Origin: an uncultured Candidatus Saccharibacteria bacterium
GTDB lineage: Bacteria > Patescibacteriota > Minisyncoccia > UBA11713 > 2-01-FULL-45-33
NCBI GenBank assembly: GCA_964367075.1
Contig: CAYIWH010000003.1
Location: forward strand, 1-44,549
Length of the DNA: 44,549 nt
Reading direction: 5' to 3'
The position numbers and the translations under genes are program-made. Below are positions 1 to 44,549 of this stretch, piece after piece. The notes under the pieces were generated by a model that had not been told where the DNA came from, did not search any database, and saw only the letters and a list, made by a program, of their open reading frames with translations. The stretch's first letter is position 1; the number at the start of each line of letters is the position of its first letter.

Positions 1-1
1 T

Positions 2-247
2 CGAATAAAATCATTATTTGTAAACAATACAATTGTACGCAAAAACATCTCAGATTATATTCCCAGAGATTTTAACAACATTCGTATGATGCGACAAACA
101 ATTTCTATAAAAGATTTTGAAAAATACCTTGATACATATAATACCAAATATATTATTTATAAGACAAGTGATCGCAATTCGCTTTACAACAAAATAAATG
201 GGAGCATAGTCTTCGAATCCATAGAATATACGATTAAACAACGATAA
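2..247 (+). CDS. 3' end of a gene truncated by the window edge (hypothetical; possibly the soluble C-terminus of another membrane glycosyltransferase)
   Basis: Frame 2 is open from base 2 to TAA at 245-247 (RIKSLFVNN...FEKYLDTYNTKYIIY...EYTIKQR*); not in the ORF track. Confidence 0.6.
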   Translation, partial: RIKSLFVNNTIVRKNISDYIPRDFNNIRMMRQTISIKDFEKYLDTYNTKYIIYKTSDRNSLYNKINGSIVFESIEYTIKQR

Positions 248-335
248 TCATTTATTTTTATCGATTTGAAACAATGTTTTGAGCCAACCGTTGTATTTAA
301 TAGCTCATTAAGGCAATAATAAAACAATTTAATAT

Positions 336-1220
336 ATGAAAGGAATTATTTTGGCAGGTGGCAAGGGCACGCGATTACATCCAATAACAATAGGCATTAG
401 CAAACAATTAATGCCTATTTATGATAAACCGATGATTTATTATCCGTTATCTGTGTTAATGTTGGCTGGTATTACTGATATTTTAGTTATTACTACTTCA
501 TTTGATGCTCAGGCGTTTAAGCGGCTTTTGGGAGATGGCCAAAAATTGGGATGTCGATTTCAATATGCTGTTCAAGAAAAACCAAATGGAATAGCCGAGA
601 CATTTGTAATAGGAGAGACATTTATCGGCAATAACTCTGTAGCATTAATTTTGGGAGATAATATTTTTTATGGCGACGGCTTGCGCGATATGTTAAAGCG
701 ATGTGTGAATCCAAATGGCGGCATAGTTTTTGCATATCATGTTTCAGATCCCAATCGTTATGGAGTTTTGGAACTTGATAAAAATGGCAATGTGCTTTCT
801 GTTGAAGAAAAACCAAAACATCCTAAATCAAATTTTGCGGTAACCGGACTTTATTTTTATGACAATTTTGTAGTTTCTGTTGCAAAAAAACTTAAACCAA
901 GCAAGCGCGGAGAATATGAAATAACCGATATTAATAATTATTATTTGAAGAAAGGGTTATTAAAAGCAGAAACTCTTTGCCGTGGCAACGCTTGGTTAGA
1001 TACAGGCACATTTTCATCTCTTATAGATGCAAGTCAATTTATTCATGTTATGGAAAAGCGCCAAGGATTGCGCATTGGTTGTATTGAAGAGGTAGCATAT
1101 CGTATGGGATATATAAATAAAAAACAATTGCAAGGATTAGCAAAGCCACTTTTAAAAAGTGGATACGGCACATATTTGATGAGTGTGGCAGACGAGGATT
1201 TGTTGTATTCGCTGGACTAA
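336..1220 (+). CDS. rfbA: Glucose-1-phosphate thymidylyltransferase
   Basis: GIILAGGKGTRLHP, SKQLMPIYDKPMIYYPLS, LGDNIFYG, EEKP, KPSKRGEYEITD and WLDTGT motifs. Confidence 0.97.
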   Translation: MKGIILAGGKGTRLHPITIGISKQLMPIYDKPMIYYPLSVLMLAGITDILVITTSFDAQAFKRLLGDGQKLGCRFQYAVQEKPNGIAETFVIGETFIGNNSVALILGDNIFYGDGLRDMLKRCVNPNGGIVFAYHVSDPNRYGVLELDKNGNVLSVEEKPKHPKSNFAVTGLYFYDNFVVSVAKKLKPSKRGEYEITDINNYYLKKGLLKAETLCRGNAWLDTGTFSSLIDASQFIHVMEKRQGLRIGCIEEVAYRMGYINKKQLQGLAKPLLKSGYGTYLMSVADEDLLYSLD

Positions 1221-1251
1221 AAGCCTATTTTTGAGCATAATATATTATATT

Positions 1252-2178
1252 ATGATTTCTGTAGTGATACCTGTATATAACGAAGAAAAAAATGTTAAAC
1301 CGCTCCACAATGAGCTTATTTCTATTTTTGACACACTAAATCTACCATTTGAAATTATTTTCATTAATGATGGATCTATTGATGGGACTCTCGATGGATT
1401 AAAACAACTGCATCCTGTGCGTATTATTAATTTCCAAAAATGTTTTGGACAAACTGCCGCGTTTAATGCTGGATTTAAAGCGGCGAAAGGAAAAACTATT
1501 ATAACTATGGATGGTGATATGCAAAATGATCCACACGACATACCAAGGCTTTTAGAAAAATTCAACGAAGGATACGATGTGGTATGTGGATGGCGGAACA
1601 AACGAAAAGATGTTTTTATGAAAAGATTTTTTTCTCGTGGAGCACGGGTAATTCGTAGAATTCTGTTGGAAGACAATTTGCACGATGCCGGATGTTCACT
1701 ACGAGTATACAAGAAAGATGCTCTGGAGAATCTTGATATTTATGGTGAGATGCACCGATTTATAGCGCCAATACTTGTATTGCGTGGGTTTAAAGTAACT
1801 GAGGTTAAAATAAATCATCGGCCACGGATACACGGAACAACAAAATACGATTGGAAGCGAGCAATAAAGGGATTCGTCGATATGGTAAATCTATGGTTTT
1901 TATACAAATATCGCGCACGCCCATTGCACCTGTTTGGTGGACTTGGAATATTGATAGGAGGCGCAGGAACTTTTCTTTCTATTTTCTTTTTCATTGAGCG
2001 TGTATTATTTGCCATTCCGCTTGCAGGAAGGACGCTCCCAATGGCTTCTTTATTTTTGGTTTTATTTGGCATGCAACTTTTTATTATGGGGCTTTTGGCG
2101 GATATTATGATGCGCAATTACTATAATACTTCCAAAGAAAAAAGTTATTTTATTCGTGATAGCTTTGAAAATCAATGA
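1252..2178 (+). CDS. GT2 polyprenol-phosphate glycosyltransferase (ArnC/GtrB-like) with two C-terminal TM helices
   Basis: SVVIPVYNEE, INDGSIDGT, MDGDMQNDP, GEMHRFI; start moved to ATG 1252. Confidence 0.9.
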   Translation: MISVVIPVYNEEKNVKPLHNELISIFDTLNLPFEIIFINDGSIDGTLDGLKQLHPVRIINFQKCFGQTAAFNAGFKAAKGKTIITMDGDMQNDPHDIPRLLEKFNEGYDVVCGWRNKRKDVFMKRFFSRGARVIRRILLEDNLHDAGCSLRVYKKDALENLDIYGEMHRFIAPILVLRGFKVTEVKINHRPRIHGTTKYDWKRAIKGFVDMVNLWFLYKYRARPLHLFGGLGILIGGAGTFLSIFFFIERVLFAIPLAGRTLPMASLFLVLFGMQLFIMGLLADIMMRNYYNTSKEKSYFIRDSFENQ

Positions 2179-2381
2179 AAGAAAAAATTGTACGCATTGC
2201 TAACCACCCGTTTTTAAAATACTCATGGGTTGGCGGCTTGTTTAGTATTCTCAATATTGTTTTTGTTTGGCTTTTAATTGATATTTTTCATTTTTCTACA
2301 CTTATTAGCACTACATTTGTTGTGGGATGTCTATTTGTAGCTAAATATTTTGCTTATAAATTAACAGGATTTATTGGTTAA
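2175..2381 (+). CDS. Half-size GtrA-like flippase (2 TM, 68 aa)
   Basis: FLKYSWVGGLFSILNIVFVWLL...KYFAYK resembles the GtrA N-half; ATGA overlap with the upstream GT2. Confidence 0.65.
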   Translation: MKEKIVRIANHPFLKYSWVGGLFSILNIVFVWLLIDIFHFSTLISTTFVVGCLFVAKYFAYKLTGFIG

Positions 2382-2386
2382 TTATT

Positions 2387-3082
2387 ATGCAAAAACTTTC
2401 TATAATTATTCCCGCATACAACGAAAAAAATACTATTGAAGAGATTATCAGACGGATTAAAGCAGTTGAGCTTATCGGTATTGAAAAAGAAATTATTGTC
2501 GTAGACGATGGCTCCAAAGATGGCACCAGAGAAATTCTAAAAAACATTTCCGGCATTCGTTATATTTTTCATGAAAAAAATCTAGGGAAGGGAGGAGCGG
2601 TAAAAACTGGATTCTACAATGCAACAGGCGACGTTTTGCTTATTCAAGATGCTGATTTGGAATATGACCCACAAGATTACAAGGAGTTGCTAGTACCAAT
2701 TTTTAATGGCGAAGCCGAAGTAGTGTACGGGTCTCGTTTTATTACAGGTAAGCCACACAGAGTTTTCAATTTTCATCATTACATGGCAAATATATTTTTA
2801 ACATTCATATCAAATGTTTTTACAAATTTGAATATTTCTGACATGGAGACGTGTTATAAACTTTTTCGCAAAGAAGTGGTGGATAGTTTTAAAGATAAAT
2901 TGGAGTCAAAGCGCTTCGGTATCGAGCCGGAGCTTACTGCGCGCGTGGCACATGGAAAATGGAGAGTGTACGAGGTTGGTATTTCATATTATGGCCGGAC
3001 ATATGATCAGGGCAAAAAAATCGGTTGGAAGGACGGCTTTGCCGCGCTATGGCATATTGTACGGTTTAACTTGTTTCGCTAA
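2387..3082 (+). CDS. GT2 DPM1-like polyprenol-phosphate glycosyltransferase
   Basis: SIIIPAYNE, VDDGSKDGT, NLGKGGA, QDADLEYDP, DMETCYK, GKKIGWKDG. Confidence 0.92.
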   Translation: MQKLSIIIPAYNEKNTIEEIIRRIKAVELIGIEKEIIVVDDGSKDGTREILKNISGIRYIFHEKNLGKGGAVKTGFYNATGDVLLIQDADLEYDPQDYKELLVPIFNGEAEVVYGSRFITGKPHRVFNFHHYMANIFLTFISNVFTNLNISDMETCYKLFRKEVVDSFKDKLESKRFGIEPELTARVAHGKWRVYEVGISYYGRTYDQGKKIGWKDGFAALWHIVRFNLFR

Positions 3083-3092
3083 TTTGCTTCGT

Positions 3093-4193
3093 ATGAAACC
3101 GAAACTATGTTATGTGTTGCCGGATGTGGGCGCGGATACGCATTTTTCTTATAATGTTGATTTTGTGGGATACATCAGAGACCAATTTGATGTTTTTTTT
3201 GTTCTAGAAAAAGGTAAGGCGCCATCCGTACAAGGTGTGCGGATACACGCTCAACGGTATCGGTTTTTTCCCGCAAGGTATCTGGAGAATGTTGTCATTT
3301 TAATACGAGCTCGATTATCCGGATATACGGATTTTTATGTGCATTATTCATTTTTATCCGCGCTGAACGCATCTATGATCACGGCACTTTTCGGCGGACG
3401 AGTATATTATTGGAACGCGGGGCTACCCTGGAACTATCCGCAAAATTTTTTGCGCCGAGCATTTGAACGAGTGGTATATTATGCGGTGGATTATGTGGTA
3501 ACCGGTACCGATGGTTTGGCGCGACAATATGCCGCGCGATATCATATTGCGCGCAACAAGATCAAAGTGATACCCAACTGGATAGACACAAAAAAGTTCG
3601 CATCCGCGGTTTCTCGGTTTCGATCCGAAAAAGATGCAATAAAAAAAGATATGAATATAGCGCTGGACGAAAAGATCGTTTTATTTGTACACCGGCTTTC
3701 GCATCGCAAAGGGGCGCACTATTTGCCGGAAATAGTACAGACATTATCGGATGAAAAAATAGTATTTATCATTATTGGCGGCGGATCTGACCGCAAACAA
3801 ATAGAATCGGAATTTGCCGCGCGCAACGTGAGTGATCGCGTGCGTATGCCGGGATGGATGCCAGCATCCGATCTACCGAAATATTTTGCGATTTCCGATG
3901 TGTTTATCATGCCGTCCGATGAAGAAGGTTTCCCGCATGTACTGTTGGAATCAATGGCCGCCCCCGTGTCGCTGGTGGCATACAAAGTGGGCGGAGTAGA
4001 GGAACTGTTGTCCGTAGATATGCGAAAATATGCGATAACATCAGGGGATCAGCGATCATTCATCAAGACCGTCAGAGAACTTATCCATATGCCGGCAGCG
4101 GATTTGGAGGCGCTCGCGCGCAAGGAACAGGCATGTGTGCAACAATATGATATCGCAAGAGTTATACATATGTTCTCAGACCTATTTATATGA
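3093..4193 (+). CDS. GT4 glycosyltransferase
   Basis: VHRLSHRKG and EEGFPHVLLESMA (E-x7-E); start moved to ATG 3093. Confidence 0.9.
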   Translation: MKPKLCYVLPDVGADTHFSYNVDFVGYIRDQFDVFFVLEKGKAPSVQGVRIHAQRYRFFPARYLENVVILIRARLSGYTDFYVHYSFLSALNASMITALFGGRVYYWNAGLPWNYPQNFLRRAFERVVYYAVDYVVTGTDGLARQYAARYHIARNKIKVIPNWIDTKKFASAVSRFRSEKDAIKKDMNIALDEKIVLFVHRLSHRKGAHYLPEIVQTLSDEKIVFIIIGGGSDRKQIESEFAARNVSDRVRMPGWMPASDLPKYFAISDVFIMPSDEEGFPHVLLESMAAPVSLVAYKVGGVEELLSVDMRKYAITSGDQRSFIKTVRELIHMPAADLEALARKEQACVQQYDIARVIHMFSDLFI

Positions 4194-5524
4194 ACGCATT
4201 TACGCAAAAATATGGTACGCGCGTGATGTGGCTTTTGATCGCGGTCTTTGTCGCGTCTCTTTCATATTCATTTTATTTTAAAGCGCGTGTTGAGGTGGAC
4301 GCGCGCGCGTATGACCGCATCGCGTGGAATATCGTCCAGGGTAATGGATACCGTGAGATGACGGATGGTCCGCTACAGGAGGACAATGCGATTTTGCGAG
4401 TCGGCCCTGGATATGAGTTATTTCTGGCACTTATATATTTTATTTTTGGACATCACTATGCGGCGGTGTGGATTGCGCATGCGTTCTTAAGTACCGCCTC
4501 CGCATTTTTGGTATTTCTTCTGGCGCGCAAGATATTTTCAAGCGACCCCGCGCGCGATACGATGGCACTGATCGCGTCTGCCTTGATCGGCTTATCCCCG
4601 GACATTATTACGGTCAACGGATTGTTGCTTACCGAGACGCTCGGCGTTTTTTTGATCATCTTGTGCGCGTATTTGTTTTTTAAATATTTTGTATCTGAGA
4701 TAAGGAGCGGATGGCAAATTTTTTATGTGGGGATTGTGCTTGCGTTTGCTATCATGGTACGCACTCCCGCCGCATTTTTATTGTTTCCGATATTATTTTG
4801 CATATATCAGCGAGGGACAAAAAAACAAGCGGCAATATTTTTGTGTACGATCGCGTTAGTTTTTATGCCGTGGATCATTCGCAATTTCAACGTGTATCGT
4901 ACATTTGTGCCTACCAATCTAGCCTACGGTATCGATCTGCTATCTGGCAATCATAAGGGGGCGACCGGCGAGCTTGAGCCATATATGCAAAACGGTCTTT
5001 ATCTGGAGGAATTCGGTATCGTACGAGGGAGTAAATTGCTGACGCTGGAGGCGCTGCGGTTCATCTCCGCGAATCCTTTGGAATTCATAAAGCTAACCAT
5101 ATATCGTCTATCCATATATTTCAGCTTATCACGCCCAACCGGCTTTTGGTTTCATCTAGGGGCTACCGGAAAAACGATCACGATAATCCTATCCGCTCTA
5201 TATTCGATATTTTTGTTCGTATTCGGTTTTTTTGGATTGTATGCGTCTCAAAAATTGTCGGATGCCGACCGGCGAAAGGCAAGGTATCTCGCGGCGATGC
5301 TTATCATGATGCCGCTTGCGGTGATCGGTATTATCGTGGAGACGCGCTATCGCTTTTTGTCGTACCCGTTCTTTGCGATATTCGCGGGATACGGTGCTGT
5401 CATTGCGTGGCGCAAAGAGATATTGAGATCGTTGGTCGTGATCGCATTGATGTTGTTTGCTAATACTGCGTTTGACGCGATTCGCAGCATGGATAAGATC
5501 ATCGAACATATCCGCGCGCTCTAA
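4190..5524 (+). CDS. ArnT/PMT-like (GT-C fold) integral membrane glycosyltransferase
   Basis: Many TM helices; DARAYDRIAWNIVQGNGY loop, RVGPGYELFLALIY, LLTETL, PWIIRNF, ETRYR. Confidence 0.85.
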   Translation: MNAFTQKYGTRVMWLLIAVFVASLSYSFYFKARVEVDARAYDRIAWNIVQGNGYREMTDGPLQEDNAILRVGPGYELFLALIYFIFGHHYAAVWIAHAFLSTASAFLVFLLARKIFSSDPARDTMALIASALIGLSPDIITVNGLLLTETLGVFLIILCAYLFFKYFVSEIRSGWQIFYVGIVLAFAIMVRTPAAFLLFPILFCIYQRGTKKQAAIFLCTIALVFMPWIIRNFNVYRTFVPTNLAYGIDLLSGNHKGATGELEPYMQNGLYLEEFGIVRGSKLLTLEALRFISANPLEFIKLTIYRLSIYFSLSRPTGFWFHLGATGKTITIILSALYSIFLFVFGFFGLYASQKLSDADRRKARYLAAMLIMMPLAVIGIIVETRYRFLSYPFFAIFAGYGAVIAWRKEILRSLVVIALMLFANTAFDAIRSMDKIIEHIRAL

Positions 5525-5533
5525 TGCTATAAT
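5525..5533 (+). promoter_or_regulatory. Extended -10 promoter (TGCTATAAT), 8 nt upstream of ATG 5542; likely leaderless transcript
   Basis: Consensus TGnTATAAT with no Shine-Dalgarno. Confidence 0.7.
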
Positions 5534-5541
5534 GTAACAAT

Positions 5542-7230
5542 ATGTTGGGACGAATAAAGAATACTTTTGGCAATTCGTGGATGTGGCTTATCGCTCTGTT
5601 GTTCGCGGCGTTGATATATCGGCTTGGCGCTCTTTGGTTTGCGTTGCCGTATGCGAATGTATTTGGCGACGAATTACCACATACAATCGCCGCATTCAAT
5701 TTGCTAGAAAAAAAGACAATCATCGCAAGCTTCCCGTTCTATTATTTACCGCCATTGATGGCATATATTCTTGCGCCGATTTTTGCACTGATCGGAGTGG
5801 TTGGTATTGCAATCGGGTCATTTGCGGATCTCGCGGCGTTCAAGGGTTTTGTGCTTTTGTATCGCGAATATTTTTTAGCCGTATCACGCGTGATTTCAGC
5901 GCTTTTTGGCGTTGCTACGATACCGGTACTTTTTTTACTTACACGGAAGCTTTTTAATAGCACGGTTGCATGGATCGCAATCATTTTATTCGCGTTCGAT
6001 TTTTGGAATATTCATGAGGCACAGATAGGACACATCTGGTCGCCGATGATATTTTTTATGGTCGCGTCGTTCTATTATTTTTATGTAGTATACGAGAGTG
6101 GCGCGCGAAAGAGCGACCATGTAATGTCGGGGTTATTGATGGGGCTCGGATACGGTATGGGGCAGATACCGATCATTTTGTATGTATGGTATGCGTTGGC
6201 GTACGCACTGTCTAAAATAAAAAATAATAAGAACTTTATTTTTGGTTCCGCGATCTTTGCGGCCTTGGTGGTCGCGTTCAGCGTTTTAAATACGGAGACA
6301 TTTATTAATCATTTTTCTTCCTCGATACAATCTATCGCGAAACTATTCGGATATAAGTTTGCTTCGTTGCCGTACGCACCCAAGATAGCCCGTTTTTCGC
6401 TTGCCAATAATTGGCATGTCATAACATGGGCATTTTTCAATAACAATCCGTTCACGGCCGTGCTCGGCGCGATGGGATTGGCGCTCATCGCGTGCAAAAA
6501 GCGCGTTCAATATACGACCACGGTCGTGGTCGGTTTTCCGATATTTTATTTGGCGTTGTTCTCGTTTGTTTTTTATAGTTTTACGTATCGTTATATCATG
6601 CCAGCTCTATTATTTTTTATTATCGGCGAAGCCTATTTTATATACGTCATATCTCAATATGTTGAGCGCGGTCGCCGGATAACATTGGTAGTGCTGGCCG
6701 GTATTGTTCTTAGCTATTCAATTGCTCTCGATACGCTTTATTTTACGGCATTGCAAAAGCCGTATACAGAAAGCTCGGCTATTGAGTGGATATATAAGAA
6801 CATACCAGAAAGATCCAAGATTGTTTCTGGCGCGTATATCACTCCTAATAAAGCAGCTATAGATTTTTTGCGCAGTCACAGTGGTTGGGCGGATTCACGC
6901 AAGATGTATCTTGCAAGTTTGCCGGACGCGCAATATCCTCATCCTGATTATTTTGTCATTGAATCGAATTTGCTGGATATTACAAAGCTGACAGCACAGG
7001 AACGCGAAGTTGATTATTTGTATATACGGTATTACAATCGTGATCATTTGGCGGAAAATCATTTGGAATTGTTTCCCGACCGAAAACTTGTAGTCTCATT
7101 TTATCCGAAAGAAACCGTAGAGGATATATCAAATCCGTTCAACATGGACGCGCGCGGATCATTGTTGGAATATTTTTGGTCGCTTGAAGCGCTCGGACCT
7201 TACACGGAGATCTACCGGATCGGAAAATAA
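5542..7230 (+). CDS. ArnT/PMT-like (GT-C fold) membrane glycosyltransferase with soluble C-terminal domain
   Basis: GDE acidic motif after TM1, YLPPLMAY, RVISALFG, many TMs, YRYIMP, AIEWIYKNIP. Confidence 0.85.
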   Translation: MLGRIKNTFGNSWMWLIALLFAALIYRLGALWFALPYANVFGDELPHTIAAFNLLEKKTIIASFPFYYLPPLMAYILAPIFALIGVVGIAIGSFADLAAFKGFVLLYREYFLAVSRVISALFGVATIPVLFLLTRKLFNSTVAWIAIILFAFDFWNIHEAQIGHIWSPMIFFMVASFYYFYVVYESGARKSDHVMSGLLMGLGYGMGQIPIILYVWYALAYALSKIKNNKNFIFGSAIFAALVVAFSVLNTETFINHFSSSIQSIAKLFGYKFASLPYAPKIARFSLANNWHVITWAFFNNNPFTAVLGAMGLALIACKKRVQYTTTVVVGFPIFYLALFSFVFYSFTYRYIMPALLFFIIGEAYFIYVISQYVERGRRITLVVLAGIVLSYSIALDTLYFTALQKPYTESSAIEWIYKNIPERSKIVSGAYITPNKAAIDFLRSHSGWADSRKMYLASLPDAQYPHPDYFVIESNLLDITKLTAQEREVDYLYIRYYNRDHLAENHLELFPDRKLVVSFYPKETVEDISNPFNMDARGSLLEYFWSLEALGPYTEIYRIGK

Positions 7231-8898
7231 CTATTTATATTCAAGCATATGGATCGTAGGCCCGTTGGCATTCATGATGAACAGATTTTTCAGATCTCCG
7301 ATAGTACCCTCCGTCAGATCATATCCGTAGATATCAACACCTTGAAATGTTTTTATGTTTGTGCCTGTTGTTCGTAAACGACCCCGCGCATAGTTTTTTA
7401 CAGCGTCTTTACTTATATTGTCATCGCTCAATAGCACAAATCGATATTGATGTTGCGCGCGATATGTCTCTATTGTTTTATAAAATATATCCGCGGCACC
7501 GCTGACATTATACAAATTAAGCGCGTGAAATACTGGATATGATACATCGGTTGGTAGCGCGCGCTCGGATCTATCCGCGCCACGCAATGATGACGATTGT
7601 ATTTGTTCCTGCTCGTTGATCGCGTCCGGCGTAGATGAAAGACGTGTGAGCGATGCCATTGTCATGATCTTTGTGTTTGGCGCGATTGCTTGTTCTATCC
7701 ATTGTCTGGCTTGCGCGCGCGTATCATTTTTCAGCAAAACTCTGTCCACTTGTACCGCCTGTGCGAGCATGATGGAAAAGGAGATCGCGCCCAGTGTACA
7801 TATTAGATTTTTTGATATGCGTGTGGTTGTTTTCTCTCGCAACCAATACAGCGCATAGCCTGCTAAAAGCGTGAAAATAGGATATAGATAAACCACAAAA
7901 CGGTCTCCCGTATGAAATGTTACGAAAAATGACAAGATATAGGCGTTTATGAACAAGAAAAAGGTCCAAAATAGCGCGCTCCGGTTGAATATCAATATCG
8001 CAAGTCCGATCAACGACCACATCAACAAGATCGGGTCGTTGTACGCAAACGGCTTGATAAATGATCCATATGTTTCAAAAAGACGACCCAAGGTTTTTGG
8101 TATAGCCAGAGAGTTTGTTTTGGTGAAGAAGAGGCCAGCCGGAAAAAGAATATATGAGAACAATGCCAATCCGACAAATATCATCGCCGAGATCCACAGC
8201 GTTTTATTTTTTAATATCCCAAGTATTTTTTTGCCCTCATAAATAAATATATACAAGACCATGAATATCGGTATGAATATCGCGGCAGAACTGAATCCGA
8301 AAGCAATGCCGGCAATGACGGAGGATGTATAGTATCGTTTAGAGTCGCTCCAATCGAGCCGAGTCAGAGTATATATCGCACACGTCAACAATAAGACAGC
8401 ATACGTCCAATCACGTCCCCAGTGGGACAGCAGGATATGCATGGTTGATAGCGATAAAAATCCCGCAGAGAGCAAGGCCGCCATATCATCATGGAACAAA
8501 TTTTTGGCGACACGGTACATTATCCACACGGTCAGTATGCCGGCTATAGCGCTCGAGATCCGTGCGGCTATAAAAAAAGCGGACAGATCAAGTAATAAAT
8601 ATTGTGAAAATTGCATTGTGGATTCCGCAAACAAAACAAACTTTACTGCTAAAATTATTAAAAATGGAAGTATATATAAATACGCCAAATACGGAGGGAA
8701 ATAAGATATTTTTTCAAATTCAGCAGAATATAAAGCTGGAATAAGTGTTTTTAATTCGATCATCTTAAGCGCCGAAAGTACGAACGGCGGCTCATCTCCC
8801 ACGAGCCACAATGGCAGGCCATAGGTAATACCTATGACGCGCAGCGCAAGTCCGAGTAGAAGAATGATCATGAGAATTTTATTTGTCTTTGTACTCAT
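7231..8898 (-). CDS. ArnT/PMT-like (GT-C fold) membrane glycosyltransferase, paralog of 5542..7230
   Basis: GLPLWLVGDEPPF, YFPPYLAY, ARISSAIAG, DRFVVYLYP, DTRAQARQWIEQ. Confidence 0.85.
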   Translation of the reverse strand: MSTKTNKILMIILLLGLALRVIGITYGLPLWLVGDEPPFVLSALKMIELKTLIPALYSAEFEKISYFPPYLAYLYILPFLIILAVKFVLFAESTMQFSQYLLLDLSAFFIAARISSAIAGILTVWIMYRVAKNLFHDDMAALLSAGFLSLSTMHILLSHWGRDWTYAVLLLTCAIYTLTRLDWSDSKRYYTSSVIAGIAFGFSSAAIFIPIFMVLYIFIYEGKKILGILKNKTLWISAMIFVGLALFSYILFPAGLFFTKTNSLAIPKTLGRLFETYGSFIKPFAYNDPILLMWSLIGLAILIFNRSALFWTFFLFINAYILSFFVTFHTGDRFVVYLYPIFTLLAGYALYWLREKTTTRISKNLICTLGAISFSIMLAQAVQVDRVLLKNDTRAQARQWIEQAIAPNTKIMTMASLTRLSSTPDAINEQEQIQSSSLRGADRSERALPTDVSYPVFHALNLYNVSGAADIFYKTIETYRAQHQYRFVLLSDDNISKDAVKNYARGRLRTTGTNIKTFQGVDIYGYDLTEGTIGDLKNLFIMNANGPTIHMLEYK

Positions 8899-8970
8899 CG
8901 ATGCACCATTATTGTATGATCTTTCTGTTCTCTAGGCAACCAAAGTGCTTTGCTATATTATTGGTATATT

Positions 8971-9675
8971 ATGCGAGATATCGTACTGATACCAACATAC
9001 AATGAAAAGGAAAATATCCACGCTTTGATAAAAGATATTTTTGTAATCGCGCCAGATATTTTTGTACGTGTGGTTGATGATAATTCTCCGGACGGCACAG
9101 CGAATATCGTGCAAGAGCTGATGAACACATATCCAAATCTTTCGATCATGAGACGTGCTGGCAAGGAAGGACTTGGTATCGCGTACATCGATGCGTTCCG
9201 CGCGGTGCTTGCGGAATCGAACATCAGGTCGCTCACTATGATGGATGCCGATTTTTCACATGATCCGAAATATTTGCCGGAAATGTTGCGATCGATCGAT
9301 AACAACGATTTAGTAGTCGGCGCTCGATATTTAGCTGGTGGCGGGACCGAGGGATGGGAATGGTATCGCAAGACGTTGAGCCGGTTCGGCAATTTGTACT
9401 GCCGGTTGATTACGCGGATCCCGGTACACGACTGTACTGGAGGGTTTAATTGCATTCGTACTGATATGTTGCGTAAGATCGATTTGGTGGCGCTGTCTCA
9501 ATTTAAAGGGTATGCATTTATGATGGCGCTCAAATATCATTTGTGGCGCGCGCATGCGCGCATCGCGGAGATACCGATCATTTTTAAGAACCGCACGCTA
9601 GGTGTCTCTAAGATTTCTCAAAATATCGTTCGCGAAGGAATTCTTGCTCCATGGAGGATAATCATGCCACACTAA
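8971..9675 (+). CDS. Polyprenol monophosphomannose synthase-like GT2 (Ppm1/DPM1)
   Basis: IPTYNEKEN, VDDNSPDGT, KEGLGIAY, MDADFSHDP, DCTGGF, EIPIIFKNR; start ATG 8971. Confidence 0.9.
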   Translation: MRDIVLIPTYNEKENIHALIKDIFVIAPDIFVRVVDDNSPDGTANIVQELMNTYPNLSIMRRAGKEGLGIAYIDAFRAVLAESNIRSLTMMDADFSHDPKYLPEMLRSIDNNDLVVGARYLAGGGTEGWEWYRKTLSRFGNLYCRLITRIPVHDCTGGFNCIRTDMLRKIDLVALSQFKGYAFMMALKYHLWRAHARIAEIPIIFKNRTLGVSKISQNIVREGILAPWRIIMPH

Positions 9676-9717
9676 AAACATAGAAATTTCATGCATTTAT
9701 TAACGTAATAGAGGTTT

Positions 9718-10407
9718 TTATTTTTTCTTGGCGATCACCAGCCACGAAATGGCATCTTGCGGGAAAAGCCAATCGGTAAGTAACGAGAATATATAAAAAC
9801 CGACAGAGAGTGGGATATTCGCAATATGTCCCAATGCGTAGCGGGCGCGGCGTGGCAAGAAAGGAAACAGACGATACAAAAAGAGTGCGCTTTCTTCAGC
9901 GATGCGCGCGCCCAAAAATGAAAAGAGTCCGCCGAGCTTTTCCACGGTCGCGACCGTGTAATTTTTTTTCAATAATTCCTCAAGGCCGTACCGGGTAAAT
10001 CTCCAATAATCCATCGGTTCATAATGGAGCGGCCAATGCATGGGTGTCGAAACCATAAATACGCCGTTGGGTTTTAATACCCGCAGGATTTCACGCAGAG
10101 CACCTTGCGTATCGGCGACATGTTCCAAAACCTCCAAGCATACCACGCTATCAAATGACGCATCTTCAAATGGAAGATGCAAGATATCTCCAGCGACATC
10201 GGGTTTGAGCGACGCGTCAGAATCTAGGCTTATGTATTCTGAAGTGTTAAAATATTGAGCAAAGGGCTTAAGACCGGCTCCGATGTCCAGCGTCTTGCCG
10301 GTGATATCATGTCCGTATTTTTTCATGGCATTGCGAAATTGCACTTTCGGGATAAAAAGGTAAGATTTGAGCAACAGGTCAAGATTTAATATTTTCGGTA
10401 CATTCAT
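9718..10407 (-). CDS. Class I SAM-dependent methyltransferase (type 11)
   Basis: LDIGAG, LPFEDASFDSVVCLEVLEHV, RVLKPNG, HYEPMDYWRFT. Confidence 0.9.
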   Translation of the reverse strand: MNVPKILNLDLLLKSYLFIPKVQFRNAMKKYGHDITGKTLDIGAGLKPFAQYFNTSEYISLDSDASLKPDVAGDILHLPFEDASFDSVVCLEVLEHVADTQGALREILRVLKPNGVFMVSTPMHWPLHYEPMDYWRFTRYGLEELLKKNYTVATVEKLGGLFSFLGARIAEESALFLYRLFPFLPRRARYALGHIANIPLSVGFYIFSLLTDWLFPQDAISWLVIAKKK

Positions 10408-10425
10408 ATCAATAGAGTATCAAAG

Positions 10426-11718
10426 ATGTCCAAAAAATTCCAATTATTAATAATTATTATTTTTATCGCAGGCACCGGATTACGCCTTGCTTCTTTTTCG
10501 TGGAACACCGTTGTGCACGGCGATGTTGGGCAATACGCGGTCGCGTCCGAAGCGCTTGCTCACGGGTGGAATTTTTTGATTGATGCCGCGACCGATAAGC
10601 CGCATTTTTATTCTCTGCAAAAAACTGGCGGTAGATTTTTGGAGCACAATCCTTTGTGGCCGTTTATTGGGGGCATATTTATGAAAATATCTGACCTTGA
10701 CGGATATAAGACACTGAAAACGCTTTCTTTGATTAGTGGCATCGTGATCTTATATTTTGTTTTTTTGTTGGGGCGCAGGTTGGGTGGGGATCATGTCGCG
10801 ATCTTATCTTTATTTTTTACGGCGTTCTCATATCTTTTGATCGATTATTCCGGCAATGGTTCGTTTTATATTTTTCAGGCTCTTTTATATCTTGTGTTTG
10901 TATTATTGATGGTAGACGCGGAACGTCCGCGCAACCAGATAGCGCTTAGCGCGGTGATGGGTATCGGTATATTGCTCAATCAACAGGCGCTTATATTGAT
11001 CGCTGTATACGTTGTATATTGGCTGGTTGCAATATGCAGATCGCGCCGCGTTGCTACACTGGCGATCGCCTGGGGTCTTGCGATCCCGGCACTGTTTTAT
11101 CTGCCGTGGGGGGTCCGCAACTATATGCTTTTTGGCACGCCATTTTCGATGGTTGATACCGCATATGTCTGGAACAAACTCGGAGTAGGTAGTATCGTGG
11201 AAAACAATATCATTTCTTTTCGCATCACATTACAGACATATGGTACGTTGTTGTGGCGTGAGATCACATTTTGGTTCCCGCACAATCTATATTTTTTAAA
11301 TCGCCAATTTTTTGTTTTGGCTCCCGTTGTGTACATAGCGACGCTATTTGCCGCGGCGCGTATGTTATTTAAGGATTTGCGGGAGCAAATGCGTCATTTG
11401 CTGCCGCTCGCGTTAGTTTTAGGGGCTCATATCGCTCTGTCATCCGCGTGGCCAATCGCAAAATTCCGCTATATCGCGCCGGCATTACCGCTCATATTCA
11501 TTTTAGGGAGTTATTATATGATACATATGATTTTGGGCGCCCGATTGAGACGTTTTGCCGTAGTAGCAAGTATGATTGGTATCGTTGTTGTATCTTTGCT
11601 AACATACGTCTCAACGCCGACGCATACATATTATTATGGCGGATCGATTACGACGGATAATTTTGGAAAAAACGGCGAGGTAGAATTTTTAAAAAGTTTA
11701 AATAATCCGGAAGAATAA
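10426..11718 (+). CDS. ArnT/PMT-like (GT-C fold) membrane glycosyltransferase
   Basis: HGDVGQY loop, HNPLWPFI, many TMs, PWGVRNYMLFGTPF, KFRYIAP. Confidence 0.8.
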   Translation: MSKKFQLLIIIIFIAGTGLRLASFSWNTVVHGDVGQYAVASEALAHGWNFLIDAATDKPHFYSLQKTGGRFLEHNPLWPFIGGIFMKISDLDGYKTLKTLSLISGIVILYFVFLLGRRLGGDHVAILSLFFTAFSYLLIDYSGNGSFYIFQALLYLVFVLLMVDAERPRNQIALSAVMGIGILLNQQALILIAVYVVYWLVAICRSRRVATLAIAWGLAIPALFYLPWGVRNYMLFGTPFSMVDTAYVWNKLGVGSIVENNIISFRITLQTYGTLLWREITFWFPHNLYFLNRQFFVLAPVVYIATLFAAARMLFKDLREQMRHLLPLALVLGAHIALSSAWPIAKFRYIAPALPLIFILGSYYMIHMILGARLRRFAVVASMIGIVVVSLLTYVSTPTHTYYYGGSITTDNFGKNGEVEFLKSLNNPEE

Positions 11719-11832
11719 ATGTTCGATCCGAAATATAAAATATATATATATGCGATTATCTGGATCTTTATGATATTTACGTTCATTGAGGGCGTTATGT
11801 TGCGTTGGTCATTTCATTTCTATGGTTTCTAA
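11719..11832 (+). CDS. Candidate 37-aa single-TM small protein (MFDPKYKIYIYAIIWIFMIFTFIEGVMLRWSFHFYGF)
   Basis: ATG directly follows the upstream TAA; stop overlaps the start of the next gene; one hydrophobic helix; fills the whole intergenic gap. Confidence 0.55.
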   Translation: MFDPKYKIYIYAIIWIFMIFTFIEGVMLRWSFHFYGF

Positions 11833-14242
11833 AATAGAACAATTTCTTTCGCGGTGGTGGGGGATGGCGATCGTATTGGGCATTCCGTGTGTCATTGTTT
11901 TGGCGACGCTTCTTTTTGGGCGCCAGGTATTCGGTAGCTTTATCGGCATCGAACAGCAGTTGCAATATACGTACTTTTATCAGGACGCGGTGATCCGCGG
12001 AGATTCTGCGCTATGGAATCCTTATAATTTTTCCGGCTTTCCGACGTTTGCTGATCTTAATATTGGATTCTTCTCTCCTCTTGTCTATCTCGGAAGTCTT
12101 TTTTTGAGTGTTCCTGCGCTTTACTATTGGATGACGTTAATGACTATGATCCTTTCCGGGTTATTTTCCGCACTTTTGATGCGCTCTTTTAATGTGTCTA
12201 TATTGGGTCAATATATAGCGGGACTTATTTTTATATTTGTGACACGACAACAATGGCCCGATCTTACGGTGATGGAGTCTTTTATGCTGTTGCCGGGGAT
12301 CTTGTGGCTACTACATGAGATTGCCCGATCGGAGCGCCGGAAAATAACTATGTTGGCGGGCACTCTTGGTGCAATGCTTGTTTTGCAGGGATGGCTTGGC
12401 GGGCATTGGCATTTTGTTCTCAACGCGCTTTTGGTCGGGGGATTATTTGCGGTGTATCTTTTTTGGATCCATCGTTCGTATCGCATCCTTGTTTCTTATG
12501 TCGTTATGGTGTTGATGGGTACTTTTTTTGGTTTATTTAAAATGATACCCGTGTTTGTCATGATGAGTCATTCCGCCAGGGCCGGAGGATTTGGAGAAAC
12601 ATTCATTAGTGGCGAGGGTTTTTCGCTCATGGGTTTATTTACATTGTTGTCTCCTTCATTTGCTCATCCGCTGTTTCAGTCTGACGCGGATTGGATCTAT
12701 CTCGGACTGTTATCATTATTTTTGGCTGCCGGAGCGCTTACCTGGCGCTTACGCTCTCACAATGGTTTTTTTACGTACCTCATGGTTTTTTCGGCTCTCC
12801 TCGGCGTTCGTGGCTTGCCGTTTTTTGCGGTTTTACAACGAATCCCCCCGTTTACATTTACTCACTCCGCTGTTCGCTGGATCTACGTGGTAGGTTTTGC
12901 CATCGCGGTATTGGCTGGGTTTGGAATTGACCAAATAAAAAAGGGCACGGATATTCAGCGTTGGCGTGCTATTGCACGGAGATTTACTTTTACTTTTTTT
13001 ATATTTACTGTGGCCAGTATCGCCGGAGCCATTGTTACGCGGTTGGCGCAAAGGCATGCACGAGAGCTTTTGTTCCTGGGTAATAAGTATTTTGAAAAAT
13101 ATTATTATCACGCATCGTCCCCGATCCCATTGGAAAGCTATCATGTGTACATAGCAAAAATGTTCAATCAGGCTCTCTCTCTTTTTAATATCGGAAATGA
13201 CCAATTCTTTTTCGCTCTTATATTTATAGCCGTCAGTTCTTTCATTGTGTGGTTCTTTGCCAGTGGCTACATAACACCGCAAAACACGGCAATCGTGATA
13301 TCGATCGTTCTTGTCGGAAATTTTATCGGAACGCATATTTTTTTTGGGGATAGGTTTGCACGGACTGTATATGAAAAGGATCCTGTGACTGTCTCTTTTC
13401 TAAAAAATAAGACGGCACAAAACAAGCCGGAAGATGATGTTGGCCGGGTTATCTCATTTCTTGACGGGCGCGTGGAAAGTGAAATACTCGAGAATATTTA
13501 TGCGAACTCACCGCCTGCAGCGGAAAATTTTCAACTATACAGCGCAACACTGGTTCCTTCGCGCAACATAAAATACGGCATTACCAGCGCCGGATACAAT
13601 GCTACGATCACAAATCTTTCCATGGCGCGTGCAGTCGGTTATATCGGAGGACAAGTACAAATCTCTGATGCGGGGACGGGTTTGCTCAGAAATCTTAATC
13701 TTTCCGTACAAGAAAAGTCGCGCCTTTTCACCCACCGCCGCCCCATTATCTCCCTCCTTGGTATCCGCTATATTACGAGCGCCTACGCGCTCGATGAGAA
13801 AGTATTTCCCAAAGTCTTTGAAACCACCGCAACCTCCTACAACATCCCCGTCTATATCTACGAGAACACAGAAGCACGGCCTCTGTACTACTTCACCCAA
13901 GAAACAGAGCTCTTAGACCTTCCTACCTCAACCACACCCCAAGAGCTCCAGACATTGATAGAGAAGACCAATAAGACCCATTCCATCACCCAAGAGGGCA
14001 TTGCCCTCCAAGAACGTAAGAATGCCTCTTTAAAGCTCACCACCAATACTTCAAAACCACAGCTTCTCGTATTCTCCCAAAACAATCTTCCCGGATGGCG
14101 TGTGTTCATAGATGATCAGCGAGTACCGCTCCATACCTTTGCCACTGTTTATCAGGCAATAGTAGTGCCTCCAGGAACCCATGACATACGCTTTAAATAT
14201 AGTTATTGGGAGATATGGAGGGAGTTTTTGAAAAAAAGATGA
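11822..14242 (+). CDS. YfhO-family (GT-C fold) membrane protein, paralog 1
   Basis: LWNPYNFSGFPTFA, GWLGGHWHF, many TMs, LLGIRYI, C-terminal SQNNLPGWRVFID...VPPGTHDIRFKY; start ATG 11822. Confidence 0.85.
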   Translation: MVSKIEQFLSRWWGMAIVLGIPCVIVLATLLFGRQVFGSFIGIEQQLQYTYFYQDAVIRGDSALWNPYNFSGFPTFADLNIGFFSPLVYLGSLFLSVPALYYWMTLMTMILSGLFSALLMRSFNVSILGQYIAGLIFIFVTRQQWPDLTVMESFMLLPGILWLLHEIARSERRKITMLAGTLGAMLVLQGWLGGHWHFVLNALLVGGLFAVYLFWIHRSYRILVSYVVMVLMGTFFGLFKMIPVFVMMSHSARAGGFGETFISGEGFSLMGLFTLLSPSFAHPLFQSDADWIYLGLLSLFLAAGALTWRLRSHNGFFTYLMVFSALLGVRGLPFFAVLQRIPPFTFTHSAVRWIYVVGFAIAVLAGFGIDQIKKGTDIQRWRAIARRFTFTFFIFTVASIAGAIVTRLAQRHARELLFLGNKYFEKYYYHASSPIPLESYHVYIAKMFNQALSLFNIGNDQFFFALIFIAVSSFIVWFFASGYITPQNTAIVISIVLVGNFIGTHIFFGDRFARTVYEKDPVTVSFLKNKTAQNKPEDDVGRVISFLDGRVESEILENIYANSPPAAENFQLYSATLVPSRNIKYGITSAGYNATITNLSMARAVGYIGGQVQISDAGTGLLRNLNLSVQEKSRLFTHRRPIISLLGIRYITSAYALDEKVFPKVFETTATSYNIPVYIYENTEARPLYYFTQETELLDLPTSTTPQELQTLIEKTNKTHSITQEGIALQERKNASLKLTTNTSKPQLLVFSQNNLPGWRVFIDDQRVPLHTFATVYQAIVVPPGTHDIRFKYSYWEIWREFLKKR
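13725..14229 (+). repeat. 505-bp direct repeat, copy 1 (matches 17596..18100)
   Basis: Line-by-line comparison from TTTTCACCCACCGCCG to GGGAGTTTTT found no mismatch; offset 3871 bp. Confidence 0.95.
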
Positions 14243-14982
14243 CAAGCAATCTTGATATTTTTCTTTCAGTGGTGATTCCTGCATACAACGAAGAGCGACG
14301 TTTGCCACATACTCTTGTTTCAACGATTGATTACTTATCTCGGCAATCGTGGAACTATGAGATCATTGTTGTTTCTGATGGATCGTCTGATAATACCGTC
14401 AATATTGTAAAACAGTTCAAGCATGGCTACGAGAACATTATTATTTTGGATAACGAACAAAATCGCGGAAAAGGATATGCGGTGCGTCAGGGCATGATCG
14501 CGGCACGAGGGCATTTAAAGCTTTTTATGGACGCAGATAATGCCACGAAGATAAATGAAATAGAAAAATTGTTGCCGTTTGTGCCGACTCACGATGTTGT
14601 TATCGGATCCATTGGTGCATTGGGAGCGCATATGACACAAAGAGAAACGATATTTCGTATCATTGCGGGAAAACTCGGAAATCTTTTTATTCGGCTGCTT
14701 TTGATTCCGGGTATCTATGACACGCAGCGTGGGTTTAAGTTGTTTACTAAAAAAGCTGCGGATGAAATATTCCCTCGTCTCGTGGTTTCGCGATGGGGAT
14801 TTGATGTGGAGGCGCTGGCACTTGCAAGGGCGTCTGGTTTTTTAATTAAAGAAATACCGATCATCTGGTCACATCAGCAAGAGAGTAAGGTCGGGATGTT
14901 GTCGTATGCAAACGTGTTGGTGGATGTTTTGCGAATTCGCTGGCGATTGTGGCAAGACCTTTATAATATAAAGCATTTATGA
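14239..14982 (+). CDS. Dolichyl/polyprenyl-phosphate beta-glucosyltransferase-like GT2 (ALG5-like)
   Basis: SVVIPAYNEERRL, NRGKGYAV, FMDADNAT, DTQRGFKLF, WGFDVEAL; ATGA overlap at 14239. Confidence 0.88.
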   Translation: MTSNLDIFLSVVIPAYNEERRLPHTLVSTIDYLSRQSWNYEIIVVSDGSSDNTVNIVKQFKHGYENIIILDNEQNRGKGYAVRQGMIAARGHLKLFMDADNATKINEIEKLLPFVPTHDVVIGSIGALGAHMTQRETIFRIIAGKLGNLFIRLLLIPGIYDTQRGFKLFTKKAADEIFPRLVVSRWGFDVEALALARASGFLIKEIPIIWSHQQESKVGMLSYANVLVDVLRIRWRLWQDLYNIKHL

Positions 14983-14995
14983 TTTAATAGTTTGT

Positions 14996-15703
14996 ATGGA
15001 TGTACAAGATCGCTTGAAGTTAACAAAAGAGAATTTTACTCAATGGAACGAAGAAATGGTTAAGAAATACGGAACTATTTTAGAATCACAAACGCGCCAT
15101 TCTAATGCGATAGTACGATATATTGAAGGATTGCGGGTACGATGGGTGGTGCGGTATGTAAATGCGAATGAAAATGATATCGCGCTTGATGTAGGATGTG
15201 GCGGTGGAAATATATTAGAAAAAATTAAAGCAGGGAAGCTTTACGGCATTGATTTGTCGGAGACTCTTTTGGTGGTCGCCAAAAAACGACTGGGCGACCG
15301 AGCTACACTGCTAAATGGTGACGCGGAAGATATGGCTAAACTTTTCCCAAACAAAAAGTTTAGTAAAATTTTTTCCAGCGAGGTTATTGAACATTTGCTT
15401 CGTCCAGAAGCAATGATTTCAGAAATATATAAACTTATTGATACGAACGGGATTGTTGTCATCTCGATCCCGAATGAAAAAGTTATAAAAGCAGTAAAAC
15501 GAGTGTTGATTGTGACAGGATTGTTTAAACTCCTTTTTGCAAAGCGCAAAGAGGAAGCAGAGTATGAATGGCATTTGCATGATTTCGATTTGACCATGCT
15601 CCAGAAACTTATTCAAGGAAAATTTGTTGTTCAAAAAATAAAAAGAATCCCATTTTGGTTTTTTCCGTTGCGGTACGTTGTACGGATGAGCCCTATTAAA
15701 TAA
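14996..15703 (+). CDS. Class I SAM-dependent methyltransferase
   Basis: LDVGCGGG, GIDLS, SEVIEHL, ISIPNE, EWHLHDF. Confidence 0.88.
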   Translation: MDVQDRLKLTKENFTQWNEEMVKKYGTILESQTRHSNAIVRYIEGLRVRWVVRYVNANENDIALDVGCGGGNILEKIKAGKLYGIDLSETLLVVAKKRLGDRATLLNGDAEDMAKLFPNKKFSKIFSSEVIEHLLRPEAMISEIYKLIDTNGIVVISIPNEKVIKAVKRVLIVTGLFKLLFAKRKEEAEYEWHLHDFDLTMLQKLIQGKFVVQKIKRIPFWFFPLRYVVRMSPIK

Positions 15704-15713
15704 GTTGAAAATT

Positions 15714-18113
15714 ATGGCAGATGCGTCGGAGCGATTCTTAAAAAAGTGGTGGGGGATGGCTTTAACGCTTTCCGGAGTTATTTTTTTGACGCTTTTGCCT
15801 CAGCTTATTGGATATACTGAAATACTCCTAAGAACGTATGAGCTGTTTCAATTCCCAGTGCTTGTGTTTTATAAAGTCGCAATTTTACAAGGAGAAAGTA
15901 TTTTATGGAATCCATTTATTTTTTCCGGATTTCCAGTTTTCGTAAGTGTTACGGGCGGTTTTTTTTCTCCAATTTTCTATGTCGCTCTCAAGTTTTTCTC
16001 AGTTCCTTTGGCATACCATTGGTTGACGTTTTTTAATCTTTTAATTGCTTCTTTTGTTACCACGCGCGTTGCTCATAAATTGCACATTAGGCCATTGGGA
16101 CAGTTTCTTGCAGGGATCGTATATATTTTTGGCGCGGGACATTATGTTTTTTTCCTTCCCGCGACAAATGCGCTTGTTTTATTGCCGATTCTCGTTTTTT
16201 GTTTAATGGAAGCCGACGAGAGGCTGCGTTTTTGGCCTATAGCTGTTGGAACATTTGGTGTTTTTTTGGGGTGGACCTCTTCTCATTGGCAGTGGTTTTT
16301 TTTGGTTTTAACTACCGTCGGCTTTTTTGCAATATATTTTTCATATAACAGAGCTCAACAGGGCGTAAAAAATTTTTTTCAACCACTTCTTTGTTTTATA
16401 TGCATGGTAGCGGGAGGGACTTTTTTTGGTTTGATACAGATTATTCCAACACTAACATTCGTCCCACTCTCGGTTCAATTGGCGAGCGGGTACTCTCATG
16501 TTGCAGATCTGTACGCAGGCATTAATCCGATTACACTTGTCACGTTTTTTTTGCCGTATTTTGAGCATTCTTTTATCACCGCAGAGTCTATATATATTGG
16601 CATATTACCAATTGTATTTTTTCTTGCAGCTATCAGATTTTCAACGCTCATTAGTAGGTTTCTTATTTTGTTATTTTGGATGTTGTTTTTGTTGGCGACA
16701 GCCTATTCTCCGTTGTTTTGGCTGATGCATCATATCCCGCCACTTAATTTGCTTCATGGACCACAGCGGTGGATATACGTCGGATTTTTCCCCTTTGCGC
16801 TTCTAGTTGGTTTTGGAGCAGACGCACTAAGAGATCCAAAAAACGCTTTTCGTATAAAAATATTTTCACGCTTGATCAAGTGGATATCAATACTTTTGGT
16901 GATGGTAAGCACGGCGAGCGGATTTTTGAAGTATTTCTTTAATGACAAATTACTCTTCTTGCTCAATACATATTTCGATGAATTTTTATTTTCTCCATCT
17001 ATGCAGTATGCTCCAGATTATTACCATCGCTATATTGCAAGTACGATAAATTCTGCGTTACAAATTTTTGATCCTCTTAATATTCAGTTTGCTCTTCCTA
17101 TGTTTTTTTTGGTGTGCACATATATTTTGTTGAGGTATTATGAGCGGACCAAATTCGAAAGTAAAAACTTTATTGCTATAGCCACTATTGTTGTGGTTTT
17201 GAATTTTGTTTTTGTATTTTGGGCGTTCGACGGGCTGTGGAGTAGGCAAAAATATTTAAATACTATGCCAAAAACCACAGATTTTATTAAAGATTCTTAT
17301 AATGGAAGATATTTTACTTTTTTGGGAACTACCGCGATTTTTGAAAAGCTTACGATTCCGCATTCAGGAGAAAAAGATTTTCGTAAAAATCTTTTTGATT
17401 TTAATGGCGAACTTTTATTATTAAATATAAATGTACCATATAAAATCCATGGAGCCGAATATTTGGAACCCATGGCATCTCGCAATATGGCCGAGTTGCT
17501 TGCGTATTTGGGAAGTCCAGCCGCAGGCACCGTTCGTGGAGTTGCAACTACAACATTGCTTGATGCAAAAATATCGGTTGCAAAGAAATCTCAAATTTTC
17601 ACCCACCGCCGCCCCATTATCTCCCTCCTTGGTATCCGCTATATTACGAGCGCCTACGCGCTCGATGAGAAAGTATTTCCCAAAGTCTTTGAAACCACCG
17701 CAACCTCCTACAACATCCCCGTCTATATCTACGAGAACACAGAAGCACGGCCTCTGTACTACTTCACCCAAGAAACAGAGCTCTTAGACCTTCCTACCTC
17801 AACCACACCCCAAGAGCTCCAGACATTGATAGAGAAGACCAATAAGACCCATTCCATCACCCAAGAGGGCATTGCCCTCCAAGAACGTAAGAATGCCTCT
17901 TTAAAGCTCACCACCAATACTTCAAAACCACAGCTTCTCGTATTCTCCCAAAACAATCTTCCCGGATGGCGTGTGTTCATAGATGATCAGCGAGTACCGC
18001 TCCATACCTTTGCCACTGTTTATCAGGCAATAGTAGTGCCTCCAGGAACCCATGACATACGCTTTAAATATAGTTATTGGGAGATATGGAGGGAGTTTTT
18101 CGTTTTCAAATAA
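15714..18113 (+). CDS. YfhO-family (GT-C fold) membrane protein, paralog 2
   Basis: LWNPFIFSGFPVF, SHWQWF, many TMs; C-terminal ~168 aa identical to paralog 1. Confidence 0.85.
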   Translation: MADASERFLKKWWGMALTLSGVIFLTLLPQLIGYTEILLRTYELFQFPVLVFYKVAILQGESILWNPFIFSGFPVFVSVTGGFFSPIFYVALKFFSVPLAYHWLTFFNLLIASFVTTRVAHKLHIRPLGQFLAGIVYIFGAGHYVFFLPATNALVLLPILVFCLMEADERLRFWPIAVGTFGVFLGWTSSHWQWFFLVLTTVGFFAIYFSYNRAQQGVKNFFQPLLCFICMVAGGTFFGLIQIIPTLTFVPLSVQLASGYSHVADLYAGINPITLVTFFLPYFEHSFITAESIYIGILPIVFFLAAIRFSTLISRFLILLFWMLFLLATAYSPLFWLMHHIPPLNLLHGPQRWIYVGFFPFALLVGFGADALRDPKNAFRIKIFSRLIKWISILLVMVSTASGFLKYFFNDKLLFLLNTYFDEFLFSPSMQYAPDYYHRYIASTINSALQIFDPLNIQFALPMFFLVCTYILLRYYERTKFESKNFIAIATIVVVLNFVFVFWAFDGLWSRQKYLNTMPKTTDFIKDSYNGRYFTFLGTTAIFEKLTIPHSGEKDFRKNLFDFNGELLLLNINVPYKIHGAEYLEPMASRNMAELLAYLGSPAAGTVRGVATTTLLDAKISVAKKSQIFTHRRPIISLLGIRYITSAYALDEKVFPKVFETTATSYNIPVYIYENTEARPLYYFTQETELLDLPTSTTPQELQTLIEKTNKTHSITQEGIALQERKNASLKLTTNTSKPQLLVFSQNNLPGWRVFIDDQRVPLHTFATVYQAIVVPPGTHDIRFKYSYWEIWREFFVFK
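17596..18100 (+). repeat. 505-bp direct repeat, copy 2 (matches 13725..14229)
   Basis: Direct sequence comparison. Confidence 0.95.
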
Positions 18114-18137
18114 CGTTTTTTGAAGTACTATTATACT

Positions 18138-18872
18138 ATGGAAACCAAACTGTATCGCGAGATGTATCAACAAGAAAAGCGCCATTGGTGGTTTGTGGGA
18201 AGAAGAAAAATTATTCATAGCTTTCTACAACAATGTATACATACGCCCCGCGCTTCCGCTCTTGATGTCGGCTGCGGCACCGGATTTAATCTCGAATTGT
18301 TGCGGGAATTTTCCAACGATGTCCAGGGATTGGAGCCGTCTTCCGAGGTTGTAAGCTTTTTGCAGCAAGAACGTGCGGATTTTCCCATCATTCACGGTAC
18401 ATTTCCAGAAGATGCCATGTCCAAAACATATGACATTGTCACATTGTTGGACGTACTCGAACACATAGACGATGATGAGGCCGCGCTAAAAAAGATAGAA
18501 AAATTGCTCGCGCCCGATGGAATTGCTTTAATCACGGTGCCGGCGCTTTCCTTTTTATGGACTGAGCATGATACACTTCATCATCACAAGCGCCGATATA
18601 CCAAAAAAGAATTAATAGAAAAGATTGGACGTTCTACTCATTTAGAAATAGAACAAATCAGTTACATGAATTTTTTGCTCGCACCCATGATTATGGCGAT
18701 AAGGATGATAAAGAAGATCTTGCATGCAAGACCCGACAAATCCGACTTATTTGCTGTGTCGGCCATACCAAATGCCATATTGATAGGCATATTTTCATTT
18801 GAGCTCCATATATTGCGTTTTATCAATTTTCCATTCGGGATCTCTTTAATATGCGTTTTGCGCAAGAAATAA
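18138..18872 (+). CDS. Class I SAM-dependent methyltransferase
   Basis: EKRHWWFVGRR, LDVGCGTG, LDVLEHI, TVPA..LWTEHD..HHHKRRY; start ATG 18138. Confidence 0.9.
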   Translation: METKLYREMYQQEKRHWWFVGRRKIIHSFLQQCIHTPRASALDVGCGTGFNLELLREFSNDVQGLEPSSEVVSFLQQERADFPIIHGTFPEDAMSKTYDIVTLLDVLEHIDDDEAALKKIEKLLAPDGIALITVPALSFLWTEHDTLHHHKRRYTKKELIEKIGRSTHLEIEQISYMNFLLAPMIMAIRMIKKILHARPDKSDLFAVSAIPNAILIGIFSFELHILRFINFPFGISLICVLRKK

Positions 18873-18875
18873 CAA

Positions 18876-21260
18876 ATGTACAAAATATCCAATAAATTTT
18901 TTTATACACTACTCATATTGCCTATTATTGGTGCCTTGTCGCCGTTCTTGTTTGGTCGCAGCGTTTTTTTTCACATCGATTTTATCACGCAGCATTTGCC
19001 GTACTTTTATTTTTTTAAACAATCTATTGTTTCTGGAAACAATTTTTTGTGGAATCCGGATGTTTTTTCCGGCTTTTCCGGATTTGCTAGCTACAATCAC
19101 GTTTTCTTAACGCCGTGGTCTGTTTTTTTATTATATTTTGTTTCGCCATGGACCGCATATGTTTATTCAGTATTTTTTATGTTGGCGCTTATGGGAGTTT
19201 GCATGGCGGCGCTGATGAGGTATATGGGTATTTCGCGATGGGGTGCGGTGACTGGATCAATTGTGTTTGTGTTTAGCCAATGGATGTTGATTTATGATCT
19301 GCCAATCGTAAATACGTTTTATATTTTGCCGCTATTATTTTTGTCGCTGCTTTTATTCTTTAAGCGGAGACACAAATGGATGTTGGTTGTAGGAATGGTG
19401 TCTGTAGGATTGGGGTTGGCGTCGGGGCACTGGCAATTTATGATAGAGATTTTTTCTGCTGCCGGTGTGTTTGCGGTTTATTTGGGTTTGCGCGATACGA
19501 AGTTTTGGCGGGTTCCACTGGCCTATGCGAGCATGATAATCGTCGGCGTGGCGCTCTCTTTGCCGAAATTGATTCCTGCTATCGTTTTTTTACAAAATTC
19601 AGTTCGTAACAGCGGCGTTGGACATGGAGATGCGGTGCGGGCCGGATTTACTCTTTTCGACCCGCTGCGGTTATTTATGCCTTTCGACATTGCTTTTCTT
19701 GGTTTTGCACCGGAACATTTTACGTATGTGGGAGCTATGGTGCCACTGTTGTTTGTTTTGGGGTTTTCTTTCCGCAAAGAGGGGTATGCGAAGTTTTTTT
19801 CCTGGTTTTTCCTGATTGCGCTGGTCTTGAGCGTAAAATATTCTCCCCTGTATTGGGTATTGCATCACGCCCCGATTTTTAACATTACAAGACACGCGGA
19901 GCGTTGGGGATTATTGATGTTTTTTGCCGCCTCGGTGCTGGTGGGATTCGGCGTTGATGTTTTGTGGAACAATTTTGAAAACATAAAGAACAGCGCGCGA
20001 ATAAAGATACTGATACGCATATATGGCACTATGGTTATGGTGGCGACAATGGTCGGATTAGTATCAACGTATCTTGTTCATTTTTATTTTCAATCACTGG
20101 TGTCCAAAGTATATTTTCTATTTGATCGTTATGCGTATTCTAAAACATCCGGCGCTCTGGGTTTGGATTATTATCATGCCTATATACAAAAAAATATTTT
20201 AGACGTCCTTTCAAATTTTGACCTTGTAGATCCGCGATCTTTTTTTGCGCTTATTTTCTTGGTGGGAGCATATTTTTTATGTCGTAGTATCGCTCGTAGC
20301 AAGCATATCACGCGCAGTCGGGTTGCGCTGTTTGTTGTCGCCAATATTGTGCTTGTATTTCCGTTTTTAGGCCGGACCGTATCTATCCAAGCTTTAACCG
20401 ATAAGCCAATGACCGCGTCTGTGTTGCACAACACCGAACAAACGAAAGTATTTGATTTTCTGGTGCGCAAGGGAACATATGAGCAGATAGAATTGCCGTG
20501 GCGCGATGTTCAGGGACAATCTTTGTACAATGTGTTGACGCGTTATTATGTCGCGGCCGCTTATCCCAACACCGGCATATTAAACGGTTTTCGTTCGGCG
20601 GCGCTTTACGATACGATCATGGCACGTCCGATGGCACGGTTGCTTGCGTACATTGGCAGCGAACGAAGCGAATTTAGAGGTGACAAGCTATCAGGTCTTC
20701 CGGTTTCCACTGAAGAAAAAATGAATCTTTTGGATTCCCGTATTGCTTTGGTGCGATTTTTGGGAATCACACATATTACGACGCCATATGAATTTACCGA
20801 CACGTCGCCGTTTCATAAAATTTTACAACAATCATTTCCAAACAACGGAAGCAATCTTTTTGTATACGAGATTTTGAATTCCCGTCCGCGGTATTATTTT
20901 ACCGATGAGACATGGCTGATAGATATGGATAACAATGCGACCGATCCGGCGGTGTTGCAAAGTATCATTGAAGCTCACGCGCCAGTCATCACTCAACGGG
21001 GCATTGTTGCGGCAAAGCAAAAAAATACTGAAATGTATTTTGAAACGGATCGCGAACAAGAACAGTTATTGGTAGTATCTCAAAATAATCTGCCTGGTTG
21101 GCGTGCCTGGATAGACGGTGCAGAGATACCGATCCATACATTTGGCACCGTATTTCAGGCGTTGTACGTACCTCCAGGTAAGCACGTTGTCGTATTGCGA
21201 TACGAGTACTCGGAGATTATAAAATATTTTTTCAAAAATAATTTCGGCATTACATTATGA
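18876..21260 (+). CDS. YfhO-family (GT-C fold) membrane protein, paralog 3
   Basis: LWNPDVFSGF, SGHWQF, DYYHAYI, MARLLAYIGS, SQNNLPGWRAWIDG...VPPGKH; homologous but diverged C-terminus. Confidence 0.85.
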   Translation: MYKISNKFFYTLLILPIIGALSPFLFGRSVFFHIDFITQHLPYFYFFKQSIVSGNNFLWNPDVFSGFSGFASYNHVFLTPWSVFLLYFVSPWTAYVYSVFFMLALMGVCMAALMRYMGISRWGAVTGSIVFVFSQWMLIYDLPIVNTFYILPLLFLSLLLFFKRRHKWMLVVGMVSVGLGLASGHWQFMIEIFSAAGVFAVYLGLRDTKFWRVPLAYASMIIVGVALSLPKLIPAIVFLQNSVRNSGVGHGDAVRAGFTLFDPLRLFMPFDIAFLGFAPEHFTYVGAMVPLLFVLGFSFRKEGYAKFFSWFFLIALVLSVKYSPLYWVLHHAPIFNITRHAERWGLLMFFAASVLVGFGVDVLWNNFENIKNSARIKILIRIYGTMVMVATMVGLVSTYLVHFYFQSLVSKVYFLFDRYAYSKTSGALGLDYYHAYIQKNILDVLSNFDLVDPRSFFALIFLVGAYFLCRSIARSKHITRSRVALFVVANIVLVFPFLGRTVSIQALTDKPMTASVLHNTEQTKVFDFLVRKGTYEQIELPWRDVQGQSLYNVLTRYYVAAAYPNTGILNGFRSAALYDTIMARPMARLLAYIGSERSEFRGDKLSGLPVSTEEKMNLLDSRIALVRFLGITHITTPYEFTDTSPFHKILQQSFPNNGSNLFVYEILNSRPRYYFTDETWLIDMDNNATDPAVLQSIIEAHAPVITQRGIVAAKQKNTEMYFETDREQEQLLVVSQNNLPGWRAWIDGAEIPIHTFGTVFQALYVPPGKHVVVLRYEYSEIIKYFFKNNFGITL

Positions 21261-22366
21261 AAAAAATACTTTTTTCCATCGGACGCCTAAGTGTCGGGGG
21301 CGCGGAGAAGCTTTTGATGTATAAATTGAAACATCTTAATACTGATCTTTTTGAGCCGCGCCTGTTGACATTGTTTCCAGAAACTCAGGAAAGTCTTGCA
21401 GATTTGTTGCCGATGTCCCCATCTTTGTGGCGTCATGCGAATTTTCGTGGAACGTTTGATGTGATGGCATTTTTTCGTTTGTGGCGATGGTTGCGCAAGG
21501 AACGATTCGACGTCGTGGTTACTGAACTTTTTTCAGCGAATTTGATAGTCAGGGCAGCGACACTATTGGTGCATCCTCGACCGGTATTGATTAGCTATGA
21601 ACACAATTTGTATCCGGACAAGTCTCGATGGCAGATTTGTACGGACCGCTTTTTGTCGCTCTTTACGGCGCGCATTATTGTTGACGCATCATCAGTAAAA
21701 ACATTTACCGCAAAACAAGAGAGCATTCCCGAAGAAAAATTTGTCATACAATACCATCCACCGCTTATTTTTGATGAGCCGGCGTATACGCGCGAGGAAT
21801 TACTGCGGAAATTCAACATTGCGACTAATGCGAAAATAATTTTAACGGTAAGCCGTCTCGTGCCGGAAAAAGGACACGAATATTTGATGCGTGCGGCATC
21901 CGAAGTCATCAAAAAATATCCTCGTGCATATTTTTTGATTGTGGGATGGGGTCAGCTATCGGAGCGTCTTGCCGTCGTCAATCGTGAATTTCATACAGAA
22001 AAAAATATCATTTTAACCGGCCGCATGGATATAAAAGATGTATTGCCGTACGCCGATATTTATGTAGAGCCGGCGCTTATCGTGGATGTAGGTATAGCGA
22101 CACTGGAAGCAATGAAATTGGGCAAGCCCATCGTTTCTACGAATGTCGGTGATATGCCGATTTTTGTTAAAGAAAACAAAAATGGTTTTTTGGTGTCGCC
22201 TCACGACGTATTTGCCTTGACCGAACGTATTGTCACGCTACTTGTTCAGCCAGAATTGCGATCAAGCATGGGAGCGTATTCGACAAAAATAGTAGCGCAA
22301 CATACCATTGCGGCTTATACGCGGGCATTTGAATCGTTGGTACTTGCTGTTGCTGAAACGCGGTAA
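21257..22366 (+). CDS. GT4 glycosyltransferase
   Basis: GGAEKL, EHN, VSRLVPEKGH, LEAMKLGKPIVSTNVG. Confidence 0.88.
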   Translation: MKKILFSIGRLSVGGAEKLLMYKLKHLNTDLFEPRLLTLFPETQESLADLLPMSPSLWRHANFRGTFDVMAFFRLWRWLRKERFDVVVTELFSANLIVRAATLLVHPRPVLISYEHNLYPDKSRWQICTDRFLSLFTARIIVDASSVKTFTAKQESIPEEKFVIQYHPPLIFDEPAYTREELLRKFNIATNAKIILTVSRLVPEKGHEYLMRAASEVIKKYPRAYFLIVGWGQLSERLAVVNREFHTEKNIILTGRMDIKDVLPYADIYVEPALIVDVGIATLEAMKLGKPIVSTNVGDMPIFVKENKNGFLVSPHDVFALTERIVTLLVQPELRSSMGAYSTKIVAQHTIAAYTRAFESLVLAVAETR

Positions 22367-22397
22367 TAGTTATATATTACAAAGTATAATATTATAT

Positions 22398-23372
22398 ATG
22401 ATGTTAACCGATAAAAAAATTTCGATTGTTATTGTATGTTACAATGATGCAGGCTCGGTGAAAGAGATGTATCGTAGGGTGACGAAGGTTATGAAGCAAA
22501 TCACCCCAAATTATGAAATTGTTTATGTCAACGACAAAAGTCCGGACAACGCTCTGGATATATTGCGCGAAATCGCGTCCCATGACAAACGCTTGATTGT
22601 CATGAGTCACTCGCGCAATTTTGGTGGGCAGGCCGCATACGCTTCAGGCTTGCGTTATGTGACGGGAGACGCCGTCATTACGCTGGACGGCGATATCCAA
22701 GATCCGCCAGAGCTTTTCCCCGAACTTATTAAACGATGGCTAGAAGGGTATAAGGTTGTTTACGGTATTCGGGAGAGGCGTGAAGAAGGAAATGCTATTC
22801 GAGGATTTTTTTATAAAGCTTTTTACAGAGTTTTTCGAAAGCTTTCTAATATCATGCCACTTGACGCCAGTGATTTTGCATTGATAGATCGCGAAGCTCT
22901 GGATGTTTTAAATTCGATGCCAGAGGTGGATCGATATATGCGTGCTATGCGCGCCTTCGTCGGTTTTAAGAGCATAGGAATTCCATATACACACATGGAA
23001 CGTTTTGCTGGCAAGACCAATTTTAATTTTTTTGGTTATATACGTTTTGCCAAGGGTCTTATTTTTTCATTTTCAAAAAGACCCATTGAATGGATTTTTC
23101 ATCTTGCCCTTGGTGTTGGCGCGTTGTCTGTAGCATCAATTTTTTTTTATATCTTTTCAGCGATCTTTGTATCTGCCCCATCGTTGTCCGTAACGATCTT
23201 AGTTGTAGCGCTTTTTTTAGGAGCGATACAGATGTTTTCCCTTTCGATTATCGCGGAATATTTGCTTCGCACATTTGATGAGACAAAGCATCGCCCATCC
23301 GCAATAATTGACGAGATCATCAACGACTACAGAGATTATAAAAGAAAAACGAGAAATGGCACAAACATATGA
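22398..23372 (+). CDS. GtrB-like GT2 bactoprenol glycosyltransferase with two C-terminal TMs
   Basis: NDKSPDN, HSRNFGGQAA, LDGDIQDPPE, GYKVVYG, DASDFALIDR, ETKHRP; start ATG 22398. Confidence 0.9.
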   Translation: MMLTDKKISIVIVCYNDAGSVKEMYRRVTKVMKQITPNYEIVYVNDKSPDNALDILREIASHDKRLIVMSHSRNFGGQAAYASGLRYVTGDAVITLDGDIQDPPELFPELIKRWLEGYKVVYGIRERREEGNAIRGFFYKAFYRVFRKLSNIMPLDASDFALIDREALDVLNSMPEVDRYMRAMRAFVGFKSIGIPYTHMERFAGKTNFNFFGYIRFAKGLIFSFSKRPIEWIFHLALGVGALSVASIFFYIFSAIFVSAPSLSVTILVVALFLGAIQMFSLSIIAEYLLRTFDETKHRPSAIIDEIINDYRDYKRKTRNGTNI

Positions 23373-24109
23373 AGGTTTTTATAACTGGTGTTTCTTCAAA
23401 GATCGGAATGGCGCTTGCTCATGAACTTTTGCGCCAAGATCATGAAGTATGGGGGGTAGCACGGACCAAAGATTTTTTAAAAGAATTTTTGTCAAAACAG
23501 AAAATGGATGAGCACTTTTCCTTTTCTGTATGTGACATTACAAAATCGGAAGACATAATAAGAGTGGGTGAAGAAATGATGGAGGCTAAATTTTTGCCTG
23601 ACACAGTAATTTTTGGGTCAGGAATTTTAGAGTTTGACATTATCCCAGAATTTAATTATGAGGCATTTGTTCGCATGCATTTGACTAATTGTTTGGGCGC
23701 GCTCTCATGGGTCAACTGGTTTTTGCCTTATTTTAAAAAACGAGGCCATGGTGTTTTTGTAGCGATTGCTTCTACTCAAATATTCCATTCTAACAATATG
23801 AGTGCTGGATATGCTGCGAGCAAGGTAGCACTTGCTATAGCGTTTCGAAATTTGCGAATTCGCTATGCACAAGAAAACATTTTTTTTACCAATGTTTATT
23901 TTGGTCCAGTTATTACCAAAAAAAACCCAATTAAGAAAAATTTTTTTGTGCAAGAACCTCGCAGTGTTGTGCCTTGTATTATTAGAGCCTTGTCAGGCAG
24001 GCGGGCAGGGTATTATAAACCATTTTTTCTTAAGCCAATTCTTGTTTTGAGCTTATTATTTCCCGATAGATTCATGATTACAATATTAGAATATTTGCGA
24101 CGTGAATAA
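23369..24109 (+). CDS. Short-chain dehydrogenase/reductase
   Basis: VFITGVSSKIG Rossmann motif and YAASK catalytic motif. Confidence 0.85.
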   Translation: MKVFITGVSSKIGMALAHELLRQDHEVWGVARTKDFLKEFLSKQKMDEHFSFSVCDITKSEDIIRVGEEMMEAKFLPDTVIFGSGILEFDIIPEFNYEAFVRMHLTNCLGALSWVNWFLPYFKKRGHGVFVAIASTQIFHSNNMSAGYAASKVALAIAFRNLRIRYAQENIFFTNVYFGPVITKKNPIKKNFFVQEPRSVVPCIIRALSGRRAGYYKPFFLKPILVLSLLFPDRFMITILEYLRRE

Positions 24110-24115
24110 AATTAT

Positions 24116-24781
24116 ATGATAACTAAAGATGAGATAGGAAAGGGTTATGACAAAATTGCTGAGAAAATTTATGTTTCAGACGATTTTTATAATGAAGTAT
24201 TAGATATTGAACCAAATTTCAAGGGGGATATTTTGGAGGCGGGAGTTGGGCAAGGAGTAGTCTTGGACAATATTACTCATCGTGGAGATAAAAATATACA
24301 TTCATTGACCGGCATTGATTTGTCTGATCGTCTGCTAGAAATGGCACGTATTCTTTTGCCACAAGCAGCTATTCTTAAGGCAGATATTGAAAGAATGCCA
24401 TTTGATGATGCCTCGTTTGATTTTGTGATTATGGTTGATACGTTTCAATATTTGCAAGATTTTGAATCTGCTCTTTGTGAAGTACGGCGTGTTTTGCGTT
24501 CCGATGGTAAATTTATTGTGACGGTTCCCAATAAAAAATGGATTTTGTTTAAATCCTATATTACTCTACGCAAAAATATTCAGCCTGTTGAAGATTATTT
24601 TTTTGATTTTGATGAAATGAAAAATTTGCTTACATCTCATGGTTTTAAAATTATCAATTATCGTGGAGCGGATGCACTTCGTTTTTATGGGCGTCGACAT
24701 CAATGGGAACGCATTCTTGCGCACTTTCTACCATTTCTTCATAAGCGGATGAAAAAGATTGTGTTTCGTTGTACGATGTAA
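24116..24781 (+). CDS. Class I SAM-dependent methyltransferase
   Basis: LEAGVGQG, GIDLS, MPFDDASFD, RRVLRSDG, TVPN. Confidence 0.88.
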   Translation: MITKDEIGKGYDKIAEKIYVSDDFYNEVLDIEPNFKGDILEAGVGQGVVLDNITHRGDKNIHSLTGIDLSDRLLEMARILLPQAAILKADIERMPFDDASFDFVIMVDTFQYLQDFESALCEVRRVLRSDGKFIVTVPNKKWILFKSYITLRKNIQPVEDYFFDFDEMKNLLTSHGFKIINYRGADALRFYGRRHQWERILAHFLPFLHKRMKKIVFRCTM

Positions 24782-24783
24782 CT

Positions 24784-25374
24784 ATGTTGCTGGCAGAACA
24801 AATTTATACAAAAGCAGGGAGGGTAATCCAATTCGAACCAACAAAAAAGGTTATAAATTTAGGTTGCGGTAATCAAAAATATCCTGGAGTGTTGGGCTTG
24901 GACGCGCTTTCAAATTCAGCGGCTGATATTGTTCATGATTTAAACAAATTTCCATGGCCCATAGACGAATCGAATCTTAATGTTGTTCTTTGTTTTCAAA
25001 CACTTGAGCATCTTGAAGATTTGCCACGCGTGATGGAAGAATTGTACCGCATTTGTAAAAATGGCGCACGCATAGTCATAGAAGTTCCTTATTTTCGTTC
25101 GGTGGGGGCGTTTGCCGACCCGACTCACCGACACTTTTTTACCACAAAAACAATGGATTATTTTTGTGTTAATCGTTCACGAGACACGTTTGGATACAGC
25201 AAGGCATCCCTTTTGCTTATAGATTTTTGGGTCGGATGGCCAACAAGTCGCAACATCTTCATGCATTTTTTTAAAACATTTATAAAAAAATATCATATTT
25301 TTTATGATAAATATGTATCTCTCTTATTTCCTGCGCCTATTTTAGTTTTTGAATTAGAGGTTCAAAAACGATAA
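24784..25374 (+). CDS. Methyltransferase type 11 domain protein
   Basis: INLGCG, DIVHDLNKFPWP, LEHL, EVPYFRS..AFADPTHRHFF; start ATG 24784. Confidence 0.85.
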   Translation: MLLAEQIYTKAGRVIQFEPTKKVINLGCGNQKYPGVLGLDALSNSAADIVHDLNKFPWPIDESNLNVVLCFQTLEHLEDLPRVMEELYRICKNGARIVIEVPYFRSVGAFADPTHRHFFTTKTMDYFCVNRSRDTFGYSKASLLLIDFWVGWPTSRNIFMHFFKTFIKKYHIFYDKYVSLLFPAPILVFELEVQKR

Positions 25375-25456
25375 GATGTGTTGATCTTGTTTTTGCCAAA
25401 AGATAAAACCTTTGGTTTAATACGCTAGTTATAGAGAATAAACTTATTATATTATT

Positions 25457-25933
25457 ATGCTAAAACAATCGACTCTGACGACCAAAGAAATCCAACAATT
25501 AGTTCGATTGCTGGGGAAGCTTACATGGCCGGTGCCATATCCAGTTTTTTTGGCAATTTGTAAATCGATTCCCATTATAGCAATAGATATGGCAATAATG
25601 CCCGATCCAGATCACATTTTGCTCGCATATCGAGATGACGATTTTTATAAGGGATGGCATATCCCAGGTAGTATTTTGCGTTACGGAGACTCCATCTTAA
25701 AAGCTCAAAATCGTATTGCACTGGGAGAGCTTGGTTTGACTGTATCGCGTGTTCGGTTTTCAACTTATTTTTACTTGCAAGATCATCGCGAAGAAGGTAT
25801 CACATTGTTGTTTATTGCGAAACCACTCGGTAAACCAAAAGACGGCACCTATTTTCCGCTCACCAAAATGCCCAAAGATTTTTTAAAGGTCCAGCAACCA
25901 GAAATTGATTATCTAAAAAAACATCGCATATGA
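25457..25933 (+). CDS. NUDIX hydrolase, GDP-mannose mannosyl hydrolase (Gmm/WcaH)-like
   Basis: PIIAIDMAI and WHIPGSILRYGDSILKAQNRIALGELGL, a modified Nudix box ending in ELGL. Confidence 0.7.
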   Translation: MLKQSTLTTKEIQQLVRLLGKLTWPVPYPVFLAICKSIPIIAIDMAIMPDPDHILLAYRDDDFYKGWHIPGSILRYGDSILKAQNRIALGELGLTVSRVRFSTYFYLQDHREEGITLLFIAKPLGKPKDGTYFPLTKMPKDFLKVQQPEIDYLKKHRI

Positions 25934-27003
25934 AAAAAATCGCTGTTGTAGGGGGAGGGCTCTTTGGGGTTATTTCTGCGGTACGTTTGGCAGAAGCGGG
26001 TTACACCGTGGATCTTTTTGAAAAATCACACGATATTTTGCAGGCCGCTTCCGGGATCAACCAATATCGCATTCATCGTGGGTATCATTACCCCCGGAGT
26101 TCAGATACTATTATATCTTCTTTGCGCACGGAAGAAGCTTTTCGAAAAGAATTTGCGGATGCGATAATCGATAATTCAGAACATTATTATTGTATTCCCA
26201 AAGAAGGAAGTTATGTTTCCCCAGATGAATACAAAGCAGTATGCACGAAACACGGACTTGAATTTATTGAAGAGAAACACGAAATGTTTGATTATAATTA
26301 TGCAGCAATATCTATTCGTGTCAAAGAATGTTTAGTGGATCCCGACAAGCTTCGTGAGCTTTGTTGGAAGAAATTAAAAGAATCAACTATTGGTGTTCGT
26401 TTGAACACTGAAGCAATCAAAGAAATTTTGATTCCGTATGACAAGGTGATTATTGCGGCATACGCCGACACAAACACCATATTGCAAAATCTTGTCCCCG
26501 AAGCAGAGCAAGATTATCAATTTAAGATTGCGGAAAAACCAGTGTTGCGACTCCCAAAATCACTTCTCAATAAAAGTATTGTATTTGTTGATGGTCCATT
26601 TTGGTGCTTAGATCGATTTGGTAATACAGGGCTATATGTCATGGGCAATGTAATTCATTCGGTACACCATCAAAGTGTTGGAAAGTATCCAGAAATTCCT
26701 GAATACTTAAAACTGTTATTAAACCGCGGTATTGTTAAAAATCCTCCCGTAACCCATATTGATCAATTTTTGGCTATGGCAAGTCGTTTTGTACCAGAGT
26801 TAGCGAAAGCAGAGTATATGGGTTCTATGTTTACGATTCGTACTACACTTCCACATCAAGAAAGGACCGATCGCCGGCCCACGGTGGTAACAAAAATAAA
26901 TGATCGCGTCATTACCATTTTTTCTGGAAAACTAAGTCATTGTGTCGAGGCGGCGGATACCGTGCTTCACATGGTACAAGAAAAAACGATTCAGGAAATT
27001 TAG
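25930..27003 (+). CDS. FAD-dependent oxidoreductase (DAO-like)
   Basis: VVGGGLFG...FEK, ASGINQYRIHRGYHYPRS, C-terminal FSGK. Confidence 0.82.
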   Translation: MKKIAVVGGGLFGVISAVRLAEAGYTVDLFEKSHDILQAASGINQYRIHRGYHYPRSSDTIISSLRTEEAFRKEFADAIIDNSEHYYCIPKEGSYVSPDEYKAVCTKHGLEFIEEKHEMFDYNYAAISIRVKECLVDPDKLRELCWKKLKESTIGVRLNTEAIKEILIPYDKVIIAAYADTNTILQNLVPEAEQDYQFKIAEKPVLRLPKSLLNKSIVFVDGPFWCLDRFGNTGLYVMGNVIHSVHHQSVGKYPEIPEYLKLLLNRGIVKNPPVTHIDQFLAMASRFVPELAKAEYMGSMFTIRTTLPHQERTDRRPTVVTKINDRVITIFSGKLSHCVEAADTVLHMVQEKTIQEI

Positions 27004-27828
27004 TTATTTTAATTTACTCCACACTTCTATCACACGAGCTCCAAATGAGCCATCGGATTTTTCTTTGATTGTGCGCAAAAACGCGCCACATTCAATTCCA
27101 AGCGCGGCATTTTTTGATTCGAAGATTTCTTTGAATAGATTATTTTTTTTATCGAGTTTTAAAAGAATGTCATTTTCCCAAAGATAAATATTTTGTTTTT
27201 TTGTTATAAATGTCATTGCTTTTCGTTTAATTGATGAAGCGCGGTTGATATTCACGGTTGCTTTTCTATTTTTGGAAAAGAAAAATTCTGCTGACAAAAT
27301 ATCACCAGAACCTATCACTGTTTTTTTATAAAGAAGCTTCAAGTGTATAGGTTTGCTCCATAGTGTTAACAAAAGTGCAACATCATGAACCAATAAATTC
27401 CATTTGATGTCTTCATGAAATGACCCAAGTTTGTGCCATTCAAAGTGTGTTGAAATAATTGGGTCACGTTTGTTAATTTCTTTTATTTTTTCAAAAATGG
27501 GGTGATATAAAAATGTATGACCAATAAAGAGTGATCGTTTTTGTTTTTGTGCAAGTTTTACCAGTGCTCGGGCTTGCGATACGTTATCAGTCATCGGTTT
27601 TTCCAGAAAAACATGCTTGCCTGCCAAAAGTGCACGGCGTGCAATTGAAAAATGCGTTTTAATGGGTGTCGCAACAACGACCGCTTCTACATAGTGGTCT
27701 TTTAAAGCACGCGAAAGTTTTAAATCTTTTTTGCCAAAGGCATAAGCGACATGTGCGACCGTTTTAAATTCCCGGAGCAAATTCTTACCCTGGCGACCAA
27801 TACCAATAATTGCGATTGAATACTTCAT
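27004..27828 (-). CDS. Gfo/Idh/MocA NAD(P)-dependent oxidoreductase
   Basis: IIGIGRQG, ATPIKTH, GKHVFLEKPM, IGHTFLYHP, LLVHD. Confidence 0.88.
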   Translation of the reverse strand: MKYSIAIIGIGRQGKNLLREFKTVAHVAYAFGKKDLKLSRALKDHYVEAVVVATPIKTHFSIARRALLAGKHVFLEKPMTDNVSQARALVKLAQKQKRSLFIGHTFLYHPIFEKIKEINKRDPIISTHFEWHKLGSFHEDIKWNLLVHDVALLLTLWSKPIHLKLLYKKTVIGSGDILSAEFFFSKNRKATVNINRASSIKRKAMTFITKKQNIYLWENDILLKLDKKNNLFKEIFESKNAALGIECGAFLRTIKEKSDGSFGARVIEVWSKLK

Positions 27829-27898
27829 AGGTATTTACTATAATAACGTATTGATACCGTTTGTTACAGTAATACTTTTGTTATTGTTATATAAAAAA

Positions 27899-29032
27899 AT
27901 GAAAATACCGTTATTTAGACCAAATTTAGGAAAAGAAGAATTGCACAACCTTGCGGAAATCTTTAAAACAGGTTGGGTTGGTTTGGGTCCAAAAACAAAA
28001 GAATTGGAAGAGCGGATGGCAGAGTTTATTGGAACCAAATATGCCATTGGGGTGACTTCAGGCACTGCCGCACTTCATATCGCGGTTCAAGCTCTAGGTA
28101 TTAAAAAAGGGGACGAAGTAGTTGTCCCTGCGATTACAGTTGTTTCTACGCCATACGCCGCACTCTACAATGGCGCAACACCGGTGTTTGTTGATGTAGA
28201 ATCTGATACTCTTTGTTTGGATCCTGTTGATTTTGAGCGAAAGATAACTCGTCGTACTCGTGCGGTGATTCCTGTACATTTGGGTGGACATGCGTGTGAC
28301 ATGGACGCGATTATGAAGATTGCACGTAAACATAAGATTTTTGTGATAGAGGATTGCGCCAACGCTCTCGGTGCTCGATATAAAAATAAAATGGTAGGCT
28401 CTATAGGCAACATTGGCTGCTTCAGTTTCGAGGCAAAGAAGAATATGACAACCGGAGACGGAGGTATGCTTACCACTAACAATAAAAAGTACGCAGAGTT
28501 GTTAAAAGCATTACGATGGTATGGATCCGCTGGTGATACGTGGAAACGTTTCGCAGGGAATAATAATTATTCATGGCGATACGATGTGGAATATTTAGGA
28601 TGGAAATACAACATGAACGATATTCTTGCATCCATAGGTTTGGCGCAATTTAAAAAATTACCCAATGTTTTAAAGAAAAAAGATATTATTCGTGCGCGTT
28701 ACAATAAAGCATTGCAGGGTTTCCGGTGGCTTGAAATTACACACGATCGACCGGAAACCAAGAGTGGATGGTGGCTATATGTGGCACGTGTCAAAGGTGG
28801 GTTGCGCGACAAATTTATTGAGCATATGGGGAAACACGGAGTTACGACTTCAGTGCATTTTCCGCCTGTTTACCAACATACTTTCTTTAAAAAAATAGGG
28901 ACACACGCACATTGTCCGGTTGCTGATTACGCGGGGAAAGAAATTGTATCCCTTCCACTTTTTGGCACGATGTCAGATAAAGAATTTAACTACGTTATTA
29001 AAATCATCAAGGGATTTGACAAAATTATATAA
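27899..29032 (+). CDS. DegT/DnrJ/EryC1/StrS sugar aminotransferase
   Basis: TSGTAALH, PVHLGG, IEDCAN, FSFEAKKNMTTGDGG (Lys retained), GWKYNM; start ATG 27899. Confidence 0.92.
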   Translation: MKIPLFRPNLGKEELHNLAEIFKTGWVGLGPKTKELEERMAEFIGTKYAIGVTSGTAALHIAVQALGIKKGDEVVVPAITVVSTPYAALYNGATPVFVDVESDTLCLDPVDFERKITRRTRAVIPVHLGGHACDMDAIMKIARKHKIFVIEDCANALGARYKNKMVGSIGNIGCFSFEAKKNMTTGDGGMLTTNNKKYAELLKALRWYGSAGDTWKRFAGNNNYSWRYDVEYLGWKYNMNDILASIGLAQFKKLPNVLKKKDIIRARYNKALQGFRWLEITHDRPETKSGWWLYVARVKGGLRDKFIEHMGKHGVTTSVHFPPVYQHTFFKKIGTHAHCPVADYAGKEIVSLPLFGTMSDKEFNYVIKIIKGFDKII

Positions 29033-29045
29033 GGTGTGCTACAAT
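29016..29045 (+). promoter_or_regulatory. Near-consensus sigma70 promoter TTGACA-N18-TACAAT with extended TG
   Basis: TTGACA 29016-29021; TGC-TACAAT 29037-29045. Confidence 0.7.
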
Positions 29046-29241
29046 AGCTTCAGGGTCAAGTTCCTACACGCACCCCTCAAGCCGAACACTGTGTTACTAA
29101 TAATTTGCTCTCTATGATACCACATACCGTGGATTTTTTTGTATTTATTTTTTTAATCTCATCTATAACTTTGAATTACGAAACTCCCTCAAATCACTTT
29201 TTATGCTAAAATAACAACAGGCTCTCTCTGAGCCCATTGTT

Positions 29242-29434
29242 ATGAAAACCGTCATTAAACTATTATGATGATATTGTAACAAAAGTTAAGTTTTTCTCAA
29301 AACAATTAAACTTGAAAATTAACAAAAACACTGGTCGACCACTAGCAATTAAACCAGAAGAAACGATCGCATACTCACTCTGCACGGTACCCATTTTCTT
29401 TACGAAATCGTGTTGCAAAAAGATTCGGAATTAA
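29242..29434 (+). pseudogene. Probable truncated, frameshifted DDE transposase N-terminus (IS982/IS5-like relic)
   Basis: ATG 29242 is out of frame by one base in an A-run with KPSLNYYDDIVTKVKFFSKQLNLKINKNTGRPLAIKPEETIAYSL; K-x-TGRP followed by a helix recalls transposase N-termini; no catalytic domain follows. Confidence 0.4.
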
Positions 29435-29581
29435 TATTGACTTGCTCGTTCGCGATTTGCCATGATAATAAAAATACATTCCAAAGATTGCCCAGAAAAT
29501 ATAGGGGCTTTTTTGTGACCTCTTGTGTTTTTTTGGGTTATCTACTAGGATATGCAGAGATTTCTCGAAAGGCAAAATATC

Positions 29582-30847
29582 ATGGCCCAAAGCCCTGAAG
29601 AAAAGCGCTTTTATGGTGTTCACAATAAAGCCGGCAAATTTCGACCAGGAGTAGACAAAATTTACTATGCACAAGCCGTTTATGGAGACGATGAGATTGC
29701 AGCAGTAGTCGAATGTTTGCAAAAAGGATGGCTTGGAATGGGGAGTTATGTTGCAAGATTTGAAGATGTTATTGCTAAAATTTTTGGGAAAACCCACGGT
29801 AAGGTAGTAAACTCTGGTTCGTCGGCGAATTATTTGGCACTCAAGATTTTGCATTTGCCGGAAGGGGGTGAAGTGATTACTCCTGCTTGCACGTTTGCAA
29901 CCACATACAGCACTATTTTGCTTAATAAATTAGTGCCTGTGGTCGCAGATTCTGTTTTGGGAACTTACAACCTAGATCTTTCAAAATTGGAATCAATGCT
30001 TTCTTCAAAAACTTGTGCGGTAATAGTTCCACATACTTTGGGAAATCTAAATGATATGAAAACTTTATCTGGTTTTTGCAAAGCGCACAATCTTTATTTT
30101 ATTGAGGATAGTTGTGATACAATCGGAGGAAAATTTGCTGGGGAACCAACCGGGTCATTAAGCGATATCACCACCTCAAGTTTCTATGCATCACACCATA
30201 TTACGGCTGGAGGGGGAGGGGGAATTATTTGTGTTTCTGATCCCGAACTTGCCCGTCATGTATATGCATATCGAGAGTGGGGGCGCGCAGCTCAAGATGA
30301 TGATGAGCACTTGGATCATCGATTTACTGAAGAACACACAGGAATACATTACGATAAGAAATTTACCTACACGCATATGGGGCACAATTTCAAGCCGGTT
30401 GAGATGATGTTTGCGTTCGGGCTGGTGCAATTACAAAGACTTGATGAAGTAATTCGTGTACGAAGGCAAAATTTTGATGCGCTTCGTGCCTTTTTTGCTC
30501 GTTATGAAGAGTTTTTTATTCTTCCAGAAGAACATCCAGACGCAGAAGTAACATGGCTTGCGTTTCCATTGACGATTCGAGACGGAGTACCATTTAGCCG
30601 TTTTGATATTCTTACGTTCATGGAAGACAGCAATATTCAGACACGACTTTTGTTTTCCGGTAATATTTTACGTCACCCTGCTTATAAAAATGAGCCTCAT
30701 CGAGTAGTGGGAGAGCTTATCAACGCTGATAAAATCATGCGAGATTCATTTGTCATTGGTGCGCACAATGGAATGAGTTTGGTAATGGTCGATTATATTA
30801 AAGAAATTGTAACCGAATTTTTGAAACCACATACAAGTAAGTTGTAA
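29582..30847 (+). CDS. PLP/PMP-dependent NDP-4-keto-6-deoxyhexose 3-dehydratase (RfbH/ColD-like)
   Basis: VNSGSSAN, PHTLGN, IEDSCD, SFYASHHITAGGGG (His at the catalytic Lys position), YDKKFTY, IQTRLLFSGNI; start ATG 29582. Confidence 0.85.
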   Translation: MAQSPEEKRFYGVHNKAGKFRPGVDKIYYAQAVYGDDEIAAVVECLQKGWLGMGSYVARFEDVIAKIFGKTHGKVVNSGSSANYLALKILHLPEGGEVITPACTFATTYSTILLNKLVPVVADSVLGTYNLDLSKLESMLSSKTCAVIVPHTLGNLNDMKTLSGFCKAHNLYFIEDSCDTIGGKFAGEPTGSLSDITTSSFYASHHITAGGGGGIICVSDPELARHVYAYREWGRAAQDDDEHLDHRFTEEHTGIHYDKKFTYTHMGHNFKPVEMMFAFGLVQLQRLDEVIRVRRQNFDALRAFFARYEEFFILPEEHPDAEVTWLAFPLTIRDGVPFSRFDILTFMEDSNIQTRLLFSGNILRHPAYKNEPHRVVGELINADKIMRDSFVIGAHNGMSLVMVDYIKEIVTEFLKPHTSKL

Positions 30848-30896
30848 ATTACCCAAAAATCCTTATACTAGAAATGTATAAGGATTTTATTTTATT

Positions 30897-32051
30897 ATGC
30901 GATTTATTTTTGAGAATATTTTTTTTCTTGTTGTGACATATGCAGGCGCGCCTTTGTGGTATAGCGTGATATTTATTCGTTCGTGTTTTGGTTACAATGC
31001 TGATGCTCCTAGAATTCTTATTATCCAAAGCGCGCGTATAGGTGATATGGTTTGTATCACGCCAGTGTTTCGCGAAATTAAAAAGAAATATCCAAAAGCG
31101 TATATTGCGACTCTCGTGGCCGAGCCTGCCGTTGGCGTGACTCTCCATAATCCATTTATAGATCAATTTTATTTTTATGATACATCAAATGATATTGTAG
31201 CGTCCGTGCTAGCATTTTTTCAAATTAAGCCGCTCACATACGACTATTCATTCAATTTTTTTCCAGGGAAATTGGGTAACGCGCTACCATTTTGGTTGGG
31301 CATACCACATCGTATTACAACGAAGATTGATGTTTCAAGTCGTACGCTCAAATTGCTTTTCCCATTTAGTAATTGTCAAGAACTTTATACAAAAGAAGAA
31401 TCTGCACCTCACCATCATTTAAAATTGCTACGCTACATTGGTATATCAAATCCTAGCGACAAAAGAGAAGTATTCACATATCCGGAGGCCGATGAAAAAG
31501 TAGCAAATATATTTCATACGCTTGCCATTGATCTGTCAAAAAAGAATATCGCCGTCAGCGTCGGATGTGGAAAGGATTTCCGCAAATGGCCGCTTGAACG
31601 GTTTGTTGCGCTTGCCGATAGGATCAGTGCTCAATACGGCGCGAACATTATTTTTACCGGAGGCGATGAGGACAAAGATGCGATACAACAGGCGTTATCA
31701 ATGATGCAACATCGTAACAATGTATTTGATGTTTCCGGCAAATTCTCGGTCGCGGAACTTCCGTCGTTTTTCAAAAAAATATCCCTTTTTATCTCAGTCA
31801 GTACCGGTCCTTTGTACATTGCCGATGCGATGGGCTGTGATACTATCGACATTATAGGTACCGATGCGGCGACCAATCAGGCACCGCAAGGAAATACGGT
31901 GATCGTTGAGCGCAGAGAGATAGCGCCATGTTCATATGTCATGTATCCTCCAACATGTTCGACACAACAAATCCGTGATCGTATGGATATCTCCGTCAAT
32001 ATGGTTTGGGATGCGGTACAAAAGATTTACAATAAAAAATATGTTCAATAA
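30897..32051 (+). CDS. GT9 (heptosyltransferase-like) glycosyltransferase
   Basis: ILIIQSARIGDMVCITPVFREIKKKYP, HNPFID, RKWPLERF, DVSGK, STGPLYIADAMG. Confidence 0.88.
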   Translation: MRFIFENIFFLVVTYAGAPLWYSVIFIRSCFGYNADAPRILIIQSARIGDMVCITPVFREIKKKYPKAYIATLVAEPAVGVTLHNPFIDQFYFYDTSNDIVASVLAFFQIKPLTYDYSFNFFPGKLGNALPFWLGIPHRITTKIDVSSRTLKLLFPFSNCQELYTKEESAPHHHLKLLRYIGISNPSDKREVFTYPEADEKVANIFHTLAIDLSKKNIAVSVGCGKDFRKWPLERFVALADRISAQYGANIIFTGGDEDKDAIQQALSMMQHRNNVFDVSGKFSVAELPSFFKKISLFISVSTGPLYIADAMGCDTIDIIGTDAATNQAPQGNTVIVERREIAPCSYVMYPPTCSTQQIRDRMDISVNMVWDAVQKIYNKKYVQ

Positions 32052-32733
32052 AATATTTCACAGACTCTGTAGTATTTTTGGATTGAAAGTATCAAGAATT
32101 CGCGACGAAAGTATTCCCGACCCAATACGTCCATGGGACACATCGCCGGATTTTGGCCTGCTGTATGGCAAAATTCAGGCATACACACTGGTGGATCAAA
32201 GACGTTGTTTTATGCTGTATCAATTTGTTCACTATGCGATATCGCTTGATGGCGAGATCGCAGAGATTGGTGTCTACAATGGGGGCACCGCAAAACTAAT
32301 ATCAAATATTCTCAAACGTACACAAAAAAAACTTTATATTTTTGATACGTTTTCCGGCATGCCGAAAACAGACGAGCAAAAAGATCTGCATCACGAGGGC
32401 GATTTCAAAGATACGTCGTTTGCCGCGGTGTCGGAATATTTGAAAGATACTCACAATGTGGTGGTTACCCAAGGATTTTTCCCGGAATCTGGAAATATTA
32501 TCTCAAATACACTGTTCTCACTGGTGCATATCGATGTAGATATATACAGATCCGTTCTTGATGTAGCATCTTTTTTCTATACTCGTATGACGCGTGGAGG
32601 TATCATGATATTTGATGATTACGGTTTTATCAGCTGTCCGGGAGCGAAACAAGCTGTTGATGAGTTTTTTGCATCGAGATTGGAGACGCCCATCTATTTG
32701 CCCACGGGGCAATGCCTAGTTATTAAATTATGA
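32041..32733 (+). CDS. TylF/MycF/NovP-family sugar O-methyltransferase
   Basis: EIGVYNGGT, FDTFSGMP, GFFPES, VHIDVDIY, IFDDYG...CPGAKQAVDEF; start ATG 32041. Confidence 0.9.
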   Translation: MFNKIFHRLCSIFGLKVSRIRDESIPDPIRPWDTSPDFGLLYGKIQAYTLVDQRRCFMLYQFVHYAISLDGEIAEIGVYNGGTAKLISNILKRTQKKLYIFDTFSGMPKTDEQKDLHHEGDFKDTSFAAVSEYLKDTHNVVVTQGFFPESGNIISNTLFSLVHIDVDIYRSVLDVASFFYTRMTRGGIMIFDDYGFISCPGAKQAVDEFFASRLETPIYLPTGQCLVIKL

Positions 32734-33632
32734 AATGCGTCGTTTGCGATGAAAACGATTTTCAGAAACACAATTCCATTCTCGGTCTGGAAGTGTGCCG
32801 CTCATGTGGATTTATACGAAAAAGAACGATCAATCTCGGGAAAGAATATTATCAGGAGCACAATGTCTACGAATCCGACCTTGGATCTGTGCCCAAAAGA
32901 GATGCGCGTCTGCGTGAAGTAAAACAGCGATTTGCAATCGTGTGTAGGCTCGCCGGTCCACTCGGCGGAAAAACGCTGCTGGAGATCGGTAGCCACGAAG
33001 GTTTGTTTTTAAACGAGGCGCTCAAAACGGGAATGACTGTTTTTGGCATTGAGCCAAATCGTAAAGCAGCGGCAACCGCTCAACAAAATGGCATTAATGT
33101 ATTTTGTGGGACACTAGAAGAATTCAAAACGGACCGCGCCTACGATGTTGTAGTACTTTTTCATGTGTTGGAACATTTTGAAGATCCAAGAGGCGCACTT
33201 GAAAAAATATATTCATTGATCAACCCCGGCGGTTTACTGGTGCTTGAGGTACCAAATATCGCAAGCTATCCGGCGTGCAAAAATGAAAAAAATTGGGAAT
33301 ATATCAACGATGAACATGTATCATATTTTTCTCCCGACACTATTAAAAAATTGCTGTTGTCCGTCGGATTTTCTTTCGGAGGCATTATACAAAGAGATTT
33401 TGACGAATGGAATGTCGGGATCGCGGAAAATTTACGGCGCATTGGAATATTAAACGCGCAAGTATCTATGACCGTGCAAAATGCGCATGCGATTGGCCAA
33501 AGCAAATATCCTATTCGTCGTACTTGCAGTTGGCTAGGGATAAAAAATATTGTGCGCTTTACATTATCATGTTTGGTGAAGTTGTTGAGGCGAGAACATT
33601 TCATGTTTGTCTACGCCAAAAAACCGCTGTGA
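32730..33632 (+). CDS. Class I SAM methyltransferase with N-terminal Zn-finger (CxxC...CxxC)
   Basis: CVVC...CRSCG, LEIGSHEG, GIEPN, FHVLEHF, LEVPN, EHVSYFS. Confidence 0.88.
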   Translation: MKCVVCDENDFQKHNSILGLEVCRSCGFIRKRTINLGKEYYQEHNVYESDLGSVPKRDARLREVKQRFAIVCRLAGPLGGKTLLEIGSHEGLFLNEALKTGMTVFGIEPNRKAAATAQQNGINVFCGTLEEFKTDRAYDVVVLFHVLEHFEDPRGALEKIYSLINPGGLLVLEVPNIASYPACKNEKNWEYINDEHVSYFSPDTIKKLLLSVGFSFGGIIQRDFDEWNVGIAENLRRIGILNAQVSMTVQNAHAIGQSKYPIRRTCSWLGIKNIVRFTLSCLVKLLRREHFMFVYAKKPL

Positions 33633-33664
33633 CATACATTGCCAATCGTTCGTTTTAAACAAAT

Positions 33665-34651
33665 ATGCAACAAAATACTGTCGATTTTTCATCGTTGGCT
33701 GGCAAATATATCGGTGTCATCGGAGATGTGATGCTGGACCATTTTGTATACGGAAATATTGAGCGCATATCTGCGGAGGCGCCGATACCTGTGGTGCTTT
33801 TTTTCGAGGAGAAATATTCTCCGGGAGGGGCGGCAAATTTGGCAAGCAATATCACAGCGCTAGGAAGCCATGCATCTCTTTTTGGTGTGACAGGCAATGA
33901 CTTAGCAAGCGGCAAACTATTCGGAGAGTTAGAAAAACAAAATATTGATATCAGCAACATTGCCATTGATATTGCGCGTCCTACCACGGAGAAAATGCGT
34001 ATTATCGGTGCCGACCGGCATCTTGCGCGTCTTGATAAAGAATCCGCGGAATACATATCGGGGCTGATCGAAAAAGAATTACTTGAAAAAATAGAACGTG
34101 AGATGCCACGCTTTGATGCGATAGTGATTTCAGATTACGCAAAAGGAGTGATTACAAAAACAATGGCAGGGCGCGTCACGCATCTGGCGCGCGAACGATC
34201 AATTCCAATTTTGGTGGATACGAAGCCGAAACATTTTTCGTTTTTCAAAAATGTTTCAGTGATTACTCCAAATAGGCAGGAAGCGGAGGGCATCGTCGGA
34301 AAGTCAATCGTTACCGACGAAGATATCAAACAGGCCGGTAGGATATTACAGGAACTTTCCCAGTCCCATATTGTCATGAAATTGAGTGTCGATGGGATTG
34401 CGTTGTTTGCACATGATGTCGTGGCGCGTATGCCGAGTTTTGCGTGTTGCGTGACGGATGTGGTGGGCGCGGGGGATACGGTTGTTGCGGTGCTTGCCAT
34501 TGCTCTTGCCGCAAAGGTTGATTTACAAGAAGCGGTGCGTATTGCAAACGCGGCTGCGGGCGTGGTAGTGGAGAAATCGGGCACTGCAGTAGTCTGTGTC
34601 GATGAAATAATGCATATGTTACAGGAACGCAAAGATATAAAACTTGCATGA
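33665..34651 (+). CDS. Heptose-7-phosphate kinase (RfaE/HldE domain I, PfkB family), stand-alone
   Basis: GDVMLDHFVYG..ERISAEAPIPV, PGGAANLASN, RPTTEKMR, ISDYAKG, TPNRQEA, DVVGAGDTV. Confidence 0.9.
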   Translation: MQQNTVDFSSLAGKYIGVIGDVMLDHFVYGNIERISAEAPIPVVLFFEEKYSPGGAANLASNITALGSHASLFGVTGNDLASGKLFGELEKQNIDISNIAIDIARPTTEKMRIIGADRHLARLDKESAEYISGLIEKELLEKIEREMPRFDAIVISDYAKGVITKTMAGRVTHLARERSIPILVDTKPKHFSFFKNVSVITPNRQEAEGIVGKSIVTDEDIKQAGRILQELSQSHIVMKLSVDGIALFAHDVVARMPSFACCVTDVVGAGDTVVAVLAIALAAKVDLQEAVRIANAAAGVVVEKSGTAVVCVDEIMHMLQERKDIKLA

Positions 34652-35913
34652 AAATTTTATTTTTAACCGATTTTATTCCTCCTCGCAGCATTGGAGGAGC
34701 CGCACAATCGGTCTGGCGCGTGGTACAGCAGCTACATGCGTGGGGGCACGAAGTATATGTTGTTGCGACTGTTCAAGAAAAGCAGTATGAGGGCCTGGAA
34801 AATCGCGATGGCATTGTTATCTATAACATTTACACAAATTACGATGACCGGTATCGGGCATGGGTCAGTATTTATAATACAGATACTATATCAAAGGTTG
34901 AGTCAATTCTTCGTGAAGTGTGCCCAGAAGTAATCCACGCGGATGTGATTCATTATTATCTTTCATACGCGACATTAAAAATAGCCCATAAATATGCGAA
35001 AAAAGTTTTTTTGACCGCGCGAGATTTTATGATGGTCTCATACGGCAAGCTTGAATTAAAAAACCACGAGTGCGGGAGTGAATATTTCAAAGTGCGTTGG
35101 TGGGACAATTTAAGACAGGCAAAAAAACGTTTCAATCCTTTTCGCAATATTATGATCCGCCATTATTTAAAATATGTAGATCAGATTTTTTCGAATAGCA
35201 AATCATTGGCCGATTTTTTGAGTATCAACAAGATTCCCGGAGTCGTGCCAATACACAATGGCCTGATCATGCGCGATGTGTCGGTAGAGCAATCGGAGAT
35301 AGACAACTTTAAAAAAACATATCGGATCGAAGGAGGGTCTTTGATTTTGTTCCCGGCGCGTGTGAGCCCTGCCAAGGGATTGTACGTGTTGATGGATGCG
35401 ATGAAAAAGGTGATTGTCAAAGTACCTAGTGCCACGCTTGCGGTCGTGGGTGTGCAAGAGCGTGATCAGGTTCCCGCCATGGAATATGCGCGTGATTTTG
35501 GTATAGAAAAAAATATGATTCTACTCGGATGGACCATCGGCCATGATCTGGATGTGGTGTATAGCGCTGCTGGCATGGTGTTGGTGCCGTCGCTTTATCC
35601 GGATCCTTTCCCGACGGTCAATCTGGATGCAGCGCTTTATAAAAAACCGGTGATTACAACATGTTTCGGAGGCGCAAAAGAGTTTGTTATAGACAATAAA
35701 ACCGGATATATTATTAATCCCTTTAACAATGATCTGCTTGTAGAAAAAATGATCGATTTGTTGCAGGATTCGGAAAAAACAAAACAATTTGGCTTTGCTG
35801 CGTATGATCGCTTGCGTACGGATTTCACCATAGAAAAACAAACCGAAAAATTGCTTCGATGGTACACCGGCGCTCTTATGCCCGGTAAAAGAAATAGCCC
35901 CGCAAAGCGCTGA
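34648..35913 (+). CDS. GT4 glycosyltransferase
   Basis: FIPPRSIGGA, IHNG, ARVSPAKG, PSLYPDPFPTVNLDAA..KKPVITTCFGG. Confidence 0.88.
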   Translation: MKILFLTDFIPPRSIGGAAQSVWRVVQQLHAWGHEVYVVATVQEKQYEGLENRDGIVIYNIYTNYDDRYRAWVSIYNTDTISKVESILREVCPEVIHADVIHYYLSYATLKIAHKYAKKVFLTARDFMMVSYGKLELKNHECGSEYFKVRWWDNLRQAKKRFNPFRNIMIRHYLKYVDQIFSNSKSLADFLSINKIPGVVPIHNGLIMRDVSVEQSEIDNFKKTYRIEGGSLILFPARVSPAKGLYVLMDAMKKVIVKVPSATLAVVGVQERDQVPAMEYARDFGIEKNMILLGWTIGHDLDVVYSAAGMVLVPSLYPDPFPTVNLDAALYKKPVITTCFGGAKEFVIDNKTGYIINPFNNDLLVEKMIDLLQDSEKTKQFGFAAYDRLRTDFTIEKQTEKLLRWYTGALMPGKRNSPAKR

Positions 35914-37111
35914 TCAAAAATCGCGTTGCCAAAAATCCCCACACGAGACCGACGAGTCCAAAATATTTTATAGAGACGAATATAATGATGATACGAAGCG
36001 ACGGGGAAATGATGTTGAGCTTAAACACAATGTCTTCTCGGCGGGATGTCTCTATAAAGTTGAACCACAGCCCTCCGAAATTAAGCGGCATCGCAAGTGC
36101 GAATATTTGCGAAAGATGGACATATTCACGATATGGCCGGAAAAAAATCGAAAAGATGAACGGTGCCGCTATGATATATACGATCGCAGCTCCCAAGAGT
36201 GTAAGGAACAACACGATCGATTTGCGTGTTGTTTCTTTTTTTACATACTGGTCGTGTATATCTTTCGTGGAAAATTTCGGCGTCGAAAGCGTAGTAAGAT
36301 ATTTCGGTATTACCTTTATTTGTTCTGGAAGTTTGCGGATGAACGCGTAGGCGGCCACCTCCACAGGACCGAGATAATGAAATAAAAGAATATTGTCTAT
36401 TTGTGCCGATACTGATGCGATAATTTCTATAATGCTTAATTTTTTTCCGTACGACAATGTTTTAGGATCTTGCAAGTTATTTGGTTTTTCAAGAATATAT
36501 ACATACCACAAACAAAGCGTGCGTATCAAGCTATTTACCATCATATATATCGTAATGATCCAAACAATATTTTTTGTCAATAATATGGTTGCTATTATTG
36601 CTAATGAGTGCGCACCGATGTTTATAAGTGAGAGCAATGACATTACTACAAAGTGTTTTTTCCCGATTAAGTAACCATTGTATATTGATGGCGGTTCGAA
36701 AAGAGGCACAAATAATGCCATAATAATTCCACTCAATGCGAGCGTTATATTGTCATTCAGATACCAGTATGTTGCTAGGGCAAGGCCAGCTAATGATCCC
36801 AAAAACCCCCATTTTATTTTTTCCAGCCAAACTTTGATCAAATCTCCCTCAAATCCTTTTGCCACGCTTATGGAAATGGAATCATCAATACGCGTAATGG
36901 TAGTAATTCCGAGTAACGCAAATATCGAAAGAATATATTGGTACAAACCGTATGTTTCTTTTGGCAATAGATTTGCAAATGCTATTGCGACTGCTAACGC
37001 TCCAACGATAGAACCCAAATGTTGCACGCCAAACCAAAAAAATCCACGCACAAGGTAGCGTACATCAGTACGAGCAATTTGTTCCAGCTTATTTATTGTC
37101 CATGTAATCAC
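35876..37111 (-). CDS. Wzx-type oligosaccharide flippase
   Basis: About 12 TMs; FANLLPKETYGLYQY and QIDNILLFHYLGPVEVAAY repeats typical of the MOP/Wzx family. Confidence 0.85.
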   Translation of the reverse strand: MITWTINKLEQIARTDVRYLVRGFFWFGVQHLGSIVGALAVAIAFANLLPKETYGLYQYILSIFALLGITTITRIDDSISISVAKGFEGDLIKVWLEKIKWGFLGSLAGLALATYWYLNDNITLALSGIIMALFVPLFEPPSIYNGYLIGKKHFVVMSLLSLINIGAHSLAIIATILLTKNIVWIITIYMMVNSLIRTLCLWYVYILEKPNNLQDPKTLSYGKKLSIIEIIASVSAQIDNILLFHYLGPVEVAAYAFIRKLPEQIKVIPKYLTTLSTPKFSTKDIHDQYVKKETTRKSIVLFLTLLGAAIVYIIAAPFIFSIFFRPYREYVHLSQIFALAMPLNFGGLWFNFIETSRREDIVFKLNIISPSLRIIIIFVSIKYFGLVGLVWGFLATRFLISALRGYFFYRA

Positions 37112-37171
37112 AAGTATCTATTATAACGCATTTTTTTGCATTTTAGTTTTATTTTTGATAGGATGAAATTT

Positions 37172-39433
37172 ATGAATTATTACAAGATAGTTTCTTTATG
37201 GGTCATCAAAATAGGACTTTTTATTGTACCATTTATTCCGCTTTATGTTTCTAGGTCTTTGTTTTTTCCATATATTACAGGAAAGGCTTTTGTTTTTAGG
37301 ACAATTGTAGAAATTGTGTTTTTTACTTGGGTTTTTCTCGTTATTTTTTATAAAGAATATCGCCCAAGGCGCACGATTATTTTGTATGCGGTTTCTGCTT
37401 GGATAATCGTAATTATAATGGCAACAATTTTTGCGGTAAATCCAATGCGCGCCCTGTGGTCTAATTTTGAACGGATGGAAGGACTAATGACATACTTGCA
37501 TTTGACTGCTTACTTTTTAGTTCTCGCGCATGTATTTCGCAAAAAAGACTGGATTATTTTATTTAATATTTTTGTAGCTTCCGGATTAATAGAAAATTTT
37601 TACGCTCTTTTGCAAAAACTTGGCTATCTTGCTTCTCCGCAAGGTGGGGCAAATCGCGCAGATGGGACAATAGGCAATCCAACTTATCTTGCGGCATATT
37701 TAACATTTATACTGGCATTTTCATTATTTTTACTTTTGGAGAATAAAAACAAAATAATGAAATGGGCATATTGCGCAATGTCATTTTTTACTCTCATTAT
37801 AATTTATTTTACCGCAACCCGTGGAGCTATATTGGCGCTTTTAGGCGGATTCACAATTGCTTCACTAGGATACATTTTTTTTGTTCCAAATAAATTGTCA
37901 AATATAGGCTTGTATAAAAAAATTATTGCCACAACACTATTAGCTGTTGTAATTATTATTTCGTTTTTATGGGGTTTTCGTAATACAAAATTTGTTTCGA
38001 GCAATCCTATTCTTTCGCGCCTCACATCTCTTTCGCTTAAAGAGCGCACGATTACTTCTCGATTTACTATTTGGAGTATGAGCTGGGAAGGAGTAAAAGA
38101 ACATCCGATTCTCGGATGGGGTCCAGAAAATTATAATATTGTTTTCGCAAAATACTTCAAACCGGAACTGTGGCGACAGGAGCCATGGTTTGATCGCTCG
38201 CACAATATTGTTTTTGATTGGCTGATAAATGGAGGTATTTTAGGATTTCTTGCGTATTTTGGGATGCTTTGCGCCGCATTGTATTCGCTTCGGCATTGTT
38301 ATAAAAAAAACATTTTGACATTCGAAATTAGTCTGCTGTTGGCCACAATGTTTTTTATGTATCTTTTTCAGAATTTATTTGTTTTTGATAATATTGCTAC
38401 ATATATTGGCATTTTTACTTTACTGGCTTTTATTGATAGCCTTGTTAAAGATGATTTAGACGCTACTGCACATGATTTGCCTTCAATCATATATCAACCA
38501 TTTGTTTTGATGGTAACGATTATTTTATTGAGCGCCTCCGTTTATTTTGTAAATATTCAGCCTCTTCGCGCAAACCTGACTCTATTAAATGCTCTCAAAA
38601 CACAAGGAAGCGATCCACAGCAAGCTTACACTTATTATGACAAGATTCTTACGGGTAGTTATTTAGGAAAAAATGAGGCTAGAGAGCAATTTGTTCAATA
38701 TGCCATGTCGGTAGGCGGGTCGAATCTCGATGCTGTTTTTAAGGACAATGTATTGAGGCGAGCACAGCAAGAAGCAGAAGTAAATGTTACTGAAAATGCC
38801 CTGGATCCGCGTTCTCATTTGTTTTTGGGTGCTCTTTATTCTCGCCTTACTGCGCCTGATGCTACGACACAAGCACAACTTATTAATAAGGCGCTCGAAG
38901 CTTTTAATAACGCGCTTAAGCTTTCTCCAAAAAAACAACAGATTTATTTTGAGCTTGCTGATGTGTATCTCAAAAAAGGTGACTATCAGAACGCGATTCT
39001 AGTATCAAAAGAAGCTTATGATTTGGATCCCAGTTTTAATAACGCCCAAATGAATTTGGTTGCGGCCTATATTCTTAACAACCAACAAAATGAAGCGGAC
39101 GCTATTTTGCTCAAACATCGTGGCACTGTAGATATCAATGATAATTTATTAGTACAAGTATATTCACGATTGGTGGATTCATATCGTCAGAAAAATGATG
39201 TCGTGCGCGCAGAATATTATGGAGATAGGCTTATTAGAGTGTGGCAAGCGTTTATTGCTAAAGATCCAAACAATATAGAACATCGCAAGCGTCTAGTTAT
39301 AGTTTATCTGGTTTTGGGCAAGCAAGCAGAGGCACAGCGAGTATTAAACGAAGCCGTAACAGAGCATCCGGAATTTAAGCCAGATTTGGAGGTATTCGTG
39401 AAAGAAATTCAATCCGGCTCACTCAAACAGTAA
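37172..39433 (+). CDS. O-antigen ligase/O-oligosaccharyltransferase family (Wzy_C) membrane protein with C-terminal TPRs
   Basis: RADGTIGNP, TATRGA, SRFTIW, HPILGWGPENY, FDRSHN; TPR-like helices; start placed after TTGCAT-N17-TAGGAT (37136-37164). Confidence 0.88.
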   Translation: MNYYKIVSLWVIKIGLFIVPFIPLYVSRSLFFPYITGKAFVFRTIVEIVFFTWVFLVIFYKEYRPRRTIILYAVSAWIIVIIMATIFAVNPMRALWSNFERMEGLMTYLHLTAYFLVLAHVFRKKDWIILFNIFVASGLIENFYALLQKLGYLASPQGGANRADGTIGNPTYLAAYLTFILAFSLFLLLENKNKIMKWAYCAMSFFTLIIIYFTATRGAILALLGGFTIASLGYIFFVPNKLSNIGLYKKIIATTLLAVVIIISFLWGFRNTKFVSSNPILSRLTSLSLKERTITSRFTIWSMSWEGVKEHPILGWGPENYNIVFAKYFKPELWRQEPWFDRSHNIVFDWLINGGILGFLAYFGMLCAALYSLRHCYKKNILTFEISLLLATMFFMYLFQNLFVFDNIATYIGIFTLLAFIDSLVKDDLDATAHDLPSIIYQPFVLMVTIILLSASVYFVNIQPLRANLTLLNALKTQGSDPQQAYTYYDKILTGSYLGKNEAREQFVQYAMSVGGSNLDAVFKDNVLRRAQQEAEVNVTENALDPRSHLFLGALYSRLTAPDATTQAQLINKALEAFNNALKLSPKKQQIYFELADVYLKKGDYQNAILVSKEAYDLDPSFNNAQMNLVAAYILNNQQNEADAILLKHRGTVDINDNLLVQVYSRLVDSYRQKNDVVRAEYYGDRLIRVWQAFIAKDPNNIEHRKRLVIVYLVLGKQAEAQRVLNEAVTEHPEFKPDLEVFVKEIQSGSLKQ

Positions 39434-39469
39434 AAGAGTCAGCTTATTTTAAAAAACACAGCAAATTTT

Positions 39470-39577
39470 ATTTAAAAAAACATCAAATTTAAAGACTTGC
39501 GGAGCGCGACGGCGCGAGCAGGAACAATTTTTCAGTAAGAAAAATATGTGTGCTTTAAATTTGATGTTTTTTTAAAT
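39470..39577. repeat. 108-bp element with perfect 25-bp terminal inverted repeats and two internal hairpins (MITE/REP-like or structured RNA)
   Basis: ATTTAAAAAAACATCAAATTTAAAG (39470-39494) pairs with 39553-39577. Confidence 0.85.
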
Positions 39578-39581
39578 TATT

Positions 39582-40994
39582 TTAACGGCCACTTCTACTA
39601 ATTAGTATAGACGCCGTCTTTATCATAATTGCAATATCAGTCAGAATTGAGCGGTTTTTAATATAGTAGAGGTCATATTGCAATTTTTCCGGCGCGTCAT
39701 CCACCGAGGCGTCGTTTTGCATATTGATTTGTGCCCAACCGGTAATTCCCGGTCTTACAAGATGTCTTATTTCGTAGAATTTTATATTTTCTTTTAATTT
39801 GTTTACATATTCCGGGCGTTCGGGGCGTGGCCCCACGAGAGACATTTCTCCTCGTAGAATATTGAGGATTTGAGGGAGCTCATCAAGATATGTCTTTCGA
39901 AGCAGTTGTCCAAAAAAATATCTCCTGGCATCTTTTTCAATTTCTTTTTTCTCACCGACAGTTCTTGATATTTTTTCCGCGCCAAGTCGCTGGCTTCTAA
40001 ATTTAATAAAATTGAAAACCTTGCCATTTTTCCCGACTCGTTCTTGTCGGAAAAAAATAATACCATCTCCTTTGCGTGCTCTACGTTCTTTGTAATTTCG
40101 TATGTCGTCTGGTGTAGAAATAAAAATTGCGCATGCGATAAGTGGGAAAAGCAATAACAAAGGAATGCCCAATATGATAGACGCAAGAATGTCCAATAGA
40201 CGTTTTGCCACTTCAAATGTCCGTTTGTTTAATTCAAATAGATTTTCCAAGAACCACGACTCATTAATGACCGATACAGGTACTTTGCCCATTACCATCT
40301 CATAGAATTCAGAAAAATCTATAATTGTAATACCGAGAGGGATTGCTTCATAAAATATTTTAAGCAATTCTTGATTTTGAGATATATCCTGCACAATGAT
40401 GATAAGGTCGATTTTTTGTTCTAGAATCAATTTTTTCAGGTCCATGTATGCGCTATTTGTGTGGTCTATGACTGCGTCTACATGATAACCGAGTGACGGC
40501 GAGTTATTTAAGCGATCTTTAAATTTTGAGCCTTCTGCTGTATTACCAAAAAAAAGCACCTTAATTTTTGATCCGCGCGATATGGTCTTTAGAAATACAA
40601 TGCGCCATATAGACAATAAAATAGCCGCTATAATAGCGTTTATAATTAGATTTGTCTTCGGGGTTATTTTAAATATAGGCAAGAAATAAAATAGCAGTAC
40701 TGCTACAGAAGCACCTATAGTCATTGTTTGAAAGATAAGCTTTATGAGATTTATCCGTCGTGGTGCAAAGCGCTCCCAATCGTACATCCCAGCGCCGTAA
40801 AATATAATGATCCAGACCGTGTAGATTAGCAAAAAAGGCGTTTTATGAAGATTCCAAGCGTCCAATACTGTTCTTTTGTCATCTGCGAACAAAGCAAGAT
40901 TGTATCGTAAAAAAAGCATCAGCCCGAGGCTGATATACAGTATAAAAACATCACCAACAAGCAATATTAACCTTTTTGATCGTGTTTTTAGCAT
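39582..40994 (-). CDS. Initiating polyprenyl-phosphate phosphoglycosyl transferase (WcaJ/WbaP-type)
   Basis: KRLLDI, FFRQERVGKNGK.F..IKFRS, LDELPQILNILRGEMSLVGPRPERP, RPGITGWAQIN, KLQYDLYYIKN. Confidence 0.93.
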   Translation of the reverse strand: MLKTRSKRLILLVGDVFILYISLGLMLFLRYNLALFADDKRTVLDAWNLHKTPFLLIYTVWIIIFYGAGMYDWERFAPRRINLIKLIFQTMTIGASVAVLLFYFLPIFKITPKTNLIINAIIAAILLSIWRIVFLKTISRGSKIKVLFFGNTAEGSKFKDRLNNSPSLGYHVDAVIDHTNSAYMDLKKLILEQKIDLIIIVQDISQNQELLKIFYEAIPLGITIIDFSEFYEMVMGKVPVSVINESWFLENLFELNKRTFEVAKRLLDILASIILGIPLLLLFPLIACAIFISTPDDIRNYKERRARKGDGIIFFRQERVGKNGKVFNFIKFRSQRLGAEKISRTVGEKKEIEKDARRYFFGQLLRKTYLDELPQILNILRGEMSLVGPRPERPEYVNKLKENIKFYEIRHLVRPGITGWAQINMQNDASVDDAPEKLQYDLYYIKNRSILTDIAIMIKTASILISRSGR

Positions 40995-41022
40995 TAAAGA
41001 ATTTTAACAAATTTTACAATAG

Positions 41023-41031
41023 TTATCCACA
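41023..41031 (+). promoter_or_regulatory. Single consensus DnaA box (TTATCCACA) in a divergent promoter region
   Basis: Exact 9-mer match, 10 bp upstream of a TTGTAC-N18-TATACT promoter-like element (41041-41070). Confidence 0.45.
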
Positions 41032-41150
41032 TATCGTAATTTGTACTTAATGTTTATTACACTTTATACTAAGTATGAGGTTCGTCGACCTCTTGTAAAG
41101 GTTTATATGTTTTATTATTAGATTTATTAACAATAATTTTTGTATCTCAT

Positions 41151-42377
41151 ATGAGTAAACTACGAGAGAGTAAGTTTGTTTCAATGGTGGCAACTGGTGT
41201 TGTTGCCGCTTTAGGCGTTGCGGTGATTACTTTCGCTGCAACTACAATTAGTTCGAACGTTAATACTGGTGGCACATTGACCGTAAGTGGGGCATCAACA
41301 CTTAATGGCGCTGTGACGCTAGGTGACGCAATAGGAGACAATATTGTTATTACTGGTAACGCGACAACCTCAAATTCACTCTATGTAACGAGTGCGCTCA
41401 CTGTTGGTGGATATTCAACGACAACCTCGACTGGAGCATTGATTCTTGGGAGCGGGCTTGGTTTGGGTGCTTCAAATTCTGTAGCAAAAACTATTTTATT
41501 TTCTCCTCTTACCTCTGATCCAACAGCTGCTGCTGGGCTTGTATATTACGATTCAGGTAGTTCTGTATTGCGGATGTCTGATGGTACTAATTGGTTTACT
41601 GTTGGAACAAGCACGAGCGGCTTGACACTAAGTGGAAATCGTTTGCAACTTGCTAGTTTGAATTATTACTTGACCGCTGGTACTACAACACAGCAAGGCC
41701 TCTCAATGTTAACACTTGAATCTACTTCCACTGTTGGTATACCACTAACAATTGTCGGATACAACGGTCAAACGGCAAACTTGTTGCAGCTAAGAAATGT
41801 TGCCAGCGCAAACGTTCTTACCGTAAATGCAGCAGGCGGCATATTTAGTTCAAGCACACTAACTGTTGCTGGCCTTTCCACTCTAGTAGGATTTCAATCG
41901 TCAGCGTCTTCGTCTGTGGCCGGCACACTAACCGTTTCTTCTGCTTTTAACTCATCTTCAACTATCAATGTTGATGGTGCAACAACCCTCAATGGTAATG
42001 TAACTCTTGGTAATGCGGCGGCTGATGTTATTACTCTCACCGGTAACGCCTCCACTACAAATGCTTTGACGGTTGGCGGTAATTTGTATGCTAATGGTTT
42101 TGCTACTACAACTGGTTCATCTGGGCAATTTGCAACACAAGGATTTATTGGAGCAGGAGGAACCTCAACGCCTGCGGCGGAACTTTCTGCTAGTGGCACT
42201 GCCACAACAACCGTATATGCACATTCAAGCACAAGTTTAAAAGGCGCATGTTTGGAAGTTAAAGGAACTGACAATGTGGTATATCGTATGTATGTTACGG
42301 GGTCAGACACATCAACGACTACAACGAATGGTCGCACAGCGATTGTTGCTTTGTGGGAAGCAGGGGCTTGCAAATAA
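41151..42377 (+). CDS. Secreted Ser/Thr/Gly-rich beta-strand surface/fibre protein
   Basis: Signal/TM segment followed by AATTISSN; ~45-aa internal repeat (GASTLNGAVTLGDA... / GATTLNGNVTLGNA...); C-terminal Cys pair. Confidence 0.8.
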   Translation: MSKLRESKFVSMVATGVVAALGVAVITFAATTISSNVNTGGTLTVSGASTLNGAVTLGDAIGDNIVITGNATTSNSLYVTSALTVGGYSTTTSTGALILGSGLGLGASNSVAKTILFSPLTSDPTAAAGLVYYDSGSSVLRMSDGTNWFTVGTSTSGLTLSGNRLQLASLNYYLTAGTTTQQGLSMLTLESTSTVGIPLTIVGYNGQTANLLQLRNVASANVLTVNAAGGIFSSSTLTVAGLSTLVGFQSSASSSVAGTLTVSSAFNSSSTINVDGATTLNGNVTLGNAAADVITLTGNASTTNALTVGGNLYANGFATTTGSSGQFATQGFIGAGGTSTPAAELSASGTATTTVYAHSSTSLKGACLEVKGTDNVVYRMYVTGSDTSTTTTNGRTAIVALWEAGACK

Positions 42378-42410
42378 GTAGTCAGGCTTTATTAACTTAA
42401 AATTTTTACA

Positions 42411-43346
42411 ATGCCTACTACTATAAAAAAATATATTTTTATTGTTTTGTCTCTTGGATTAAGCCCACTTGTTGTGTTTTCTGCTTACAATGATGTTGAG
42501 CTTACTACGAGTACCATCCTTACGGTAAACAGCGTTAACCTTACCGTTTCGGGAGGAAGCGCGCTTATTCAATCAATTACTGTAAATGGAAGCGATTTTT
42601 CAGTTACTATGCCCGCAAATTCACATATTGAGGTTGCTTCTGCAGATAGAAGAATTATGTCAAGCCCAGAAACAGCGTCAATCCAAGTAACAAGCACATG
42701 TTCTGATTCATCCAATGTATACGGACTTACAAATCCATCTTCAGGTGCTGAAGCAACTGTTACGGTGACTGTTTCTGATAGCACTTGCAATATTGGTGGT
42801 GGGAGCGGTGGTGGAGGTGGAGGTGGTGGAGGCGGCGGTGGAGGTGGTTCGGCGACTCCTGCAACACCAGCAACACCAACAGTTGCTCCGGCAACTCCAG
42901 CTATTCCAGCGGCGCCTGCTCTTGTACATGCATCGCCAACTGCGCAAGCAGTGTCTCCTGCATTCAATCGAGCACTGAAACCAGGAATCTCGCATAGTGA
43001 TGTAAAGCGCGTTCAACAATTATTAAATTCTGATCCAGATACTCGCGTATCATTGACTGGCGCTGGTTCTTCAGGAAAAGAAACTACATATTTTGGCCCA
43101 GCGACAACAAAAGCAATACAAAAATTCCAAGTGAAATATGGTATTGCAAAACCAGGAGATGATGGATATGGCAATTTTGGGCCAAAAACAAGAGCGAAGT
43201 TTAATGAAGTTTTTGGAGGAACAGGTTCTTCTGGCGCAAGCACTCCAACGACACCGCAGTCAAACGCACAAATTATCCAACAGCTTATTTTGCAAATCCA
43301 AGCATTGCAAGCAAAGCTCAACGCGCTAAAAGCGGCTCAACAATAA
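42411..43346 (+). CDS. Secreted peptidoglycan-binding domain protein with poly-Gly and Pro/Ala/Thr linker and C-terminal coiled coil
   Basis: Signal peptide; PG_binding_1-like FNRALKPG..DVKRVQQLLN...YFGPATTKAIQKFQ...GNFGPKTRAKFN; QIQALQAKLNAL tail. Confidence 0.85.
   Translation: MPTTIKKYIFIVLSLGLSPLVVFSAYNDVELTTSTILTVNSVNLTVSGGSALIQSITVNGSDFSVTMPANSHIEVASADRRIMSSPETASIQVTSTCSDSSNVYGLTNPSSGAEATVTVTVSDSTCNIGGGSGGGGGGGGGGGGGGSATPATPATPTVAPATPAIPAAPALVHASPTAQAVSPAFNRALKPGISHSDVKRVQQLLNSDPDTRVSLTGAGSSGKETTYFGPATTKAIQKFQVKYGIAKPGDDGYGNFGPKTRAKFNEVFGGTGSSGASTPTTPQSNAQIIQQLILQIQALQAKLNALKAAQQ
42795..42848 (+). repeat. GGN codon run encoding a poly-glycine linker
   Basis: ggtggtgggagcggtggtggaggtggaggt... 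Confidence 0.9.
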
Positions 43347-43362
43347 AAGTCCTGTAACACAA

Positions 43363-43397
43363 AAAAATACTCTTCGAGTTTGTCGAAGAGTATTTTT
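43363..43397. terminator. Bidirectional intrinsic terminator
   Basis: AAAAATACTCTTCGA-gtttg-TCGAAGAGTATTTTT between convergent genes. Confidence 0.85.
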
Positions 43398-43420
43398 GAT
43401 AATTTTTATATTATCTATGT

Positions 43421-44437
43421 TTACTGTTTTAATACCGATTGCGCTTGCTTCAGTTTTTTTAATCCTCTGCCAGATGCAATAATTTCCTTTGCCATAAAAA
43501 CTCCATCACGCAATGTTTTTGTAAGTCCGCTGACATAAATGCCGGCTCCCGCATTTAGAGCTATGACATCTGCGCATGGCCCATACACACCAGATAGTGC
43601 GTCTTTGATTATTTCTGCGTTATATCGAGTGCTTCCTCCGCGAATTTCTTTTATCGTTGTTGTATGCAGTTCGAACATTTCGGGTTCAATTCTATAATGT
43701 GTTACGCTGTTTATTTTTATTTCTGCAACCAATGTTATTCCACAATTGGTTATTTCATCAATTCCGTCTCCATAAACGACAAGCGCGTGTTTCGTATTGT
43801 ACATTTTACACAACGCATCAGCTACATTTTTAACCAAGTTTCTGCTGTATACTCCAATAACTTGTCTTGTGATACGAGCTGGATTAGAAATTGCCGCCGC
43901 AATATTTAATATTGTAGGAATACCCAATTTTACGCGTATTAGACGAAATGTTGAAAGCGCCGGATGAAAGCTAGGCGCATCCAGAAAGGCAATGTTGCTA
44001 TTTTTTAGTGCCACATCACAGCTAGCAGGATTTTTGCACAATTGCATGTTGAGCGCTTTTAGTACATCACTACTACCCGCGCGTTCTCGATTTGATCGCC
44101 CACCATTTTTAATTACAGGAACGCCGGCTTCCGCTATTACAAACGCCGACGCAGTAGATATATTAAATGTATCAAACTGATCTCCGCCTGTTCCACAAAT
44201 ATCAATTGCATTTGCTGGCGCATTCTGAATTTCAACCATGTTTTTTTGCAACCATTTTACAGTAGATACAATATTCTTGCTGTCTATGTCTTTTGCCCAA
44301 ATAAGAATTGCAGTAAATAATACATCATGTGATTGTTCATAAGCTTCATCCAAAAGTTTATAAAGCTCTTCTTGAGTCAATGTTCGATTATACACAAGTT
44401 TTTGTAAAAGTTCTCGTATTTCGCTTTTGGTTAGCAT
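43421..44437 (-). CDS. trpD: Anthranilate phosphoribosyltransferase-like protein (divergent)
   Basis: DICGTGGD..TFNISTASAFV, FLDAPSFHPAL, NPA, DGIDE, LNAGAGIY; start ATG 44437. Confidence 0.8.
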   Translation of the reverse strand: MLTKSEIRELLQKLVYNRTLTQEELYKLLDEAYEQSHDVLFTAILIWAKDIDSKNIVSTVKWLQKNMVEIQNAPANAIDICGTGGDQFDTFNISTASAFVIAEAGVPVIKNGGRSNRERAGSSDVLKALNMQLCKNPASCDVALKNSNIAFLDAPSFHPALSTFRLIRVKLGIPTILNIAAAISNPARITRQVIGVYSRNLVKNVADALCKMYNTKHALVVYGDGIDEITNCGITLVAEIKINSVTHYRIEPEMFELHTTTIKEIRGGSTRYNAEIIKDALSGVYGPCADVIALNAGAGIYVSGLTKTLRDGVFMAKEIIASGRGLKKLKQAQSVLKQ

Positions 44438-44463
44438 TGTCTTTTCAGCTCTGCTCTGTTTGT

Positions 44464-44492
44464 GTTGTAGCAAAATAACAACGAAAAATCAA
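44464..44492 (-). promoter_or_regulatory. Putative promoter for trpD (TTGATT-N17-TACAAC, extended TG)
   Basis: Read on the minus strand. Confidence 0.45.
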
Positions 44493-44549
44493 TGTGGTGT
44501 ACTAGACGGGTACATCGGTAACACTTTGGCAGTTTTCTGATAGAACTCC

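What the first reader, a model, noticed from the sequence alone, without database searches (positions are those of the whole stretch)
13725..18100. Identical 505-bp C-terminal cassette shared by two divergent YfhO-like glycosyltransferases, bracketing a 3.9-kb pop-out unit
Seen: paralogs 1 and 2 are strongly diverged over their first ~630 aa, then become nucleotide-identical for 505 bp (FTHRRPII...EIWREF) and diverge again only in the last four residues. Paralog 3 has a homologous but diverged version of the domain. Inference: a very recent gene conversion or domain swap. Recombination between the copies would leave one intact YfhO gene and excise or amplify a 3871-bp unit (ALG5-like GT2, methyltransferase, YfhO-2 membrane domain). 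That would be a reversible glycan switch, or a 'variable membrane domain + constant external domain' shuffling system for surface variation.
Basis: partly seen in the sequence, partly recalled or inferred. Interest (0 to 1): 0.85.

Follow-up and report, generated by a model that had tools for sequence, protein, structure and literature searches.

The report
Shared end-domain in neighbouring sugar-transferase genes
Two long-diverged neighbouring membrane sugar-transferase genes of a tiny groundwater bacterium carry a letter-for-letter identical last domain, and the same pattern in unrelated relatives points to repeated copying between neighbours, not a dedicated genetic switch.

Summary
Window 13725-14229 and 17596-18100 are identical over 505 nt, and sequence at the same offset outside them is at random level. 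The repeat encodes the C-terminal beta-sandwich domain of two YfhO-type GT-C glycosyltransferases. Their first ~646 residues are only 28-31% identical and fall into two old orthologue groups.

The best explanation is ordinary homologous recombination (gene conversion) confined to this domain, that is, domain-restricted concerted evolution. It recurs. Adjacent YfhO pairs in two other families of the same class carry exact runs of 524 nt (G101) and 635 nt (G234) at the homologous place. One further family shows older, patchy tracts. A ~80%-identical relative shows the same cassette with two different tails. It is not universal: 8 of 14 adjacent pairs show nothing.

A crossover between the repeats would delete or amplify 3871 bp in frame. 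No recombinant was seen, and the assembled contigs available could not have shown one. I found no recombinase or inverted repeat. A programmed, reversible switch is therefore unsupported. This is a new example of a known process, of moderate interest.

The parts
13725..14229 (+). Cassette copy 1 (R1): 505-nt exact repeat. It encodes residues 647-814 of YfhO-1, the C-terminal beta-sandwich domain. A GGAG lies 14 nt before the ATG of the next gene.
17596..18100 (+). Cassette copy 2 (R2): identical 505 nt, encoding the C-terminal domain of YfhO-2.
11786..14242 (+). YfhO-1, a GT-C membrane glycosyltransferase of 818 aa from the first TTG. A database gene call uses a later start and gives 792 aa. 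Its stop overlaps the start of the next gene (ATGA).
14239..14982 (+). GT2a: short GT2 glycosyltransferase with weak, below-cut-off likeness to polyprenyl-phosphate sugar synthases (PpgS, dolichyl-phosphate hexose transferase, AglJ). It lies inside the 3871-bp unit.
14996..15703 (+). MT-a: class I SAM-dependent methyltransferase, inside the unit.
15705..18113 (+). YfhO-2, a GT-C membrane glycosyltransferase of 802 aa. Its N-terminal 630 aa belong to an orthologue group different from that of YfhO-1.
18120..18872 (+). MT-b: class I methyltransferase, 28% identical to MT-a over 99 aa. It is absent at this place in the relative L015.
18876..21260 (+). YfhO-3, the third paralog (794 aa). Its C-terminal domain is 41-42% identical to the cassette and is not homogenised.
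14230..18100 (+). The 3871-bp unit that a crossover between R1 and R2 would delete or duplicate. This is inferred from geometry and was not observed.
21257..23372 (+). Downstream GT4 (21257-22366) and PgfS-like GT2 (22308-23372; 223.8 bits against a cut-off of 500). The GT2 is a likely polyprenyl-phosphate sugar synthase feeding the GT-C enzymes.

Best explanation
The 505-bp repeat is the C-terminal beta-sandwich domain of two old, tandem YfhO-type GT-C glycosyltransferase paralogs. They lie in a co-directional, tightly packed run of genes inside a 44-kb surface-glycan gene island of an ultra-small (785 kb) groundwater bacterium. The two copies of the domain are kept identical by ordinary RecA-type homologous recombination (intrachromosomal gene conversion) between the neighbouring genes. 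The membrane/catalytic module and the proximal part of the external domain (residues 1-646) have diverged to 28-31% identity. Conversion stops on the left where homology is lost, at the start of the domain. It stops on the right four codons before the stop, where the downstream neighbours differ. This is domain-restricted concerted evolution, and it recurs in adjacent YfhO pairs of other families of the same class.

Shown: the identity, the tree conflict, the recurrence, the domain boundary, the presence of RecA and the absence of any recombinase gene in the window.

Inferred: (a) the process is ongoing and not a single event; (b) the shared domain serves a common task, most likely holding the same acceptor polymer or surface, by analogy with the C-terminal carbohydrate-binding modules of other GT-C enzymes, while the N-terminal modules differ in donor or linkage; (c) as a by-product, the perfect direct repeats make the locus prone to RecA-dependent deletion or tandem amplification of 3871 bp.
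For: Identity and flanks: 505/505 nt, with flanks at random level. Third codon positions are 98% identical in the C-terminal part and 33% in the N-terminal part.

Old paralogy: in the N-terminal tree of 29 rows, win_Y1 groups with P0002 and L012a (100*) and win_Y2 with P0003/4/5/14 and L012b (100*). The metagenome contig L012 carries PMT2, a Y1-like gene, an MT-a-like gene and a Y2-like gene in the same order. Its two C-terminal domains are only 45% identical.

Conflict: in the C-terminal tree of 32 rows, win_Y1 and win_Y2 are sisters (96/82*) next to P0002 and L015a.

Relative: the P0002 cassette (its N-terminal part is a Y1 orthologue, 75%) and the L015 cassette (followed by a Y3 orthologue, 78%) are 100% identical over 180 aa and then differ in the tail. 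They are only 78.6% identical in nt (63% at third positions) to the window's cassette.

Recurrence in adjacent pairs: G101 (family f8) has N 30% aa / 43% nt against C 98% aa / 99% nt, with an exact run of 524 nt. G234 (f46) has N 62/67 against C 97/98, with an exact run of 635 nt. G175 and G023b/c (f5) have N 49% against C 74-79% aa, with an abrupt rise to about 90% nt at the homologous boundary. In f5 the within-genome paralog C-terminal identity (78, 75) exceeds the orthologue C-terminal identity (65-67), although N-terminal orthologues (70) exceed paralogs (49). The non-adjacent pairs examined showed no near-identity in the C-terminal part: G098 24/38, G208 42/38, G023a against b and c 23-24/36-38, and the non-neighbouring G746 combinations.

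Structure: the AlphaFold2 model has pLDDT 94. The last membrane helix ends at 517. Residue 647 lies in helix 641-650, just before strands 660-805. Foldseek gives 13 PDB hits at E<=1e-3, all among GT-C enzymes such as ArnT, AftD, STT3 and AglB.

Machinery: RecA is present and MutS domain V was not found in a genome estimated 99.58% complete. None of the 37 ORFs scanned hit a recombinase, integrase or transposase family.

Assembly: all four junctions appear in contigs of 4 runs, and one contig spans 13181-14295. The cassette is a lone 505-nt contig of depth 9.9 between flanks of 6.3-6.8. No variant letters were reported in it.
Against: Homogenisation is not general. 8 of 14 adjacent same-strand pairs show none: the window's own YfhO-2/YfhO-3, L012a/b, and all six pairs from other classes of the phylum.

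The three intermediate cases are from one family and are not independent. For G196 only the C-terminal part of one gene was available.

P0002 and L015 come from different data sets. They may be one gene in two arrangements, not two genes of one genome, because L015's 11 residues before the cassette are Y1-like.

The direction of transfer and whether conversion was continuous or re-established are unresolved, because the C-terminal tree is a polytomy at that depth.

The runs were seen only as assembled contigs, which can hide rare differences between copies, and they may be the source sample of the window.

The acceptor-binding role is an analogy. The isolated domain model had no PDB match at E<=1e-3. 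The AU tests of the tree conflict did not return.
Confidence: 0.75

Rival explanations
1. Programmed glycan switch. The two cassettes act as recombination sites, and cells switch reversibly between a three-enzyme and a two-enzyme state by excising, re-integrating or amplifying the 3871-bp unit.
For: Perfect 505-nt direct repeats in frame, so either product keeps an intact gene. The unit carries a complete set of GT2, methyltransferase and GT-C N-terminal module. A relative shows the cassette joined to two different downstream contexts. Some contigs of the same samples leave the window's sequence at 14844, 16055, 18890 and 18901, which hints at other arrangements nearby.
Against: None of the 37 scanned ORFs is a site-specific recombinase, integrase or transposase. 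There are no inverted repeats of 40 nt or more. No joints were reported, and the depth of the unit is about equal to that of its flanks, although contigs are weak evidence. An excised circle has no visible replication or integration function, so loss would be one-way. In G101 and G234 nothing lies between the paralogs, so there is no cargo to switch.
Confidence: 0.07
2. A single, recent, selectively neutral conversion or domain swap in this lineage, with no continuing process and no functional meaning.
For: Zero differences fit one very recent event. 8 of 14 adjacent pairs elsewhere are not homogenised. No close relative with both genes could be examined.
Against: Exact or near-exact tracts with the same boundaries occur in G101 and G234, and older tracts in family f5. 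The closest relatives P0002 and L015 share a cassette that is identical between them yet 21% diverged in nt from the window's. One event between C-terminal domains as diverged as those of L012 (45% aa) would lack homology for recombination.
Confidence: 0.1
3. Assembly artefact: two similar but distinct C-terminal regions, or two strains, were collapsed or chained into one contig by the metagenome assembler.
For: The genome is a metagenome bin of 45 contigs. Another assembly broke inside the repeat: P0013 is YfhO-2 cut 15 residues into the cassette, on a 3617-nt contig. Contig-level data hide rare variants.
Against: The only path that uses all four observed junctions once is the tandem order. 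One contig of run X3 spans 13181-14295. The cassette contig ends exactly at both repeat ends and has about 1.5 times the flank depth. Other assemblies show the same pattern with a few retained differences, for example G101 with 2 mismatches in 535 nt, and the tract ends respect a protein domain boundary.
Confidence: 0.04
4. Recent tandem duplication of one YfhO gene followed by very fast divergence of the N-terminal part.
For: The genes are neighbours, and G234 (N-terminal part 62% identical) looks like a younger pair.
Against: N-terminal third positions are at random level, 33%. Both N-terminal types have orthologues in other organisms, in the same gene order in L012.
Confidence: 0.02

Closest known systems
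Concerted evolution of prokaryotic paralogs by gene conversion (tufA/tufB and the 26 genes of PMC6053082; abstract and passages read)
   Same: Paralogs within a genome are more alike than orthologues between genomes. Synonymous sites are homogenised. The process recurs in several lineages and is attributed to ongoing conversion.
   Different: Here only one domain (~170 of ~810 residues) is homogenised, while the rest of the protein is at 28-31% identity. The genes are adjacent direct repeats. No glycosyltransferase appears in that paper's main text (0 occurrences of 'glycosyl'); its supplements were not seen.
Three-component extracytoplasmic glycosylation: CsbB/GtcA/YfhO of Bacillus and Listeria (PMC5836110, passages read; PMC7389260, listing only)
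   Same: A GT2 enzyme that would load a polyprenyl phosphate lies in the same gene run as a multi-helix YfhO/GT-C enzyme with a large external domain. Pfam YfhO hits and a GT-C fold support this.
   Different: There are three tandem YfhO paralogs with interleaved methyltransferases. No C-terminal membrane helix follows the external domain, whereas B. subtilis YfhO is described with 13 helices and the loop between the last two. The acceptor and sugars are unknown, and no GtcA-type flippase was identified here.
C-terminal carbohydrate-binding modules of other GT-C enzymes (EmbC, PMC3044687, title and abstract start in a search listing only; AftD and EmbB among the fold hits)
   Same: A membrane GT-C core is followed by an external beta-rich C-terminal module. 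This is the basis for proposing acceptor binding.
   Different: The cassette domain has no significant structural match to a solved carbohydrate-binding module. The best Foldseek E-value is 9e-3, to side domains of GH30 enzymes. Binding is untested.
Cassette-type surface variation and RecA-dependent deletion or amplification between direct repeats (for example pilE/pilS; recalled, no call)
   Same: Identical segments shared by otherwise different genes give recombination anchors, and products stay in frame.
   Different: In those systems the variable segment is copied into one expression site from silent cassettes. Here both genes are full-length and apparently expressed in one operon, and it is the constant part that is copied.

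Membership tests
YfhO family (Pfam PF09586) / GT-C glycosyltransferases | Match to the family profile above the curated cut-off (28.5 bits) | tested here: met
   YfhO-3 scores 67.6 bits and YfhO-1 32.1 bits (C-terminal stretch 729-805 only). YfhO-2 scores 26.1 bits, just below the cut-off on its own. No NCBIfam model matched. phmmer finds 5075 relatives at E<=1e-3.
YfhO family (Pfam PF09586) / GT-C glycosyltransferases | Many membrane helices (8-13) plus a large external domain | tested here: met
   Hydropathy peaks run up to residue ~520. The AlphaFold2 model (pLDDT 94) has helices up to 517 followed by a ~300-residue soluble region.
YfhO family (Pfam PF09586) / GT-C glycosyltransferases | GT-C fold | tested here: met
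   Foldseek against the PDB gives 13 hits at E<=1e-3, including ArnT 5f15, AftD 6w98, STT3 of OST complexes and AglB 3waj. AftA, EmbB and PglB follow at weaker E-values. There was no sequence-level PDB hit.
YfhO family (Pfam PF09586) / GT-C glycosyltransferases | Conserved acidic motif in an external loop | tested here: inconclusive
   The 106-sequence alignment has no invariant D or E. The invariant columns are P290, W771 and G797. PMC5836110 also reports no conserved DXD in YfhO homologues.
YfhO family (Pfam PF09586) / GT-C glycosyltransferases | Transfer of a sugar from a polyprenyl-phosphate donor to an external acceptor | not testable with these tools
   Only the context speaks for it: GT2a, and a PgfS-like GT2 (223.8 bits, cut-off 500), lie in the same gene run.
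Concerted evolution by interlocus gene conversion | Within-genome paralogs closer than orthologues in the tract, with orthology preserved outside it | tested here: met
   C-terminal tree against N-terminal tree. The family f5 identity matrix shows the same. The AU test did not return.
Concerted evolution by interlocus gene conversion | Synonymous sites homogenised, with sharp tract ends | tested here: met
   505/505 nt. Third positions are 98% identical against 33% outside. Exact runs of 524 nt and 635 nt occur in G101 and G234.
Concerted evolution by interlocus gene conversion | Recurrence in independent lineages | tested here: met
   3 of 14 adjacent pairs, in three families, are at least 98% identical in the tract. 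3 of 14, in one family, are intermediate. 8 of 14 show none.
Programmed DNA rearrangement (phase-variation switch, shufflon) | Dedicated site-specific recombinase at or near the locus | tested here: not met
   37 of the 43 ORFs of at least 150 aa in the window were scanned with Pfam. The 6 left out are antisense ORFs overlapping longer ones. No recombinase, integrase or transposase family was hit.
Programmed DNA rearrangement (phase-variation switch, shufflon) | Both arrangements present in a population | tested here: inconclusive
   No joints were reported, but only k-mer contigs were available and these cannot link across 505 nt. The P0002 / L015 tail difference is compatible but ambiguous.

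The most novel reading that the evidence does not exclude
The C-terminal cassette is a portable recombination anchor. It is kept identical between neighbouring genes and is near-identical within a population. It therefore lets whole N-terminal GT-C catalytic modules, with their accessory GT2 and methyltransferase genes, be deleted, duplicated or exchanged between strains in frame. This would diversify the cell-surface glycan of host-dependent ultra-small bacteria at population level, as a modular 'constant acceptor-binding domain, swappable catalytic module' system.
Probability: 0.2. Interest if true: 0.7.

Novelty: new member of a known kind. Interest (0 to 1): 0.5.

Why it matters
The finding shows that YfhO-type GT-C enzymes are built from two evolutionary modules that can be separated exactly at the start of the last beta-sandwich domain. 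In several lineages of ultra-small groundwater bacteria this domain is kept letter-identical between neighbouring enzymes whose catalytic parts are as diverged as unrelated family members.

This gives a concrete, testable hypothesis for a domain of unknown role: a shared acceptor or surface recognition, independent of donor specificity.

It also gives natural chimera boundaries for domain-swap experiments, and a marker locus where strain-level structural variation of the surface glycan could be read from long reads.

For genome evolution it adds a domain-restricted, recurrent case of concerted evolution in a streamlined genome in which RecA was found and MutS domain V was not. It does not reveal a new kind of genetic system.

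Tried and rejected
Recombinant junctions. Read laying on 4 runs (one study, 2 samples, possibly the window's source) returned only Logan contigs. No joint across the unit was reported, but contigs built from 31-letter words cannot link across 505 nt, so this says nothing either way. A stray X3 record joining 14864 back to 10419 with 24 foreign letters, and loose ends at 14844, 16055, 18890 and 18901, remain unexplained. The two loose ends I searched are not in the genome at up to 3 mismatches.

Context of the Y1 orthologue P0002. No close YfhO-2 orthologue is in the protein database: the best hit is 40% identical, and the 'shorter' search gave one 63% fragment.

Dimerisation of the cassette domain, as a reason for identity. 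Complex prediction with two copies gave 'no answer' (score 0.00, mark 0.42). This is no evidence for or against.

Fold of the isolated domain. Foldseek against the PDB gave 0 hits at E<=1e-3. The weak hits were beta-sandwich side domains of GH30 and GH146 enzymes, CBM6 and cupins, which is not enough to name a fold family. The sequence search of the PDB with the family profile gave 0 hits at E<=1.

AU tests of the tree conflict. Two script calls gave no answer and I dropped the test.

I rejected the recent-duplication reading (N-terminal tree). I also rejected a recent replacement of the YfhO-2 N-terminal part by transfer, because L012 has a Y2-type gene at the same position.

Literature. 'YfhO' with 'gene conversion' gave 1 paper, on Chlamydia ompA and irrelevant. 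'Patescibacteria' with 'gene conversion' gave 5 papers, none on this by title or abstract start. 'GT-C' with 'glycosyltransferase', 'paralogs' and 'gene conversion' gave 1 paper, on trypanosomatid UGTs. In the search for YfhO with CPR terms, none of the 15 papers listed of the 568 found holds both YfhO and Patescibacteria. Supplements of all papers were closed, and those of PMC6053082 could list further concertedly evolving genes.
Full report
OBSERVATION. The repeat is real and exact. Window 13725-14229 equals 17596-18100, 505 nt at offset 3871. The repeat finder lists this pair as the only direct repeat family of at least 40 nt and finds no inverted repeat. Outside the tract, 60-nt blocks at the same offset match at 11-22 of 60 positions. 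In the whole 785-kb assembly (45 contigs, estimated 99.58% complete; the window is contig C3) the sequence occurs only at these two places. A self-comparison finds only one other repeat of at least 80 nt at 90% identity or more, a 98-nt pair.

GENES. The repeat lies at the 3' ends of two ORFs, 11786-14242 (818 aa, YfhO-1) and 15705-18113 (802 aa, YfhO-2). They align in register over their full length. Before residue 647 they are 28-31% identical in aa, 45% in nt and 33% at third codon positions. After it they are identical up to four codons before the stop (tails LKKR and FVFK). A third paralog (18876-21260) has a C-terminal domain 41-42% identical to the cassette.

Between the genes lie a short GT2 (14239-14982, whose start overlaps the YfhO-1 stop as ATGA), two class I methyltransferases (14996-15703 and 18120-18872), then a GT4, a PgfS-like GT2 and an SDR. 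All are on one strand with gaps or overlaps of a few bases.

The whole 44.5-kb contig is a surface-glycan island. It holds a nucleotidyl transferase, further GT2, GT4 and GT9 enzymes, four PMT_2-type GT-C proteins, about eight methyltransferases, two DegT aminotransferases, a Wzx-type flippase, a Wzy_C/TPR protein and an initiating Bac_transf enzyme. None of the 37 ORFs scanned hit a recombinase, integrase or transposase family. The 6 ORFs of the 43 of at least 150 aa that I left out are antisense ORFs inside longer ones.

WHAT THE PROTEINS ARE. Pfam YfhO (PF09586) matches YfhO-3 (67.6 bits) and YfhO-1 (32.1 bits), both above the 28.5-bit cut-off. YfhO-2 scores just below it at 26.1 bits. A phmmer scan finds 5075 relatives at E<=1e-3.

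An AlphaFold2 model of YfhO-1 from a 106-sequence alignment is confident (pLDDT 94, pTM 0.93). It shows membrane helices up to residue 517, a mixed external region from 520 to 640, two short helices (641-657), a beta-sandwich (strands 660-805) and a terminal helix (hydropathy agrees). Foldseek finds 13 PDB chains at E<=1e-3, including ArnT, AftD, the STT3 subunits of oligosaccharyltransferase and AglB, with AftA, EmbB and PglB just below. This is the GT-C fold.

In Bacillus, YfhO is the proposed external GT-C enzyme that moves a sugar from a C55-P carrier, loaded by the GT2 CsbB, onto lipoteichoic acid (PMC5836110, passages read). By that analogy the window's enzymes would decorate a surface polymer using lipid-linked sugars made by the neighbouring GT2 enzymes. 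This is inferred, not shown.

The cassette starts at residue 647, inside helix 641-650. It is therefore almost exactly the last structural domain, not the whole external region. Modelled alone (pLDDT 92.4), the domain has no PDB match at E<=1e-3.

IS IT AN ASSEMBLY ARTEFACT? Four runs of one groundwater study (2 samples) hold 88-92% of the sampled words of the 9.5-kb stretch, but only as Logan contigs. All four junctions are present. One contig of run X3 spans 13181-14295, from the YfhO-1 side through the cassette into GT2a. In run X2 the cassette is a lone 505-nt contig ending exactly at both repeat ends, with depth 9.9 between flanks of 6.3-6.8. No variant letters were reported inside it.

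The tandem order is the only path that uses each junction once. These runs may be the window's own source, and contigs can hide rare variants, so raw reads are still needed. Another assembly broke inside the repeat: P0013 is YfhO-2 cut 15 residues into the cassette, on a 3617-nt contig.

HISTORY. A tree of the N-terminal parts (29 rows, quick method) gives three well-supported orthologue groups. These are YfhO-1 with P0002 and L012a (100*), YfhO-2 with P0003, P0004, P0005, P0014 and L012b (100*), and YfhO-3 with L015b (100*). The metagenome contig L012 carries a PMT_2 gene, a Y1-like gene, an MT-a-like gene and a Y2-like gene in the window's order. The paralogs and their arrangement are therefore old.

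In L012 the two C-terminal domains are 45% identical, against 29% for the N-terminal parts. This is the unconverted baseline. A tree of the C-terminal domains (32 rows, careful method) instead makes win_Y1 and win_Y2 sisters (96/82*). That conflict is the signature of gene conversion.

The nearest relatives add a twist. P0002 is a Y1 orthologue, 75% identical in the N-terminal part. The 1176-nt contig L015 carries a cassette followed after a short spacer by a Y3 orthologue (78%), with no MT-b between them. The two share 180 identical cassette residues and then differ in the tail. Their cassette is 78.6% identical in nt (63% at third positions) to the window's.

Either that organism also has two genes with one cassette, which would mean independent homogenisation, or L015 is a Y1'-Y3' deletion-type arrangement. 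L015's 11 residues before the cassette are Y1-like, so I cannot decide between these.

RECURRENCE. I searched the cassette-domain profile in 401 genomes of the same class (38 with a match) and in 401 of the phylum (63 with a match). I then fetched every same-strand pair whose C-terminal matches lie within 5 kb on one contig. The results for N-terminal against C-terminal parts were as follows.
- G101 (family f8): 30% aa / 43% nt against 98% aa / 99% nt. The tract is 535 nt with 2 mismatches, and its longest exact run is 524 nt.
- G234 (f46): 62/67 against 97/98, with an exact run of 635 nt.
- G175 and G023b/c (f5): 49% against 74-79% aa. G023b/c jump from about 55-60% to about 90% nt at a boundary within 5 residues of the window's.
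- G196 (f5): C-terminal part 75% aa. The N-terminal part of one gene lies off the contig.

In G101 the left end of the tract maps within about 3 residues of the window's residue 647, and in G023b/c within about 5. In G234 the identity begins about 30 residues earlier. In G101 and G234 the right end lies a few codons before the stop, leaving gene-specific tails, and in G023b/c identity falls off over the last ~40 nt.

Within family f5, paralog C-terminal domains of one genome (78% and 75%) are closer than orthologous ones (65-67%). The N-terminal parts show the opposite (orthologues 70%, paralogs 49%). P0012 groups with G023c in the N-terminal tree but falls outside G023b+G023c in the C-terminal tree.

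Against this, the window's YfhO-2/YfhO-3, L012a/b and all six adjacent pairs from other classes (G746 three pairs, G502, G673, G542) show no excess. Non-adjacent pairs show none either: G098, G208, G023a against b and c, and the non-neighbouring G746 combinations.

The tally over 14 adjacent pairs is 3 near-identical (three families), 3 intermediate (one family) and 8 none.

MECHANISM. The simplest account is RecA-dependent gene conversion between neighbouring direct copies. RecA is present. MutS domain V was not found, so the mismatch-repair barrier to recombination between slightly diverged copies may be absent. That rests on one family search.

Tracts end where homology ends. On the right this is at the gene end, because the downstream neighbours differ. 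On the left it is at the start of the last domain, beyond which the sequences are saturated.

Three lineages show zero or nearly zero divergence and others show none. This suggests a process that either runs often enough to keep copies identical or has been lost, after which the domains drift apart as in L012. Whether selection favours identity (a shared acceptor or surface contact for enzymes acting on the same polymer) or merely forbids conversion of the catalytic part cannot be decided here. I favour a shared acceptor-side role by analogy with the C-terminal modules of Emb and AftD enzymes. The EmbC paper was seen only as a title and abstract start in a search listing.

THE SWITCH IDEA. That is a property of all long direct repeats, and some heterogeneity is to be expected. 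Nothing marks it as programmed. There is no recombinase, no specific sites, no cargo between the paralogs in G101 or G234, and the unit's depth is similar to that of its flanks. Deletion would be one-way for a cell line.

The bolder population-level reading is that the cassette acts as an anchor for exchanging catalytic modules between strains. It is not excluded, given the P0002 / L015 tails and the unexplained contig ends at 14844, 16055, 18890 and 18901. I give it about 0.2.

COMPARISON AND NOVELTY. Concerted evolution of bacterial paralogs is known and considered rare when long-lasting (PMC6053082, passages read). Partial-gene conversion is a known process. I found no report of it for YfhO or GT-C enzymes, or in Patescibacteria (these were full-text keyword searches of the held library only). 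I therefore file this as a new member of a known kind, of moderate interest.

LIMITS. No raw reads were available. The survey sample covers about 800 genomes. All genomes are metagenome bins. 

Noticed in passing
window 14844, 16055, 18890, 18901: Logan contigs of the same groundwater samples match the window up to, or from, these points and then continue with unrelated sequence. The two loose ends tested are not in this genome. A co-occurring strain or relative may have a different arrangement of the YfhO array.
   Followed up: partly
L015:1-1176 (metagenome contig): In a relative about 80% identical, the cassette-bearing gene is followed after a short spacer by the YfhO-3 orthologue, without the methyltransferase MT-b that sits there in the window (18120-18872).
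   Followed up: partly
window 4190-11718: Four PMT_2-type GT-C membrane proteins (4190-5524, 5542-7230, 7231-8898 on the minus strand, 10426-11718) lie just upstream of the three YfhO genes. That makes seven GT-C enzymes within 17 kb of a 785-kb genome. They share no repeat of 40 nt or more.
   Followed up: no
whole window 1-44549: The entire contig, about 5.7% of the genome, is one glycan-biosynthesis island with about eight SAM-dependent methyltransferases interleaved with glycosyltransferases. This suggests heavily methylated surface sugars.
   Followed up: no
G000 genome: The RecA family is present (C20:353-1135), but MutS domain V (PF00488) was not found in a genome estimated 99.58% complete.
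   Followed up: partly
G051:C3:16481-16915: A match to the YfhO C-terminal domain in another genome is interrupted by 9 stop codons (4 TGA, 5 TAA). It is probably a decayed paralog.
   Followed up: no
G000 C4:35460-35557 and C18:3637-3734: The only other repeat in the assembly is a 98-nt inverted pair at 98% identity on two contigs. I did not examine it.
   Followed up: no
window 41151-42377: This 408-aa ORF has no Pfam match. It lies next to a protein with a peptidoglycan-binding domain, at the edge of the glycan island.
   Followed up: no
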